From contig JBMNTT010000001.1 in the NCBI GenBank assembly GCA_050945875.1, positions 28,580-92,579 on the forward strand: a DNA stretch of 64,000 bases, read 5' to 3'. Numbering within the stretch: position 1 is the first letter of the stretch; the number at the start of each line of letters is the position of its first letter. The notes under the pieces are model-generated. The model made no database searches and was not told the DNA's origin. It saw only the letters and a list, made by a program, of their open reading frames with translations. Source of the DNA: Christensenellales bacterium. Its GTDB lineage: Bacteria; Bacillota; Clostridia; Christensenellales; JBMNTT01. Position numbers and translations under genes: made by a program. Of the stretch, positions 1-64,000 are shown one piece after another.

Positions 1-1322
1 TCGTCCGCGTCAGCCTTCTGCTCCGGGGCGGGCTTGGGCTCCACCATCACGGCCTGGCTGCGCAGGAACTCGATGGTCTTGCGGCCCAGAGCCTCCTCGT
101 TGATGTAATCGATCTCCTCAGGGCGCATGGTTTCCTTGTACTCCTCGGCGGACTTGCCCATGGACTTGGCCATCTCGGCCACCGCCTTGTCGAAGTCCTC
201 GGGGGCAACCTGGATATCCTCGGCCTTCTGGATGGCCTCGAGCACCAGGGATCCCTTGACCCGGCGCAGGGCCTCCTCGCGCTGCTCGGCGCGCATGCCC
301 TCGATGGTGTTGCCGGTATACTTGAGGTAATCCTGCAGGTTCAGGCCCTGGTACATCATGCGCCACTCCAGGTCGCGCATCATGTTGTCCAGCTGACGCT
401 CGACCATGCAGTCGGGGATGTCAACCTCACAGGTATCCATGATGGACTCGATCATGGTATTATCCATCTGGTTCTGGGCGTTGGTCCGAGCCCGCTCCTC
501 CAGCTTGGCGCGGATATCGGCCTTGTAATCGGCCAGGGTGTCGAACTCGCTGACGTCCTTGGCGAACTCGTCATCCAGCTCGGGCACTTCCTTGACCTTG
601 ATATCGTGCACCTTGACATGGAACACCGCGTCCTTGCCCTTGAGCTCCTCAGCGTGGTACTCGTCGGGGAACTTGACCGACAGGTCCTTCTCCTCGCCGA
701 TGCTCATGCCCACCATCTGCTCCTCGAAACCGGGGATGAACTGGTGGCTACCGATCTCCAGGGTCTGGCCCTCGGCGGTGCCGCCGGCGAACGCCTCGCC
801 GTCCACCGTGCCGGCGTAGTCCAACGTGACGCGGTCGCCCTCGGCCACGGGGCGGTCCTCAACGGTCTCCCAGCGGGCGACGCGCTCCTGGGCGGCCTTG
901 ATCTCGCGCTCGACGTCGGCCTCCTCCACAGCGTATGCGACCGTCTCCACCTCGATGCCCTTGTAGGTGCCCAAGGTCACCTCAGGCTTGACGGTCACCT
1001 TGGCGGTGAAGACCAGGGGCTGGCCCTTGCCCACGGAAACGATGTCGATCTCGGGGCGGTCCACCGGCTCGATGCCGGTTTCCTTGACCGCGTCCTCATA
1101 GGCCTGGGGACAGACCTCGTTGACCGCGTCGTCGTAGAAGATCTCAGGGCCATACATATGCTCAATCACCGTGCGGGGCGCCTTGCCCTTGCGGAAACCA
1201 GGGATATTGATGCTCTTGACGTTCTTTTTGTAGCTCTTGACCATGCCGGCCTCAAAGGTCGCGGCATCCACCTCGCAGGTCAGCTTGACGGTGTTCTTCT
1301 CAATCGTCTCCACAGTAGCCAT
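1..1322 (-). CDS. tig: Trigger factor (ribosome-associated chaperone/PPIase); C-terminal end runs off the window
   Basis: I translated the minus strand from the ATG at 1322-1320, which has GAGGAGGG upstream. It reads MATVETIEKNTVKLTCEVDAATFEAGMVKSYKKNVKSINIPGFRKGKAPR...GDRVTLDYAGTVDGEAFAGG...FIPGFEEQMVGM. The frame stays open to nt 1, and it is missing from the ORF track because it has no stop in the window. Confidence 0.9.
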   Translation of the reverse strand, partial: MATVETIEKNTVKLTCEVDAATFEAGMVKSYKKNVKSINIPGFRKGKAPRTVIEHMYGPEIFYDDAVNEVCPQAYEDAVKETGIEPVDRPEIDIVSVGKGQPLVFTAKVTVKPEVTLGTYKGIEVETVAYAVEEADVEREIKAAQERVARWETVEDRPVAEGDRVTLDYAGTVDGEAFAGGTAEGQTLEIGSHQFIPGFEEQMVGMSIGEEKDLSVKFPDEYHAEELKGKDAVFHVKVHDIKVKEVPELDDEFAKDVSEFDTLADYKADIRAKLEERARTNAQNQMDNTMIESIMDTCEVDIPDCMVERQLDNMMRDLEWRMMYQGLNLQDYLKYTGNTIEGMRAEQREEALRRVKGSLVLEAIQKAEDIQVAPEDFDKAVAEMAKSMGKSAEEYKETMRPEEIDYINEEALGRKTIEFLRSQAVMVEPKPAPEQKADAD

Positions 1323-1546
1323 ACTCCGTGAACCCTCCTCATATGTCTGCGGGCCCCTGGGCCGCAGTATGAAACCAGCGCAAGCGAGCTGGTCCATCGA
1401 TACGATATCCAAGTTAGTCTACCATAGCGCACCCAAAAATGCAATCTCCTTTTGCCCAAAAGTCCCTTTTCACGGCCCTTCCCGCCCTCGCCACGGCGCG
1501 GCGGACATGCTATAATGGAGAAAATCCGTTGCCGGGAGGAACCATC

Positions 1547-2776
1547 ATGCGTTTTCTTGATGCCCTGAAAGACCACGTACTGCTCTTCGACGGCGCCTTC
1601 GGCACCCAGCTGCAGGCGCGCGGCTTCACCTCGGGCGAGTGTCCCGAGGCCTGGAATCGCTCCCACCCCGAGGCGGTACAGGCCATCCACCAGGCCTACG
1701 CCCAGGCGGGCAGCGACATCGTGGAGACCAATTCCCTGGGCGGCAACCGGCTCAAGCTGGCCGCCTTCGGCCTGGCCGACCAGGCGGCCGAGCTGACCCG
1801 CGCCGCAGTGGACAACGCCAAGGCCGCCGGCCGGATGGTCGCCCTGTCCATCGGCCCGAGCGGGGCTTTCATGCCGCCGCTGGGTGCGCTGAGCTTCGAT
1901 GAGCTCTACGGGGCCTACCGGGAGCAGGCCGTCGCCGCCGAGCAGGCGGGAGCGGACCTGCTGCTGTTTGAGACCATGACCGACCTGGCCGAGGCTCGGG
2001 TGGGCCTGTTGGCCGCCAAGGAGAACACCTCCCTGCCCGTGGCGGTATCCTTCACCTTTGAGCACAACGGCCGCACCCTGATGGGCAATCCCCCCGAGGT
2101 GCTGGCGCTGCTGTTCTCCCAGATGGGCGCGGACATGGTGGGCATGAACTGCTCGGGCGGGCCGGACGAGCTCTACCCCATCTTCGAGCGCTTCTCGGCC
2201 TACGCCTCGGCCCCCACCCACATCATGCCCAATGCCGGCCTGCCCCAGGTGGTCGACGGGCAGACCGTTTTCCCCGTCGGCCCGGAGGAGATGGCCGAGA
2301 AGATGCGCCGGCTGCTGGAGCTCGCGCCCAATGCCATTGGCGGCTGCTGCGGCACCACCCCGGAGCACATCGCCCGAATGGCGGCCCTGGTGGCCGGGCG
2401 CAAGGCCCCCGAGCGGCCCGCGCAGCCCGACTATGTGTGCTCCGCCCGTCAGTTCATGCCCCTGGCTGAGGCCCTGGAGGATGTGGCCGAGGTGGTCCTG
2501 CCCGCCGGGCAGGAGGCTTGGGAGAGCGCCGACGCCCTGGCCGAGGCGGCGGGCGAGGCGGCCTGCGTGTTGGCGGACGTCTCCGCCCTGGCGGACGAGG
2601 GGTTGGCCGAGCTGATGCAGGAGTGTCAGCAGATGGTGCTCTGCCCGATGCTGTTCGCCTGCCGGGATATGGACCAGGTCAAAGCCCTGCTGCCCTACTA
2701 CCATGGGCTGACCGCCGTGCGGGTGCCCGACCCCGACCTTGACCTGCTGGCGCGCTACGGCGCGCGGGCAATCTGA
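1547..2776 (+). CDS. Homocysteine S-methyltransferase family protein (MetH N-terminal-like domain plus a ~110 aa C-terminal region of unknown function)
   Basis: The ATG at 1547 is preceded by GGGAGGA (1534-1540) and a TATAAT at 1511-1516. The sequence reads MRFLDALKDHVLLFDGAFGTQLQ...ETNSLGGNRLKL...GMNCSGGP...AIGGCCGTTPEHI, which carries the Zn-binding Cys motifs of the Hcy-binding domain. Confidence 0.8.
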   Translation: MRFLDALKDHVLLFDGAFGTQLQARGFTSGECPEAWNRSHPEAVQAIHQAYAQAGSDIVETNSLGGNRLKLAAFGLADQAAELTRAAVDNAKAAGRMVALSIGPSGAFMPPLGALSFDELYGAYREQAVAAEQAGADLLLFETMTDLAEARVGLLAAKENTSLPVAVSFTFEHNGRTLMGNPPEVLALLFSQMGADMVGMNCSGGPDELYPIFERFSAYASAPTHIMPNAGLPQVVDGQTVFPVGPEEMAEKMRRLLELAPNAIGGCCGTTPEHIARMAALVAGRKAPERPAQPDYVCSARQFMPLAEALEDVAEVVLPAGQEAWESADALAEAAGEAACVLADVSALADEGLAELMQECQQMVLCPMLFACRDMDQVKALLPYYHGLTAVRVPDPDLDLLARYGARAI

Positions 2777-2785
2777 GGCGCCGCC

Positions 2786-3214
2786 ATGATCCGGACAGAG
2801 CGCCGCGCCTATGATCCAACACAGCACTACGCCTACGCGGTCATCGCCGCGCGCTATCAGGGCGGCTGGCTGTGGGTGCGCCGCCGGGACCGCGCCACCT
2901 ATGAGATTCCCGGCGGCCACTGGGAGCCGGGCGAGCAGATCGAGGACACCGCCCGGCGCGAGCTGTATGAGGAGACCGGCGCGCTGGACTTCGCCCTCCG
3001 GCCGGTGTGCGCCTACAGCGTGACAAGCGACGGCTCGACCGATTACGGCATGCTGTATCTGGCCCAGGTCCACACCCTGGGACCGCTGCCGCCCTCGGAG
3101 ATTGGCGAGGTCACGGTGCGCGCGCAGATGCCCGAGGCGTTGACCTACCCGCAGATTCAGCCGTATCTGATGCGGTGGGCCGAGGAAATGATCACAGGGA
3201 GGCAATCGCCATGA
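2786..3214 (+). CDS. NUDIX hydrolase
   Basis: The Nudix box is present: GGHWEPGEQIEDTARRELYEETG. The protein is 142 aa. Confidence 0.85.
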   Translation: MIRTERRAYDPTQHYAYAVIAARYQGGWLWVRRRDRATYEIPGGHWEPGEQIEDTARRELYEETGALDFALRPVCAYSVTSDGSTDYGMLYLAQVHTLGPLPPSEIGEVTVRAQMPEALTYPQIQPYLMRWAEEMITGRQSP

Positions 3215-3879
3215 CCGAAATGGAAGCCATCCGGGCGCGGCACACGGTGCGCAAATACACCCAGCAGGCGCTTTCCCCGGAACTGCGGCGGCAGTTGGAC
3301 GAAAAGATCGCCGCGCTCAACGCCCAGCACGCCCTGCGCATGCGGCTGATCACCGGCGACGGGCGCGCCTTCGGTCGCCTGCTGCGACTGACGCTGGCCA
3401 AGGGCGTGCAGAACTACCTCGTCCTCGTCGGGGAGAACCGCGCCGACGTGGATGAAAAGTTGGGCTACTGCGGCATTCAGGTCGCCCTGCTCGCCCAACG
3501 GCTGGGCCTGAACTCCTGGTGGGTCGCCGGCACCTACAGCCGCAAAAAGGTTGCCCAAATCGTCGAGCTGCAGGCGGCCGAAAAGCTGACCGGCGTAATC
3601 GCCCTGGGTTACGGCGCGGAGATGGGAAAACCCCACAAATCCAAAACCATCGAGCAGGTCAGCGACTATCAGGGCGCGCCTCCCAGCTGGTTCACCAGCG
3701 GGGTCGAGGCAGCGCTGCTGGCCCCGACGGCCCTGAACCGCCAGGCCTTCCACCTCTCCGGCCAGGGCGGGACCGTGACCCTGACCACGCCCGAGGGCGC
3801 GCCCTCCGGGGCGGACCGCGGCATCGTCCGCTACCACTTCGAGGTTGGCGCAGGGACCGAGAACTTTTCCTGGCGATAA
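3211..3879 (+). CDS. Nitroreductase family protein
   Basis: The internal ATG at 3211 overlaps the NUDIX stop in an ATGA arrangement. The sequence reads MTEMEAIRARHTVRKYTQQALSPE...APTALNRQ, which is nitroreductase-like. Confidence 0.75.
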   Translation: MTEMEAIRARHTVRKYTQQALSPELRRQLDEKIAALNAQHALRMRLITGDGRAFGRLLRLTLAKGVQNYLVLVGENRADVDEKLGYCGIQVALLAQRLGLNSWWVAGTYSRKKVAQIVELQAAEKLTGVIALGYGAEMGKPHKSKTIEQVSDYQGAPPSWFTSGVEAALLAPTALNRQAFHLSGQGGTVTLTTPEGAPSGADRGIVRYHFEVGAGTENFSWR

Positions 3880-3922
3880 GCACCCCACCCGCGCGGCGGT
3901 CCGGATAAGCGCCGTCAACCAC

Positions 3923-3954
3923 AAAGAGGCGTCCCTGGGAGGGACGCCTCTTTT
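3923..3954. terminator. Bidirectional intrinsic terminator between convergent genes
   Basis: The hairpin is AAAGAGGCGTCCC-tggga-GGGACGCCTCTTT, followed by an extra T. It has an A-run on one side and a T-run on the other. Confidence 0.7.
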
Positions 3955-3974
3955 GCGCTTGGGCAACCGGGCGA

Positions 3975-6053
3975 TCAGTCGCCGATCTGCTCGGTCTTGT
4001 AGAGGAACTTGACGCTGCCGTCCATGGCCTCGCTCTTGCCGGCGAAGGTCTGATAGTGCTTGGAGACGTCCGCCGTCGCCCGCAGCCGGGTGATCAGCCC
4101 GCCCAGGTCGCCGTTCACGGCCTCGGCCAACTTCTCCACGCCCTCGCGGTTGAACTGCTCCAGGCCGTCGGAGAGCGCCAGGGACCCTTCCCGCAGGGCG
4201 GATACCCCTTCGGTCAGCGCGCCGGTGCCGCCGTTGAGCTCGCCGAGTTTCCCGCTCAGGGTGTCCGCGCCGTCAGCTATGCCCGCCGCGCCGTCGGCGA
4301 CCTGGCGCGCGCCCTGCTGCAGCTGAGTTGCGCCCGCGTCGGCGTCGGCCACGCCCTGGGTGTAATCCTTCAGGCCCTGGTAGAAATCGTTGTAGCTGTC
4401 CAGCTGGTCTTTCAGGGCGCTGATGCTGCTAGCGCCGCTCTGGGCGGCCTGCACCGCGCTGTCAATCTGGCTCTGGACCTCCGCGCTGTTCATCTTTTCC
4501 TCGATGAGGGATTGGATTTTGCCGTCCACGGCGGACTGGATGGCGCCCTGGCTCTCGCTCATCTTGGCCTGGATGGCCGCGTCGATCTGCTCCTGGGTCT
4601 CCTGTGGGATCGCGCCGGCCGCTACGGCGGCCTCATACTCGCTCACACCCATGCCCGTGGCCGCGGTGATCACGCCCTCGCGCACCTGCTTGCGCACCTC
4701 GGCCTCCACAGCGCTGCGGATGGCGCCCTCCTGGCTGTGCACCGCGCTGGAGACCGTGCTGTAGGCGGTATTGTAGGCCACCTTGCGCACCGCGTCCGCG
4801 TCCAGGGAGCCGGCCAGACCGCCGAGCACCTCGCCATAGTTGTCGATGGTCAGCTTGGGGGCCGACAGACCCGCGGCGGCCAGCTGCTCATCGGCCACGG
4901 CCAGCAGGTTCTGGAAAACCTGGGCGGCGCCGCCGGTCAGGGCGTCGTTGTTGGCGGCCAGGGCGGCCAACCCGGTCTTGAGGGTATCCGCCCCCTCGCG
5001 CACAAGCTGCGCGCCGTCGGAGAGCTGGCCGCTCTTCTCGGCCAGGTTCGCCGCCCCCGAGGCCAGCTGCCGGACGCCGCTGGCCAGGTCGCCGGATTTG
5101 TCCAGCAGGGTATCCAAGCCCTCATAGAGCGCCGAGGAACCCTCCATCAGCTTGGCCATGGCGTCCTTCAGGTCGTCCATCGAGTCAACCAGCTCGTCAA
5201 AGGAGGTGATGTCGTCCAGGTTCAGCTCGTCAAAGACCTCGTTGGTGGCCAGGGTCAAGGTGGTGGTCAGGGAAAAATCCGTCACGTCAGCGGTGATCTC
5301 CACATAGCTGGGAAGCTCGAGCTGCTCGGGGTCCAGGTCTAGGTTCTCCTGCAGGCCGGGCATGGCCATGCCGATGACCAAGACCCGGTCGCCGTCGTTG
5401 ATGACCCTGCCGTTGGTGACCGCCACGTTCCGAAACTGATCGCCGTCGAGCATCATGCCGGTGAGCATGGCGAAGGGCACATAGATGCGCTGCTGCTCGC
5501 CGTCGATCTCCACCTGCTCATACTGCTTGTTGGCGTAGTCGAAGCGGATGGTCACCCGCCCGCTTTTGCCCGCGAGCTCCTCGGCGGAGATGGGCTGCCC
5601 ATCCAGCTGATAACGAACCGTCAGGTCCACGGGCAGCTGTTTGTCGATCTGTCCCTGGTAGTAGATGTCCTCGCCGTTGGCGTCCCACACCCGCAGGTTG
5701 TCGCCGCCCGGGCTGTAGCTGGCGTCACCCTTGACCTCGTCGATGTCGCCCAGCTCGGAGGCGTCCTCGATCCGCTCTGCGCCCGGACCGTTTCGGATCC
5801 AGTCGCTGACGATGATCTTCTTGGGGGTCCCATCCGCGCCGGCGATGACATAGACCGTCTCCTCCTTGCCCATCTCGCCCGTTTGGGTCGGCTGAGCGCC
5901 CTGAGAGTCCTGGGCGTCCTGGACGGGGGTCGATTGGGCCGCCGGGGCGGCGCTCCTGGCGCCCGCCGCGTAGGCGATGGCGCTAGCGCCGCAGACCAGG
6001 GCGACGGACAGGGTGACACAGACCGCACGGATCCATTTGCGCTTTTCTTTCAT
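3975..6053 (-). CDS. Exported or membrane-anchored protein with xxxLxxG heptad repeats (YhgE/Pip-middle-region-like), partner of the MMPL transporter
   Basis: The N-terminal signal/anchor is MKEKRKWIRAVCVTLSVALVCGASAIAYAA. Long helical repeat blocks follow, for example ALYEGLDTLLDKSGDLASGVRQLASGAANLAEKSGQLSDGAQLVREGADTLKTG. The start overlaps the MMPL stop (ATGA at 6050-6053). Confidence 0.6.
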   Translation of the reverse strand: MKEKRKWIRAVCVTLSVALVCGASAIAYAAGARSAAPAAQSTPVQDAQDSQGAQPTQTGEMGKEETVYVIAGADGTPKKIIVSDWIRNGPGAERIEDASELGDIDEVKGDASYSPGGDNLRVWDANGEDIYYQGQIDKQLPVDLTVRYQLDGQPISAEELAGKSGRVTIRFDYANKQYEQVEIDGEQQRIYVPFAMLTGMMLDGDQFRNVAVTNGRVINDGDRVLVIGMAMPGLQENLDLDPEQLELPSYVEITADVTDFSLTTTLTLATNEVFDELNLDDITSFDELVDSMDDLKDAMAKLMEGSSALYEGLDTLLDKSGDLASGVRQLASGAANLAEKSGQLSDGAQLVREGADTLKTGLAALAANNDALTGGAAQVFQNLLAVADEQLAAAGLSAPKLTIDNYGEVLGGLAGSLDADAVRKVAYNTAYSTVSSAVHSQEGAIRSAVEAEVRKQVREGVITAATGMGVSEYEAAVAAGAIPQETQEQIDAAIQAKMSESQGAIQSAVDGKIQSLIEEKMNSAEVQSQIDSAVQAAQSGASSISALKDQLDSYNDFYQGLKDYTQGVADADAGATQLQQGARQVADGAAGIADGADTLSGKLGELNGGTGALTEGVSALREGSLALSDGLEQFNREGVEKLAEAVNGDLGGLITRLRATADVSKHYQTFAGKSEAMDGSVKFLYKTEQIGD

Positions 6054-8149
6054 TTCACTGCCTCCATCTGTTTCTTCTCTCGCTTGCCCCTGCGAAAGCC
6101 CAAGCTGGTCGCGCAGATGACCTTATCCAGCAGCATGAACATCGCCGGCAGGATGAAGATCACGCAGAGCATGCTGATGATGGCGCCCCGGGCCATCAGG
6201 GTGCACAGGGAACTGATCATGTCGATATCCGAGTAGAGCGCCACGCCGAAGGTCGCCGCGAACAGACCCATGGCGCTCACGACAATCGAGGGAATCGACG
6301 CGGCCAGGGCGTTGGTGACGGCGGTGCGCTTATCCCGCCCCACATACCGCTCGGTCTTGTACCGGGTGGTCATCAAAATCGCGTAGTCCACCGTCGCGCC
6401 GAGCTGGATGGTGCTGATGCAGATCGGCGCGATGAAGGGCAGCGACGTGTGCAGGTAGGCCGGCAGGCCCAGGTTGATGAAGATGGCGCACTCAATGACC
6501 GCCACCAGGATGACCGGCAGGGACAGACTCTTCTCCACCAGGGCGATGATGACGAAGATGGCGATGATGGACACCGCGTTGACCACTTTGAAGTCATGGT
6601 CGGTGATTTGGATCATGTCCTTGGTGCAGGGGGCCTCGCCGATGAGCATGCCCGATGGATCATGCCGCTTGAGCACATCGTTGAGCTGATCGATCTGGCG
6701 GTTGACCGCGTCGCTGGCCACCTTGTACTCGGAGTTGATCAGCATCAGCTCCCACCGGTCGCTCTGGAGAATCTCGCTGACCGAGCTGGGGATGACCTCC
6801 TCGGGTACCAGGGAGCCCACCACCGACTCGAGGCCCAGCACGTACTTGACGCCGTCCACCCGCTCCATCTCGCGCATCATGGACTTGACCTCCTTGGACG
6901 GGAGGGAGGCGTCCACCAGCAGCATGTGGGTGGCGCCCACGCCGAACTGATCCTGCAGTTTGGAGTTGGCCACCATGTAGGCCATATCCGTGGGCAGGCT
7001 CTCGGAGAGCTCATAGTAGACCTCCTGGTTGGTGCGGGCGTAGCCGTAGTAGGCCGGGGCCAGCACCAGGGCGAAGACGACCAGGAAGATCGGGAAGCGC
7101 TTGGTCACGAAGGCCGCCAGCTTGGTGGGCGTGGGGATGAGCGAGCGATGTCGGCTCTTCTCCAGCGGCTTATCCAGCACCAGGATCATCGCCGGCAGGG
7201 TGGTCACGCAGCCGATGACGCCCAGCACGACGCCCTTGGCCATGACGACGCCCAGGTCCCGCCCGAGGGTGAAACTCATGAAGCACAGGGCGATGAAGCC
7301 CGCCACCGTCGTGATAGAGCTGCCCACCACCGAGGTGATGGTCTGACGGATGGCCTCGGCCATGGCCTGCAGCTTGTCGGGCAGGCGCTGCTTCTGCTCC
7401 GAGTAGCTGTGCCAAAGGAAGATGGAATAGTCCATGGTCACAGCCAGCTGCAGCACCGCCGAGAGCGCCTTGGTCAGGTAGGAAATTTCGCCCAGGAAGT
7501 AGTTGGTGCCCATGTTCAGCAGGATGGCCATGCCGATGCTGGCCAGGAACACGAAGGGGATCAGCCAGCTATCCAACAGCAGCATCATCGCCGCGCACGC
7601 CAGCAGCACCGCCAGGCCCACATAGATGGGCTCCTCCGACTCGCACAGCGCCTTCAGGTCGGTCACCAGGGCCGACATGCCCGATACGAAGCACCGCTCC
7701 CCGGCCACCGAGCGGATGTCCGCGATGGCCTGCATGGTGTCGTCCGAGGAGGTGGAGGTGTCGAAGAACACCGCCAGCATCGTCGCGTCCCCGGCGTTGA
7801 AGGCGTCATAAACCTTCTGGGGAAGCAATTCCATGGGCACCGACAGGTCCATCAGGTCGTCGTACCACAGCACCGAGTCCACATGATCGACCTGACCGAT
7901 GCGCTCCTTCAGGGCGGCCACGTCCTTGTTGGGCATGCCCTCGACGATCACAAAGGAGAAGGCCCCCTTACCGAAATCGTCCATCAGGATATCCTGGCCG
8001 GTGACCGTGTCCAAATCACCGGGCAGGTAGGTCAGCATGTCATAGTTGATCCGGGTGCACGCCATGCCGATGATCGACGGGATCAGCAGCACCAGGGCGA
8101 TGACCAGGATGACCACGCGGTGTTTGACCACCGCTTTTCCAAACTTCAT
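6050..8149 (-). CDS. MMPL family (RND superfamily) transporter
   Basis: The sequence MKFGKAVVKHRVVILVIALVLLIPS... has roughly 12 predicted TM segments with two large loops, the MMPL pattern. The ATG at 8149 lies 11 nt after AAGGAGG. The track start at 8170 is a TTG lying immediately upstream of the SD and abutting it. Confidence 0.85.
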   Translation of the reverse strand: MKFGKAVVKHRVVILVIALVLLIPSIIGMACTRINYDMLTYLPGDLDTVTGQDILMDDFGKGAFSFVIVEGMPNKDVAALKERIGQVDHVDSVLWYDDLMDLSVPMELLPQKVYDAFNAGDATMLAVFFDTSTSSDDTMQAIADIRSVAGERCFVSGMSALVTDLKALCESEEPIYVGLAVLLACAAMMLLLDSWLIPFVFLASIGMAILLNMGTNYFLGEISYLTKALSAVLQLAVTMDYSIFLWHSYSEQKQRLPDKLQAMAEAIRQTITSVVGSSITTVAGFIALCFMSFTLGRDLGVVMAKGVVLGVIGCVTTLPAMILVLDKPLEKSRHRSLIPTPTKLAAFVTKRFPIFLVVFALVLAPAYYGYARTNQEVYYELSESLPTDMAYMVANSKLQDQFGVGATHMLLVDASLPSKEVKSMMREMERVDGVKYVLGLESVVGSLVPEEVIPSSVSEILQSDRWELMLINSEYKVASDAVNRQIDQLNDVLKRHDPSGMLIGEAPCTKDMIQITDHDFKVVNAVSIIAIFVIIALVEKSLSLPVILVAVIECAIFINLGLPAYLHTSLPFIAPICISTIQLGATVDYAILMTTRYKTERYVGRDKRTAVTNALAASIPSIVVSAMGLFAATFGVALYSDIDMISSLCTLMARGAIISMLCVIFILPAMFMLLDKVICATSLGFRRGKREKKQMEAVK

Positions 8150-8170
8150 CGACGCATACGCCTCCTTCAA

Positions 8171-8731
8171 TTAATGGCTTTGGGCCTGCTTTAAGATCTT
8201 CAGCGCGTAGACCGCCACGCACAGGTTGAGCAGCCCCTCCAGCAGCAGCGACGCGCCGATCATCACCATCAGCACCCGCATCCCGCTGAAGGGGTTGACC
8301 ATCAGCAGCAGGCCGAAGGCGCTGGAGAGCACAGCCACCGCGGCGATCAGCCCCCACTGGGCGATGCCAAACCGCTTGGCCTCCAGGGCGGTCTGGACCT
8401 TGCACAGGCCGTCCACCAGCACCAGCACGCCGATGGCAAAGTGCATCAGCGAGAGCACGCTTCGGGGCATGACGACCATCACCAGGCCCATGGCCAGGCT
8501 GAACAGGCCGAAAGCCAGATCAAACTGGAAGGCCAGCCGGTAGAGGTCCTTGGAAAAATAGCCGATCAGCTTGATGCCCCCGCACAGGATCAGCAGGCTG
8601 CCCGCCACATAGCAGATCGCCGTGGCCGAGGCGTCCGGCAGGAGCATCAGCAACAGCCCCGCCATACACAGCAGCAGCGAGGTGAGGATATAGCCCAGCT
8701 TTGCGGCCCTGACAGGATTGTGCATGCGCAT
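8171..8731 (-). CDS. DUF308/HdeD-like integral membrane protein
   Basis: The 186 aa protein has six hydrophobic segments, for example YILTSLLLCMAGLLLMLLP and GSLLILCGGIKLIGYF. It lies directly upstream of the MMPL gene. Confidence 0.6.
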   Translation of the reverse strand: MRMHNPVRAAKLGYILTSLLLCMAGLLLMLLPDASATAICYVAGSLLILCGGIKLIGYFSKDLYRLAFQFDLAFGLFSLAMGLVMVVMPRSVLSLMHFAIGVLVLVDGLCKVQTALEAKRFGIAQWGLIAAVAVLSSAFGLLLMVNPFSGMRVLMVMIGASLLLEGLLNLCVAVYALKILKQAQSH

Positions 8732-8791
8732 GGTTCTTCCCCCTTTACGCTACCCATTGTAGGGGGGCGGCCGCGCCGGCGACACGGGCAC

Positions 8792-8823
8792 AAAAAAAGC
8801 GATGCCTAATTTTTAGGCATCGC
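8792..8823 (-). terminator. Intrinsic terminator after the TetR gene
   Basis: On the minus strand the hairpin GCGATGCCT-loop-AGGCATCGC is followed by TTTTTTT. Confidence 0.7.
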
Positions 8824-8851
8824 CGGGCAAATATCTAAATTTTGGACAGGG

Positions 8852-9376
8852 CTACCGCTGCGAGGCGGCGCTGCGCTCCAGGCATTGGCGGACGCTGCCC
8901 TCCAGCAGCATCCCCAGCCGCCGGATGGTGCCCTCAGGCTCCTGGCGCATGCCGCTGTTCATCCAGTCGAGCACCATCCCCACCAAGGCCGCCCGGTAGA
9001 AGTTGACCACCAGGGCGCGGTCCGCATCCCCGGCGGGGATATCCGCCGCCAGGCCGCGCACAAAGCGCTCCATCACATCCTGGGCGATGCGGTTGAGGTA
9101 GCGCTCAAACTGCTCGCGGCTGACGGAGTTGTAGATGTGGTAGACCGCGCGCTTGTTGGATAGGGCGAACTGGGCCGCGGCGATAAAGCCCTCCTCCCAG
9201 GAAGCCACGTCGCCGTGCCGAAGCAGGGCCTTTTCGGTCTCCTCCCGCAGAATCTGCTCCACCAGGTCAGGGATGTCGTCAAAGTGGTAGTAGAAGGTAT
9301 TGCGGTTGATGCCGCAGTCCTCCACGATGTCCTTGATGGTGATCTTGTCCAAGGGTTTTTCGTTGAGCAGCTTCAC
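8852..9376 (-). CDS. TetR family transcriptional regulator (DhaS-like); true start probably lies upstream at 9415 (see finding)
   Basis: The HTH region reads KITIKDIVEDCGINRNTFYYHFDDIPDLV. The track start is a GTG at 9376 and would truncate helix 1. Confidence 0.8.
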   Translation of the reverse strand: MKLLNEKPLDKITIKDIVEDCGINRNTFYYHFDDIPDLVEQILREETEKALLRHGDVASWEEGFIAAAQFALSNKRAVYHIYNSVSREQFERYLNRIAQDVMERFVRGLAADIPAGDADRALVVNFYRAALVGMVLDWMNSGMRQEPEGTIRRLGMLLEGSVRQCLERSAASQR

Positions 9377-9460
9377 AAAGGAAGCGACGATCGCTTTTTT
9401 GGTGAATGAGGCGATGGGTTCCTCCCCCTCTCCGTAGATTCAATGCCGCCCTGGCGGGGT

Positions 9461-11224
9461 TTATACCTCGGGAAAGAGCATCTCCTCCACGAACAGGTTC
9501 TGAAAGTCCCGCTCGGTGGACAGCTCCACATACGCCGCCCGCGCCGCCGCCTGCGAGGCCCGCGCCGCCGCCTCCCGGCCGCACAGGGCCATGCGCGCGC
9601 CCTGCCCGGCGGCGTTGCCGACGGGGACAATGCGCCCCTTGAGCGCCGGGGGGATCAGGCCGATGTCGCAGGCGTGATCCGCGTCGATATAGTTGCCAAA
9701 TCCTCCCGCCAGGTACACCCTTCGAATGTCCGACACCTGAGCGCCGCGTTTTTTCAGCAGGGTGTGAATGCCCGCGGAGATGGCTCCCTTGGCCAGTTGA
9801 ACCTCCCGAATGTCCCGGCCGGTCAGGGCGATCTCGTCGGTCAGGCGCACCGCCTCCCGGCCGTCCACCTCGGCGCAGAGCTGCTCATGCCCGTCGAAGT
9901 CCAGCGAACCCATCTCATCGATCACCCCCAGCGCGCGCAGGGCGGCGATGGCGTCCACCAGGCCCGAGCCGCAGATGCCCTTGGGGGGGGCGCTGTCAAT
10001 GGTGTCGCAGATCAGCCGTCCGTCCGCCAGGCGCACCCGGCTGATCGCCCCGGCCACGCCGCCCATGCCATAGCGGATATGCGCCCCCTCAAAGGCCGGC
10101 CCGGCCGCCGCCGCGCACACCTGCGCCCCGTCCCGGTCGCCCAGGGCGATCTCTCCGTTGGTGCCGATGTCCAGCAGCAGGCTGAGCTGCTCGGCCCGGT
10201 CCATGTCGCAGGCCACCATGGCCGCCACGGTGTCCGCCCCCACATACCCCGCCACGCAGGGCAGCAGCACCGCCTCGCCCAGGGGGTTGATGTTCAGCCC
10301 CAACTGCTCGGCCGGCAGGGTCAGCGCCCGGGTGTACACCGGGGTGAAGGGCGAGCGGGCGATGCGGTCCACCGGCAGGCCCGCCAGCAGGTGCATCATC
10401 ACCGTGTTGCCCGCCAGGGCCACGCGGTAAATACACCCCCGGTCCGCGCCCAAGCGCGCCGAAAAATCCGCGAGCATGCAGCCCAGCTGCTCGCGGATCG
10501 CCCGGGTGAGCTCGCCGGGGCGCTCCTGATCGGCTTGGCAGCGGCTGATGACGTCCGCCCCAAAGCTCCTCTGGGCGTTGAGCGCGGAGTAGACCCCCAG
10601 GGTTTGCCCGCTGATCAAATCCATCAGGTAGCCCACCACCGTGGTGGTGCCGATGTCCACGGCCACGCCCAGGCAAGTCGTCTCCCGCGCCAGGGCCAGC
10701 AGGCGGTCCCCCGCCAGCAGCGCCTGCGCCCGCTGGCCGCACAGCGCCGGAAGGGACCGCAGCTGCGCCACGGACAGATCGACCTTCGCGCGGCCCAGCG
10801 CCCCGGCCAGTCGCTGATCATCCCCCCGGGGGTCCTCCAGGCTGGCCTCGGGCAGCACCAGTTCCTCTCGGCTGAAGGCGTCGCACACCACCGGGCCAAT
10901 GCCTTCGGTGAGGATCTTGGCCGATCCGCCTTCGTCCAGGTACACGATCAGATGTTGGGAGATCACCACGCCGCACGCCAGGCGATGGCCCTGATCCAGC
11001 TCGGCCTGGCTCAGGTTCCGGCGGTCGGCCTCGGTGACGGGCAGGGCCCGGCCGTCGCTCGCCGCCACCCGCACCCGGCATTTGCCGCAGGTGCCCTTGC
11101 CGCCGCAGGGAGCCGCGGGCGCGGCCCCGCCCCGGCGCAGCGCCTCGAGCAGGGTCTCCCCGCCCCGGGCGTCCACCGCGCGCACCCGCCCGCCGATGTG
11201 CACCGTCACCTGATAACCCTCCAT
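9461..11224 (-). CDS. Corrinoid activation/regeneration protein (RACo-type: N-terminal 2Fe-2S ferredoxin plus ASKHA ATPase domain)
   Basis: The ATG at 11224 lies 6 nt after GGGAGGG. The plant-type ferredoxin motif CGGKGTCGKCRV...LAC is followed by the ASKHA motifs VAVDIGTTTVVGY and LLLDIGTNGEIAL. Confidence 0.75.
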   Translation of the reverse strand: MEGYQVTVHIGGRVRAVDARGGETLLEALRRGGAAPAAPCGGKGTCGKCRVRVAASDGRALPVTEADRRNLSQAELDQGHRLACGVVISQHLIVYLDEGGSAKILTEGIGPVVCDAFSREELVLPEASLEDPRGDDQRLAGALGRAKVDLSVAQLRSLPALCGQRAQALLAGDRLLALARETTCLGVAVDIGTTTVVGYLMDLISGQTLGVYSALNAQRSFGADVISRCQADQERPGELTRAIREQLGCMLADFSARLGADRGCIYRVALAGNTVMMHLLAGLPVDRIARSPFTPVYTRALTLPAEQLGLNINPLGEAVLLPCVAGYVGADTVAAMVACDMDRAEQLSLLLDIGTNGEIALGDRDGAQVCAAAAGPAFEGAHIRYGMGGVAGAISRVRLADGRLICDTIDSAPPKGICGSGLVDAIAALRALGVIDEMGSLDFDGHEQLCAEVDGREAVRLTDEIALTGRDIREVQLAKGAISAGIHTLLKKRGAQVSDIRRVYLAGGFGNYIDADHACDIGLIPPALKGRIVPVGNAAGQGARMALCGREAAARASQAAARAAYVELSTERDFQNLFVEEMLFPEV

Positions 11225-11322
11225 CCGCGTCCCTCCCAACAAAATTCTCTGCCCACTAGTATACCAAATTTACGCCGAAGTGGCATCTATTTGGGCAAAA
11301 CGAAAAATTTTCATTCTACCCC

Positions 11323-11350
11323 TTGCAAAAATCCAGCAGTTTGGTATAAT
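11323..11350 (+). promoter_or_regulatory. Sigma-A type promoter for tRNA-Val
   Basis: TTGCAA (11323-11328) is separated by a 16-nt spacer from an extended -10, TGGTATAAT (TATAAT at 11345-11350). The tRNA starts 14 nt downstream. Confidence 0.6.
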
Positions 11351-11364
11351 AAAACTCGTCTCGC

Positions 11365-11441
11365 GGGGTTATAGCTCAGCTGGTTAGAGCGCTACGTTGA
11401 CATCGTAGAGGTCGATGGTTCGAGTCCATTTAACCCCACCA
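11365..11441 (+). tRNA. tRNA-Val (anticodon GAC), CCA encoded
   Basis: I folded the cloverleaf by hand. The acceptor stem is GGGGTTA/TAACCCC and the D arm is GCTC-AGCTGGTTA-GAGC. The anticodon stem CTACG/CGTAG carries the loop TTGACAT, the T arm is GATGG-TTCGAGT-CCATT, and the discriminator A is followed by CCA. Confidence 0.9.
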
Positions 11442-11452
11442 ACCTTCCTGAG

Positions 11453-11473
11453 GTGTGCGACACACTTTTATTT
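11453..11473 (+). terminator. Weak hairpin plus T-tract just after the tRNA
   Basis: GTGTG-cga-CACAC is followed by TTTTATTT. The stem is only 5 bp. Confidence 0.35.
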
Positions 11474-11661
11474 AAAACCTACAGTTCAATTTCGGGAATC
11501 GTCGTCTTGGCGACAATGTCACGCGTATGGCTTTCGGGCCAATCGTAGGCAGCGTCCGCGAGCGGATGCCCACCTGCCGGAGGCAGGTATTTAAATTGAA
11601 GTGACCGGCACCATGGGACAGTGGCCCCGTACCAAGCGGTACGGGGCCTTTACTGTTGAAC

Positions 11662-11694
11662 AAAAAGCGGCGGGGCTGTCGCCCCGTCGCTTTT
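11662..11694. terminator. Bidirectional intrinsic terminator (ends the minus-strand lipoprotein gene)
   Basis: The structure is AAAAA-GCGGCGGGGC-tgtc-GCCCCGTCGC-TTTT. Confidence 0.7.
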
Positions 11695-11707
11695 GGGATT
11701 GACCCCG

Positions 11708-12469
11708 TCAATCGTAGTTCTGCATCTCGATCTTGGTGACGCCCATCTCATCGAAGATGGTCAGCTTGAGGTACTTGCTGAACTCATCCTGGTAGGTGTA
11801 GGTGACATAGCCATGATCCTCGGAGGTGTACACATCCTTGGGCTCGCCGAAGGCGGCCTCCACCTGCTCCTTGGTGGAGCCCCAAGTGATGCCCCCAGCG
11901 ATGGTCATCTCCGGCACGCTGTCCAGCCGCTTAAACCCATAGGTGATCTCGCAGGCAAAACCCCACACCTCGCACTGCAGGATATCCTTGGCCTCATCGC
12001 CATGGTTGACAAAGCCCACGTTGACCCGCAGCTTCTCGCTGTAGTTGGGGTTGGTCAGCTCGATGGTGGAGGTCACCTTGTCGCCCTTATTCAGGATATA
12101 GCCGTCGGCGTGGCCGTAATCCGCCAGGTCGAAGGTCCATCCAGCAGCCTCGAGCTGCTCGTAGGGGAAGAAGATGGCATAGTTCTGCCCGTCGAAGGTA
12201 AACTGCTGGTCCGTCCACTCGGCGGAGAGCTCCCCGGCCGCAGTGGGCGCCTGGGAGGCGGCCGCGCTCTGGGTGGGCTCGGCGGTGGGCGTCGGGCTGG
12301 CCGTCGGCGTGGCCGTGGGCTCAGCGGTGGGCGTCGCGGTCGGCTCGGCCGTGGCTTCCGGCGAGGCGGCGGGCGTCTGCGTGGCCTCGGGCGCGCCGCT
12401 GCAAGCGGTCAACATCAGCGCCAGGGTCAGCGCCGCAGCGCCGAGGCGGGCTTTTTTTGTGCGTGTCAT
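11708..12469 (-). CDS. Lipoprotein with a Pro/Thr/Ala-rich linker
   Basis: The ATG is at 12469. The signal peptide and lipobox read MTRTKKARLGAAALTLALMLTAC|S. The repetitive linker is EATAEPTATPTAEPTATPTASPTPTAEPT, followed by a globular C-terminal domain. Confidence 0.75.
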   Translation of the reverse strand: MTRTKKARLGAAALTLALMLTACSGAPEATQTPAASPEATAEPTATPTAEPTATPTASPTPTAEPTQSAAASQAPTAAGELSAEWTDQQFTFDGQNYAIFFPYEQLEAAGWTFDLADYGHADGYILNKGDKVTSTIELTNPNYSEKLRVNVGFVNHGDEAKDILQCEVWGFACEITYGFKRLDSVPEMTIAGGITWGSTKEQVEAAFGEPKDVYTSEDHGYVTYTYQDEFSKYLKLTIFDEMGVTKIEMQNYD

Positions 12470-12547
12470 CGATGTATCCTCTCTTTCAAGAAAAATCGGC
12501 TCCAGCTTACCCGTTCCCAGCGGAGCTGTCAAGGGCGCTATCCCCCG

Positions 12548-13969
12548 CTATTGGAGCAAATCTACCAGGATTTCCCGGATCAGCCGGGGATTTCCCCGTC
12601 CGCCGGTTTTTTTCATCAACTGCCCGATCAGTGCCTGCAGGGCGGCGGTTTTGCCCGCCCGATAATCCTGCGCGCCGCCGGGGTTGGCGGCGATGACCGC
12701 TTCGGCCAGGGCTCGCAGGGTCTCGCGGTCGCTGATCTGCTCCCAGCCGCGCTGGCGGATCAGCGCCTCGGGGTCTTGATCCTGCGTTAAGAGCGCCTGC
12801 ACCAGCCTGCGCGCGGTGGCGCTGTTGATCCGCTCCCGGGCGGCCAGCTCGGCGACCTGGGCCACGTGGGCCGGGCTGACCGGGATGCGCGCGATGGGGT
12901 CGGGCAGCTGGGGCATAATCTGCCCGACGATCAGGTTGGCGATCAGGCCGGGATGGGCGCTGTCCCGGGCCGCGGCCTCAAAGAAATCCGCCACCTCCCT
13001 TCGCAGGGTCAGCTGCTCGGCGGTCGCCGCGGGCAGGCCGTAGCGGCGCTGATAGTCCGCCTGGCGCGCGTCAGGCAATACCGGGATGGTCTTTTCGATG
13101 GCCGCGACCATCTCCGGGGCGTAGGCGATGGGCGGCAGGTCGGGCTCGGGAAAGTAGCGGTAGTCGTCGGCGTTCTCCTTGCCGCGCAGGGGAAAGGTTT
13201 TGCCGGTCTGCTGGTCGAACCTGCGGGTCTGCTGCACGATGACCTCCCCCGCCTCGAGCGCCTGGGTCTGCCGGGCGTACTCCTGCTCGATGGCCCGGGT
13301 CACCGACTGGAAGGAGTTGAGGTTCTTCATCTCGGTGCGGATGCCCAACTGCGCGCTGCCCGCCGGGCGCACCGACAGGTTGACGTCGCAGCGCAGCGAG
13401 CCCTCGTTCATCCTGCAATCGGAGACGCCGGTATACAGGAGGATCGCCCGGAGCTTCTGCAGATAGGCCCGGGCCTCCTCAGCCGAGCGCAGGTCGGGCT
13501 CGGAGACGATCTCGATCAGCGGCACGCCGCAGCGGTTGCAGTCGATCAGGGTGCCCCTTCCCGGGTCGTGGATCAGCTTGCCCGCGTCCTCCTCGATGTG
13601 GATGCGGGTGATGCCCACCCGCTTGGGCCCCGCGGCGGTCTGCAGGGTCAGGTAGCCATCCCGGCAAAGGGGCAGGTCGTACTGGGAGATTTGGTAGGCC
13701 TTGGGCAGATCGGGGTAAAAATAATTCTTCCGGTCCATCTTGGAGGCGGAGGCGATGGTGCAGTGGGTGGCCAGGCCCGCGCGGATGGCGTGCTCCACTA
13801 CCTGGCGGTTGAGCACCGGCAGGGCGCCGGGCATGCCCATGCACACCGGGCAGCACTGGGTGTTGGGCGGCGCGCCAAAGGCGGTCGGGCAGCCGCAAAA
13901 GATCTTGCTGTCGGTTTTCAGCTCCACATGGACCTCCAGACCGATGACCATCTCATAGGCTTCACGCAT
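12548..13969 (-). CDS. gatB: Asp/Glu-tRNA amidotransferase subunit B
   Basis: The sequence MREAYEMVIGLEVHVELKTDSKIFCGC...NVNLSVR is a GatB signature. The start overlaps the gatA stop by 8 nt (ATGCGTGA). Confidence 0.93.
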   Translation of the reverse strand: MREAYEMVIGLEVHVELKTDSKIFCGCPTAFGAPPNTQCCPVCMGMPGALPVLNRQVVEHAIRAGLATHCTIASASKMDRKNYFYPDLPKAYQISQYDLPLCRDGYLTLQTAAGPKRVGITRIHIEEDAGKLIHDPGRGTLIDCNRCGVPLIEIVSEPDLRSAEEARAYLQKLRAILLYTGVSDCRMNEGSLRCDVNLSVRPAGSAQLGIRTEMKNLNSFQSVTRAIEQEYARQTQALEAGEVIVQQTRRFDQQTGKTFPLRGKENADDYRYFPEPDLPPIAYAPEMVAAIEKTIPVLPDARQADYQRRYGLPAATAEQLTLRREVADFFEAAARDSAHPGLIANLIVGQIMPQLPDPIARIPVSPAHVAQVAELAARERINSATARRLVQALLTQDQDPEALIRQRGWEQISDRETLRALAEAVIAANPGGAQDYRAGKTAALQALIGQLMKKTGGRGNPRLIREILVDLLQ

Positions 13970-15413
13970 GGGAACGCCCCCCTTTCCAGCTCTGCTCAAA
14001 GGCATATCCCGCCCGGTAGAGCAGCGCCTCGTCGAAGGGCTTGCCGATCAGCTGCATGCCGATGGGCAGGCCCTCCCGGTCGATCCCGCAGGGCAGGCTC
14101 AGCGCCGGCGCGCCCGCGATGTTGACCGGCACGGTGTACACATCCCCCAGGTACATCTGCACCGGGTCGTCCACCTTTTCCCCCAGGGCGTAGGCCGTGG
14201 TGGGGGCCACCGGCGCGAGGATGCAATCGTGCTCGGCCAGGACGCGGTCGAAATCCCGGCGCACCAGGGTGCGCACCTGAAGGGCTTTCTTGTAGTAGGC
14301 ATCGTAGTACCCGGCGCTGAGCACAAAGCTGCCCAGCAGGATGCGCCGCTGCGCCTCCGGACCAAAGCCCTGGCTGCGGCTGTCCAGGTAGAGCGCGTCA
14401 ATGTCCCGCGCGCCGGGGGCGCGGTGGCCGTAGCGCACGCCGTCAAAGCGCGCCAGGTTGCTGGAGGCCTCAGCCGAGGAGATGACATAGTAGGCGGGCA
14501 GGGCGTGCCTGAGGCTGGGCAGGCTGACCTGCTCCACCGTCGCGCCCAGGCGTTCATAGGTCGCGGCGGCCTGATGGACGGCCTGGGCGACGTCCGGGGC
14601 CAGGCCCTCGGAGAAGTATTCCTTTGGCAGGGCGATGCGCATCCCCCGCACCCCGCCCTCGATTTCCCGGGTGAAATCCGGCTGGCGGTGGTCCAGGCTG
14701 GTGGCGTCCTTGGGGTCCCGGCCCACCAGGCTGGAGAGCACCAGGGCGTTGTCGCGCACATCCCCGGTCACCGGGCCGATCTGGTCCAGGGACGAGGCGA
14801 AAGCGATCAGCCCGTACCGGGAGACCGCGCCGTAGGTGGGCTTCATGCCCACCACCCCGCAGAAGGCCGCGGGCTGACGGATCGATCCGCCGGTGTCCGA
14901 GCCCAGGGCGAAGGCCGCCTCCTGGGCGGCCACCGCCGCCGCGGCCCCGCCGGAGCTGCCCCCGGGCACCCGGGTGAGGTCGCAAGGGTTGCGGGTGGGG
15001 CCAAAGGCCGAGTTCTCGGTGGTGGAGCCCATGGCGAATTCGTCCATGTTGAGCTTGCCCAGCACCACCGCCCGATCCAGCCGGTCCATGACCGTTGCGC
15101 TGTAGGGCGGCACGAAGTTCGCCAGCATTTTGGAGGCGCAGGTGGTCTGCACGCCCTTTGTGCAGATGTTGTCCTTGACCCCCATGGGGATACCCGCCAG
15201 GGGCGGCAGCGCCTCCCCCGCCCGCCTCGCGCGGTCCACGGCCTCGGCCTGAGCGATGGCCCGCTCGCCGGTGACCCGGATATACGCGCCGACCTCGGGC
15301 TCCCGCTGGGCGATGCGCGCCAGGTAGGTCTCGGTGATCTGTCGGGCGGTCAGCGCGCCCTGCTCCATGGCCTGGCGCAGCTGCCAGACCGACTGTTCTA
15401 GAATGGGTTGCAT
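13962..15413 (-). CDS. gatA: Asp/Glu-tRNA amidotransferase subunit A
   Basis: The ATG at 15413 follows AGAGGAGG. The amidase signature is present: GIPMGVKDNICTKG...GGSSGGAAAAVA. Confidence 0.93.
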   Translation of the reverse strand: MQPILEQSVWQLRQAMEQGALTARQITETYLARIAQREPEVGAYIRVTGERAIAQAEAVDRARRAGEALPPLAGIPMGVKDNICTKGVQTTCASKMLANFVPPYSATVMDRLDRAVVLGKLNMDEFAMGSTTENSAFGPTRNPCDLTRVPGGSSGGAAAAVAAQEAAFALGSDTGGSIRQPAAFCGVVGMKPTYGAVSRYGLIAFASSLDQIGPVTGDVRDNALVLSSLVGRDPKDATSLDHRQPDFTREIEGGVRGMRIALPKEYFSEGLAPDVAQAVHQAAATYERLGATVEQVSLPSLRHALPAYYVISSAEASSNLARFDGVRYGHRAPGARDIDALYLDSRSQGFGPEAQRRILLGSFVLSAGYYDAYYKKALQVRTLVRRDFDRVLAEHDCILAPVAPTTAYALGEKVDDPVQMYLGDVYTVPVNIAGAPALSLPCGIDREGLPIGMQLIGKPFDEALLYRAGYAFEQSWKGGRSHA

Positions 15414-15427
15414 CGGTTTGCCTCCTC

Positions 15428-17503
15428 TCACTCCACGACCTGGGGCACCAGCAGGTACCCCTCCCGCCGCTGGGGCGCGTTTGCCAGCAGCGCCTCGCGG
15501 TCCATCCCGGGCCGGGCCTTATCCTCGCGCAGCACGTTCTGAAGGGGCGCCGCATAGACGGTCTCGGGCACCCCAGCGGTGTCGATTTGCGCCAGCTCGT
15601 CGGCGAAGGCGATGATGCCCCGCAGCTGCCCGGTCAACCGGTCCCGATCGGCGGGATCGATGCGCAGACGCGACAGGGCCGCCACCCGATCCAGGTCCAG
15701 GCGCGGGCGCTCGGGCCGCTGGGCCGGGGTCCGGGCAGCCGGCGCGCCCCCCGTTAAGCCCAGGGCGGCGAGCTGCTCGGCGTCCACCGGGCCAGGCGCG
15801 TCGGTCATCAGGCAGGCGGCCTCCTTGTTTTTGGGGAAGGCGATGACCTCCCGCAGGGATTCGGCCTGCAGCAGCTGCATTGCCAGCCGATCCAGGCCGA
15901 AGGCGAAGCCGCCGTGGGGCGGGGTGCCGTACTGGAAGGCGTTGACCATGAACCCAAAGCGCTCTTGAATCTGCTCCTCGTCGAAACCCAGGGCCTGGAA
16001 CATCGCCCGCTGCACCTGCTGGTCGTGGATGCGGATGCTGCCGCTGCCCAGCTCGACGCCGTTGAGCACCACGTCGAAGGCCTGGGCCCGCACCCGCGCC
16101 GGGTCGCTGAGCAGATAGGGCACATCCTCGGGGTAGGGCATGGTAAAGGGATGGTGGGTGGCCAAGAAGCGGCCCTCGCTCTGGCTCCACTCGAACTGAG
16201 GAAAGTCAGTGACAAGGACAAAGCGGAACTCCCCGCCCCGCCGCAGCCCCAGCAGCTCCGCCAGGTCCAGGCGCAGGCCGCCCAGGGTACGGAGGACCAC
16301 CTCCTGCTGGTCGGCGCAGAAGAGGATGAAATCCCCGGGCCGCCCGTCCACCGCTCTCATCAGCGCGTCCCACTGCGGCGGGGTGAAATACTTGGTCAGG
16401 ATGGAGTAGGGCTCCCCATCCTCCCGGATGGCGATCCAGGCCATGCCCTTGGCGCCGTAACCCAGGGCCTTGTCGGTCAGCGCCTCGATGACGCCGCGGG
16501 AGAAGCCCGCGCAGCCCTTGGCGTTGATGGCCCGCACCCTGCCGCCCTGCTCGACGGCCCGGCGGAACACCGAGAAGGCGCAATCCGCCATCAGCTCGGT
16601 CAGCTCGACGATGGGCAGCCCGAAGCGCAGGTCGGGCTTGTCACTGCCGTAGCGATCCATGGCCTCGCGCCAGGTCAGCCGGGGAAAGGGCTCGGCGATG
16701 GACCGGCCCATCATGCGCGCGAACAGATGCTTGAACAGGGCCTCCAGGTGGGTCAAAATATCCTCCTGGTCCACGAAGGACAGCTCCATGTCCACCTGGG
16801 TGAACTCGGGCTGGCGGTCGGCGCGCAGGTCCTCATCCCGGAAGCAGCGGGCAATCTGATAGTACCGGTCGACGCCGCCCACCATCAGCAGCTGCTTGAA
16901 GATCTGCGGGGACTGGGGCAGGGCGTAGAACGCCCCGGGGCGCGCCCGGCTGGGCACCAGATAATCCCGCGCGCCCTCGGGGGTAGACTTGGTCAGCATG
17001 GGGGTCTCCACCTCCAGGAAACCCGCCCGGTCGAGATAATCGCGCGCTTCCCGCGCCAGCTGGGCCCGAAAGCGCAGGTTGCGCTGCATCTGGGGCCGGC
17101 GCAGGTCCAAAAAGCGGTATTTGAGCCGCAGCTCCTCGCGCACGCCGCCGGCCTCCTCCAGGGGAAAGGGCAGTCTGGCCGCCTGGCTGAGCAGCGCCAC
17201 CTCGGCGGCCTCCAGCTCGATGGTGCCGGTTTTCAGGCGCGGGTTGTAGGTGTCCGCATCCCGGATGCGCAGGGTCCCTGTCGCGGCGAACACCGACTCC
17301 AGCCGTACCGACTCGGCCAGGGCGAACTGGTCGGCGGGCAGATTGCCCGCGTCCACCACCACCTGCAGCTCCCCTTCCCGGTCCCGCAGGTCCAGGAAGA
17401 TGACGCCGCCCATGTCCCGCTTATTGGCGACCCACCCCATCGCCGTGATCCTCCGGCCCACATCGGCCTCGGTCAGCGCCCCGCAATAGGCTGTCCGTTT
17501 CAT
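15428..17503 (-). CDS. aspS: Aspartate--tRNA ligase (bacterial type with GAD insertion) fused in frame to a C-terminal GatC domain
   Basis: The ATG is at 17503 (MKRTAYCGALTEADVGRRI...). The class II motifs are FRDEDLRADRQPEFTQVDMELSF and GGFAFGLDRL. The AspRS C-terminus ...FPKNKEAACLMTDAPGPVDAEQLAALGLT is followed by a linker, GGAPAARTPAQRPERPR. The linker is followed by a GatC-like ~90 aa segment running to ...LLVPQVVE and the stop at 15428. Confidence 0.85.
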   Translation of the reverse strand: MKRTAYCGALTEADVGRRITAMGWVANKRDMGGVIFLDLRDREGELQVVVDAGNLPADQFALAESVRLESVFAATGTLRIRDADTYNPRLKTGTIELEAAEVALLSQAARLPFPLEEAGGVREELRLKYRFLDLRRPQMQRNLRFRAQLAREARDYLDRAGFLEVETPMLTKSTPEGARDYLVPSRARPGAFYALPQSPQIFKQLLMVGGVDRYYQIARCFRDEDLRADRQPEFTQVDMELSFVDQEDILTHLEALFKHLFARMMGRSIAEPFPRLTWREAMDRYGSDKPDLRFGLPIVELTELMADCAFSVFRRAVEQGGRVRAINAKGCAGFSRGVIEALTDKALGYGAKGMAWIAIREDGEPYSILTKYFTPPQWDALMRAVDGRPGDFILFCADQQEVVLRTLGGLRLDLAELLGLRRGGEFRFVLVTDFPQFEWSQSEGRFLATHHPFTMPYPEDVPYLLSDPARVRAQAFDVVLNGVELGSGSIRIHDQQVQRAMFQALGFDEEQIQERFGFMVNAFQYGTPPHGGFAFGLDRLAMQLLQAESLREVIAFPKNKEAACLMTDAPGPVDAEQLAALGLTGGAPAARTPAQRPERPRLDLDRVAALSRLRIDPADRDRLTGQLRGIIAFADELAQIDTAGVPETVYAAPLQNVLREDKARPGMDREALLANAPQRREGYLLVPQVVE

Positions 17504-17534
17504 GCAATCCGCCTCCTCGTCTATTTTTTGGAAA

Positions 17535-17845
17535 TAAAAAAGCCTTTCGTCCCAAAAATATGGGACGAAAGGCACATCCACTGCGCGCTCCGCGGTACCA
17601 CCCAAATAGGCTGAAGCTTCAGCCCACTCAATCCAATTATGGTCTGCGGCGGTTAACGGGCCGCAACCCCGTCGAAGCCTACTTGCCCGAGGGCTTTGGG
17701 TTCGCCGCTCCGGGATGTTCTTCCACCCAACCGCTCGCACCGGGCTCTCAGCATCCCCGGCTCTCTGGGCCTTGCGGCTGGGCTTACTCTTCCCATCATC
17801 GCGCTTATCGTGTGCGTCCGGCGCTGGCGCCGAACGGATGATTCA
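17535..17845 (-). promoter_or_regulatory. T-box riboswitch leader (apparent Asn/AAC specifier) controlling aspS-gatC-gatA-gatB
   Basis: The following are read on the minus strand. The Stem I elements are GCGAUGA, AAGAGUA, AGAGAG and GGUGCGA. The specifier loop is GGAAG-AAC-A (AAC at 17719-17717). The T-box sequence is UUUGGGUGGUACCGCG (GGGTGGTACCGCG at 17603-17591). The terminator GCCTTTCGTCCC-loop-GGGACGAAAGGC (17573-17542) is followed by TTTTTT. Confidence 0.85.
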
Positions 17846-17848
17846 TTT

Positions 17849-17876
17849 ATTATAGCGCTATTTTCCCCTCTGTCAA
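17849..17876 (-). promoter_or_regulatory. Consensus sigma-A promoter driving the T-box leader
   Basis: On the minus strand, TTGACA (17876-17871) is separated by a 16-nt spacer from TATAAT (17854-17849). Confidence 0.7.
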
Positions 17877-17920
17877 GGGGTTTATGCGCATCTGCCCGTG
17901 AACAAACCCGTCCGGCCTCC

Positions 17921-18793
17921 TCAGCTCTCGCGCGGCTTGCCCATAAAGGTGAAGGCCAGGGTGCCCGGGCCTGCATGGGTCCCGATGACCGGGCCGACAT
18001 AGTCCAGCCACACCTCGGCAAAGTTCATCTCCTCGCGCACCATCTGCTCGAGCTTGCGGGCCTCGTCGATGCAATCGGCGTGCAGGATGCACAGCACGTT
18101 GTGCTCCGGGTCCTCGGCCAGCTCCTCCAGGCGCTTGAGCAGGGTGCGCATGGCCTTTTTGCGGCCGATGACCTTCTCGGCCACCACCAGCTGTCCCTGG
18201 CGATTGACGGTCAGCACGGGCTTGAGGTTGACCAGGGTGCCCACCGCCGCCGCCGCGCCCGACAGCCGGCCGCCGCGCTTGAGGTGGAACAGGTCGTCCA
18301 CGGTGAACCAGTGCTGGGCGCGCATCTTGTTGTTCTCCAGCCACAGGGTGATCTCCTCGATGCTGGAGCCGGCCTCGCGCATTTGGAGCGCCTTGTACAC
18401 CAGCAGCGCCGCGCCCCGGGAGATGCTCTTGGTATCCACCAGGGTGACGGTGCGCTCCGGGTAGGTCTGCTTGACCATCTCCCGGGCCATCTCCACATGG
18501 CTGAACACGCTCGACAGCCCCGAGGAAAAGCAGATGAACAGGATGTCGTTGCCCGCCTCGAGCATGGGCTGCCAGAAGTCCACGTAAAACTGCGGGCTGT
18601 AGGTCGAGGTGATGGGCATGGACCCGCCCCGCACCCGCTTGTAGAAATCCTGGATGTCGATCTTCTCCCCCAGGTCGTAGGTATACTCGACCCCGTCGAG
18701 AGTGTAAGGCATCTGCACCACGGGGATGTCATATTTCTGCTTGAGCCACAGGGGAATCTCGGTGTTGGAATCGGTCATGATGATGGTGGGCAT
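17921..18793 (-). CDS. DegV family fatty-acid-binding protein
   Basis: The 290 aa protein reads MPTIIMTDSNTEIP...ITSTYSPQFYVDFW...GTHAGPGTLAFTF, the typical DegV layout. Confidence 0.85.
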   Translation of the reverse strand: MPTIIMTDSNTEIPLWLKQKYDIPVVQMPYTLDGVEYTYDLGEKIDIQDFYKRVRGGSMPITSTYSPQFYVDFWQPMLEAGNDILFICFSSGLSSVFSHVEMAREMVKQTYPERTVTLVDTKSISRGAALLVYKALQMREAGSSIEEITLWLENNKMRAQHWFTVDDLFHLKRGGRLSGAAAAVGTLVNLKPVLTVNRQGQLVVAEKVIGRKKAMRTLLKRLEELAEDPEHNVLCILHADCIDEARKLEQMVREEMNFAEVWLDYVGPVIGTHAGPGTLAFTFMGKPRES

Positions 18794-18935
18794 TGGCGTC
18801 TCCTCTCTTGCGCACCGCAGATATCGCTTCTATCCAATTATCTTATCATGGGCTGGGCGCAATAGCAAATCGATCAGCGAAAATTTCCGCTTTCCAAGAT
18901 ATACGCGCATCCGAACCAATTGTTCCCGGATGGGC

Positions 18936-18970
18936 AAAAGGCGGCGCGTCCCGCAATGGGGCGCGCCGCC
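18936..18970 (-). terminator. Intrinsic terminator after uvrA
   Basis: On the minus strand the hairpin GGCGGCGCG-13 nt-CGCGCCGCC is followed by TTTT. Confidence 0.6.
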
Positions 18971-18978
18971 TTACAGGG

Positions 18979-21813
<2,835 letters not shown>

Positions 21814-21826
21814 GCGTAAATCTCCT

Positions 21827-23815
21827 TTATCGTTGCTGTTCTTTCAGGGCCTTGATCCGATCGCGAAGCTCCGCCGCTCGCTCGAACTCCAGGGCCGCGG
21901 CGGCCTGCTTCATCTCCTCCTCCAGCTTGGCCACGATGACGTCGGGCTTTTCAGCGGCCTGGCCGTCCTTGCCCCGGCGCTTGCGCTTAGGCGCGCCGGT
22001 CTCGTCCTCGGGCTTGGAGGAGATCATCTGGATGACGTCAGCCACTTCCTTGTGGATGGACTGGGGCGTGATGCCATGGATGCGGTTGAACTCCATCTGG
22101 AGGATGCGTCGGCGATTGGTCTCGTTGATCGCCCGGTGCATGGAATCGGTGATGGTGTCGGCGTACATGATGACCCGGCCCCGGTCGTTGCGCGCGGCGC
22201 GGCCGATGGTCTGCACCAGGGAGGTCTCGCTGCGCAGGAAGCCCTCCTTGTCGGCGTCCAAGATGGCCACCAGGGAGACCTCGGGCAGGTCCAAGCCCTC
22301 GCGCAGCAGGTTGATGCCCACCAGCACGTCGAACTTGCCCAGGCGCAGGTCCCGGATGATCTCCATGCGCTCGATGTTCTCCACGTCCGAGTGCAAATAG
22401 CGCACCTTGACGCCCATGTCCTTCAAATAGTTGGTCAGGCTCTCGGCCATTTTCTTGGTCAGGGTGGTGATCAGCACGCGGTAGCCCGCCTGGGTTTCCT
22501 TGTGGATCTCGCCCAGCAGGTCGTCGATCTGTCCGTCGATGGGCCGGACGATGACCTCCGGGTCGATCAGGCCGGTGGGGCGGATGATCTGCTCGACCAC
22601 CTGGCCGGCCCGGGCGGTCTCGTAGGGACCCGGGGTGGCGCTGATGTAGATGGTCTGGCCGATGCGCTCCTCGAACTCGGAGAACTTCAGCGGCCGGTTG
22701 TCAAAGGCGGCGGGCAGGCGGAAGCCATACTCCACCAGAGCCTGCTTGCGGGAGTAATCCCCGGCGTACATCGCCCGCACCTGGGGCACGGTGACGTGGC
22801 TCTCATCGATCATGAGCAGAAAGTCCTCCGGGAAGTAGCTCAGCAGCGTGAAGGGCGGCTCGCCGGGCTTGCGCCCATCCATGTAGCGCGAGTAGTTCTC
22901 GATGCCGCTGCAGTAGCCGATCTCCCGGATCATTTCGATGTCGTAGCTGGTGCGCTGCTCCAGGCGCTGGGCCTCCAGCAGCTTGTCCTGGGCCTTGAAG
23001 GCCGCCACCCGCTCGTACATGTCGGCTTCGATCTGGCCGATCACCTGGTCCATCTTCTCCCGGCTGGTGGCGTAATGGGTGGCCGGGAAGATGGCCACAT
23101 GGTTGAGCAGGGTGGTCATCTGGCCGGTGACCACATCGATCTCCCCGATGCGCTCGATCTCGTCGCCGAAGAACTCGATGCGAATGGCCCTGTCCGCCAA
23201 GTTGGAGGGGAAGACCTCCAGCACATCCCCCCGCACCCGGAAGGTGTTGCGCACAAAGTTGACGTCGTTGCGCTCATACTGAATATCCACCAGCTTGCGG
23301 ATGACCTCGTCGCGGTCCTTCTGCATCCCGGGGCGCAGGGAGACCGACAGATTCAGGTACTCCTCGGGGTTGCCCAGCCCATAGATGCAGCTGACCGAGG
23401 CCACGATGATGACATCCCGCCGCTCCTGCAGGGCGAAGGTCGCCGAGTGTCGCAGCCGGTCAATCTCCTCGTTGATGGCCGAGTCCTTCTCTATATAGGT
23501 GTCGCTGGAGGGGATGTAGGCCTCAGGTTGATAATAATCGTAATAGGAGACGAAATACTCCACCGCGTTTTCCGGAAAGAACTCCCGAAACTCGCTGCAT
23601 AGCTGGGCCGCCAGGGTTTTGTTGTGGGCGATAACCAGGGTAGGCCGCTGCACCCGCTCGATGACGTTGGCCATGGTGAAGGTCTTGCCCGAACCGGTGA
23701 CCCCCAGCAAAATCTGGTCCTTGAGCCCATCGGTGAGGCCCTCGACCAGTTTGTCGATGGCCGCGGGCTGATCGCCTTGGGGAGAGTATTTTGAATGAAT
23801 CTTGAACGCGCCCAT
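21827..23815 (-). CDS. uvrB: Excinuclease ABC subunit B
   Basis: The ATG at 23815 follows CAGGAGG. The sequence reads [26 protein letters not shown]...[12 protein letters not shown]...C-terminal UVR domain. The track's 39-codon N-terminal extension is leader sequence. Confidence 0.95.
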
Positions 23816-23857
23816 ATCGGCCTCCTGAACAAAAATCGAAACGGTGGAACGGCTTCT

Positions 23858-23896
23858 ATTATAGCAGAAGCCAGCCAAAATTGAAACGCTTGTTCG
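23858..23896 (-). promoter_or_regulatory. uvrBA promoter with an overlapping LexA (Cheo/DinR) box
   Basis: On the minus strand, CGAACAAGCGTTTC (23896-23883) matches the Bacillus consensus CGAACRNRYGTTYC at every defined position. TATAAT lies at 23863-23858. Confidence 0.6.
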
Positions 23897-23982
23897 CAGT
23901 TTTCCAGGAATTTTCTTGATAAATTCTGACAATGATGCGACAAAAAGCGCCGATTCACGCTCGGCGCTCTCCCACCACGGGA

Positions 23983-24358
23983 TCAGATCTCCGGGTCAAT
24001 CCCAAACTGGCGCGCGATGCTCTCCAATCCGTCCAGGATTTCCTCGCGGGCGAAGTCCCCGCGCTCCAGTTCCTCGTCGTCCAGCTCGCTCAGGCGCTGG
24101 TAGTAGTCCATCGCCACGGCCAGAAACGCCGGCTCGGGGACGAACCGCTCAAAGAGCAGGTTCTCCCCGCCGTTGTAGTCCCCCTGAGCGATGCAATCGA
24201 TCAGCCGCAGCCACAGCCGGTCAGCGTCGGTAAGCGTCGGTAAGCGCTCGCTCGTCGGCGATCTGGTAGGGTTCGGGCTCACGGCCGAACGCCACGCGCG
24301 CCACGAACCGCGCCAGCATCTCGATCTGGCGCAGGATATAGTCCTGCTGGTAGCGCAT
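23983..24358 (-). pseudogene. Small helical protein gene (DUF6483-like by recollection) split by a 10-bp tandem duplication
   Basis: The frame from the ATG at 24358 (MRYQQDYILRQIEMLARFVARVAFG...) stops at 24221-24223. The continuation ...DRLWLRLIDCIAQGDYNGGENLLFE...GIDPEI lies in another frame. Deleting one copy of CTTACCGACG restores a single ORF of about 121 aa. Confidence 0.7.
24224..24246. repeat. 10-bp direct tandem duplication (2.3 copies)
   Basis: The plus strand reads gcgtcggtaa gcgtcggtaa gcg. Confidence 0.9.
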
Positions 24359-24361
24359 CGC

Positions 24362-24658
24362 TTATTCCTCCTCGAAGTCCACGCTCACCGAGCGGGCCAC
24401 CAGCTCATGGATGCGCGCCCGCACGGGCTGGTGGGCGGGATGGGCCTGGTACGCCGCCAGGTCCGCCAGGCTGTCGAACGTCATGATCAGCGCCAGGTCG
24501 TAGCTGCGCTCGCTATGGCGCACGTCCTCCCCCACCCGCACCGAGCGGACGCAGGGAATCTTCTCCTCCAAGCTCATCCACAGCGCCCGGGCCTCGTCCT
24601 TGTGGGCCTGGGTCGCCTCCTTGAGCTGATAACAAACCACATGGGTCAGCATAAGCAC
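24362..24658 (-). CDS. Dabb (stress-responsive alpha/beta barrel) family protein
   Basis: The sequence is MLTHVVCYQLKE...VGEDV...YDLALIMTFDSLADLAAYQAHPAH, about 97 aa. Its stop lies 3 nt before the next ATG. Confidence 0.7.
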   Translation of the reverse strand: MLMLTHVVCYQLKEATQAHKDEARALWMSLEEKIPCVRSVRVGEDVRHSERSYDLALIMTFDSLADLAAYQAHPAHQPVRARIHELVARSVSVDFEEE

Positions 24659-24712
24659 GCCTCCTTCTCCCCTCCATTGTAGCAGACCGATCCCCTCCCG
24701 CCAAGGCCGCCC

Positions 24713-24741
24713 TTGCAGGGGTTCAGGAAAAAGGTTATACT
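24713..24741 (+). promoter_or_regulatory. Sigma-A type promoter for the XRE-cupin/GH35 unit
   Basis: TTGCAG is separated by a 17-nt spacer from TATACT. Confidence 0.5.
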
Positions 24742-24779
24742 GTCGGTAGCCAGCAACACTTGCGAAGGGAGTGTTTTGA

Positions 24780-25337
24780 ATGAACGCCCAAGTACAGCAG
24801 ATTGCCGCCCGAATGCGCGAGCTGCGCGATACGGTGGATTACACCATGGCCCAGATGGCCGAGGCCTGCGGCGTGGACGAGGCGACCTACGCCGCCTACG
24901 AGCAGGGGGGGATCGACATCCCCATCGGTTTTCTCATCGAGATGGCCGGCCGCTTCCACATGGATGTGACCGTGCTGCTGACCGGGGAGGAGCCCAAGCT
25001 GCACACCTACTGCCTGACCCGCGCGGGCAAGGGCATCAAGGTGGAGCGCAATCCCCACTATAGCTATCAGTCCTTGGCGTACAACTTCATCAACAAGCAG
25101 TCCGAGCCGCTGTATGTGGTGGTGGACCCCGAGCCCGCCGGCGCGCCCATCCCGGTCAACAGCCATCCCGGGCAGGAGTTCGACTATATCCTCAGAGGCA
25201 CCATGCGCATGATGATCGGCGGCAAGGAGATGGTGCTCAACGCCGGGGACTCGATCTTCTTTGACTCCGCCAGCCCTCACGGCATGCTGGCCGTGGGCGA
25301 GGAGCCGGTGCATTTTCTGGCCATCGTCTACTCATAA
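24780..25337 (+). CDS. XRE-family HTH transcriptional regulator with a C-terminal cupin domain
   Basis: The N-terminal HTH reads IAARMRELRDTVDYTMAQMAEACGVDEATYAAYEQG. The cupin region reads HPGQEFDYILRGTMRM...GDSIFFDSASPHG. Confidence 0.8.
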   Translation: MNAQVQQIAARMRELRDTVDYTMAQMAEACGVDEATYAAYEQGGIDIPIGFLIEMAGRFHMDVTVLLTGEEPKLHTYCLTRAGKGIKVERNPHYSYQSLAYNFINKQSEPLYVVVDPEPAGAPIPVNSHPGQEFDYILRGTMRMMIGGKEMVLNAGDSIFFDSASPHGMLAVGEEPVHFLAIVYS

Positions 25338-25360
25338 ACCAACGATAAGGAGAATCCGCC

Positions 25361-27112
25361 ATGGCGAAGCTGACCTATGACGAGCACACCTTTTTGATGG
25401 ACGGGGAGCCCTTCCGCATCCTCTCCGGCGCGCTGCACTATTTCCGCGTGCCCCGGGCCTACTGGCGCGACCGGCTGCACAAGCTGCGCCTCCTGGGCCT
25501 GAACACCGTGGAGACCTATGTGGCCTGGAACCTGCACGAGCCCATGCCCGGGGAGTTTGATTTCTCCGGGGACCTGGACCTGGAGGCCTTTATCCAGGAG
25601 GCCCAGCAGGAGGGGCTGTACGTTATCGTGCGGCCGGGGCCCTATATCTGCGCCGAGTGGGAGTTCGGCGGGCTGCCCTGGTGGCTATTGTGCGACAGCA
25701 ACGTGCGCCTGCGCTGCTTTAACCAGCCCTACCTGAAGGCCGTGGACCGGTTCTTCGACGAACTGATCGCCCGGATCGTGCCCCTGCAGTCCACCCAGGG
25801 CGGCCCGGTGATCGCCGTGCAGGTGGAAAACGAGTACGGCAGCTATGGCAACGACAAGGCCTACCTCTCCTACCTGGACGAAGGCCTGATCCGCCGGGGC
25901 GTTGAGGTGCTGCGCTTCACCTCCGACGGGCCCAGCGACACCATGCTCACCGGCGGCACCCTGCCCGAGGTGCTCAAGACCGCGAACTTCGGCTCCAAGC
26001 CGGTGCCGGCCTTCTACAAGCTGCGCCAGCACCAGCCCCAGGGCCCGCTGATGTGCACCGAGTTCTGGAACGGGTGGTTCGACCACTGGCGCGAGGAGCA
26101 TCACACCCGCGACGCCCAGGATGCCGCCCAGACCCTGGACGCCATGATGGCCATGGGCGCCTCGGTCAACCTCTACATGTTCCACGGCGGCACCAATTTC
26201 GGCTTCATGAACGGCGCGAACAACATGGACGACTATCAGCCCACCATCAACAGCTACGACTATGACAGCCCCCTGACCGAGGCGGGCGACCCCGGCGAGA
26301 AATACTGGGCCTTCCGCCAGGTGCTGGGCAAGTATGTCCCCCTGCCCGAGGTGGATTTCCCCGAGCGCGCGCCCAAGGCGGCCTACGGCGAGATCGCCCT
26401 GACCGAGGCGGCGACGCTGTTTGACAACCTGGCCAACCTGTCCATGCCCCGGGAGCTGACCACCCCCGAGCCCATGGAGCTGCTGGGCCAGGGCTACGGC
26501 TACATCCACTACGCCACCTTCGTGCCCGGCCCCCGGGAGAAGCAGAAGCTGGTCCTGCAGGACGTGCACGACCGCGCCTACATCTACGTCAACGGGCAGT
26601 TCAAGGGCATCTACATGCGCGACGAGGACAGCCCGGCCATCCAGATCGAGACCCCCGCCGAGGGCGTGCAGCTGGACATCCTGGTGGAGAACATGGGGCG
26701 CACCAACTATGGCTACCGCATGGTGGACCGCAAGGGCATCACCGAGGGCGTGCGCCTGGACCAGATGTTCCTCTACCACTTCCTGGTGCATCCCCTGCCC
26801 ATGGACGATCTTTCCGGGCTGGGCTTTGCGCCGGTGAAGGATTTCACCTTCACCACGCCGACCTTTCTGCGCGGCCAGCTGCACATCGACGGCCAGCCCC
26901 AGGACACCTACCTGAAACTGCCGGGATTCGGCAAGGGCATTGTGGTGGTCAACGGCCGGGTACTCTCGCGCTACTGGAACCGCGGCCCTCAGCGCACCTG
27001 TTACCTGCCCGCGCCCTGGCTGCGCAGCGGGGACAACGAGATCATCGTCTTCGAGTGCGAGGGTGTGGAGCGACTGGCCATCCAGAGCGTGGACGCCCCT
27101 GAGTTGGGCTGA
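25361..27112 (+). CDS. Beta-galactosidase, glycoside hydrolase family 35
   Basis: The GH35 N-terminal hallmark is present: FRILSGALHYFRVPRAYWRDRLHKLRLLGLNTVETYVAWNLHEP...GPYICAEWEFGGLPWWL. There is no signal peptide. Confidence 0.9.
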   Translation: MAKLTYDEHTFLMDGEPFRILSGALHYFRVPRAYWRDRLHKLRLLGLNTVETYVAWNLHEPMPGEFDFSGDLDLEAFIQEAQQEGLYVIVRPGPYICAEWEFGGLPWWLLCDSNVRLRCFNQPYLKAVDRFFDELIARIVPLQSTQGGPVIAVQVENEYGSYGNDKAYLSYLDEGLIRRGVEVLRFTSDGPSDTMLTGGTLPEVLKTANFGSKPVPAFYKLRQHQPQGPLMCTEFWNGWFDHWREEHHTRDAQDAAQTLDAMMAMGASVNLYMFHGGTNFGFMNGANNMDDYQPTINSYDYDSPLTEAGDPGEKYWAFRQVLGKYVPLPEVDFPERAPKAAYGEIALTEAATLFDNLANLSMPRELTTPEPMELLGQGYGYIHYATFVPGPREKQKLVLQDVHDRAYIYVNGQFKGIYMRDEDSPAIQIETPAEGVQLDILVENMGRTNYGYRMVDRKGITEGVRLDQMFLYHFLVHPLPMDDLSGLGFAPVKDFTFTTPTFLRGQLHIDGQPQDTYLKLPGFGKGIVVVNGRVLSRYWNRGPQRTCYLPAPWLRSGDNEIIVFECEGVERLAIQSVDAPELG

Positions 27113-27624
27113 ATTATCCGCCAGTCAAGAGCACAGGCCGCAGGCAAATCGCCTGCGGCCTGTTTTGCGTCGTCGGGCCGGTAGATCAGATAGGGAACCT
27201 CCCCGCTTCGGTCGAGGGAGAAATAGGGCTGGCAGAGGCTGTCGATGCGGATATAGCCCCCGTCCAGGTCGCCCATGTCCAGGCCGTAGCCCAGTTGGCT
27301 GGTGTACCCGTAGACATAGCAGACCACCTGCCCCTGCCGCACGAAGACCGCCTGCTGCATCCCCTCGCTGACCGTCTCGCGCAGACCGGCGAAGTCCAGC
27401 GCCATCACCCGGGTCATGCGCTCCCGGCTGGTGTAGGGGGCAAAGACATAGACCGTGTCCCACGCAAAGGGGGTCAACTCCGTCAGGGCGATCGGCCCGG
27501 CCGTCTGGCAGGCGCTGATCCGCCAGCCCAGGGCCCGGGCGTTGCGCCGCCAGGCCGGCTCGGCGCATCCGGTCAGCAGCCCGCCCAGCAGCAGCGCGGC
27601 CATCAGGCGCATCCAGCGTTTCAC
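27001..27624 (-). CDS. Putative lipoprotein; the 3' end is uncertain because the ORF reads through the GH35 terminator and 112 nt of the GH35 3' end
   Basis: The sequence MKRWMRLMAALLLGGLLTGC|A carries a lipobox. There is no in-frame stop until 27001. Confidence 0.55.
   Translation of the reverse strand: MKRWMRLMAALLLGGLLTGCAEPAWRRNARALGWRISACQTAGPIALTELTPFAWDTVYVFAPYTSRERMTRVMALDFAGLRETVSEGMQQAVFVRQGQVVCYVYGYTSQLGYGLDMGDLDGGYIRIDSLCQPYFSLDRSGEVPYLIYRPDDAKQAAGDLPAACALDWRIIQPNSGASTLWMASRSTPSHSKTMISLSPLRSQGAGR
27133..27166 (+). terminator. Intrinsic terminator after the GH35 gene
   Basis: The 13-bp stem ACAGGCCGCAGGC-aaatc-GCCTGCGGCCTGT is followed by TTT. Confidence 0.65.
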
Positions 27625-27682
27625 AAGCGCTCACCTCCGACCCCAGGATACCATGCCGGGGCGCGTCTTGCGTGAAGATCCC

Positions 27683-27985
27683 TTAATCTTCCCAGCCCAG
27701 CTGGGCCAGGGTGGGCGGATCCTCCCGCTTCCAGTACCGCCGCCCATCCGGGGTGCGGTCGAGAAACTGGCCGTCGTACAGGTCGCGCCGAAGGGTGCAG
27801 GGGTCGCAAAAGGTGTGCCGCGCCAGCAGCAGCTCGTTGAGCTCCCGCTCGGCGTAAGGGCCCGCCGGCAGCTGATTCGCCAGGTACCAGAGGACCAGTT
27901 TCTGCATTTTTCGCTTGGCGGGCATCTGTCTGACCCGCCCGGTCTCGTCGAGAAAGGGTTTGAGTTTTCCGATCACATCCATCAT
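27683..27985 (-). CDS. DUF2087 domain-containing protein
   Basis: The ATG at 27985 lies just after GAGAGGAG. The sequence reads MMDVIGKLKPFLDETGRVRQMPAKRKMQKLVLWYLANQL...YAERELNELL...DPCTLRRDLYDGQFLDRTPDGRRYW. Confidence 0.65.
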   Translation of the reverse strand: MMDVIGKLKPFLDETGRVRQMPAKRKMQKLVLWYLANQLPAGPYAERELNELLLARHTFCDPCTLRRDLYDGQFLDRTPDGRRYWKREDPPTLAQLGWED

Positions 27986-27995
27986 GATGCTCCTC

Positions 27996-28751
27996 TCAGG
28001 CAATGCGCCAGTACGCCCGGCCGTCCTGGGTGCGCCCCATCAGGCCGTACTCGATCAGGTAGCGGCGAATGGTGACATAATCGTCATAGATCGCCGCAAG
28101 CACCTCGTTGACCTCCCGCTCGGTGTAGCGCCGGCCCGGCTCAAACTGCTCAACGATGCGCAGCAGCGCCACGACCTTCTTCTTCTCCTTGGCGGAAAAC
28201 ACCCGCAGCCTGAGGGGATCCAGGCTGGAAAACACGCTGCCCAGAATCTGCTCCCGCTCGGCCTCGGTGATCTGAAAGCGCTCATCCACCATGCGCGCGC
28301 CCGCCGGCGGAGTGATCAACGCCTCCTGGGGCGGCTGCGCGTGGTTATCGCGCAGGTCCTCCATCATCTGATACAGCGCCAGATACTGCATCGCCTGGCG
28401 CGCCTTCTCTCGCAGCACGAAGCGCTGGTGGCGTACCGTCGCGGGGGTCACCCCCTGGCGCTGGGCGATCTGCGCGTCGGTCAGGCCCTGGGCCATCAGG
28501 GCCATGACCTCCCGCTCCCGGCCGCTCAGGCCGTGGACCTTCTTATCCCGGTCCAGCAGCTGGGTGAAGCGGTCTGCGTGGGCCTGGGCCACATGGGCGC
28601 GGACCGCACCCTTGGCGCTGTACCCCTCCCCGGCCAGGGTATAGACATGCCCGCGGACAAACACCTGCCCGCAGGCCAGGCAGCGGTACGCCTCCCCCTG
28701 ACGGGCGTAGCCTCTTGCCAATTCCTGCAAGGTTTTTGCGGTAAAACCCAA
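27996..28751 (-). CDS. LuxR-type HTH regulator fused to a C-terminal DUF2087 domain
   Basis: The LuxR HTH is LSGREREVMALMAQGLTDAQIAQRQGVTPATVRHQRF. The C-terminal part, KKKVVALLRIVEQFEPGRRYTEREVNEVLAAIYDDYVTIRRYLIEYGLMGRTQDGRAYW, is paralogous to the downstream gene. Confidence 0.7.
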   Translation of the reverse strand: MGFTAKTLQELARGYARQGEAYRCLACGQVFVRGHVYTLAGEGYSAKGAVRAHVAQAHADRFTQLLDRDKKVHGLSGREREVMALMAQGLTDAQIAQRQGVTPATVRHQRFVLREKARQAMQYLALYQMMEDLRDNHAQPPQEALITPPAGARMVDERFQITEAEREQILGSVFSSLDPLRLRVFSAKEKKKVVALLRIVEQFEPGRRYTEREVNEVLAAIYDDYVTIRRYLIEYGLMGRTQDGRAYWRIA

Positions 28752-28786
28752 CGCGTCTCAACTCCGTTCATTCATTCTATAAACCA

Positions 28787-28815
28787 ATTATATATTTTAT
28801 CTATTTATTTGTCAA
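28787..28815 (-). promoter_or_regulatory. Perfect consensus sigma-A promoter for the LuxR-DUF2087 gene
   Basis: On the minus strand, TTGACA (28815-28810) is separated by a 17-nt spacer from TATAAT (28792-28787). It sits inside an AT-rich intergenic island. Confidence 0.7.
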
Positions 28816-28848
28816 CGTTTTGCGTTTTTGTTTATTGATCGGTTGCCG

Positions 28849-28878
28849 TTGACGCAAGCCAACCCATCGCGGTAAGAT
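28849..28878 (+). promoter_or_regulatory. Candidate sigma-A promoter for the ECF sigma operon
   Basis: TTGACG is separated by an 18-nt spacer from TAAGAT. Confidence 0.35.
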
Positions 28879-28910
28879 GAGATAAAATTCTGTTTGAAGG
28901 GCTATCGCCT

Positions 28911-28936
28911 GAAACAATGCGGGGCGATGGGCCGTT
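28911..28936 (+). promoter_or_regulatory. Candidate ECF-type autoregulatory promoter
   Basis: GAAAC is separated by 17 nt from CGTT, which resembles the generic AAC-N16/17-CGT ECF motif. It lies 37 nt upstream of the sigma factor ATG. Confidence 0.25.
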
Positions 28937-28972
28937 CATCAAAAGAGAGCAACGCCGAGAGGAGGGAAACCC

Positions 28973-29542
28973 ATGACCACCCAGGAGGGAGAGATGCTCC
29001 TGCGGGACTGTGGCAAGGGCGTGTACGGCCTGTGTATGCGCCTGACGGGCAACCGTCAACAGGCCGACGACCTGTTTCAGGATACCTTCGTCGCCGCCAT
29101 GGGCGCCAAGCTGCCCGGGGACACCCGGCAGCGCAGCACCTTCAATTGGCTCTACACCATCTGCCTGAACACCTACCGCAGCCATTATCGCAAGATGCGC
29201 ACCCGGATGAAGTACCACCAGGAGTTGGACGACTACGGCTTCTCGATCCTGCCCGCGCCGGAGAAGGAGCAGCCCGAGTCCGCGGCCGCCCGCAACGACC
29301 AGGCCGAGCAGGTGCGCCAAGCGGTGCTGGCGCTGCCGGAGACCTATCGGATGCCCATCGTGCTGTTCTACTACGCGGGCATGGACACCGACGCCATCGC
29401 CAAGGCCCTGGGCATCCCCAGCGCCACGGTGCGCACCCGGATGCACCGGGCCCGAAAGAAACTCGCCGAGGTCCTTCAGCCGGATTTTCGTGAATCATCC
29501 TATTTGGAGGTGAGTGGTCGTGTACAGCCCTGCGAACCTTGA
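28973..29542 (+). CDS. RNA polymerase sigma-70 factor, ECF subfamily
   Basis: Region 2 reads GLCMRLTGNRQQADDLFQDTFV. Region 4 reads LPETYRMPIVLFYYAGMDTDAIAKALGIPSATVRTRMHRARKKL. Confidence 0.85.
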   Translation: MTTQEGEMLLRDCGKGVYGLCMRLTGNRQQADDLFQDTFVAAMGAKLPGDTRQRSTFNWLYTICLNTYRSHYRKMRTRMKYHQELDDYGFSILPAPEKEQPESAAARNDQAEQVRQAVLALPETYRMPIVLFYYAGMDTDAIAKALGIPSATVRTRMHRARKKLAEVLQPDFRESSYLEVSGRVQPCEP

Positions 29543-29900
29543 TCCCAACCGAGAGCTGGACAATCCCGAGTTGGACCGGATGCTCGCCGAGCACCTGGCC
29601 TGCGATCTGGAGCCGTCCAAGGCGCTGTTGAGCAGGACCTATCTGAAGATGCTGCGGATGCAGCGGCGACGCCAACTCATCCTGCCGATGATCCTGCTGG
29701 TCCTGGTGGCGGCCTTTGAGATCGCCCTGATGGTGCTCAAGGACGTCAGCGGCTTCCAGTTACACTTCGCCCTGATCCAGCTGCCCTACGTACCCGAGTG
29801 GGTGCTGCCCACCCTGGTACAGTACGGCGGTTGGTCCTTGAGCCTGGGCCTACTGATCACCATCATGGCGATGGCGCTGAATCTGAAGCGGGACAGCTGA
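29520..29900 (+). CDS. Putative membrane-anchored anti-sigma factor
   Basis: The GTG at 29520 lies 9 nt after GGAGG and overlaps the sigma factor's 3' end. A cytoplasmic N-terminal segment is followed by TM segments (LILPMILLVLVAAFEIALMVL and a C-terminal hydrophobic region). The assignment rests on position only. Confidence 0.45.
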   Translation: MYSPANLDPNRELDNPELDRMLAEHLACDLEPSKALLSRTYLKMLRMQRRRQLILPMILLVLVAAFEIALMVLKDVSGFQLHFALIQLPYVPEWVLPTLVQYGGWSLSLGLLITIMAMALNLKRDS

Positions 29901-29928
29901 ACCCGCGCGAGAAAGGAGATGGACCCGC

Positions 29929-30765
29929 ATGGCCATGGCCGCCTGCACGCTGGGCTTCGTCCTGTTGTTGATCCTGGGCCTGTTGGCGCTGCTGTGCTCG
30001 AGTGTTTTTCTGGGCCTGTGGGCCTATCAGGACGCTCGGGACCACAACTTCACCGCCCCGGTGGCCTGGGGTTTCATCGTCGCCCTGGTGCCCAACTTTA
30101 TCGGTCTGATCATCTACCTGATCTTCCGGGCCAACAACCACAAGAAGATCATCTGCATGAAGTGCGGCGTGCCCAACGACGCCAGCGCCCTCTACTGCCG
30201 CTACTGCGGCGCGGCCCTATCTGAGGATCCGGCCACCGCCAACCAGATGGCGGCTCGGGAGCCCCGGCGGGCGAAGCGCCACATCACGGGTTTCTTTATC
30301 TGCATTGGCGCGGGCATCGTCCTGATCGGCGTCAGCGTGGCGCTGCTGGTTGCGGGGGTGACCTACTATAACTATACCGGCCACGCCACCACCTACACGA
30401 TCGAGGAGCCCGAGAGCCGCGAGGAGGCCAATCTCGATCCGAATACGCTCGGCGGCGGCAACAGCTTCGGCGTGGGCGTCATTGAGATGAACACCGCCAG
30501 CGGTTACTCCCTCAAGTTCGTCAGCCTGAGCGGCTCCAAGGTCATCGGCGTGCCCGACGCGATCACCTCGGTGAGCTACCAGGCCAAGTTGGACGCCGGC
30601 AGCTGCGAGCTCTACCTGGTCACAGAAGACAGTCAGTACAGCATCCCCGTAGGCGAGACAGAGGCCGCCACCGGCACCCTCTCCTTCACAGGGCAGAACG
30701 CCAAGTTATACCTGGTCAGTCACGACGGCAAGGGCGGCAACTTTCAATTCACCTGGAACCGTTGA
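29929..30765 (+). CDS. Membrane protein with a PLD-N-like two-TM module, a zinc ribbon and an extracytoplasmic C-terminal domain
   Basis: The first module reads WAYQDARDHNFTAPVAWGFIVALVPNFIGLIIYLIF. A zinc ribbon (CMKCGVPNDASALYCRYCG) follows, then a third TM segment and a C-terminal half of about 130 aa that looks beta-rich. Confidence 0.6.
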   Translation: MAMAACTLGFVLLLILGLLALLCSSVFLGLWAYQDARDHNFTAPVAWGFIVALVPNFIGLIIYLIFRANNHKKIICMKCGVPNDASALYCRYCGAALSEDPATANQMAAREPRRAKRHITGFFICIGAGIVLIGVSVALLVAGVTYYNYTGHATTYTIEEPESREEANLDPNTLGGGNSFGVGVIEMNTASGYSLKFVSLSGSKVIGVPDAITSVSYQAKLDAGSCELYLVTEDSQYSIPVGETEAATGTLSFTGQNAKLYLVSHDGKGGNFQFTWNR

Positions 30766-30810
30766 AAAAAACAACGCCCCGAAGCCAATCGGCTTCGGGG
30801 CGTTGTTTTC
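30765..30810. terminator. Bidirectional intrinsic terminator
   Basis: The structure is AAAAAA-AACAACGCCCCGAAGCC-aatc-GGCTTCGGGGCGTTGTT-TT. Confidence 0.75.
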
Positions 30811-30817
30811 GCCTCCA

Positions 30818-31609
30818 TCAGGTCTCTGGGGCGACGAAGTGCTCCCGGATGACCCGCTCAAAATCCTCGTGGAGGATACCGTTGGTGCACAGCACGTTGC
30901 CGGTCTGGTTGCAGTCCCCCTCACCGGGCCAGCCGGTCATCCGGCCGCCCGCCTCCTCCAGGATCACCCGGGCGGCGGCAAAATCGTACAGATGCAGCGC
31001 CAGCTCCAGAAAGGCCTCGAAGCGCCCGCACGCCACGAAGCAGACATCCAGCGCCGCGCTGCCCATGCGCCGCAGGTCGCTGACGCTCGCCACCAGCGCC
31101 GGCAGCAGGGTGAACATCGCCTCGCGCAGCGCCGGGTCGCGATGGGCAAAGGAGAAACTGGAGATGCTCTCGCGCATCCGGGTCTGCCGCGAGACGTGGA
31201 TGGGCTCTCCGTTGCAGTAGGCGCCCTCGCCTTTGACGGCGGTATACATCTCGTCCAGCCCGGGACAGTAGACCACGCCCAGGGTCAGCTCCCCCCGGTA
31301 CTGATACCCGATGGAGATGGTATAGGTGGGGATACCCTGGATATAGTTGGTGGTGCCGTCGATGGGATCGATGATCCAGCAGCCCTCATGCTGCCGCTGG
31401 TCGCGCATCCCGCCCTCCTCGCCGAAGAATCCATCCTCGGGGAAGGCGTCGGTCAGCCGCTGCATAATGATCCGCTCGCTCAGCCGGTCCATCTGGGTGA
31501 CGAAATCGTTCTCCGCCTTGTGCTCCACGGCGATGGCGTCCCGGTCCGCGATGGCGGCCGCCGCCTGCCGGGCCGCGCTCTGGGCGACCCGCATCCTCTC
31601 CTGCCACAT
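30818..31609 (-). CDS. Inositol monophosphatase family protein
   Basis: The ATG is at 31609. The motifs are FFGEEGG, WIIDPIDGTTNY and the C-terminal WDxAA-type YDFAAARVILEEAGG. Confidence 0.85.
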   Translation of the reverse strand: MWQERMRVAQSAARQAAAAIADRDAIAVEHKAENDFVTQMDRLSERIIMQRLTDAFPEDGFFGEEGGMRDQRQHEGCWIIDPIDGTTNYIQGIPTYTISIGYQYRGELTLGVVYCPGLDEMYTAVKGEGAYCNGEPIHVSRQTRMRESISSFSFAHRDPALREAMFTLLPALVASVSDLRRMGSAALDVCFVACGRFEAFLELALHLYDFAAARVILEEAGGRMTGWPGEGDCNQTGNVLCTNGILHEDFERVIREHFVAPET

Positions 31610-31752
31610 GGCGATCCTCCTCCATAGCAAAATCTGATGGCACCATTGTAGCATATTCGGCAGCGCGTGGACATTTTTTTGTGCAAACAGACCGATGTAA
31701 GAATCGTATAAAGATGCTACAATGAGAACATCTTGTGTCTAGGAGGGACAAT

Positions 31753-33150
31753 ATGCTGGGCAAGTTGTTGGGAAATCGAGACTTTTGGAGGCCCACGCTC
31801 AAGCTGGCGCTGCCCATCGCCTTTCAAAATCTCCTCATGAGCTCCTTTGGCATGGTGGACACCATCATGATCGGCCAGCTGGGCGAGGTCGCCCTGGCCT
31901 CGGTGGGGATGGCCGGGCAGTGGAGCTGGCTGATGAACATCTTCCTGTTCGGCTTCTGCTCGGGCTCCTCGGTCTTCATCTCCCAATACTGGGGCGTCAA
32001 GGACATGCGCGGCATCCACCGCACCTACGGGATGGTGCTGGCCAACGTCATGGCGGTGGCTGCGGTGTTCACCCTGGTGGGCGTGCTGGCGCCTCAGTTC
32101 GTGCTGGGGCTGTTCACCACCGACCCGGTGGTCATCGCCCAGGGGGTGAGCTATCTGCGCCCGGCCAGCATCTCCTTCCTGGCCATCGCCATCAACCAGG
32201 GGGCGAGCACGGTGCTGCGCTCCACCGAGAATGTAAAGCTGCCCATGTACACCAGCATGGTCTCCGTGGCGGCCAATGCGATCCTCAACTATATCTTCAT
32301 CTTCGGCGCGTTCGGCCTGCCGGCCATGGGCGTGGTGGGCGCGGCGGTGGCCACGGCCATCTCCGCCTGGATCAATCCCCTGCTGCTCTACGGCATCTCC
32401 TTCGCCCAAAAGAACCTGCTGATCTCCCCCATCCGCGAGCTGTTCACCTTCAGCGGCGCTTTCGCCAAGAAGTTCTACCTGGTCAGCTTGCCGGTCATCC
32501 TCAACGAGTCGCTGTGGGCCCTGGGCACCCTGGGCTACAACATGGTCTACGGCCACATGGGTACCAACAACTACTCCGCCCTGACCATCTTCCGCACGGT
32601 GGAGAACATCGCCTTCGTCTTCTTCGTCGGGCTCTGCCACGCCAGCACCGTGCTGGTGGGCAAGAACATCGGCGCGGGCAACTTTAAGCAGGCCATCAGC
32701 GACGCCCGGCGATTTGCCATCGTGGTGCCCCTGCTGTCGCTGGCGGTGGGCCTGTGCATGATCGCCCTGCGCGCGCCGGTGCTGACGCTGTTCAACGTCT
32801 CCGAGGAGGTGCGCCGGACCGCCATGGCCATCATGGTGATTTACGGGCTGGAGCTGTGCATCCGCAACATCCCCTACATCAACATCGTGGGCATCTTCCG
32901 CGCCGGGGGCGACACCAAGACCGGTCTGTTTTATGACATCCTGTGCGTATGGTGCCTGGCCCTGCCCGTCACGATCGTCTGCGGGCTGGTGCTGCAGCTG
33001 CCCTTCCTGTTGGTGTACACCCTCATGCTGCTGTGCGAGGACCTGCCCAAGATCATCCTGTGCATCCGCCGCTTCCACAGCCGCAAATGGATCCAACCCG
33101 TCACCGCCCAGGGAGCCGAGACCCTGTCCTCGGGCGAGGTCTTGGACTGA
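31753..33150 (+). CDS. MATE family efflux transporter
   Basis: The ATG at 31753 follows AGGAGGG. The sequence reads MLGKLLGNRDFWRPTLKLALPIAFQNLLMSSFGMVDTIMIGQLGEVALASVG and has about 12 TM segments. Confidence 0.9.
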   Translation: MLGKLLGNRDFWRPTLKLALPIAFQNLLMSSFGMVDTIMIGQLGEVALASVGMAGQWSWLMNIFLFGFCSGSSVFISQYWGVKDMRGIHRTYGMVLANVMAVAAVFTLVGVLAPQFVLGLFTTDPVVIAQGVSYLRPASISFLAIAINQGASTVLRSTENVKLPMYTSMVSVAANAILNYIFIFGAFGLPAMGVVGAAVATAISAWINPLLLYGISFAQKNLLISPIRELFTFSGAFAKKFYLVSLPVILNESLWALGTLGYNMVYGHMGTNNYSALTIFRTVENIAFVFFVGLCHASTVLVGKNIGAGNFKQAISDARRFAIVVPLLSLAVGLCMIALRAPVLTLFNVSEEVRRTAMAIMVIYGLELCIRNIPYINIVGIFRAGGDTKTGLFYDILCVWCLALPVTIVCGLVLQLPFLLVYTLMLLCEDLPKIILCIRRFHSRKWIQPVTAQGAETLSSGEVLD

Positions 33151-33157
33151 CGCCGCG

Positions 33158-33192
33158 AAAAAGCGCCCGATCATCTCGATCGGGCGCTTTTT
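33158..33192. terminator. Bidirectional intrinsic terminator
   Basis: The structure is AAAAAGCGCCCGATC-atctc-GATCGGGCGCTTTTT. Confidence 0.75.
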
Positions 33193-33786
33193 TCACGCCT
33201 CGGGCGGGGTGCGCAGGTATCCCATGCCATAGGTCATGATGCTTTCGGCCGTCAGAGCCATCTCCTCGGCGCTGGCGTTCATGCCGCCGGAGAGCCATTT
33301 GTTCAGCAGACCCATGCAGCCCGCGCTGACAAAGGTGTAGAAATTGGCGATCATCTTGGGGGTGGCGCTGGGGAACGCCTTGGAGTAGATTTCCAGGCAT
33401 TTCTCCCGACCCAAGTCCAGCAGCCGCTGGACGAAGGTCTTATCCCCGTAATCGCCCAGGGTGATGGTGCAGATTTCCGCGTTGTCCTTGAGGCACTGAA
33501 AGATGCCCGAGGTGATCTGCGCGGGGGTCAGGGCGACCGGCCGGGTCCGCAAAAGCGGCTCCAGGGCCCGCTGGAAGTCCTCCAACAGCTCCTCCTCCAT
33601 CTGCCGCAGCAGGTCGTACAGGTCGGTATAGTGGGCGTAGAAGGTGCCCCGGTTGATCCCCGCGCGCTGGCAGAGCTCGGTGATCGAGATGCTCTGGATG
33701 GGCTTTTTTTGCAGCAGCTCTGTCAGGGCTCGGCGGATGAGCATCTTGGTGACGCGGGTGCGATGGTCTTGGGCTGTGGCTTTCAT
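33193..33786 (-). CDS. TetR family transcriptional regulator
   Basis: The ATG is at 33786. The sequence is MKATAQDHRTRVTKMLIRRALTELLQKKPIQSISITELCQRAGINRGTFYAHY. The rest of the 496-aa track ORF is a shadow of the SDR gene. Confidence 0.85.
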   Translation of the reverse strand: MKATAQDHRTRVTKMLIRRALTELLQKKPIQSISITELCQRAGINRGTFYAHYTDLYDLLRQMEEELLEDFQRALEPLLRTRPVALTPAQITSGIFQCLKDNAEICTITLGDYGDKTFVQRLLDLGREKCLEIYSKAFPSATPKMIANFYTFVSAGCMGLLNKWLSGGMNASAEEMALTAESIMTYGMGYLRTPPEA

Positions 33787-33975
33787 GGACGAACCCCCTT
33801 CGGAAATCGAACTTTTTGTGTCATCCCCAGCGCGCCGGACAGCATGCGTTGGTTTTGTTGAGTATCGTACTGTGCCGCTGCAAAGTGGCGATTGTATCCC
33901 CTCCCTACTGCGAATATAATACAAGCAAGGATAAAGATCAACACTTTGTTGGTTTTTATGAGGAGGTGTACAAAT

Positions 33976-34977
33976 ATGAAAAAGCGCTATGTGGTCACCG
34001 GTGCCTGCGGCCACCTGGGCAGCACCATCGTGCGCATGCTCCAGCGGGCTGGCGAGTCGGTGTACGGCTTGGTGCTGCCCGGCGAGCCCGCCCAGGATCA
34101 GGCGAAGATCCACTATGTGCGCGGGGACGTGCGGGACATCGATACCTTGCGCCCGCTTTTCGCCGACGCCGAGGGGGAGGAGATCATCGTCATCCACACG
34201 GCCGGCATCATCGATATCTCCGAGCAGGTGACCGATCTGATGTACGCCGTCAACGTGGGCGGCACGAAGAACATCCTGAAGCTGTGCCAGCAGGTCGGCG
34301 TGCGGCGGCTGGTGTACGTCAGCTCGGTGCACGCCATCCCGGAGAAAGACCACCTCTCGGTGCTCTCGGAGGTCCAACGGTTCTCTCCGGACTGGGTGGT
34401 CGGCGGCTACGCAAAGACCAAGGCGGAGGCCACCCAGGCGGTGCTCGACGCCGTGGCCCAAGGGCTGGATGCGGTGGTGGTGCATCCCTCGGGCATCCTG
34501 GGGCCCTATGACAACTCGGGCAACCACCTGGTGCAGATGGTCAAGGATTATCTGACCGGCAAGCTGCCCGCCTGCGTCAAGGGGGGGTACGACTTCGTGG
34601 ACGTGCGGGACGTGGCCTACGGCTGCCTGACCGCCGCCGAGCGGGGCAAGACCGGCGAGTGCTACATCCTCTCCAACCGGCATTATGAGGTGCGGGATGT
34701 GCTGCGCATCGCCCGGACGGTGTGCGGCGGGCGGCGACTGCCGGTGCTGCCGATGTGGATGGCCAAGGCCGCGGCGCCCCTGCTGGGCTGGATTTCCCGG
34801 CGGCGCAGGCAGCGGCCGCTCTACACGAAATACTCCCTCTACACCCTATCGAGCAACGACCGCTTCTCCCACGACAAGGCCACCCTGGAGCTAGGGTACC
34901 GGCCTCGGGACCTGTGCCAGACCATCCGGGATACCGCCGCCTGGCTGCGCCAGCAGCAGCTGATCCTGACGCCGTGA
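33976..34977 (+). CDS. NAD-dependent epimerase/dehydratase (extended SDR, dihydroflavonol-reductase-like)
   Basis: The ATG at 33976 follows AGGAGG. The sequence carries the Rossmann motif MKKRYVVTGACGHLGS and the catalytic YAKTK. Confidence 0.85.
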   Translation: MKKRYVVTGACGHLGSTIVRMLQRAGESVYGLVLPGEPAQDQAKIHYVRGDVRDIDTLRPLFADAEGEEIIVIHTAGIIDISEQVTDLMYAVNVGGTKNILKLCQQVGVRRLVYVSSVHAIPEKDHLSVLSEVQRFSPDWVVGGYAKTKAEATQAVLDAVAQGLDAVVVHPSGILGPYDNSGNHLVQMVKDYLTGKLPACVKGGYDFVDVRDVAYGCLTAAERGKTGECYILSNRHYEVRDVLRIARTVCGGRRLPVLPMWMAKAAAPLLGWISRRRRQRPLYTKYSLYTLSSNDRFSHDKATLELGYRPRDLCQTIRDTAAWLRQQQLILTP

Positions 34978-34983
34978 GAGCGC

Positions 34984-35018
34984 AAAAAAGCCGCCGCAAT
35001 CATTGCGGCGGCTTTTTT
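34984..35018. terminator. Bidirectional intrinsic terminator
   Basis: The structure is AAAAAA-GCCGCCGCAAT-c-ATTGCGGCGGC-TTTTTT. Confidence 0.8.
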
Positions 35019-35023
35019 CTCGT

Positions 35024-35617
35024 TCAGCCATCCATGGGCAGGTGGCGCATGGAGACGAAGGCGTACCCGTCCCCCTGGCGGGCCATGGTGTACTCGCTGA
35101 TGTGATCGGGCTGCTCCCCCACATCGGGATAAACCGCCACGGTCAGCAGCAGGGTATCCCCCTGGCGGAAGGCGGTCAGGGGTTTGAGCAAGATATCCCC
35201 GTTGAGCTTGCCAGCCTGGATGCTGTAGAGCTTCTTTTCAAAGTCATAAAAACTGCTGCCCGCATGGGGCGCAAAGTCGGCGATTGCGAAATACTTTTCA
35301 ACGCGGCGCTGGATCTCCTTCTCCGACACCTGCAGGTAGGCGGTCTCGGCGTCGAAATACCCGGCCTCCTCCTCGGGATGGCTGAAGGCATAGGTCAGGA
35401 TGCGATCCTGGGGTAGCTGGCTGACATCCTCAAAGGGGGTGAAGCCCAGCAGCTCGGCCAGGTCCACATAGCGCTCGCTGAGCGCTTGGGTCTCCTCCAC
35501 GGAGAGCAGCTGCTTGCGGTTGCCGTCGGACTCAGGCGCGCTCTGGACCGTACCCGAGCAGGCCGCCAGCAACATCGCCGCCGCGAGGATCAAAGGCAAT
35601 AGGCGCTTGATACGCAT
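35024..35617 (-). CDS. Lipoprotein of unknown function
   Basis: The ATG is at 35617. The sequence MRIKRLLPLILAAAMLLAAC|S carries a lipobox. Confidence 0.65.
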   Translation of the reverse strand: MRIKRLLPLILAAAMLLAACSGTVQSAPESDGNRKQLLSVEETQALSERYVDLAELLGFTPFEDVSQLPQDRILTYAFSHPEEEAGYFDAETAYLQVSEKEIQRRVEKYFAIADFAPHAGSSFYDFEKKLYSIQAGKLNGDILLKPLTAFRQGDTLLLTVAVYPDVGEQPDHISEYTMARQGDGYAFVSMRHLPMDG

Positions 35618-35725
35618 CGATTCACTCCTTGTGTTTTCTAGGGTTCTGCCCCTAGGGTATGCCGCGCGGTGGCAAGCTATGCGCACCCGGGCGTCCGCCC
35701 ATTATACCACAAAAAGCGCCCGCTG

Positions 35726-36958
35726 TCACCCTTCGGGCCGGTCCTCGTCGGCCGCGCGGGGCTCCATCAGGATATCGTTGTCCATCAGTGAGGCGTAGGA
35801 CAGGGCCTGGCGGCCATAGCGCGCCCGCACGCGGTCCATGGCCTGCTCGAGTCGGCACCGCCGGGGGTCCAGCCCGCGGGTCGGGTCGAGCAGGGACAGC
35901 TGCACCTGGCCGGGGGTGTCGCTCAGCTGCATGGCCGTGACGCTCATCATGCGGATGGGCTTGGTCATGGGCCAGTGGGCGCGCGCCAGCTCCAGGGCGC
36001 AGGCGGCGATGTCCTGGGCCAGGAAGGTCCCGTGGCTCAGGCCCTTCTGCCGGGAGATCATGCGCAGGTTGGGGTCCTTGATCTGCAGCTGCACCCCATG
36101 GCAGTAGAGCCCCTGCTGGCGCAGCCGGGCGGCCACGCTGTCGGACAGGGCCAAAATCCCCGCCCGCACGTCCTCCACCCCCACCAGGTTGCGCCGGAAG
36201 GTGATGCCGTTGCCGATGGACTTGGCGGGCCGACGCTCGTCGATGGAGGCCACGGGACTGTCCTCCAACCCGTTGGCATAGGCGTAGAGCATGTGCCCGG
36301 ACTTGCCCAGCAGGGCGGTCAGCTGCTCCGGGTCGGCCTGGGCCAGCTGACCGATGGTATCGATGCCATAGCGGTGCAGCTGGGCCGCCGCCGCGTCCCC
36401 CACATACAGCAGCTCCGACACCGGCAGGGGATGCACGATGGCGCGATAGTTCTCCTCGGTGATGACGGTGGTAGCGTCGGGCTTTCGGTAATCACTGCCC
36501 AGCTTGGCGAAGATTTTGTTGAAGGACACCCCCACCGAGATGGTCAGCCCGAGCTCGCGCTTGACCCGCTCGCGGAGCTGATCGGCCACCTGGGGACCGG
36601 GCCCGAACAGGTGCAGGCTGCCCGTCATGTCCAGCCAGGACTCGTCCACCCCAAAGGGCTCCACCTGGTCGGTGTACTGGGCATAGATGGCGTTGACCTT
36701 CTGGGAATACGCCTGGTAGGCGTCGTGATGCGCGGCCACCAGCACCAGCTCCGGGCACTTGCGCTTGGCCTGCCACACGGTCTCGGCGGTCTGAACGCCA
36801 AAGCTCTTGGCCAGCTCGTTCTTGGCCAGGATGATGCCGTGGCGGCTCCTGGGATCGCCGCACACCGCCATGGGCACCCGCTTGAGCTCCGGGCGGAAGA
36901 TGCACTCCACCGAGGCGTAGAACCCATTGCAATCGCAGTGGAAAATCGTGCGCGCCAT
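35726..36958 (-). CDS. dinB: Y-family DNA polymerase IV
   Basis: The ATG is at 36958. The sequence reads MARTIFHCDCNGFYASVECIFRPEL...FGVDESWLDMTG...ISVGVSFNKIFAKLGSD. Confidence 0.9.
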   Translation of the reverse strand: MARTIFHCDCNGFYASVECIFRPELKRVPMAVCGDPRSRHGIILAKNELAKSFGVQTAETVWQAKRKCPELVLVAAHHDAYQAYSQKVNAIYAQYTDQVEPFGVDESWLDMTGSLHLFGPGPQVADQLRERVKRELGLTISVGVSFNKIFAKLGSDYRKPDATTVITEENYRAIVHPLPVSELLYVGDAAAAQLHRYGIDTIGQLAQADPEQLTALLGKSGHMLYAYANGLEDSPVASIDERRPAKSIGNGITFRRNLVGVEDVRAGILALSDSVAARLRQQGLYCHGVQLQIKDPNLRMISRQKGLSHGTFLAQDIAACALELARAHWPMTKPIRMMSVTAMQLSDTPGQVQLSLLDPTRGLDPRRCRLEQAMDRVRARYGRQALSYASLMDNDILMEPRAADEDRPEG

Positions 36959-37089
36959 GGCGTCACCTCTCTCCCCCCTATGATAGCACACCGGGCGTGT
37001 TCGTGCATCTGTCAAAAATAGGCGAACAGATTTGACGCTTGTACCCCGCCGGCGCAATCGGCTATAATGGGGAAAAGGAGGGATTCCCC

Positions 37090-37365
37090 ATGGATGAGTT
37101 GGCCCACATTCGCTTTGAGATGCACGCCGGCGACGGCAGCGGGACCTACGACAAGATGGTTGTCTACATCGCCGGTTCCGTCTCGGAGATGGCCGAGCCC
37201 GACAAGGTGCAGCAGGACGTGACCAAGGACATCAACGGCCGCTACCTCAGCGGCAGCGGCAAGCCCTTCCACGTCGCCAAGATGGAGGATGTCATGCTCA
37301 CCGACAACCAGGCCCGCATCGCCCGCAAGAAAGGGCTGCTGCTCTCCCGCGACCTGTTGGTGTGA
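37090..37365 (+). CDS. Small hypothetical protein (91 aa)
   Basis: The ATG at 37090 follows AAAAGGAGGG. G/C is strongly preferred at third codon positions, and a strong terminator follows immediately. I do not recognise the family. Confidence 0.55.
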   Translation: MDELAHIRFEMHAGDGSGTYDKMVVYIAGSVSEMAEPDKVQQDVTKDINGRYLSGSGKPFHVAKMEDVMLTDNQARIARKKGLLLSRDLLV

Positions 37366-37377
37366 CGCCCGCCGTAT

Positions 37378-37411
37378 CAAAAAGCCGCCGTCCCTCTGGA
37401 CGGCGGCTTTT
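37378..37411. terminator. Bidirectional intrinsic terminator
   Basis: The structure is AAAAA-GCCGCCGTCC-ctct-GGACGGCGGC-TTTTT. Confidence 0.8.
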
Positions 37412-37426
37412 TGTGCGCGTTGGCGC

Positions 37427-39721
37427 TCAAAGCGCCACGGACAGCGACGCGCAGTCAGCGGCAGCGCATCGAATGACGTGTCGTTCTTCGCTTCCCATCC
37501 CGTGCAGGGCGACGCTCCAGGCAGCCAGGGGGCGATCCAGGGTGAAGGTCACCCGGTCGTCCCGGCGCTCAGCGCGCACGGTCAGCGCCGGTGCGCCCTG
37601 CAGGTCCGGAATCACCGCCTCGGCGGCGCACCCATCGCCCAGCCGGTAGAGGTGCAGCGTGAGCCCTTCCGTGTAGTCATAGTCGGGCCGGGTGTCGCAG
37701 CCGCCCATGGGCAGCAGGGTGTTCTCCCGCACAAAGAGGGGCAGGCTGTCAAAGCCGTACCGCTCCCGATGCCAACCGCCGGCGCGCACCTGGCCGCTGA
37801 GCAGATGGGTCCACCGTCCCTGGGGCAGATAGTAGTCCACCAGCCCATCCTCAGCAAAGATCGGCGCCACCAGCAGCGCGTCGCCCAGCATATACTGCAT
37901 GTCCAGCGCGTCGCATCCCCGGTCCTCGGGGAAAGCCATCATCATCGGCCGCATCACCGGCGCGCCCTGGGTGTGCGCCTTGACGGCCATCTGGTACAGA
38001 TAGGGCATCAGCTGACACTTCAGGCGGGTGAAGCGCCGCAGCACGTCCACCGCCTCCTCGTCAAAGTTCCAGGGCACCCGGTAGCTGGAGGAGCCATGCA
38101 GGCGGCTGTGGGAGGAGAGCATGCCAAAGGCGCACCAGCGCTTGTAGACATGGGCGGGCGCGGTGTTCTCAAAGCCGCCGATGTCGTGGCTCCAGAAGGC
38201 GATGCCCGATTGGGCCGCCGACAAGCCGCCGCGCAGGGTCTCGGCCATGGAGACGTAGGTGGCCGAGCAGTCCCCGCCCCAGTGCACCGGGAACTGCTGA
38301 CCCCCGGCGGTGGCGGACCGGGCGAACAAGCAGGCCTCCCCCGCCCCGCGCTCGTCCACCAGCAGGTCGAAGACCGTTTGGTTGTACAGCTGGGTGTAGT
38401 AGTTGTGCATGCCTATGGGGTCCGAACCGTCGAAGTACACCGCCCCCTCATAGGGAATGCGCTCGCCAAAGTCGGTCTTGAAGCAGTCCACCCCGATATC
38501 CAAGAGGCCCTTGAGCAGCCCCTGATACCAGACACGGGCCTCGGGGTTGGTGAAATCCACCACGCCCATGCCGGCCTGCCACAGATCGGTCTGCCACACG
38601 CCGCCGTCCGGCCGACGCACCAGATAGCCCTTCTGCCGCGCCTGCTCAAACAGGTGGGAGCGCTGGGCAACATAGGGGTTGATCCACACGCAGATTTTCA
38701 GCCCGCGGGCGTGGTAGCGTGCGATCATGCCCGCCGGGTCGGGGAAGGTATCGCTGTCAAAGGTGAAATCCACCCAGTGGAAGCCCTTCATCCAGAAACA
38801 GTCGAAGTGGAACACCGACAGGGGGATCTCCCGCTGGGCCATGCCCTCGATGAAGCGGGTGACTGTGGCCTCGTCATAGTTGGTGGTGAAGCTGGTGCTC
38901 AGCCACAGGCCGAAGCTCCAGGCCGGCGGCAGGGCCGGGCGGCCGGTCAAGCGTGTATAGCGGTCCAGCACCTCCAGGGGCGTGGGCCCGTCGATGACAT
39001 AGTAGCGAATCTGCTCGCCCTTGACGGACATGGAGACCCGGCTGACCTTCTCCGAGGCGATCTCCAGGGAGACCGGCTCGGTATGGTCGATAAACACGCT
39101 GTATCCCCGGTTGGACAGGTACAGGGGGATGTTCTTGTAGGCGATCTGGGAGGCCGTGCCCCCATCCTCCTGCCACAGGTCCACCCGCTGGCCGTTTTTG
39201 ACAAAGGGCGTGAAGCGCTCGCCCAGGCCGTAGAGGTACTCCCCGGGGGAGATGCCCAGCTGCTCGACCATGTAGTCGCCCTGCTCGGCGCTGCCGTCGC
39301 GCAGCTGCATGTAGGCCAGGTTGCGCCACCCGCTGTCGGTCAGGGCTCGATCCCCGTGCAGGAAGGTATAGCCCCAGCTCTCCCGATCCACCCGCACGCT
39401 CAGCGCGCCGCTGGTCAAGGTAGCGCTATGCGCATCGATGCGGATGTCGGGCGATACCGGCTCGGTCTGCAGCGCGAAGCGGGGCATCCCATCCGCCGCG
39501 CCGGCAAAGTGGGTGGCCGTCACGGCGATGACCCCCTCCATGGGGCTGGAGAAGGCCACCGTCAGCACCGGCAGGTTCAGGGTATCCCCGCGGTTGACGA
39601 TGACCTTGGTGGGCGCCTCGACGACCAGGGCGTCGCCCTCCCGCCGCAGCTCGTAGGCCTGGCTGGCATAGTGGGCGGTCACCCCCTCGCGCAGCATCCA
39701 GTAGCCATTGTTGAATCTCAC
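37427..39721 (-). CDS. Glycoside hydrolase family 31 (alpha-xylosidase YicI-like)
   Basis: The GTG start lies 10 nt after GGGAGG. The sequence reads MRFNNGYWMLREGV...GLKICVWINPY...VDCFKTDFGE...WGGD. There is no signal peptide. Confidence 0.85.
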   Translation of the reverse strand: MRFNNGYWMLREGVTAHYASQAYELRREGDALVVEAPTKVIVNRGDTLNLPVLTVAFSSPMEGVIAVTATHFAGAADGMPRFALQTEPVSPDIRIDAHSATLTSGALSVRVDRESWGYTFLHGDRALTDSGWRNLAYMQLRDGSAEQGDYMVEQLGISPGEYLYGLGERFTPFVKNGQRVDLWQEDGGTASQIAYKNIPLYLSNRGYSVFIDHTEPVSLEIASEKVSRVSMSVKGEQIRYYVIDGPTPLEVLDRYTRLTGRPALPPAWSFGLWLSTSFTTNYDEATVTRFIEGMAQREIPLSVFHFDCFWMKGFHWVDFTFDSDTFPDPAGMIARYHARGLKICVWINPYVAQRSHLFEQARQKGYLVRRPDGGVWQTDLWQAGMGVVDFTNPEARVWYQGLLKGLLDIGVDCFKTDFGERIPYEGAVYFDGSDPIGMHNYYTQLYNQTVFDLLVDERGAGEACLFARSATAGGQQFPVHWGGDCSATYVSMAETLRGGLSAAQSGIAFWSHDIGGFENTAPAHVYKRWCAFGMLSSHSRLHGSSSYRVPWNFDEEAVDVLRRFTRLKCQLMPYLYQMAVKAHTQGAPVMRPMMMAFPEDRGCDALDMQYMLGDALLVAPIFAEDGLVDYYLPQGRWTHLLSGQVRAGGWHRERYGFDSLPLFVRENTLLPMGGCDTRPDYDYTEGLTLHLYRLGDGCAAEAVIPDLQGAPALTVRAERRDDRVTFTLDRPLAAWSVALHGMGSEERHVIRCAAADCASLSVAL

Positions 39722-39737
39722 AGTTGATACGCCTCCC

Positions 39738-41222
39738 TCAGATCATGGATTTGCGGGTCAGATAGCTCCAGCCCATAGACAGCCCGAAGTAAACCGCAAC
39801 GCCGGCGCACACCGCCAGCGCGAAGCGTAGCAGGCCGCCCGCGCCGTAGACCGGGATGACCGCCGCGGTCATGGCCGCGGTGCACACCATCGCCTTGACG
39901 CTCTGGCGGTATTCCAGGGAAAAGCTCAGGTTGGCGGTGCGCATCCCCACCCACATGGTCAGCAGGAACTGCAGGATGTAGGTGAGCATGGTCGCCAGCG
40001 CCGCGCCCATCATGCCCCAGTACGGGATCAGCAGGTAGGTCAACCCCACCTTGATCACGCAGGTGACCAGAAAGATCACATTGTACCAGGCGGTCTTGCG
40101 GGACAGATCGATCAGGTAGGAGAAGATCGTATAGAACATCTGAAAGAGCATGCCCACGCACAGCACCAGCATCAGCGGCCGGTCCACCGGATAATTGCCC
40201 CCGCCGAGCAGCTCCACCAGGGTGGGGGCGGTGACGACGATGCCGCTGATCATGGGCAGAGCGATGAACACCGCCAGGTTGAAGGTTTTGCGCAGGTAAA
40301 GGATGACCCGCTGCCGATCGCCCAGGTTCCAGTTCTTGGCGATATAGGGAAACAGGGTGTAGCTGAGCACCAGGTTCAGGAAGAAGGCCCGGGAGAGCAG
40401 CGAGGCGTAGAAGCTATAGACCCCGCTGGTGGACAGATCCATCAGGTGGGTGAGCATAAAGCGGTCGACGAAGCTGCTCAGCCAGCTCATGATGACGTAG
40501 GGCATCAGCGGCAGCGAATAGGCGTAGTACTCCCGCAGCGGGCGGAAGGCCAGGGCGCACTTGACGCCCCGATACCGCCACAGCACCAGGACAAAACCGA
40601 TCGCAAAGACCGCCAGCTCCACCAGCCAATAGATGTGGATGACATTGGTTAGGGTGAAGGCGTCCGGCCACACGAACGCGCCGGCCAGCGCCCCGGTGAG
40701 CAGCGCGGTTTTGACGATCAGGATGATGCTGGAGGTCTTCATCCTGCCCGTGGCCCGGAAAAAATCCTGGATCAGGGTGGACAGGGAGAGCAGCACGAAG
40801 TACAGCGCCATATAGGGCATCAGCGGGGAGTACGCTGGCGAGTTGAACATCAGCCCCGAGAAGAAGCCGCTGCCGAAAAACAGAGCGAAGAACACCGCCG
40901 CGCACACCGGCAAGCTGACCAGCAGCGTGGAGAAAAAGCGACTCTTGACCACGGACGGATCGGTCTCCGAGGGCAGGAAGATGCAGTAGGCGTTGTTGAT
41001 CTTGATCAGGATCACCGGAGCCAACAGCGCGCTCATGGCGATGGACTGGTTGACCACCGCGTACTCAGCCTGGTTCAGGGCGCGGGAAAGCAAGCTGAAG
41101 GTCAGCACGCCGAAAACCGCGCTGAGCACCTCGGTGACGGACTTGAGCACCAGGTCCCCCGCGAAGCGCCCCTTCTCCCCCTTGAGGAAGCGTCCCATCA
41201 AGGCCTTGACATTCACGCGCAT
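39738..41222 (-). CDS. Oligosaccharide flippase (Wzx/polysaccharide biosynthesis protein family)
   Basis: The 494 aa protein has about 12-14 TM segments. Its N-terminus (GDLVLKSVTEVLSAVFGVLTFSLLSRALNQAEYAVVNQ) is typical of MOP-superfamily flippases. Confidence 0.75.
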   Translation of the reverse strand: MRVNVKALMGRFLKGEKGRFAGDLVLKSVTEVLSAVFGVLTFSLLSRALNQAEYAVVNQSIAMSALLAPVILIKINNAYCIFLPSETDPSVVKSRFFSTLLVSLPVCAAVFFALFFGSGFFSGLMFNSPAYSPLMPYMALYFVLLSLSTLIQDFFRATGRMKTSSIILIVKTALLTGALAGAFVWPDAFTLTNVIHIYWLVELAVFAIGFVLVLWRYRGVKCALAFRPLREYYAYSLPLMPYVIMSWLSSFVDRFMLTHLMDLSTSGVYSFYASLLSRAFFLNLVLSYTLFPYIAKNWNLGDRQRVILYLRKTFNLAVFIALPMISGIVVTAPTLVELLGGGNYPVDRPLMLVLCVGMLFQMFYTIFSYLIDLSRKTAWYNVIFLVTCVIKVGLTYLLIPYWGMMGAALATMLTYILQFLLTMWVGMRTANLSFSLEYRQSVKAMVCTAAMTAAVIPVYGAGGLLRFALAVCAGVAVYFGLSMGWSYLTRKSMI

Positions 41223-41241
41223 CCCGCGCCTCCTTTCAGGC

Positions 41242-41994
41242 TTAGACGAACTGCTTGAGCCGCTTGAGCACGCTGCGCAGCAGCATCAGGGCGGTCAGCG
41301 CCGCGCCCAGCGCCATGTACACGATCGCCACACGGGTGCCCGCAAAAGCGTCCACCACCAGCACCCAGGGAAACACCATCGCAAAGTTCGGGAAAATGAT
41401 GAAAAAATCTACGATGTACTTGGCCCACCATTTGGGGCTCAAGGGCTTCACAGGCGAGGGCGCGTCCGCCGCGCCGGCGCGCAGGGCGACCACCGCGTCC
41501 ATCTCCACCAGGGTGCGCGAGCACATTTCCAGCATGCCGTACACCCCGCCCAGGGCGACGGTCCAAAGGGTCGGCGCCTCCCCCAGCCGCACCAGGGCCA
41601 GGGTGAAGGCGACCATCATCAACGGATGGCCGATCAAATGGGCCAAGCTGTCCAGCTCCCGCCCATAGGTCGACAGCTGACCCGTGGCCCGGGCCACCGC
41701 GCCGTCGGCATAGTCGAAGAGCATGAACAGCTGGATCACCGCCGCGCCGAGGATCAAGGTGATCCGGCTGGGCAAGGCGATCAGCCCGGCAGCCAGAATT
41801 CCCGACAGGATCATCCACACCGTGACGGTGTTGGGCCGAACATGGCGGCGGATCAGCCAGGGAGCAAGGGCATAGGCCAGGGGCGTCTGGTACAGCCCGA
41901 TAAAAAAGTCCTGCGAGCGGTCGACGCGGCGGCGGGCCTGCCGCAGGTTCTCCAAGGCCTGCTCGTCGGTGGGCAGTTGGGGCATGGCAGTCAT
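41242..41994 (-). CDS. CDP-alcohol phosphatidyltransferase family protein
   Basis: The signature D-x2-DG-x2-AR-x8-G-x3-D-x3-D is present as DYADGAVARATGQLSTYGRELDSLAH. Confidence 0.85.
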   Translation of the reverse strand: MTAMPQLPTDEQALENLRQARRRVDRSQDFFIGLYQTPLAYALAPWLIRRHVRPNTVTVWMILSGILAAGLIALPSRITLILGAAVIQLFMLFDYADGAVARATGQLSTYGRELDSLAHLIGHPLMMVAFTLALVRLGEAPTLWTVALGGVYGMLEMCSRTLVEMDAVVALRAGAADAPSPVKPLSPKWWAKYIVDFFIIFPNFAMVFPWVLVVDAFAGTRVAIVYMALGAALTALMLLRSVLKRLKQFV

Positions 41995-41998
41995 CTCC

Positions 41999-43453
41999 TT
42001 ATTTGAGCAGCAGCCAGCGACCCTTGCTGGCCTTCAGGCAGAGCTCCACCGACGCGGCGGTCATCAGCAGCACGGCGATGCCCAGCGGCGAGGTCAAGAA
42101 CGGGTTGACATAGCTGGTTGCCGCGACGGAGATATAGGCCGCCACCCACACCGCGGCCAGGCCCACGGGCTGGTCCAGCAGCACCCGATGCGCGCCCTTG
42201 GGCGCGCCGCGGCGCAGCCGGCCGATCCAGTGCAGCCCGTAGGCCCCGGCATGGGTGAAGAACACCAGCAAAAACAGCGCCAAGCCGATCAGCCCGGTCT
42301 TCATCCACATGTCGTAATAGGTGTATTCAGTCTTCCCGTCGGTGCGGATGCCGTCAAGGTTTTTGCCCAGGCCCCAGCCCTGAATGGGTTTCTGTTTGCA
42401 CAGGCTGAGCTGCTCGCCCATGGTTTTGGCGCGCAGGTTAACCGCCTCGATGCTGGCCTCGTCCAGGTCCTCGTTGGCGGTGTCCCCGGGCTGAAGCACC
42501 TGGCCGCTCTCATACTTGGGGGCGAGCACCACCAGCCGGGAATCGAACCGATCCAGGATGGCCACCGACGCCACCGGGCTCTGATACACCAGCCAGGACA
42601 CCCCCAGGAAAACCGCAAACGACAGCGCCAGGCAACCGATGCACTTGAGATACTGCTTCCAGTAGTCAAAGGTGAGCACAAACAGGGCCACAAAGCCGAT
42701 GGCCAGCCCCAGCCAGAAGCCCCGGGTGTAGCTGAGCACCAGGGAGCAGACGATCAGCGCCGTCGCCGCCCAATTGAGGAAGAAATTGCCCCGTTTGGCG
42801 ATCATGCGCCACAGGCCGATCAAGATGGCTACCTGGCAGAAAATCTGGCTGCGGAAGTAGACCCGCTGCACCCCCAGGGTCAGCTGGGCCAGACCCCCCA
42901 GGCTGTGGGCGTTGATCCAGGTGTTCAGCTCTGTGACGCTGTATAGGCGCAGGGGGATGGTCAGGTGGATGACCACCGCGGCCAGCGACAGCGCCGCACA
43001 GGCGTAGAAGATACCGCTGGACAGCCAGGCCGCCCGCTTGGGCGTGGCGATCGTGGCGACAAACCCCGGCAGCAGCGCCAGACCCATCAGGCTGGTGAGA
43101 TCGGCAACCGCGAAGGAGACGCGGTTGCCCCCCCTCACGCCCAGGAAGAAACAAATCCCCAGCCACAGGGCATAAACGACCAAGAGCGCTAAATATTTGC
43201 CCCGAAACACTTCCCGGCGCATCTGCCACAGCCGCGGCAAGGAGAGGACAAACGCCAAGGCAAAGAGGATCATTCGGATGCTGATCGGGCCGATTTGCAG
43301 CCAGCGGCCGCTGGAACCCACCGAGCACTCCATCCCATAGAGCGCCATGGCCGCCAGCGCCAATATGTCCAACACGCGCTGCACTGTCGTGCCCGGCGGG
43401 CTGGACAAGTGTTGTTGATCCAAATCGAGTTCCTGTCGCAGATTTCCGCTCAT
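41999..43453 (-). CDS. O-antigen ligase/polymerase-like membrane protein (Wzy_C family)
   Basis: The 484 aa polytopic protein has a large loop. The YTRGFWLGLAIG-type segment is typical of the family. Confidence 0.65.
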   Translation of the reverse strand: MSGNLRQELDLDQQHLSSPPGTTVQRVLDILALAAMALYGMECSVGSSGRWLQIGPISIRMILFALAFVLSLPRLWQMRREVFRGKYLALLVVYALWLGICFFLGVRGGNRVSFAVADLTSLMGLALLPGFVATIATPKRAAWLSSGIFYACAALSLAAVVIHLTIPLRLYSVTELNTWINAHSLGGLAQLTLGVQRVYFRSQIFCQVAILIGLWRMIAKRGNFFLNWAATALIVCSLVLSYTRGFWLGLAIGFVALFVLTFDYWKQYLKCIGCLALSFAVFLGVSWLVYQSPVASVAILDRFDSRLVVLAPKYESGQVLQPGDTANEDLDEASIEAVNLRAKTMGEQLSLCKQKPIQGWGLGKNLDGIRTDGKTEYTYYDMWMKTGLIGLALFLLVFFTHAGAYGLHWIGRLRRGAPKGAHRVLLDQPVGLAAVWVAAYISVAATSYVNPFLTSPLGIAVLLMTAASVELCLKASKGRWLLLK

Positions 43454-43477
43454 CGGTATTTCCTTTCCATATCAAAA

Positions 43478-44269
43478 TCAACCGCCCAGCCGCATCCACA
43501 AAAACCCGGGATGGCGGTGCCGCAGGCAGAGCACCAGCCGGCGGCGCAGCAGCATTCGCCGGGCGTACCGGCGGCCCTTGGGGGTATCCTGACAAAACCG
43601 GGCGAAGTCCCGGGCGAAGATGCGAAAACGCGCCCGCGCGCCCGCGGCGTTCCCCCGCTCGTTTCCGGAAAAGCGCTGGATCAGCCGTCCCTCAAAGGGA
43701 ACGATGCGCCTTCCCTGGACCTTCATGTCCCGCAAAAAGGCGTGGTCCACATAGTCGAGAAAATAGCCCTCGTCATAGCGATAGGCCGCGTAGGCCCGCA
43801 GGCGCACCGCCATGCCCGAGTTGATGCCCGTGATGCGCTCCGGCGGCGGCGCCTGCCCGGGCGCGCAGCGTCGCACCCGACAGCCCTCGATCGCGCAGGG
43901 CGAGAGCTGGCCCGCCTCGTCGGTCACCCGGGGCAGGAAGATATCCCCCTCAGGATGCGCCTCCAGCGCGGCGCTGAGGGCGTCAAAATACGCGGGCTCC
44001 AGCTCGGTGTCATCATCCAGCCACACAATGACCGACGCCCCCTCCACCGCGTCCAGCACGGCATTGTAGGCCTTGGGCAGCCCGACATTGCCGCCCATGG
44101 GCAGGTAGCGCCAGCCCATCTTCTGGCAATAAGCGCCGTTGCCCAGCTGCCGGGTGCTGTTGTCCGCCACATAGACCGACAGATTCGGGATGCGCGCCAG
44201 AGCGCGCAGGGAGGGACTCTCCTGGCAGGCGACGTTGTATACCACAACCCCGCAGGCAAACTGGTTCAT
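43478..44269 (-). CDS. Glycosyltransferase family 2
   Basis: The ATG at 44269 overlaps the upstream stop (ATGA). The sequence reads MNQFACGVVVYNVA...VADNST...VIVWLDDDTEL, with a DxD-like motif. Confidence 0.75.
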   Translation of the reverse strand: MNQFACGVVVYNVACQESPSLRALARIPNLSVYVADNSTRQLGNGAYCQKMGWRYLPMGGNVGLPKAYNAVLDAVEGASVIVWLDDDTELEPAYFDALSAALEAHPEGDIFLPRVTDEAGQLSPCAIEGCRVRRCAPGQAPPPERITGINSGMAVRLRAYAAYRYDEGYFLDYVDHAFLRDMKVQGRRIVPFEGRLIQRFSGNERGNAAGARARFRIFARDFARFCQDTPKGRRYARRMLLRRRLVLCLRHRHPGFLWMRLGG

Positions 44270-45006
44270 GCGCGCGCCCTCCTCCGCCGATAGGCGCGCA
44301 CCGCGCCGCGCCGGGCGGTCAGGGCGGCCAGCAGCCGCGCGCGGTTGCGGACCATCGTGGCCAGGCTGCCATGCTTGTCCACCGTGACGGTGGCCGCATG
44401 CCGCCGGTAGAGCAGCAGCGGCTCGGGCAATAGCGCCACCTCCCCCACCTGCTCGGCCAGCATACCCAACCACTGGTCGTGCATCGGCAGGCCCTCGGGG
44501 ATGGGCAGGGCGACCTGAAGCAGCTCCCTGCGAAACGCCATGCAGCTGCCCATATAGCTGTTTTTCCATAGGTTTTTCCAGAATCCCGGCCGGCTGTCCC
44601 GCAGGGCAAACATGTTCCCGCCCAAAGGATGCATCTGGCCGTCCACCAGGGCGGCGTCGTGCAGCACGGCCATCACCTCGGGCCGAGCCTGAAAAATGGC
44701 CGCCACCCGCTCGACCTTGCCGGGCGCCCAGCGGTCATCCTGATCGGAGAGAAAGAGGATATCCCCGGTGCACGCGTCCAGGGCGTGGGCGAAATTCTGC
44801 TGCAGCCCTTGACGGGGACCGGAGAGCACCCGCAGCCGGGCCTCCGAGGCGCACCACTGCTCAAGCAGCTCCCGGGTACCGTCGGTGGAACCGTCGTCGG
44901 AGACCACCAGCTCGTCCTCCCCGGATAATTGACTCAGGATGCTATCGATCTGTTCCCGTATATAGGCGCTGCCGTTGTAGGCGGCCATTGCGACGGATAT
45001 TTTCAT
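44266..45006 (-). CDS. Glycosyltransferase family 2
   Basis: The sequence reads MKISVAMAAYNGSAYIREQIDSILSQ...VVSDDGSTDGT...FLSDQDD. Confidence 0.85.
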   Translation of the reverse strand: MKISVAMAAYNGSAYIREQIDSILSQLSGEDELVVSDDGSTDGTRELLEQWCASEARLRVLSGPRQGLQQNFAHALDACTGDILFLSDQDDRWAPGKVERVAAIFQARPEVMAVLHDAALVDGQMHPLGGNMFALRDSRPGFWKNLWKNSYMGSCMAFRRELLQVALPIPEGLPMHDQWLGMLAEQVGEVALLPEPLLLYRRHAATVTVDKHGSLATMVRNRARLLAALTARRGAVRAYRRRRARA

Positions 45007-45150
45007 CGGATCGCTCCATCTTCATTGATCGGCTTGGGGGGATGCCCCATCGCCCCATTCTCGTATGATATCCGATCCCTGGGAAAATTGCAATCCGACG
45101 CACAGCGCCGCCGAGGGGGATTCCCTTCGGCGGCGCTAGCGCAACAAGGC

Positions 45151-46113
45151 TTAGAGTCGAGATTTCTCGTAGACCAGGCGGACGCGGATATCCTGGCTGT
45201 AGTTGCCAAACCCGGTGCCGAACAGGGTCATGCCGCCGGTGGAGCGGTCCTGCCGGTTGACGCTCAGCCGGTAGACCAGCGGCAGGCCCGGCTGGATGTT
45301 CAGCCGGTCCAAGGTGGCCTCGCCGATGCGCTGGCCGTCGATGAACGCGCCCTGGGCATTGACCGTCAGGGTTTTGAGCAGGCCATACTGGTTCAGCCCG
45401 GTGTACCACCACTGGGGTGTGTAGATGCCCCGCTTGGAGCCGAAATCCCCCGGGCTGGTCCAATAGCCCAGGGGCACGTCGTTGATGGAGAAATGGATGT
45501 CGCTGGGCCAATCCTCGCAGCTGCCCGGCGCCTCGCTGGAGAGCTCCTGGATGATCTGAATCTCCAGCAGGCGCTCGTCCATGCGCAGGTAGTTGGGCAC
45601 GCGGTAGGAGATGGTGCCCTCCATCATCCACAGGATGCCCGCCTGATACCGTTCCGGGTCGTCGAAGTAGCGCGGGTCGTCCATCTGTCCGATGATGTGC
45701 TCCCGGGTGGCCAGGCCGCAGGTGGGGTAGGCCTGGCAATCGGTGTAGCTGCCGATGGGAATCTCGGTCTCGTAGGCGTTGTGCAGCGTCCGGGCGGGCA
45801 GCAGGTTCAGCATCAGGCGGGTCTCCCCCACCCGGCAGACCTTCTGCACCCCATGGCGGCCGTTGCGGTTCTCGATCGAAACCAGCCCCGCCGCGCTGAG
45901 CAGTTTGATGTGCGCGGTCATCGCACCATTGGTCACCCCCAATGCCTCAGCCAATGCGTTGAGGTTCATGCTGCCATGCTCCAGGATACAGCGCAGAATC
46001 TGCACCCGCAGCGGCGCGCTGAGCGCCTTACACACCTGCATCAGTTCATCGGTACCCACGATCTCCCGCAAGAAAAGCCCTCCTTCGATCCCTCGGCAAA
46101 ACGCCCTTGACAT
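45151..46113 (-). CDS. ArsR-type HTH transcriptional regulator with a large C-terminal domain
   Basis: The HTH region reads LMQVCKALSAPLRVQILRCILEHGSMNLNALAEALGVTNGAMTAHIKLL. The gene is divergent from the GH51 gene. Confidence 0.7.
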   Translation of the reverse strand: MSRAFCRGIEGGLFLREIVGTDELMQVCKALSAPLRVQILRCILEHGSMNLNALAEALGVTNGAMTAHIKLLSAAGLVSIENRNGRHGVQKVCRVGETRLMLNLLPARTLHNAYETEIPIGSYTDCQAYPTCGLATREHIIGQMDDPRYFDDPERYQAGILWMMEGTISYRVPNYLRMDERLLEIQIIQELSSEAPGSCEDWPSDIHFSINDVPLGYWTSPGDFGSKRGIYTPQWWYTGLNQYGLLKTLTVNAQGAFIDGQRIGEATLDRLNIQPGLPLVYRLSVNRQDRSTGGMTLFGTGFGNYSQDIRVRLVYEKSRL

Positions 46114-46204
46114 CCCAATAGGCCTATGTTACCATGAACCCAAGTTATACGTCAAGCTATATTATTTTAGATTCTATTAAATCAAATGGTGAGGAGGACG
46201 TTCC

Positions 46205-47707
46205 ATGGCCAAGTATGTCATCCAGGCGCACCAACCCCTATCCAAGATCCACGCCGAGGTCTACGGCAACTTCTCAGAGCATCTGGGGCGCTGCATCTAT
46301 GAGGGCCTGTATGTGGGCGAGGATTCCCCCATCCCCAACAAAAACGGCATGCGCGTGGACGTGGTGGAGGCGCTCAAGCGCATCCATCTGCCGGTGCTGC
46401 GCTGGCCGGGCGGCTGTTTCGCCGACGAGTACCATTGGAAGGATGGTATCGGCGAGAAGGCGCTGCGCAAAAAGATGGTCAACACCCACTGGGGCGGCGT
46501 GGTGGAGGACAACAGCTTCGGCACCCACGAGTTCATGGAGCTGTGCCGCCAGATCGGCTGCAAGCCCTACATCAATGGCAACGTGGGCAGCGGCACGGTG
46601 GCCGAGATGCAGGAGTGGGTGGAGTACATGACCTTCGACGGGGTCTCCCCCATGAGCGCCCTGCGGGAACAGAATGGTCACAAGGAGCCCTGGCAGGTGC
46701 CCTTCTTCGGCGTGGGCAACGAGAACTGGGGCTGCGGCGGCAACATGCGGCCGGAGTACTACGCCGATCTCTACCGCCGCTATCAGACCTATGTGCGCAA
46801 CTTCGGCGACAACCACATCTACAAGATCGCCTGCGGCCCGGGCACCAGCAAGCGCGAGCCCAACTATGAGTGGACCGACACGGTCATGAAGATCGCTCAC
46901 CGCTACATGGACGGGCTGAGCCTGCACTACTACACCACCGCCGGGGACGAGTGGAACCACAAGGGCAGCGCCACGGATTTCGACCAGGAGACCTACTACC
47001 GCACCCTGGACAATGCGCTGTTCATCCGCACGCTGATCGAGAACCACGGCAAGATCATGGATCGCTACGATCCGGACAAGCGCATCGGCATGATCGTGGA
47101 CGAGTGGGGCACCTGGTTCGACGTGGAGCCCGGCACCAACCCCGGCTTCCTCTACCAGCAGAGCACCCTGCGCGACGCGATGGTCGCCGGCCTGTCGCTG
47201 AACATCTTCAACAAGCACGCAGATCGGGTGCGCATGGCCAACATCGCCCAGACCATCAATGTGCTGCAAGCGGTCATCCTGACCGATGGGGCGCGGATGC
47301 TGCTCACCCCCACCTACCATGTCTTTGACCTGTACAAGGTCCACCAGGACGCCACGCTATTGACCAGCGACATCCAGGCCGGATCCACCGGCTGCGCCGC
47401 TCACCCCATTGAGCAGCTGGTGGAGTCCGCCTCGATGGACGCCCAAGGCCGGGTGACCAGCACCCTGTGCAACCTGTCGGCCACCGAGAGCGCGCCGGTG
47501 GAGATGCTAGTGCTCGACCATGTGGGCCATGTCGAGGAGGCCCTGATCCTGACCGGGGCCATGGACGCGAAGAACACCTTTGACGCGCCCGAGACGGTGC
47601 ACCCGGTGCCCTTCACCGAGATCGACACCCAGGCGCACGGCGGCCACACCCGGCTGACCTTCACCCTGCCCCCCTGCTCGGTGGCCCGCATCACCCTGGG
47701 ATGCTGA
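46205..47707 (+). CDS. abfA: Alpha-L-arabinofuranosidase, glycoside hydrolase family 51
   Basis: The sequence reads [24 protein letters not shown]...[19 protein letters not shown]...[11 protein letters not shown]. There is no signal peptide. Confidence 0.9.
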
Positions 47708-47955
47708 CACCCTGCCGCAAGTGCCTCTTCTCCCAGATGGACGACCTATCCATGTACCGCCAGATTGAAGACTATCTAGCGGCCATGGACCCGGCGCTCA
47801 AGGCCCCGCCCGCCCGCTACCGGGCGCGGCTGGACCGATGCCGGGCCTGCGAGCACCTGGTGTCGGGCACCTGTCAAAAATGCGGCTGCTTTGTCGAGGT
47901 GCGCTGCGCCAAAGCGCGGCAAATCTGTCCCGATGTCCCCCCGCGGTGGGGGTAA
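47701..47955 (+). CDS. Small Cys-rich protein (DUF6171-like by recollection)
   Basis: The 84 aa protein has nine Cys arranged in CxxC-type pairs (CRKC, CRAC, CQKCGC). Its ATG overlaps the abfA stop (ATGCTGA). Confidence 0.55.
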
Positions 47956-48004
47956 ACCACCGCTCCGGCGCTAACGCGCCCTATAAAGGACCCACCCCAT
48001 ACTT

Positions 48005-48047
48005 GCGGCAATGCTCGTCGACCGAGTTGACGGGCATTGCCGCTTTT
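48005..48047 (+). terminator. Intrinsic terminator after the abfA/Cys-rich gene unit
   Basis: The hairpin GCGGCAATGC...GCATTGCCGC is followed by TTTT. Confidence 0.6.
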
Positions 48048-48087
48048 GGGTATCATGGGGGCAGCAATTGACGAGGAGGGTTTCGCC

Positions 48088-48660
48088 ATGGAGCGACGCT
48101 ATTGGCGTACCGATCGGATTGTGCTGCGCGCACCCACCCCCGAGGACGGCACCGAAAACCTGCGCGCCCGCCGCGACAACGACGACCTGGGGGATTGGCT
48201 CTGCGACCGGCTCTACGCCCCCTTTCCCGAGGCCGCGTTGGCCCGGCGGCAGCAGGAACACAGCGAGCAGATGCCCCAGCAGGATCAGTACACCCTGATG
48301 ATCACCAGCCTGACCGGGCAGGTCATGGGCTCGATCTGCATCACCCACACGGACCCGCGAAACGGCGTGTTCAGCTACGGCCTGGCCCTACGGCCAGATT
48401 TTCAGCGCCAAGGCTACGGGCGGGAGGCGGCGCTGATCGTGTTGGATTATTTTTTCCATGAGTTGCGCTATCACAAGTGCAATGTGGAGGTGTACGCTTA
48501 CAACGAGTCTTCTCGCGCTTTCCACGAGGCCCTGGGCTTCGACCTGGAGGGCGCGCGGCGCGAGAGCGTTTACTCCCGTGGGCGCTATCACGATCTGTTG
48601 CTTTACGGCATGACGAGCCAGCGGTTCACCGATCGCTACGGCGTGCGCGCCTTCCAGTGA
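48088..48660 (+). CDS. GNAT family N-acetyltransferase
   Basis: The ATG at 48088 follows GAGGAGGG. The acetyl-CoA motif region reads RPDFQRQGYGREAALIVLDYFFHELRYHK. Confidence 0.8.
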   Translation: MERRYWRTDRIVLRAPTPEDGTENLRARRDNDDLGDWLCDRLYAPFPEAALARRQQEHSEQMPQQDQYTLMITSLTGQVMGSICITHTDPRNGVFSYGLALRPDFQRQGYGREAALIVLDYFFHELRYHKCNVEVYAYNESSRAFHEALGFDLEGARRESVYSRGRYHDLLLYGMTSQRFTDRYGVRAFQ

Positions 48661-48745
48661 TGCGCCAAGCCACTGCGCGTTGCCGATTTATGCGGTTTAC
48701 ACGGCCTCGATCCGGTGTTAAGATAGAAAAAAGCGGGTAAAGGAC

Positions 48746-49489
48746 GTGGGAACCATGCTCGGCCAGATTCTCGAAATCGATGTCGATCCCCAGCTTCCTT
48801 CCTTTGTATCCGACGGTCTGACCCTCACCCGCGGCCATGTCGCGGGCGATCCTGGTAGCCCGGCGTGGATGGCGCGCTGCCCCGCCGCCCTGGGCCGAGT
48901 GCCCGGCCAGGTGCAGGCGGTCTTTCCACCTGGGTGCCTGAGGGGGATTTCCCAGCCGCTGCTACTGACCGTGCCCGACGGCGGCGTGCTCTATCGCCAC
49001 GAAATCCTGCACGTGATGCAACCTTGGCTGCGCGAGGACAGCCAGGTGCTCTGCCTGCATCAAAAGTCCAGCGGCGCGGTGGTCTATCGCTACGCGCCCG
49101 AGCTGGAGTTTCTCCTGGTATGCAGCCAGAAGCACCGCCACTGGGGCATCCCCAAGGGCAACATGGAGCCCGGCGAGCTGGAGAACCAGACCGCTATCCG
49201 CGAAGTCTTCGAGGAGACCGGGCAGCGCATCGACCTGGAACCGCCTTTCCGGGAGGTCATCGCCTTTCGCATGGACGATCTGCCCCGGTATAAGCAGGTG
49301 GCCTTCTTCCTCGCCCAGGGCCGGGCCACCCCCCTGGTGCGCAACCCCGAGGAGCACTGCGACATCGCCTGGGTGCCCTGGCAGCGGGCGCTGGAGTTGA
49401 TTCCCTTTCCCAAGGATCGGGGCGTGCTCGAGTGCGCGGTCCAGCAGCTGGGGCGGGTCTCCCAGCTCGCCGCGGTTAACCAATGCTAG
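48746..49489 (+). CDS. NUDIX hydrolase with a ~90 aa N-terminal extension (alternative start ATG 49016)
   Basis: The Nudix box is GIPKGNMEPGELENQTAIREVFEETG. The start at 48746 is a GTG, so the N-terminal boundary is uncertain. Confidence 0.7.
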   Translation: MGTMLGQILEIDVDPQLPSFVSDGLTLTRGHVAGDPGSPAWMARCPAALGRVPGQVQAVFPPGCLRGISQPLLLTVPDGGVLYRHEILHVMQPWLREDSQVLCLHQKSSGAVVYRYAPELEFLLVCSQKHRHWGIPKGNMEPGELENQTAIREVFEETGQRIDLEPPFREVIAFRMDDLPRYKQVAFFLAQGRATPLVRNPEEHCDIAWVPWQRALELIPFPKDRGVLECAVQQLGRVSQLAAVNQC

Positions 49490-49510
49490 TCTTGAGAGGA
49501 GGGCTTCCCC

Positions 49511-49861
49511 TTGCATCGACGCACCCTATCCCGGCTGTTGTGCCTGCTGTTGACGTGCGCCCTGCTAATGACCGCCTGTGGCAGCGTGGACACCGCCCTG
49601 CTGCTGGGCACCTGGCGGGCCGACGCGGCGGAGTACGGCATTGCCGAGTACACCTTCAACGCCGACGGCACCTGCGATTTTCGCATGCTGGGTATCCAAG
49701 ACTATGTGCTCAGCCAGAGCACCTACACCTATGTCGTCCAGGGCAACAAACTCAAAGTGACCAACCCATCCGGCACCACCGTCTCCTACAAGGTCGCCAT
49801 TGAGGGCGACAAGATGACCTGGGGCCCCGAGAGCTTCACCCGATACACCGCCCAAGAGTAG
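49511..49861 (+). CDS. Small lipoprotein (lipocalin-like)
   Basis: The start is a TTG. The sequence MHRRTLSRLLCLLLTCALLMTAC|G carries a lipobox, followed by GTWRAD...YTF..DGT. Confidence 0.6.
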   Translation: MHRRTLSRLLCLLLTCALLMTACGSVDTALLLGTWRADAAEYGIAEYTFNADGTCDFRMLGIQDYVLSQSTYTYVVQGNKLKVTNPSGTTVSYKVAIEGDKMTWGPESFTRYTAQE

Positions 49862-49866
49862 CCGCA

Positions 49867-49889
49867 GGACCGGATTGCCGGTCCTTTTT
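49867..49889 (+). terminator. Intrinsic terminator
   Basis: The hairpin GGACCGG-attg-CCGGTCC is followed by TTTTT. Confidence 0.65.
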
Positions 49890-50034
49890 CGTTTTGGCCG
49901 GATTTCCCCGGCGGCGGCAGCTATGCGGCTTTCCTATCCTTTCCAGACAAAATCCGTATGGTTGGGCCATTTATTGCTTAGATTCCCTATGGTATAATGA
50001 GGCCATTGTCAACAAAACAGAGGGAAGTGGTTTC

Positions 50035-50598
50035 GTGAGAGAACTGTGGAGGCTGTTCATCACCTTCTGCCGGATCGGCGGGCTGACTTTCGGCGGCGGG
50101 TACGCCATGCTGCCCATGCTGCAGCGGGAGGTCGTGGAGAAATACCACTGGGCCACCGAGAGCGAGCTGATGGACTACTACGCCATCGGTCAGTGCACCC
50201 CGGGCATCATCGCGGTCAACACCGCCACCTTCATCGGTCACAAGTGCAAGGGAGTGGCCGGGGGTTTCGTCGCGACGCTGGGCGTGGTGTTCCCCTCGCT
50301 GGTGATCATCAGCGTCATCGCGGCGTTTTTGCAGAACTTCAGCGACATCCAGTGGATTCAGCACGCCTTTGCGGGCATCCGGGTGGCGGTGGCGATGCTG
50401 GTGCTCACCGCGGTGATGAAGCTGTGGAAGAAAGCCATCGTGGACATCCCCACCCTGGTGATCTTCCTGGTGACCTTCGGGGTGATGCTCTTTGTCAACA
50501 TCTCGCCGGTCTACCTGATCGTGCTCGCGGCCCTGGCGGGCGTTCTGATCAAGAGCCTGGCCGCGCGCCGCGCCGGCCAGAAGGGAGGGCGGGCGTGA
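50035..50598 (+). CDS. chrA: Chromate transporter family protein (first half of a split pair)
   Basis: The GTG at 50035 follows GAGGGAAG. The sequence reads LFITFCRIGGLTFGGGYAMLPMLQREVVEKYHW. Confidence 0.85.
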   Translation: MRELWRLFITFCRIGGLTFGGGYAMLPMLQREVVEKYHWATESELMDYYAIGQCTPGIIAVNTATFIGHKCKGVAGGFVATLGVVFPSLVIISVIAAFLQNFSDIQWIQHAFAGIRVAVAMLVLTAVMKLWKKAIVDIPTLVIFLVTFGVMLFVNISPVYLIVLAALAGVLIKSLAARRAGQKGGRA

Positions 50599-51170
50599 TG
50601 GTCTACCTGCAGATGTTCTGGGAGTTCTTCAAGACCGGCCTGTTCTCCATCGGCGGGGGCCTGGCCACCCTGCCCTTTCTCTATGAGATCGCCGACAAGT
50701 ACACCTGGTTCGACGCGGCGGTGCTGCCGGACATGATTGCCATCTCCGAGTCCACCCCCGGCCCGCTGGGGGTCAACATGGCCACCTACGCGGGTTTCCA
50801 GGTGGGCGGCGTGTTCGGGGCGGCGCTGGCGACCTTCGCGCTGATCCTGCCCTCGATCATCATCATTATCCTGATCGCCAAATTCCTGAGCCATTTCAAC
50901 CAAAATCCCCTGGTACAGTCGGCCTTCTACGGGCTGCGCCCCGCCAGCGCCGGACTGATCGCCGTGGCGACGGTGGAGGTGTTCAAGGTCTCGGTCATCG
51001 CCTGGCAGCAATTCATCGCCACCTGGGACCCCTTGCAGTTTTTCAACTACAAGGGCCTGATCCTCTTTGCGGTGCTCTTCGGCGCCTCCATGGTCAAGCC
51101 CCTGAAGAAGCTGCACCCCGTGGTCTACATCCTGGTGGCCGCGGTGGCGGGTGTTCTCTTCCAGTTTTAG
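50598..51170 (+). CDS. chrA: Chromate transporter family protein (second half of a split pair)
   Basis: The ATG overlaps the upstream TGA by 1 nt. The sequence reads FWEFFKTGLFSIGGGLATLPFLYE. Confidence 0.85.
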   Translation: MVYLQMFWEFFKTGLFSIGGGLATLPFLYEIADKYTWFDAAVLPDMIAISESTPGPLGVNMATYAGFQVGGVFGAALATFALILPSIIIIILIAKFLSHFNQNPLVQSAFYGLRPASAGLIAVATVEVFKVSVIAWQQFIATWDPLQFFNYKGLILFAVLFGASMVKPLKKLHPVVYILVAAVAGVLFQF

Positions 51171-51185
51171 CGCCGTCCAACATCC

Positions 51186-51218
51186 AAAAAGCACCCGCCG
51201 AGCTCGGCGGGTGCTTTT
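51186..51218. terminator. Bidirectional intrinsic terminator
   Basis: The structure is AAAAA-GCACCCGCCGAGCTCGGCGGGTGC-TTTT. Confidence 0.8.
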
Positions 51219-51235
51219 GATCCTCCATCTTGGGT

Positions 51236-52345
51236 TCAGTCCAGCACGCCCTTCATCAGGCCGTCCACCATGGGCGCGGGACGCTCCACGGTGGTGGTCA
51301 TGGGCACATGGGCGCCCTGACGGCTGGCGCGCTCAAAGCCGGTCATGACCTCCAACACATGGCGGGTCAACTTGTAGCTGGCGCGGAAATCCCGGCCCTC
51401 CACCAGCGCCTTGGCCATGTCCGCCAGGCCCAGGCCGCGGCTGTTCTCCGCGTAGTCAAACAGCAGCGGGATCTCCTTGAACTCGCCGGCCGAGGGCCGG
51501 TACAGGCGCACCGGGCCGTCGAAGGTGTTGGGATCGGGCACCGACAAGGTGCCCTTGGAGCCGTAGATCTCGATGCGGGGCACCTCGGCGGTGTACACGT
51601 CGAAGGTGGTGAAGATGGTGCCGATGGCGCCGGAGGCGAACTGCATCAGCCCGGTGACATAGGTGGGCACATCCACCTGCACCACCTCGCCATAGTGGGG
51701 CTGGCTGGTGATGGTGCGGGTGTCGAAGCAGGCGCGGGTCATGCCCGACACCGTGGCCACCGGGCCGAGCAGGTTGACCAGGGCGGTGACATAGTAGGGC
51801 CCCATGTCCATCATCGGGCCGCCGCCGAACTTGTAGTAGAACGCCGGATCGGGATGCCAGGTCTCATGTCCCCGGCAGACCATGAAGGCCGACGCGCCGA
51901 TGGGCTCGCCGATAACGCCGTCATCGATGAGCTTGCGGCAGGTCTGGATGCCCGCGCCCAGGAAGGTATCCGGCGCGCCGCCGAGCATCAGGCCCTTCTC
52001 CTCGGCCAGGGCGGCCAGCTGCTGGCCCTCCTCCCAGGTCGCGCCCAGGGGTTTCTCGCTGTAGACGTGCTTGCCTGCTTCCAGAGCGGCCTTGGTCACG
52101 GCGAAATGCTCGTAAGGCCGGGTGATGTTGAGCACGATGTCAATCTGCGGGTCGGCAAACAGCTCGTACATATCGTTGTAGAGCTTGGGGATGTTGTAGG
52201 CGTCCACCGCCTTCTGGGCCTTCTCGCGCACCAGGTCGCACACGCCCAGAATCTCCACCTCCTGGTAGAGCTCCGTCAGGTTCTTCAGATAGATGCCGCT
52301 GATATCGCCGCAGCCCACAAAACCAATCTTGATCTTTTCAGCCAT
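51236..52345 (-). CDS. Gfo/Idh/MocA family oxidoreductase
   Basis: The Rossmann fold MAEKIKIGFVGCGDISGIY is followed by ...EKPL. Confidence 0.85.
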   Translation of the reverse strand: MAEKIKIGFVGCGDISGIYLKNLTELYQEVEILGVCDLVREKAQKAVDAYNIPKLYNDMYELFADPQIDIVLNITRPYEHFAVTKAALEAGKHVYSEKPLGATWEEGQQLAALAEEKGLMLGGAPDTFLGAGIQTCRKLIDDGVIGEPIGASAFMVCRGHETWHPDPAFYYKFGGGPMMDMGPYYVTALVNLLGPVATVSGMTRACFDTRTITSQPHYGEVVQVDVPTYVTGLMQFASGAIGTIFTTFDVYTAEVPRIEIYGSKGTLSVPDPNTFDGPVRLYRPSAGEFKEIPLLFDYAENSRGLGLADMAKALVEGRDFRASYKLTRHVLEVMTGFERASRQGAHVPMTTTVERPAPMVDGLMKGVLD

Positions 52346-52357
52346 GCCAGTCGCTCC

Positions 52358-53080
52358 TCAATACATCTTGGCGGTGTTCTCAAACCGCTCGGTGGTCAGC
52401 CCCTGCTCCTGGGTGTAGGGCTTTCCCTCGGCCGCCCACAGCATACCCCGCAGCATCAGGGTCTGGGCGTTGGGGGACTTGTCGAACACGTCGTCGTGGT
52501 GGCCCAGGGAGCAGTAGAACACCCGGCCGTTGCCCCACATCTTGGTCCAGGCCACGGGCATATCCACGGGCTTGTTGGAGATGTGGTAGTAGGTCACGAT
52601 GGGGAAACGGGTGGTGGCCAGCACCTCGATGGCGGGGTCCACGTGCAGGTAGTAGTGCTCGCTGACCACCTCGAAGTCCTCCAGGCCCTGGGTGATGGGG
52701 TTGGACTTGCTCTGGATATTGACCATGTAGTGGATGCCGTCGCCGCCGGGGTGGCTGACCCACTGGCCGCCGGTCATGAACTGCCACTCGGTATCCTGCC
52801 GGAAGGCGTCGCACATGCCGCCGTGGCAGCCCGCCAGGCCAACGCCCGCGCCCACCGCCTTGCAGATGTTGGCGGTGTACTCCCGCTTGATCTCGCCCAT
52901 GGTCCAGCAGGCGACGATCAAGTCCAGGCTCATCAGATAATCCAGGTCGCCCAGGCGCTCCTGGTTATCCTCCACGTCCACCTCATAGCCCTGCTCGCGC
53001 AGCAGCCGGGCAAAGCGCGCGGACACCAGCTGGGGCTCGTGGCCATCCCATCCACCTTGGAAAATCAAGACCTTTTTCAT
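52358..53080 (-). CDS. ThuA domain-containing protein
   Basis: The ATG is at 53080. The sequence reads MKKVLIFQGGWDGHEP...GCHGG...VFYCSLGH. Confidence 0.8.
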   Translation of the reverse strand: MKKVLIFQGGWDGHEPQLVSARFARLLREQGYEVDVEDNQERLGDLDYLMSLDLIVACWTMGEIKREYTANICKAVGAGVGLAGCHGGMCDAFRQDTEWQFMTGGQWVSHPGGDGIHYMVNIQSKSNPITQGLEDFEVVSEHYYLHVDPAIEVLATTRFPIVTYYHISNKPVDMPVAWTKMWGNGRVFYCSLGHHDDVFDKSPNAQTLMLRGMLWAAEGKPYTQEQGLTTERFENTAKMY

Positions 53081-53101
53081 TGTTTGCACCTCCATCGTTT
53101 G

Positions 53102-53133
53102 AAAAAAGAGGGGCGCCGGATACCGGGCCCCTC
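53102..53133 (-). terminator. Intra-operon hairpin plus T-tract between the first Gfo gene and thuA
   Basis: On the minus strand, GAGGGGC-12 nt-GCCCCTC is followed by TTTTTT. Confidence 0.45.
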
Positions 53134-53147
53134 GCGTTGACCATCCG

Positions 53148-54203
53148 TCAGATGCGGCACTGGATCGAGCGCCCCTCCTGCTCGGACTGGAAGATCGCGT
53201 CCACCACGCGCATCACCCGCAGGGCCTGCTCGGGCTTGACGATCAGCTCGGCGGTGCCGTCGAGCACGCCGCAGATGTTCTGATAGTACTCGCTCCAGTC
53301 GGACTGCACCTCGGGCAGGGGCAGATGCTCCTCGGTATCCTTGGGCCGGGGCGCCATCGACCGGGTGGGGCCGGCCTCGGTGTAGACGATGACGTCCTCC
53401 CAGGCCATCTCGTCCTCGCAGGCCAGGCGCACCATGTCGCCCTTCAGGCTCCAGTCGTCGATGCGCACGGTGCCGTCCTCGCAGGACATGTGCCAGCGGG
53501 GCTGGGTGATGAAGCAATTCATCGACACCTCCACCAGCACGCTGGTGCGGTCCTCAAAGCGCAGGATGGCCTTGAAGTTGTCGTCCACCTCCTTGGAGTC
53601 GATCTCGAACAGGTTGGCGTAGACCGACACCACCGGGCAGGGGATCATCATCATCACCTGGTCGATCAGGTGCACGCCCCAGTCCAGCAGCATGCCGCCG
53701 CCGTTGACCTTGTAGCCGCGCCAGGCGTGCATCACTTGGCGGGAGCCCTGCACCCGGGTCTCGATCATGTAGGGCTTGCCCAAGATCCGCTCGTCATAGA
53801 TTTTCTTGATCATGCGGTAGTCCTTGTCCCAGCGGCGGTTCTGGTGGACCGAGAAAAGCTTGCCGGTCTCCTGCTGGACGGCGATGACCTGCTCGAGCTC
53901 CGCGGCGTTCATGGTCACGGGCTTCTCGCAGACCACGTTCTTGCCGTGGCGCATGCAGGCGATGGACAGGTCCTTGTGGAAGTTGTTGGGGGTGGCGACA
54001 GTGACCAGGTCGATCCGCTCGTCATTCAACAGCTCCTCCAGGGAGCCATAGGCGTACAGACCATTCTCCTGCGCGACCTGCAGGCGCTCCGGGCGCACAT
54101 CCCACGCGCCGACGACCTCGATCTGGGGCACCTTTTCTTTGATATTCTGGTGATGCCAGCTGCCCATGCCGCCATAGCCGATAATTGCAGAGCGATAAGC
54201 CAT
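53148..54203 (-). CDS. Gfo/Idh/MocA family oxidoreductase
   Basis: The ATG is at 54203. The sequence reads MAYRSAIIGYGGMGSWH...CEKPV. Confidence 0.85.
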   Translation of the reverse strand: MAYRSAIIGYGGMGSWHHQNIKEKVPQIEVVGAWDVRPERLQVAQENGLYAYGSLEELLNDERIDLVTVATPNNFHKDLSIACMRHGKNVVCEKPVTMNAAELEQVIAVQQETGKLFSVHQNRRWDKDYRMIKKIYDERILGKPYMIETRVQGSRQVMHAWRGYKVNGGGMLLDWGVHLIDQVMMMIPCPVVSVYANLFEIDSKEVDDNFKAILRFEDRTSVLVEVSMNCFITQPRWHMSCEDGTVRIDDWSLKGDMVRLACEDEMAWEDVIVYTEAGPTRSMAPRPKDTEEHLPLPEVQSDWSEYYQNICGVLDGTAELIVKPEQALRVMRVVDAIFQSEQEGRSIQCRI

Positions 54204-54347
54204 GAAAATGGACCTCCTCATATCCTCAGATTGCGCCTACATGATACCATAGCCGCCGGAAAAAAGCGCGACACTTCCCAACCATTTATAGACAATTCTT
54301 GCGCTTGCTGATAAAATAATCCTATTGACGAACAGGAGGCCGCGCCT

Positions 54348-55160
54348 ATGTTCAACGGCAGCTATGAAATCTTCGAGGACGAGCAGCAGCCGCATTTTCG
54401 CCGCTCCACCCTCAACGCCCTGACCTTTATCCCCCACCTACATCGGCAGTATGAGCTGATCTACGTGGTGGAGGGGGCCATGGAGGCGCATATTCAAGGG
54501 ACCAGCCACCTGCTGCGAGCGGGCGAGCTGTCCCTGGCGCTGAGCCACCAGCTGCACTCCTACGCCACCCGGGAGCCGGGCCGATACTTCATGTGCATCT
54601 TCGAGCCCGAACTGGTGCCCCAGTTTTCCGATCATATCCGAAAAAAAGAGTTGGGTATGCCATACCTAACCGATTGTACCATCCAAGAGCGCCAGGAATT
54701 GTCGCTGCTGATCGACCGCATCTTCGAGGATCGCGCGGGTGAGCTGCGCATCAGCGGGTATATGACCGCCCTGCTGGCCCTGATGGCGGAGAAGACCGGC
54801 GTCATGGCCTCCCAGGGGCCTCAGCGCACCAGCCTGCTGCAGCAAGCGCTGACCTACATCGCTCAGAACTATGATCAGGATATCACCCTGCAGTCCGCCG
54901 CCCAGGCCCTGGGCCTGTCCCACTACTATCTCTCCCGGCTGTTCAACCAGCAGACCGGCTACAGCTTTCCCGAGTACATGATGCACTTTCGCATCAACCA
55001 TGCCCGAGGGCTGTTGATGAGCACCGACCGGGCAATCTACGACATCGCCCTGGCCAGCGGATTCGAGTGTACCCGGTCCTTCAACCGGGCCTTCGTCCGC
55101 GTCACCGGCATGACCCCCACCCAATACCGCAGACAAGCGCAGAATCAGACCGCGCCATGA
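54348..55160 (+). CDS. AraC family transcriptional regulator
   Basis: The C-terminal double HTH reads LQSAAQALGLSHYYLSRLFNQQTGYSFPEYMMHFRINHARGLL...GFECTRSFNRAFVRVTGMTPTQYR. Confidence 0.9.
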   Translation: MFNGSYEIFEDEQQPHFRRSTLNALTFIPHLHRQYELIYVVEGAMEAHIQGTSHLLRAGELSLALSHQLHSYATREPGRYFMCIFEPELVPQFSDHIRKKELGMPYLTDCTIQERQELSLLIDRIFEDRAGELRISGYMTALLALMAEKTGVMASQGPQRTSLLQQALTYIAQNYDQDITLQSAAQALGLSHYYLSRLFNQQTGYSFPEYMMHFRINHARGLLMSTDRAIYDIALASGFECTRSFNRAFVRVTGMTPTQYRRQAQNQTAP

Positions 55161-57550
55161 GGAGGACTCCCTTGACCCAACCGACCCATCGCAACCAGCA
55201 TCCCTTCGCCCAAATTTTACCCCGGCCCCGCCTGGACCGGTTGATGGACCATGCCCTGGGCGCCAACCTGATCGTCATCGGCGCGGCGCGGGGCTGGGGC
55301 AAGCGCACCCTGGCGCGCGACCATCTATCCCGGCGGCATCTGCCGGTGCACTGGCTGCAGCTGTCCGCGGCGGATCAGCCCGCCGCGCTGCGGATGCGTC
55401 AGGCCCTGGAGGATGTCCAGCGCCGTCCTGGCCCCCAGATAGTGGTGTTGGAGGATGTGCCCGCGGACACCGAACAGGATCTGGTGCGCCTGGCGGTTCA
55501 GGGCGTCGGCACGCCCCCGCCCGATGTCAAGGTGCTGTTTCTGGTCAACCGCTGCCTAACCGGCGAGGAGCTGGGCTTGGCCCTGCCGGTGCAGACCGCG
55601 GCCATCCACCAGGGGGAGTTGGCCTTCACCCGGGAGGAGGTCGCCGCCTACTTCCAGCAGGTCGGGATCCAGCTGGAGGGCAAAGCGGTCTCCGCGCTGA
55701 TGGCCCACACCGCCGGCATGGCCGCCGCCCTGGAGGCAATCTGCCAGGTCTACAGCGCCCACCGCGGCTGGGAGCCCCAATACGCCCAAAAGGTGCAGCA
55801 GCAGCTCCAGCCCTTGTTTGCCTGGGACCTGTGGCAACGGACGGATGCGCTCACCCGGGACCTGCTCATCGATATGGCGCTGGCCGGCCGGTTCACCCGG
55901 CAGATGCTCCGTTTCCTGCACCCCGAGCCCGAGACCGACGCGCGGTTGGACGACCTGGTGCGCAGCGGGCAAGTGTTGCCCGAAACCGACGCGCCCTGGT
56001 ACGCCCTGCAGCCCCAGGCTCGCGCCTTCTTGCTTGATTGCCCGGAGCGAGCGGACGAGCCGGCGCGCTGCGCGCGTATCGCCCGGTGGCATCTCCAGCA
56101 GGGAGCGCTGCGGGCGGCGCTAGCCTGCTGCACCCGCGCCGCTCAACCCGGCCTGTTGGGCGAGATCGCCGAGCGCATCCTCTTTAAGCAGCTGGACTTG
56201 GACATTTTTCAATCGCTCAGCGACGCCCTCAACAGCGTGCCCGAGCAGCAGGCCAGCCAGGAGCCCAGCCTGTGCTGCGCCCTGTGCTGCCTGGAAACCC
56301 TCAATGCGCGTGCGTCCCTGGCCAATCGGTGGCGGCGACGGTTGGAGGCGCTTTGCGCCCAGTCGCCCACCTTGGACAATCGCCAGCGCGTGTATCATGC
56401 CCAGCTGCTGACCGCGCCGGACGACGTCAGCCTCTATCACCGGTTTGTCAAGCGCCAGGAGGACATCGCGCCCCTGCAGAGCGACCTGGTTCTGCGCCAG
56501 TACACCTACATGATCCATGGCATAGTCAGCCTGCCCCACTGGCAACGGCACACGCCGGTGCTCAAGAAGCTCTTTGCCGGGCAAATTGAGCAGATTTTCG
56601 GGCCCATCGCCGAGGGAATCGAGCAGTTTTGGGCCTCCCACTGCCATTATGAGCGCGATCAGCTCAGCCAGAGCCTGGTGGAGGTCTCCAGCGCCTGCGC
56701 CGCGTGTGAGACCCAAAAGCTGGGCCAACTGCGCGCCGCCATCCATCTGCACCTGGCCCGGGTGCTGAGCGCCTATGGGCGATTGCCCGAGGCGACAGCC
56801 CTGCTGGACCGGCTCGCGGAGGATATCCTGGCCCAAGATACGCCCCTCCCCCCGGCGTTGGAGCCCCTTCGCATCCACTTCGCCCTGCTGGAGGGAGATT
56901 GGGGGCGGGTGTCCGCCTGGATGCGCATGGGCGCGCCGGATGACACCGCGCCCCTTCACGTGCTCTGCGCCGACGCCTTCACCATCAAGGCCAAGATCGA
57001 GCTGATACAGGGCCAACCCGACCGGGCCCTGGTGCTGCTGACGCGGCTGTCGAGTTTCCACCGAGCGGGCCAGCGGGTGCTGCCCCGCATCCACGCCCAG
57101 CTGCTGCAGGCGGCCTGTCTGGATCGCCTGGGCGAACGAACGCTGGCCCAGCAAACCCTGAGCGAGGCGCTCAGCGTCGGGCAGCGCCTGGGCTATGTGC
57201 GGGTTTTTGCCGACGAGGGACCGTTGGCTTTGGGATTGCTGCGTCAATACCGCACCGACGCACTCGACCCGGCATACCGCCGCGCAGTGCGCGACGCGGC
57301 GCAGCGCTGCACCCAGGCGTACCCCGCCTATGGGCGCACAGCCCAACGCCCAGCGCCCCGTCTGACCCCGGCGGAGCGCCGGGTGCTGGAGCTATTGGCC
57401 CAGGGGATGAGCAACCAGCAAATCAGCCAGGCGCTGGACATCCGTCTGCCCACCGTCAAAAACCACGCCTCCCACATCTACGCCAAGCTGCAGGTGCGCA
57501 GCCGATCCGCCGCCATCAACGCCGCCAAGGAGCGAGGACTGCTGCCCTGA
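55157..57550 (+). CDS. Large LuxR-family regulator (MalT/LAL-like; degenerate P-loop, helical repeats, C-terminal LuxR HTH)
   Basis: The ATG at 55157 overlaps the AraC stop (ATGA). The P-loop-like segment is VIGAARGWGKRTL. The C-terminus reads LTPAERRVLELLAQGMSNQQISQALDIRLPTVKNHASHIYAKL. Confidence 0.8.
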   Translation: MRRTPLTQPTHRNQHPFAQILPRPRLDRLMDHALGANLIVIGAARGWGKRTLARDHLSRRHLPVHWLQLSAADQPAALRMRQALEDVQRRPGPQIVVLEDVPADTEQDLVRLAVQGVGTPPPDVKVLFLVNRCLTGEELGLALPVQTAAIHQGELAFTREEVAAYFQQVGIQLEGKAVSALMAHTAGMAAALEAICQVYSAHRGWEPQYAQKVQQQLQPLFAWDLWQRTDALTRDLLIDMALAGRFTRQMLRFLHPEPETDARLDDLVRSGQVLPETDAPWYALQPQARAFLLDCPERADEPARCARIARWHLQQGALRAALACCTRAAQPGLLGEIAERILFKQLDLDIFQSLSDALNSVPEQQASQEPSLCCALCCLETLNARASLANRWRRRLEALCAQSPTLDNRQRVYHAQLLTAPDDVSLYHRFVKRQEDIAPLQSDLVLRQYTYMIHGIVSLPHWQRHTPVLKKLFAGQIEQIFGPIAEGIEQFWASHCHYERDQLSQSLVEVSSACAACETQKLGQLRAAIHLHLARVLSAYGRLPEATALLDRLAEDILAQDTPLPPALEPLRIHFALLEGDWGRVSAWMRMGAPDDTAPLHVLCADAFTIKAKIELIQGQPDRALVLLTRLSSFHRAGQRVLPRIHAQLLQAACLDRLGERTLAQQTLSEALSVGQRLGYVRVFADEGPLALGLLRQYRTDALDPAYRRAVRDAAQRCTQAYPAYGRTAQRPAPRLTPAERRVLELLAQGMSNQQISQALDIRLPTVKNHASHIYAKLQVRSRSAAINAAKERGLLP

Positions 57551-57644
57551 GCCCGGCGATGCAAGCGCCTGGGTCGGCGAACGCCCTGCGCGGACGCGCC
57601 GCCATGCCGCATCCCGCCGACAAGCGCCCGGCGGGGCGCAACCG

Positions 57645-57672
57645 AAAAAGGCCGCCCTTGCGGGCGGCCTTT
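57645..57672. terminator. Bidirectional intrinsic terminator between convergent units
   Basis: The structure is AAAAA-GGCCGCCC-ttgc-GGGCGGCC-TTT. Confidence 0.7.
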
Positions 57673-57684
57673 ACCGTGGGTTTA

Positions 57685-59190
57685 CTACAGGTGCGTCAGA
57701 TGGGCCAAGAGATCCTGGTCGTGATCCAACAGCTCCAGGAAAGTGCGCACGATGTCGGCGTCGAACTGGGTACCCGCGCCCTCGATCAGTTGCTGGCGAG
57801 TCTGATCCAAGCTCAGATGCGCGCGGTACTGCCGGTCGCTCATCATCGCATCGAAAGAATCGGCCACATTGATGATCCGGGCCAGCGGCTCGATCTGCTC
57901 CCCCTTGAGCCCGTCAGGATAGCCCTCGCCATCGTAGCGCTCATGGTGGTGGCGCACAATGGGCACCATGTCCTGGAACATGCTCACCGCCGAGAGAATC
58001 ATCGCCCCCTTGATGGGGTGCTGCTTGATCTGCTCAAACTCCGCCGCGCTGAGTTTGTCGGTCTTGAGCAGGATATCGTCCGCGGTGCCGATCTTGCCGA
58101 TGTCGTGGAAGATGCCCGCGATGCGCAGCTTTTCCATGTCCTCATCGGACAGGCCCATGCGCTGGCCGATCTTGCCCGCAAAGTAAGCCACCCGGTCAGA
58201 ATGGCCCCGGGTGTACTCATCCTTGGCGTCCACCGTCAGGCGCAGCACCTCAATGGTATCCATATAGCGCACCTTCAGCTGGGCGTAGGTGTTGTTGAGC
58301 TCCTCGTTCTTGGTGTTGACCAGGGAGTGCAAAAAGGCGTTGCTCACCGACGAGGCCGCCTGCCGCGCGTAGATTTCCAGCAGCCGCACGCCCTCATCCA
58401 GGTGGCTGGAGGAGACGTAGATCGCGCCGATGGCATTGCTGTGCTCATCCAATAGCGGCAGGATCACCCCGTCCTCCAGCAGGATGGTCCGGCTGTCGGT
58501 GCGCGCCCGGCCCACCGCCTCCATCAGCTCATGGTCCAACAGTTCCGTAAAAGAGTCGATGGGCACGTTGAACCGGCCGATCCCGCGGAAGATGCTCCGG
58601 TTGCTCTCCCCCTGGCCCCGGCTGGGCAAATCATCCACCAGGATGAACGCGTCGGCGCTCTGCACCATGGGCAATAGTTGCTGGAGAATCTCCTCCAGAA
58701 TGTTGCCGATGGGCTGAAGCTGATAGATCTTGGGCACCGCGCCCAGGATGGAATTGAGCCCATCGCGGAACTTCTTGATAATGCGCATCTGGGCGATGGA
58801 CTTGATGCCGGACTCAATGAGCAGTTGCAGCTGGTCCAGCCGGTCGCTCTTCTCGCAGTAGGCCTGGATATCCAGGCTCTTGATGGTCTCGATGGGGGGC
58901 GCCATGTCCTTATGTCCGGTCAGCAGCAGGATATAGAGCTCCTTGTTGGTCCTGCGAATCTGCTCAACCACCGCGTCCCCGTGCAGCGGCTGCATAAAGA
59001 AATCCAACACCAACAGATCGAAGGGTTCCTCCTCCAGTACCTTGAGCGCCTCCATGGGGTCGGTATAGCCCACGCACCAGTATCCGTTGCGGTTGAGCAT
59101 GGCTTTGACGCTGTCGATAATGCCTTCCTCGTCGTCCACCAGCATGATCTTAAATTCTTTTGATAAGGGGGTCGCGTGGCTCTTGCGCAT
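57685..59190 (-). CDS. Response regulator with REC, a GAF-like middle region and an HD-GYP domain (predicted c-di-GMP phosphodiesterase)
   Basis: The REC domain reads IMLVDDEEG...FDLLVLDFFM...LLLTGH. The HD-GYP domain reads GHSDRVA...FHDIGKIG...HHHERYDGEGYPDGL. The SD AAGGAG lies inside the kinase gene's 3' end. Confidence 0.85.
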   Translation of the reverse strand: MRKSHATPLSKEFKIMLVDDEEGIIDSVKAMLNRNGYWCVGYTDPMEALKVLEEEPFDLLVLDFFMQPLHGDAVVEQIRRTNKELYILLLTGHKDMAPPIETIKSLDIQAYCEKSDRLDQLQLLIESGIKSIAQMRIIKKFRDGLNSILGAVPKIYQLQPIGNILEEILQQLLPMVQSADAFILVDDLPSRGQGESNRSIFRGIGRFNVPIDSFTELLDHELMEAVGRARTDSRTILLEDGVILPLLDEHSNAIGAIYVSSSHLDEGVRLLEIYARQAASSVSNAFLHSLVNTKNEELNNTYAQLKVRYMDTIEVLRLTVDAKDEYTRGHSDRVAYFAGKIGQRMGLSDEDMEKLRIAGIFHDIGKIGTADDILLKTDKLSAAEFEQIKQHPIKGAMILSAVSMFQDMVPIVRHHHERYDGEGYPDGLKGEQIEPLARIINVADSFDAMMSDRQYRAHLSLDQTRQQLIEGAGTQFDADIVRTFLELLDHDQDLLAHLTHL

Positions 59191-59196
59191 GGATAA

Positions 59197-61035
59197 TTAT
59201 GCTCCTTCTCTGGCGGCGATCGTGCTTGGCAATTCAATATAGAAAGTGGTCCCCTCTCCCTTTTGGGAGGTAAACCACATGTCCCCCTGAAACATCCCCT
59301 TTACCGTACTATAGGACATGTACAGGCCCAGGCCGGTACCGTTCTTCCCTTTCGTGGTGATCATTTCCTTAAACAGGCGGCTACCGATCTTCTCGTCGAT
59401 CCCCGGCCCGCGATCCTGAACGGATATAAGAATTTTATCCCGTATCCTGTCGATTTGCAAGATAATTTCTCCGCCTTTTCCAGCGTATGCCTGCACCGCG
59501 TTGACGATAATATTGTCCAAGATTTGCACCATGGCGTTCAGATCCCCATAAATCGGCGTATTCTCCGATAGGTTGACCGACTCCGTCAGGGTGACGCCAT
59601 TTTTTACCAATTCATGTTGCATCAAGATACGCACCCGGCGCAGCATCTCGTAGACCGGGAAGGAGGACCGGGAGGTGACGTTCAACTGCGCAGCCTGGTC
59701 CTTGACGGCGGAGATGATCTCGGACATATAGGCCATGTGCCCTTTGAGCTTGCCCAGCCAATTGACCATCTCCCCAGCGATCTCGTGGTGATCCGCGGGG
59801 GTGACCTCGGGGTCCTCGATGGAGTCGTCGTACTCCTGGGCCAGATACTTGAGCTGGTCCAACCCGCCGGAGACCGCCATGATGGGGGTTTTGAGGTTAT
59901 GGGCGATGCCGCCGATGAGCTGACCCAGGCTGGCCAGGCGCTCGCGCTCAAGCAGAATAGCCTGGTTGGCCTGTATTTTCTCCAGGTCCATGATGTGCTC
60001 GGTGATATCCTTAAACAGCAGGATCACCGCGTCGCACCGGTTCTGCCGGAAGATGGGGGTGAACTCCACGGTGTAGTACCGGCGCGCGCCGCGCTCCTCA
60101 AAGTCCACCTCCGCGGTGCCGATCGCGTTATATTTCCCCGCCTGATCAATCTGATGCTTGATCAGGTCGATCTGCTCCGGGGACAGCTGGGTGCCGACAA
60201 GCACCTGGGTCAGGGACTCCCTGGGCGAGATGGCCTTGCCCTGAAAAAACGCGCCGGCAAAAGATTGGTTGTAGTCGATGATATCCAGTTGGGGCGTCAC
60301 CACCACGAACCCGTCGGAGATGCGGTTGATGACGGTCTGCAAGGCCACCGGCGCGATGCGCAGCAGGTTGAACTTAAACATCGCCAGCAGATAGCACAGC
60401 AAGGTGAAGGTGAAGGCCAGGGGCGTGGAGTACACGTTGAACCCCGGCGCCGCCAGGGTATAGCAGATGTTGACCACCGCGGGCACCACACTGCCGATAA
60501 CGATCAACCAGGCCTGGATGCCCTGCACACCGCTGTTCTTGATGGCAAAATAGCACAGCATCGCCCAGCCGGTAATCATGCAGACGTAAGAGTAGACCGC
60601 GTGCACGTAAAAATACAGGCCGGGCACATTGCCGCCCATGGGCGAGTAGACCTGGTAGAACAGGTGATGGTAGGGGTTGGTCCACACCATCACCTGGGTG
60701 ATGACCGGCACGATCAACAACAGCAAGGCCTTTTTCGGGATGCCCTGGTCCGCGCGACCGTACGCCAGACCCAGGAATACCAGGCTCACGCCGATGAACG
60801 CCGAGCCCACATACGTTAGGTTCTCCCAGATCAGGGCGATATCCATGTCGTGGGCGTAGACGCCCTGCAGCAAAGCCGCCCCGCTCCAGACGACCATCGC
60901 CCCGGTCATGGCGAGAAAGACATGGTGCAACGGGCGTTTTTCCCGCTGGCGCAGGATGTAGATCCCCATCACCACCAGGGCCACCAGGCCGACGCACACC
61001 CCGTAGAAGGACGGGGAATAGGGTCGATTGTTCAT
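59197..61035 (-). CDS. Sensor histidine kinase with an N-terminal 7TM domain, a PAS-like domain, HisKA and HATPase
   Basis: The ATG at 61035 follows AGGAGG. Seven hydrophobic segments are present. The H-box is LIGGIAHNLKTPI, the N-box is DNIIVNAVQA, and the G-boxes are DRGPGID and GTGLGL. Confidence 0.85.
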   Translation of the reverse strand: MNNRPYSPSFYGVCVGLVALVVMGIYILRQREKRPLHHVFLAMTGAMVVWSGAALLQGVYAHDMDIALIWENLTYVGSAFIGVSLVFLGLAYGRADQGIPKKALLLLIVPVITQVMVWTNPYHHLFYQVYSPMGGNVPGLYFYVHAVYSYVCMITGWAMLCYFAIKNSGVQGIQAWLIVIGSVVPAVVNICYTLAAPGFNVYSTPLAFTFTLLCYLLAMFKFNLLRIAPVALQTVINRISDGFVVVTPQLDIIDYNQSFAGAFFQGKAISPRESLTQVLVGTQLSPEQIDLIKHQIDQAGKYNAIGTAEVDFEERGARRYYTVEFTPIFRQNRCDAVILLFKDITEHIMDLEKIQANQAILLERERLASLGQLIGGIAHNLKTPIMAVSGGLDQLKYLAQEYDDSIEDPEVTPADHHEIAGEMVNWLGKLKGHMAYMSEIISAVKDQAAQLNVTSRSSFPVYEMLRRVRILMQHELVKNGVTLTESVNLSENTPIYGDLNAMVQILDNIIVNAVQAYAGKGGEIILQIDRIRDKILISVQDRGPGIDEKIGSRLFKEMITTKGKNGTGLGLYMSYSTVKGMFQGDMWFTSQKGEGTTFYIELPSTIAAREGA

Positions 61036-61046
61036 GCGCTCGCCTC

Positions 61047-64000
61047 CTATCTCGACCGCTCCAGCCCGTCCAGCAGCCGCGCCAGGTAGGGCGCGTCCGC
61101 CGGAGGGATGGCGCATCCCGCCCGCCGTAGCCAAGGCTCCGTGCCCTGGGTGGACAGGCGAATCTTTCCGCCCACATCCGCGCTGCCCAGCTGCTCCATC
61201 ACGCCGGGCAGGTCCCGCTCGGACACCCGGCTGAGGGCCTCGCGCCGGAAAACCGCGTCGGGCGCGAAGCGAACCGGTCGGCCCAGCTGAGTCAACATCC
61301 GCGCCAGTTCGGCCACCGACAGCTGCTGGGGGTTACACAGATGGAAAACCCGCTGATGCAGACCCGGCAGGCTGGCCAGGGCGACCAGAGCCCGGGCGCA
61401 GGCGTCCACCGGGGTCATCTCCAGCAGATGCTCGCGGATACTCTCGGGCGCGAGCCCCAAGTGGATCATGGCCAACAGCCGGTTGGCGAAAGCGTTCTTC
61501 TCCGGGCGGCGCTGGAAGCCGCCGTCGCTATGTCGACCGGTCAGCACGCCCACGCGGAAAATGCGCGCCGGCAGGCCCTTCTGGGCGGCCCCCAGCACCA
61601 GGGTCTCGGCCAGCAGCTTGCTGTGGACATAGGGGTTGCCCCCATCCTCCTGGCCGACATAGCAGTCCCGCTCGGTGAACACGCCGCTGCGCTCGGGCTG
61701 ACCCCGGTAGCCAACGCCCGACACCGACACGGTGGATACATGCAATAGCTGGGCTCCGGCCCGCTTCGCCCAGGCGATCACATGGGCGGTGCCCTGGGTG
61801 TTGACCCGCTCGAACAGGGCGGCGTCGCCCACGTGGTCGGTGATGGCGGCGCAGTGGATGACCGTGTCCACCCCGGGCAGGGCTTCGTCGGTCAGGCGCG
61901 GCCGGGTGACGTCCCCGGGCACGGCATAGACCCTGCCCGCAAAGCGCGCGCCCTGGCCGGGGAAGTAGAAATCGAGCGTCTCGTCCAGCCGACGCTGGGC
62001 CTCGGCCCGATCCCGGCCCCGCACCAGGCAGGCGACCCGGCAGCCCGGCCGGCCGGCCAGCTCGTCGAGCACATGGGCGCCCAGGTAGCCCGTCGCGCCG
62101 GTGAGCAGCACATGCCCCATCGGCGCGGGGGTCAGAGCGGGATCGTCGGCCACGGGCCGGTCCTTCCAGGCCGCCAGGGGATCCCGGCCCTGAGGCTCGG
62201 CGCGCTGCCGCTCCAGCGAAGCGCACAGCGCGCGAAGGGTGCGCAGGTCGTAAAAATCCTGGGTGCGCAGCGCCACGCCCAGGGGCATCAGCGCCGCCTG
62301 CACCTTGATCACCGCCAGGGAGTCGCCGCCCAGGTCGAAAAAGCTATCCTCGGGCAGCACCTGATCCACGGCGAGCACCTTCTTCCAGATGCGGGCCATG
62401 CGGCGCTCCCAGGGGGTGTAGGCCACCTTGCCGGCGGGTTTGGCGCTGGGTTGCTCGGTCAGTTTCGGATCGGGCAGCGCCCGGCGGTTGACCTTGCCGT
62501 TGGCGGTCAGGGGGAAGGCGGTCAGGTGCACGAAGTAGGCCGGCACCATGTAGGCCGGCAGGCCCGCGCCCAAGCTGGCGCGCAGCTCGCCCTGGTCGAT
62601 GGGCCGCTCGGCGACATAGTAGGCGCACAGGTACTTGTTGGGGCCCTGATCCAGGTCCCGCACCAGGGCGGCCTCCACGCCCTTAACCCGGCGCAGGGCG
62701 GCCTCAATCTCGCCCAGCTCGATGCGCAGACCCCGGATTTTGACCTGGTGGTCCACCCGGCCGCGAATCTCCATCTCCCCGTCCTCCCGGTAGCAGCACA
62801 CGTCGCCGGACTGGTACATGACGTTGCCCGGGCGGAAGGGATCGGGCAGGAACTTCTCAGCGTTGAGCTGGGGCCGGTTGATGTAGCCGGTGGCCACGCA
62901 GGCCCCGCTGATGTAGGCCTCCCCCAGCACCCCGATGGGCGTGGGATGGCGGTAGGCGTCCAGGATATACATGCGGGTGTTGATCATGGAGCGGCCGATG
63001 GTGATGTGGTTGGTATGGGTCAGGTCCTTGAAGGTGCAGTACACCGTGGTCTCGGTAGGTCCATAGCCGCTGATCAGCGTGGCCTTGGGCAGGTAGCGCT
63101 TGAGCAGCTTGAGCAGCGACAGGGGGTACTCCTCCCCGCCGAGGACCATCTTGCGGATGTGCGCCCCCGCGGCTCGGCGGAAGGAGGCGTCCTCCATCAG
63201 CAGGCGCATGCGGGTGGGCGTGGTCTGGATAAAGCCCACATCCTCCCGCTCGATCAGCGCCGCCAGCAGCGGCGGCTGGCGCAGCTCCTCCTCGGTGCAC
63301 AGCGCCACCGCGCAGCCGTACAAAAGCGGCAGCAGGCAGTCCACCACAAAGATGTCAAAGGACACGGTGGTCACCGACACGCTCTTCATCCACTGGGGGT
63401 ATCCGATGCTCTGGCGCACATCCTCATAGAGGTTGCGCATCGCCCGCCGGGGCAGGATCGCCCCCTTGGGCACGCCGGTGGAGCCCGAGGTGTAGATCAC
63501 ATAGCAGGGGTCCTCGGCGCCGGCCAGGTCCACGGGGTTCTCCCCCGCTCCCTGGTCGCCGATCTCGCCCAGCCGCAGCACCTTTCCGGCGAACGCCCCC
63601 AGCGAGCCGCTGCCGTCGGTCAAGAGCACCGTGGCTCCGCTGTCGCGCAGCATGAAGCCCACGCGGTCAGCGGGATAGCTGGGGTCCAGGGGCAGATAGC
63701 CCGCCGAGGCCTTGAGGATGCCGAACAGGCCCGCCACCATGTCCAGGCTGCGCCGGGCGCACAGGGCCACCAGGGTGCCCCGGCCGACGCCCGCCGCCTT
63801 CAGCGCCCAGGCGATGGCGTTGGCCCGGGCGTTGAGCTGGGCGAAGGTGTATCGCTCCCCGGCCACCACCAGGGCTTCGCGCTCCCCCTGGTCCCGGGCG
63901 ACGCGCTCCAGGATGCCCGGCACGCTCGCGCCGAAATCCACCGGCGCGTCGGTCTGATTAAAGCCCTGGGTCAGCTGATCGAACTCGGCCTGGCTGAGCA
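61047..64000 (-). CDS. Non-ribosomal peptide synthetase, terminal module A-T-R (adenylation, carrier, thioester reductase); 5' end lies outside the window
   Basis: The A-domain motifs are YVIYTSGSTGVPKG, GYGPTETT, GELEIRG-type and NGKVNRRALP. The PCP motif is FFDLGGDSLAV. The R domain has LLTGATGYLGAHV and YVHSK. The frame stays open upstream of the track start (...LSQAEFDQLTQGFNQTDAPVDF) to nt 64000. Confidence 0.88.
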   Translation of the reverse strand, partial: LSQAEFDQLTQGFNQTDAPVDFGASVPGILERVARDQGEREALVVAGERYTFAQLNARANAIAWALKAAGVGRGTLVALCARRSLDMVAGLFGILKASAGYLPLDPSYPADRVGFMLRDSGATVLLTDGSGSLGAFAGKVLRLGEIGDQGAGENPVDLAGAEDPCYVIYTSGSTGVPKGAILPRRAMRNLYEDVRQSIGYPQWMKSVSVTTVSFDIFVVDCLLPLLYGCAVALCTEEELRQPPLLAALIEREDVGFIQTTPTRMRLLMEDASFRRAAGAHIRKMVLGGEEYPLSLLKLLKRYLPKATLISGYGPTETTVYCTFKDLTHTNHITIGRSMINTRMYILDAYRHPTPIGVLGEAYISGACVATGYINRPQLNAEKFLPDPFRPGNVMYQSGDVCCYREDGEMEIRGRVDHQVKIRGLRIELGEIEAALRRVKGVEAALVRDLDQGPNKYLCAYYVAERPIDQGELRASLGAGLPAYMVPAYFVHLTAFPLTANGKVNRRALPDPKLTEQPSAKPAGKVAYTPWERRMARIWKKVLAVDQVLPEDSFFDLGGDSLAVIKVQAALMPLGVALRTQDFYDLRTLRALCASLERQRAEPQGRDPLAAWKDRPVADDPALTPAPMGHVLLTGATGYLGAHVLDELAGRPGCRVACLVRGRDRAEAQRRLDETLDFYFPGQGARFAGRVYAVPGDVTRPRLTDEALPGVDTVIHCAAITDHVGDAALFERVNTQGTAHVIAWAKRAGAQLLHVSTVSVSGVGYRGQPERSGVFTERDCYVGQEDGGNPYVHSKLLAETLVLGAAQKGLPARIFRVGVLTGRHSDGGFQRRPEKNAFANRLLAMIHLGLAPESIREHLLEMTPVDACARALVALASLPGLHQRVFHLCNPQQLSVAELARMLTQLGRPVRFAPDAVFRREALSRVSERDLPGVMEQLGSADVGGKIRLSTQGTEPWLRRAGCAIPPADAPYLARLLDGLERSR

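Follow-up and report, generated by a model that had tools for sequence, protein, structure and literature searches.

A conserved linkage of small NRPS, 7TM histidine kinase and HD-GYP regulator genes in Christensenellales and other anaerobes: a candidate peptide-signalling cassette

What the small reductase-terminated non-ribosomal peptide synthetase (NRPS) clusters natively do for the gut Clostridia that carry them is still being asked, and the products have been hard to detect in the organisms that make them. In a Christensenellales bacterium, the window (the whole stretch of 64,000 nucleotides analysed here) ends within such an NRPS gene, which is directly followed on the minus strand by genes for a 7TM sensor histidine kinase and a REC-HD-GYP response regulator. 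This raises the question of whether the synthetase and the two-component system work together and, if so, whether the peptide is what the kinase senses. A conserved adjacent candidate receptor with a defined biochemical output makes the question of native role directly testable.

The coordinates given for these genes in the initial annotation were all checked and are correct (Table 1). Read directly from the sequence, the NRPS stop codon (TAG, 61049-61047) precedes the kinase ATG at 61035 and the kinase stop codon (TAA, 59199-59197) precedes the regulator ATG at 59190, with each downstream Shine-Dalgarno (SD) sequence embedded in or abutting the upstream gene as claimed. The kinase start agrees with both the NCBI annotation and orthologue alignments, and the regulator stop codon (TAG, 57687-57685) is followed by an in-frame TAA. 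The claim that a terminator is present solely past the regulator also stands: the hairpin, overlooked by a simple terminator scan and recovered by folding, has the regulator gene on one side and a convergent MalT/LuxR-type gene on the other, and the scan found terminator-like sites at neither junction and no promoter-like site at the NRPS-kinase junction. The sole promoter-like site found on the minus strand is weak (9/12, 59460-59432) and lies within the kinase gene. The MalT/LuxR-type gene was rejected as a member of the system because it is not conserved beside the cassette.

Table 1. Positions of the NRPS, kinase and regulator features in the window
Feature	Position	Strand	Basis
NRPS 3' part (module 2 A-T and terminal reductase)	61047..64000	-	Pfam; gene leaves the window
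AMP-binding	62883-63911	-	Pfam
PP-binding	62220-62399	-	Pfam
NAD_binding_4	61389-62105	-	Pfam
NRPS-kinase junction, 11 nt	61036..61046	-	SD GGAGG (61047-61043) overlapping NRPS stop
Sensor histidine kinase, 612 aa	59197..61035	-	Pfam; NCBI MGI6199212.1
7TM sensor	60349-60990	-	Pfam HisKA_7TM
PAS	59998-60327	-	Pfam PAS_4
DHp with His379	codon 59901-59899	-	H box
ATPase domain	59221-59547	-	Pfam HATPase_c
Kinase-regulator junction, 6 nt	59191..59196	-	SD AAGGAG (59207-59202) inside kinase gene
Response regulator, 501 aa	57685..59190	-	Pfam Response_reg, DUF3369, HD_5
REC with Asp63	58825-59148, codon 59004-59002	-	Pfam Response_reg
DUF3369	58324-58812	-	Pfam
HD-GYP phosphodiesterase domain	57751-58242	-	Pfam HD_5
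His362-Asp363	58107-58102	-	HD signature
GYP	57924-57916	-	GYP signature
Intrinsic terminator hairpin	57645..57672	-	11-bp G+C-rich stem and U5 in minimum-energy and centroid folds

The NRPS reading frame does extend past the window edge, as had been suspected, and a 100%-identical contig (L001) completes the cluster. Its order is promoter, acyl-AMP/CoA ligase, acyl carrier protein (ACP), NRPS, 7TM histidine kinase, REC-DUF3369-HD-GYP regulator and terminator, with intergenic gaps of 12, 26, 11 and 6 nt across the five genes. The top promoter-like site in 11.9 kb (L001 369-397; TTGAAA-17-TACAAT with TG) is placed some 40 nt 5' of the ligase ATG. From promoter to terminator, the genes thus form one apparent operon, co-transcription being suggested by gene spacing. 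No Rfam element, including the c-di-GMP riboswitch, was found upstream of the operon in L001 or at six orthologous loci, so there is no visible RNA-level route for feedback onto synthesis.

The full NRPS (2452 aa, L001 2344-9702) has the domain order C-A-T-C-A-T-R, and its overlap with the window is 100% identical. The part visible in the window is A-T-R with intact core motifs, as described initially, and the GATGYLG and YVHSK (YxxxK) motifs, together with Pfam Condensation, AMP-binding, PP-binding and NAD_binding_4 domains, place the enzyme in the terminal-thioester-reductase class. Directly upstream are an ANL ligase, of either the FAAL or the acyl-CoA ligase class, and a 73-aa ACP. Among the best solved matches of the first C domain are the starter C domains CDA-C1 (4jn3) and RzmA (7c1h), with Txo1/Txo2 scoring above them. 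Given the acyl ligase, the ACP and the putative starter C domain, the product is probably an N-acyl dipeptide aldehyde. Extraction of the Stachelhaus codes, proposed initially as a check and carried out with the GrsA fragment validated against 1AMU, yielded DIMVGGFICK and DIVQVGGVYK; neither fits a canonical code, so substrate prediction was dropped and no substrate is claimed.

The kinase is a HisKA_7TM sensor histidine kinase, with a 7TM region (PF16927, E 6e-45, 154 bits against a cut-off of 28.6), a phospho-accepting histidine, N, G1 and G2 boxes and a HATPase_c domain (75 bits), after which it terminates at residue 612 with neither a REC nor an HPt domain. The H, N, G1 and G2 boxes (H379, N508/N512, D541/G545 and G566-G570) are invariant in 29 orthologues. 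In the regulator, the REC pocket is complete (D19/D20, D63, T91 and K114 in the translation; Response_reg 58 bits), and the HD-GYP domain (HD_5, 123 bits) carries the intact catalytic signature that had been reported, HDIGK (H362, D363) and HHHERYDGEGYP (G423-P425), such that kinase and regulator retain every catalytic residue. The regulator contains no DNA-binding domain and its output is therefore enzymatic. Its best solved relatives are V-cGAP3 (5z7c, E 4e-38) and then PmGH (4mcw, E 1e-34), the HD-GYP domain scoring slightly higher against the 3'3'-cGAMP-specific enzyme (5z7c) than against the c-di-GMP enzyme (4mcw).

Co-occurrence in related genomes, named beforehand as a point on which the proposed coupling could fail, proved near-universal. 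Of the species-level genomes with enough upstream DNA, 78/78 carry the kinase orthologue immediately 3' of a small C-starter NRPS gene, with a median estimated gap of about -1 nt. The HD-GYP regulator comes next after the kinase on the same strand at 61 of 75 loci and is displaced, inverted or absent at the other 14, the kinase-regulator gaps in the close clade being mostly -8 to +40 nt. The linked loci span 25% to 66% G+C, Clostridia orders and Coriobacteriia MAGs; kinase identity among them is 39-58%, the regulator is the most conserved cassette gene (median identity 72%) and the flanking genes vary from locus to locus. The linkage holds over one, two or three modules, over reductase or thioesterase (TE) release (C-A-T-C-A-T-R, C-A-T-R, C-A-T-C-A-T-TE and C-A-T-TE by Pfam) and over very different A-domain codes, for instance Thr-, Ser- or Gly-like ones. 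The initial proposal that the NRPS is yoked to a histidine kinase with an HD-GYP output is thus supported by synteny, except that the reductase is not an essential partner, since TE-terminated and single-module relatives keep the pair.

Seen from the NRPS side, in a comparison whose members were chosen by NRPS similarity, 7/7 reductase-type relatives adjoin a membrane sensor and/or HD-GYP gene, whereas a generic NRPS control (n=1) has no such neighbour. In some of these relatives a multi-TM-GGDEF-HD-GYP fusion is encoded 21-24 nt downstream of the NRPS, and in others a divergent multi-TM-HD-GYP protein takes the place of the kinase and regulator. These two types are homologous to each other; a profile search for homology of HisKA_7TM to their multi-TM domain gave none (E about 1). 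The wiring has thus changed independently in the NRPS relatives, and what stays constant is the combination of a membrane sensor and an HD-GYP domain with a small NRPS.

The divergence of the 7TM domain tracks that of the A domains better than does that of either the catalytic core of the kinase or its PAS domain, which evolves faster (MRM beta 0.64, p 5e-4), although Mantel-type tests are inflated by shared ancestry. The raw and partial Mantel/MRM signals are strong, but with the rest of the A domain as covariate, beta for the code residues is 0.02-0.22; co-evolution specific to the code residues was rejected since its signal is then largely gone, and the co-divergence is suggestive only as a sign of co-evolution. 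Separately, G+C falls at the NRPS/kinase junction; a separate horizontal origin was rejected as an explanation, since over 75 loci, in GC-rich as well as AT-rich hosts, the G+C of kinase and regulator is less extreme than that of the NRPS.

That the trio recurs in about 80 species suggests that the cell makes the peptide as a signal for a receptor dedicated to it. Under the reading that we tentatively prefer, the N-acyl peptide product is perceived by the membrane sensor and c-di-GMP is lowered in response, in an Rpf/DSF- or agr-like manner with the NRPS as synthase. A single promoter upstream of the acyl ligase would drive ligase, ACP, NRPS, kinase and regulator. The ACP would receive a fatty acid from the ligase, after which the starter C domain would N-acylate residue 1, module 2 would add residue 2 and the reductase would release the N-acyl dipeptide aldehyde. 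Within the membrane, the 7TM domain of the accompanying kinase would sense this lipophilic product, leading to autophosphorylation on His379 and phosphate transfer to Asp63 of the regulator, whose HD-GYP domain would then hydrolyse c-di-GMP (or a related cyclic dinucleotide) and switch a c-di-GMP-controlled behaviour. The cassette would thereby constitute a self-contained five-gene signalling unit in the Christensenellales bacterium and, if so, would connect the making of a natural product with lifestyle control by c-di-GMP in gut lineages that, like the Christensenellales, are abundant but poorly cultured. Against this reading stand the 14 loci with a displaced, inverted or missing regulator, the weak promoter-like site within the kinase gene, the lack of a visible route for feedback onto synthesis, a co-divergence that is not specific to the code residues, and the slightly higher score of the HD-GYP domain against a cGAMP-specific enzyme.

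More doubtful is the wider proposition that such loci represent a widespread class of signalling, autocrine or between cells, that has so far gone unrecognised in anaerobic Firmicutes and some Coriobacteriia. Its signals would be aldehydes and acids of N-acyl amino acids or dipeptides, made by small NRPSs; the dedicated receptor would be a 7TM kinase or, in other lineages, a fused membrane-HD-GYP protein, and cyclic-dinucleotide hydrolysis would be the output, with signal and receptor diversifying together between species.

It is unlikely that the two-component system instead responds to an external or physiological cue that has nothing to do with the product, for example a lipid from host or diet, or the state of the envelope, with the operon co-expressing a metabolite and a c-di-GMP-lowering capacity as one lifestyle programme. 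HisKA_7TM is indeed a widespread sensor domain that also occurs in archaeal kinases, the kinase additionally has a cytoplasmic PAS domain, and kinases of one family are found beside NRPSs whose predicted products differ widely, a pattern that a generic sensor could give. Such a sensor is nevertheless not expected to stay NRPS-linked in every one of the informative species while the flanks change, nor to be swapped for other membrane-sensor-HD-GYP proteins beside related NRPSs, and divergence of the 7TM domain follows that of the A domains.

About as unlikely is a role in the producer's own feedback or self-protection, whereby the kinase would monitor build-up of the lipopeptide aldehyde or membrane damage and c-di-GMP hydrolysis would adjust envelope, export or production, as opposed to conveying information between cells. 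This account overlaps with the preferred one because the product would still be the ligand and the purpose alone differs. In its favour are the reactivity of peptide aldehydes as electrophiles and the membrane activity of their N-acylated forms. The sensor itself is embedded in the membrane, the cassette encodes no dedicated exporter, and c-di-GMP signalling governs secondary-metabolite output in other bacteria, as reported in a B. pseudomallei preprint. On the other hand, relatives with thioesterase-released, non-aldehyde products retain the same kinase and regulator, and the region upstream of the operon shows no c-di-GMP-responsive element. Incidental adjacency of compactly spaced but functionally independent genes, for which one could cite that co-transcription in this genome is backed by spacing and the absence of obvious signals only and that the kinase gene holds a weak promoter-like site, is highly improbable and effectively refuted by the synteny data, given conservation at all 78 loci over a wide G+C and taxon range with unrelated flanks, a generic NRPS control without such a neighbour, and kinase identities that counter the spread of one recent mobile element.

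According to the initial annotation, this arrangement is not known to have been described; its logic has precedent in the Rpf/DSF and agr systems, while the exact linkage of NRPS, 7TM kinase and HD-GYP regulator was not found in the searchable literature, which does not take in the clusters as drawn in Guo 2017 and Schneider 2018. In agr operons (agrBDCA), signal biosynthesis, a polytopic-membrane receptor kinase and a response regulator are likewise encoded together, and from one lineage to another the agr signal changes along with its receptor. In agr, a thiolactone peptide of ribosomal origin is the signal and a LytTR transcription factor that feeds back on the operon promoter is the regulator, whereas a non-ribosomal signal and a cyclic-dinucleotide phosphodiesterase output are proposed here.

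In the Rpf/DSF system of Xanthomonas (rpfB, rpfF, rpfC, rpfG), the genes for signal synthesis, one of them encoding an acyl ligase, sit together with those of a polytopic membrane sensor kinase and a REC-HD-GYP regulator; the lipid-like diffusible signal DSF binds RpfC, which activates RpfG, and the output is c-di-GMP hydrolysis, not DNA binding (PMC6337780), for which a counterpart is proposed here. The systems differ in that RpfF is a crotonase-family synthase, where the cassette has an NRPS and no ECH-family gene, and RpfC is a hybrid kinase (HisKA-HATPase-REC-HPt), where the cassette has a classical 7TM-PAS kinase, the sensors being compared here by layout. Further differences are the additional DUF3369 domain of the regulator, the hosts, which belong to the anaerobic Firmicutes and the Coriobacteriia, and the placing of all genes in one co-directional operon. 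With a REC-HD-GYP regulator encoded beside putative signal-synthesis genes, but neither an RpfF-type synthase nor an RpfC-type kinase, the cassette would work like Rpf without being a member of that family and, if the model holds, would be the DSF/Rpf counterpart of Gram-positive anaerobes.

The synthetase itself most resembles the gut-Clostridia dipeptide-aldehyde/pyrazinone NRPS family and the Ruminococcus bromii rup/ruminopeptin cluster, which have in common with it a two-module NRPS ending in a reductase, putative machinery for N-acylation and hosts among gut or anaerobic Clostridia. These were reportedly described by Guo et al. in 2017 and by Schneider and Balskus in 2018, respectively, with the aldehydes said to be protease inhibitors. 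The published role is protease inhibition, whereas here a 7TM kinase and HD-GYP regulator are linked. Products of related gut NRPSs are described as (N-acyl) dipeptide aldehydes and assigned a protease-inhibitor role (PMC12327764), which counts against the signalling reading; were the wider proposition above correct, signalling would be the primary part played by the family, ahead of its part as a source of host protease inhibitors.

Finally, A-T-R or C-A-T-R NRPSs release amino aldehydes that act, or are proposed to act, as cell-cell signals, and the receptor for Pvf is still unknown (PMC10194917). Pvf (PvfC), the aureusimines (AusA) and pyrazinone/DPO/AI-3 are likewise reductase-released NRPS autoinducers, but their clusters contain no kinase or HD-GYP gene, whereas here a candidate receptor adjoins the synthetase and, if the proposed signalling is borne out, would represent the first candidate receptor class for NRPS-aldehyde autoinducers.

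The initial annotation described an NRPS, a 7TM sensor kinase and a REC-HD-GYP regulator read as one minus-strand unit, and all of its coordinates proved correct on direct reading of the sequence (table). Ribosome-binding motifs sit where it placed them, with GGAGG ahead of the kinase overlapping the NRPS stop codon and AAGGAG ahead of the regulator lying within the kinase gene, and the hairpin after the regulator folds into an 11-bp G+C-rich stem followed by U5. A sequence scan of the NRPS-kinase and kinase-regulator junctions found no terminator-like site at either, and minus-strand promoter-like sites were limited to a weak one (9/12 match) within the kinase gene. Pfam assigns AMP-binding, PP-binding and NAD_binding_4 to the visible part of the NRPS, HisKA_7TM, PAS_4 and HATPase_c to the kinase (MGI6199212.1 in the Christensenellales MAG that the window comes from), and Response_reg, DUF3369 and HD_5 to the regulator (MGI6199211.1).

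Coordinates of the NRPS-kinase-regulator junctions and of other features in the window
Feature	Position	Strand	Remark
NRPS stop TAG	61049-61047	-	ORF end, read from sequence
Kinase start ATG	61035	-	11 nt past NRPS end
Kinase stop TAA	59199-59197	-	read from sequence
Regulator start ATG	59190	-	6 nt past kinase end
Regulator end	57685	-	read from sequence
Hairpin after regulator	57645-57672		
MalT-like TPR + LuxR/GerE HTH regulator	55067-57550	+	827 aa
AspRS-GatC ORF	15428-17740	-	single uninterrupted ORF
gatA and gatB; T-box leader	12548-15431; 17558-17808		after and before the AspRS-GatC ORF
MMPL-family transporter and membrane protein	3975-8170	-	706 aa; adjoining 692-aa protein without Pfam match

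The MalT-like/LuxR gene is convergent with the response regulator and shares its terminator region; none of the orthologous loci examined has it beside the cassette. Elsewhere in the window, a full AspRS (OB fold, tRNA-synt_2, GAD) carrying a C-terminal GatC domain suggests an AspRS-GatC fusion encoded in a transamidosome operon.

An 11.9-kb contig encoding the same kinase, 100% identical to the window across 5170 nt, supplied 6.7 kb of upstream sequence and bore out the suggestion of further modules there: the complete NRPS is C-A-T-C-A-T-R (2452 aa), and the full gene order is ANL-family acyl ligase (548 aa), ACP (73 aa), NRPS, kinase and regulator, with successive spacers of 12, 26, 11 and 6 nt. 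Of the promoter-like sites in these 11.9 kb, the best is TTGAAA-17-TACAAT preceded by TG; it lies in an AT-rich spacer ~40 nt ahead of the ligase ATG. Starter C domains, namely CDA-C1 and RzmA-Cs, are among the solved structures related to the first C domain, and from its domains the NRPS is likely to make an N-acyl dipeptide aldehyde. The A-domain codes, extracted with a GrsA fragment verified against 1AMU, are DIMVGGFICK and DIVQVGGVYK; neither matches a canonical code and therefore no residues are predicted. Along 57500-64000 of the window, G+C is ~0.69 in the NRPS and drops to ~0.57 over the kinase and regulator. In a comparison of 75 loci, these two genes are less extreme than the NRPS in GC-rich and AT-rich genomes alike, as expected under stronger protein-sequence constraint.

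Homologues of the kinase number in the thousands; identities among the matches listed were 43-57%, except for one 99% strain variant. A scan with an alignment of 29 orthologues, taking one genome per species, returned 80 loci (39-58% identity), onto which the five cassette proteins were mapped. Upstream DNA reached 1.5 kb or more at 78 loci, and every one of these has a same-strand NRPS gene whose end is no more than 240 nt from the start of the kinase (median estimated gap -1 nt). At 61 of 75 loci the HD-GYP regulator comes after the kinase, in the same orientation and no more than 500 nt away; two loci have it adjacent in inverted orientation, eight have it more distant and four lack it in the flank, at least two of these four having a TraG-type conjugation gene there (inverted regulators number three in all, one of them among the distant eight). 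The co-occurrence that was to be checked in relatives is thus found, and chance adjacency of NRPS and kinase/regulator, a very remote prospect, is effectively excluded. Genes of similar size occupy the regulator's place at three regulator-less loci (L047, L065 and L067); in L047 a TraG/T4SS coupling-protein gene and a small ORF at 11882-13853 suggest disruption by a conjugative element. A further large c-di-GMP turnover protein (GGDEF-HD-GYP) lies 3' of the regulator at two loci, directly after it in L009 (13440-17369, with PAS/GAF domains) and one gene beyond it in L025 (13812-16412).

Hosts comprise Christensenellales, Oscillospiraceae, Sporobacter, Papillibacter, Lachnospiraceae, Peptococcaceae, many Clostridia MAGs from human, rabbit, mouse and chicken gut, and three Coriobacteriia MAGs, with locus G+C from 25% to 66%. 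One contig labelled as a Burkholderiales MAG (JBLNCA010000025.1), whose cassette is nearly the same as that of a Bacillota MAG, is probably mis-binned. Flanking genes vary by locus (Tex; LigB-AMMECR1 with a radical-SAM gene; MutS2), so the conserved unit is the cassette itself, within which median identity is highest for the regulator (72% in the close clade), followed by the kinase (52%) and NRPS (50%). The regulator occurs as a ~500-aa REC-DUF3369-HD-GYP form closely coupled to the kinase, and as a ~350-375-aa REC-HD-GYP form with wider spacers in AT-rich gut Clostridia.

The reductase, on which emphasis was originally placed, is not the essential partner, because the synthetases beside the kinase and regulator vary: Pfam analysis of representative loci gave C-A-T-C-A-T-R, C-A-T-R, C-A-T-C-A-T-TE (as in Sporobacter termitidis DSM 10068) and C-A-T-TE, three-module synthetases also occur, and A-domain codes show Thr-, Ser-, Gly-, Val- and Pro-like patterns. 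The constant partner is a small synthetase starting with a C domain.

From the NRPS side, the A-T-R part of the window was used as query, and every reductase-containing, full-coverage relative (33-42% identity) on a usable contig was inspected. Two have a 7TM kinase and REC-DUF3369-HD-GYP regulator downstream, and on a short contig the terminal gene, beginning 2 nt past the NRPS stop, aligns with the kinase N-terminus. Two others are followed after 21-24 nt by a 601-aa multi-TM-GGDEF-HD-GYP protein, and a further two carry a divergent multi-TM-HD-GYP protein of 432-439 aa; the membrane domains of these last two protein types are homologous to each other (37% identity, E 3e-26, motif DQLIHGxIT), with no detectable relatedness to HisKA_7TM. 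Single-module C-A-T-R NRPSs (L083-L086, L088-L089) adjoin membrane HD-GYP proteins sharing a ~200-aa multi-TM domain with conserved DQLIHG(D/E)IT, which Pfam does not recognise. One control, a generic NRPS match without a reductase, had no membrane sensor/HD-GYP neighbour. Small NRPSs are repeatedly joined to a membrane sensor and HD-GYP domain through at least three different wirings, a pattern that argues strongly, at the genomic level, for a functional link with cyclic-dinucleotide signalling.

The kinase retains its phospho-accepting His379 and the N, G1 and G2 boxes, none of which varies among orthologues. The regulator has REC residues D19/D20, D63, T91 and K114 and, as initially reported, intact HD (H362, D363) and GYP (G423-P425) signatures; since it has no DNA-binding domain, its output must be enzymatic. 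Its best solved relatives, the cGAMP-specific V-cGAP3 and then the c-di-GMP enzyme PmGH, differ in substrate, so homology does not fix its nucleotide substrate. The initial interpretation is supported and extended. The favoured reading, put forward tentatively at somewhat under an even chance, is that the lipophilic NRPS product would bind the 7TM sensor of the co-encoded kinase and that signalling would bring c-di-GMP down.

Product sensing is supported beyond synteny by the independent rewirings and by distance-matrix regression. Across 57 two-module loci, 7TM-domain divergence explains the divergence of A-domain specificity codes (beta 0.64, p 5e-4), with little contribution from the catalytic core (-0.28) or from the PAS domain, which evolves faster (0.13); both subclades show the same pattern. 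The 7TM beta falls to 0.02-0.22 once the remainder of the A domain enters as a covariate, and such tests are inflated by shared ancestry, so that the co-divergence is suggestive only. That the sensor detects a cue unrelated to the product and is merely co-expressed with the NRPS is unlikely. It is rather improbable that the circuit gives the producer feedback on, or protection from, a reactive lipopeptide of its own, a reading that overlaps the product-sensing model. No c-di-GMP riboswitch was found upstream of the apparent operon, leaving any autoinduction loop without a visible route.

The full-text literature search, primary gut-NRPS papers aside, where the genes may be drawn, returned no paper in which NRPSs of this kind are tied to a kinase/HD-GYP pair. 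The window NRPS belongs to the dipeptide-aldehyde family of gut Clostridia, alongside ruminopeptin (PMC12327764). The Pvf NRPS autoinducers still lack a known receptor (PMC10194917). The operon logic of the cassette resembles that of agrBDCA, and its closest working analogue is Rpf/DSF, in which an acyl ligase and signal synthase cluster with the membrane kinase RpfC, which binds the fatty-acid signal, and the REC-HD-GYP regulator RpfG, which degrades c-di-GMP (PMC6337780); the cassette stands outside that family because it has neither an RpfF-type synthase nor a hybrid kinase.
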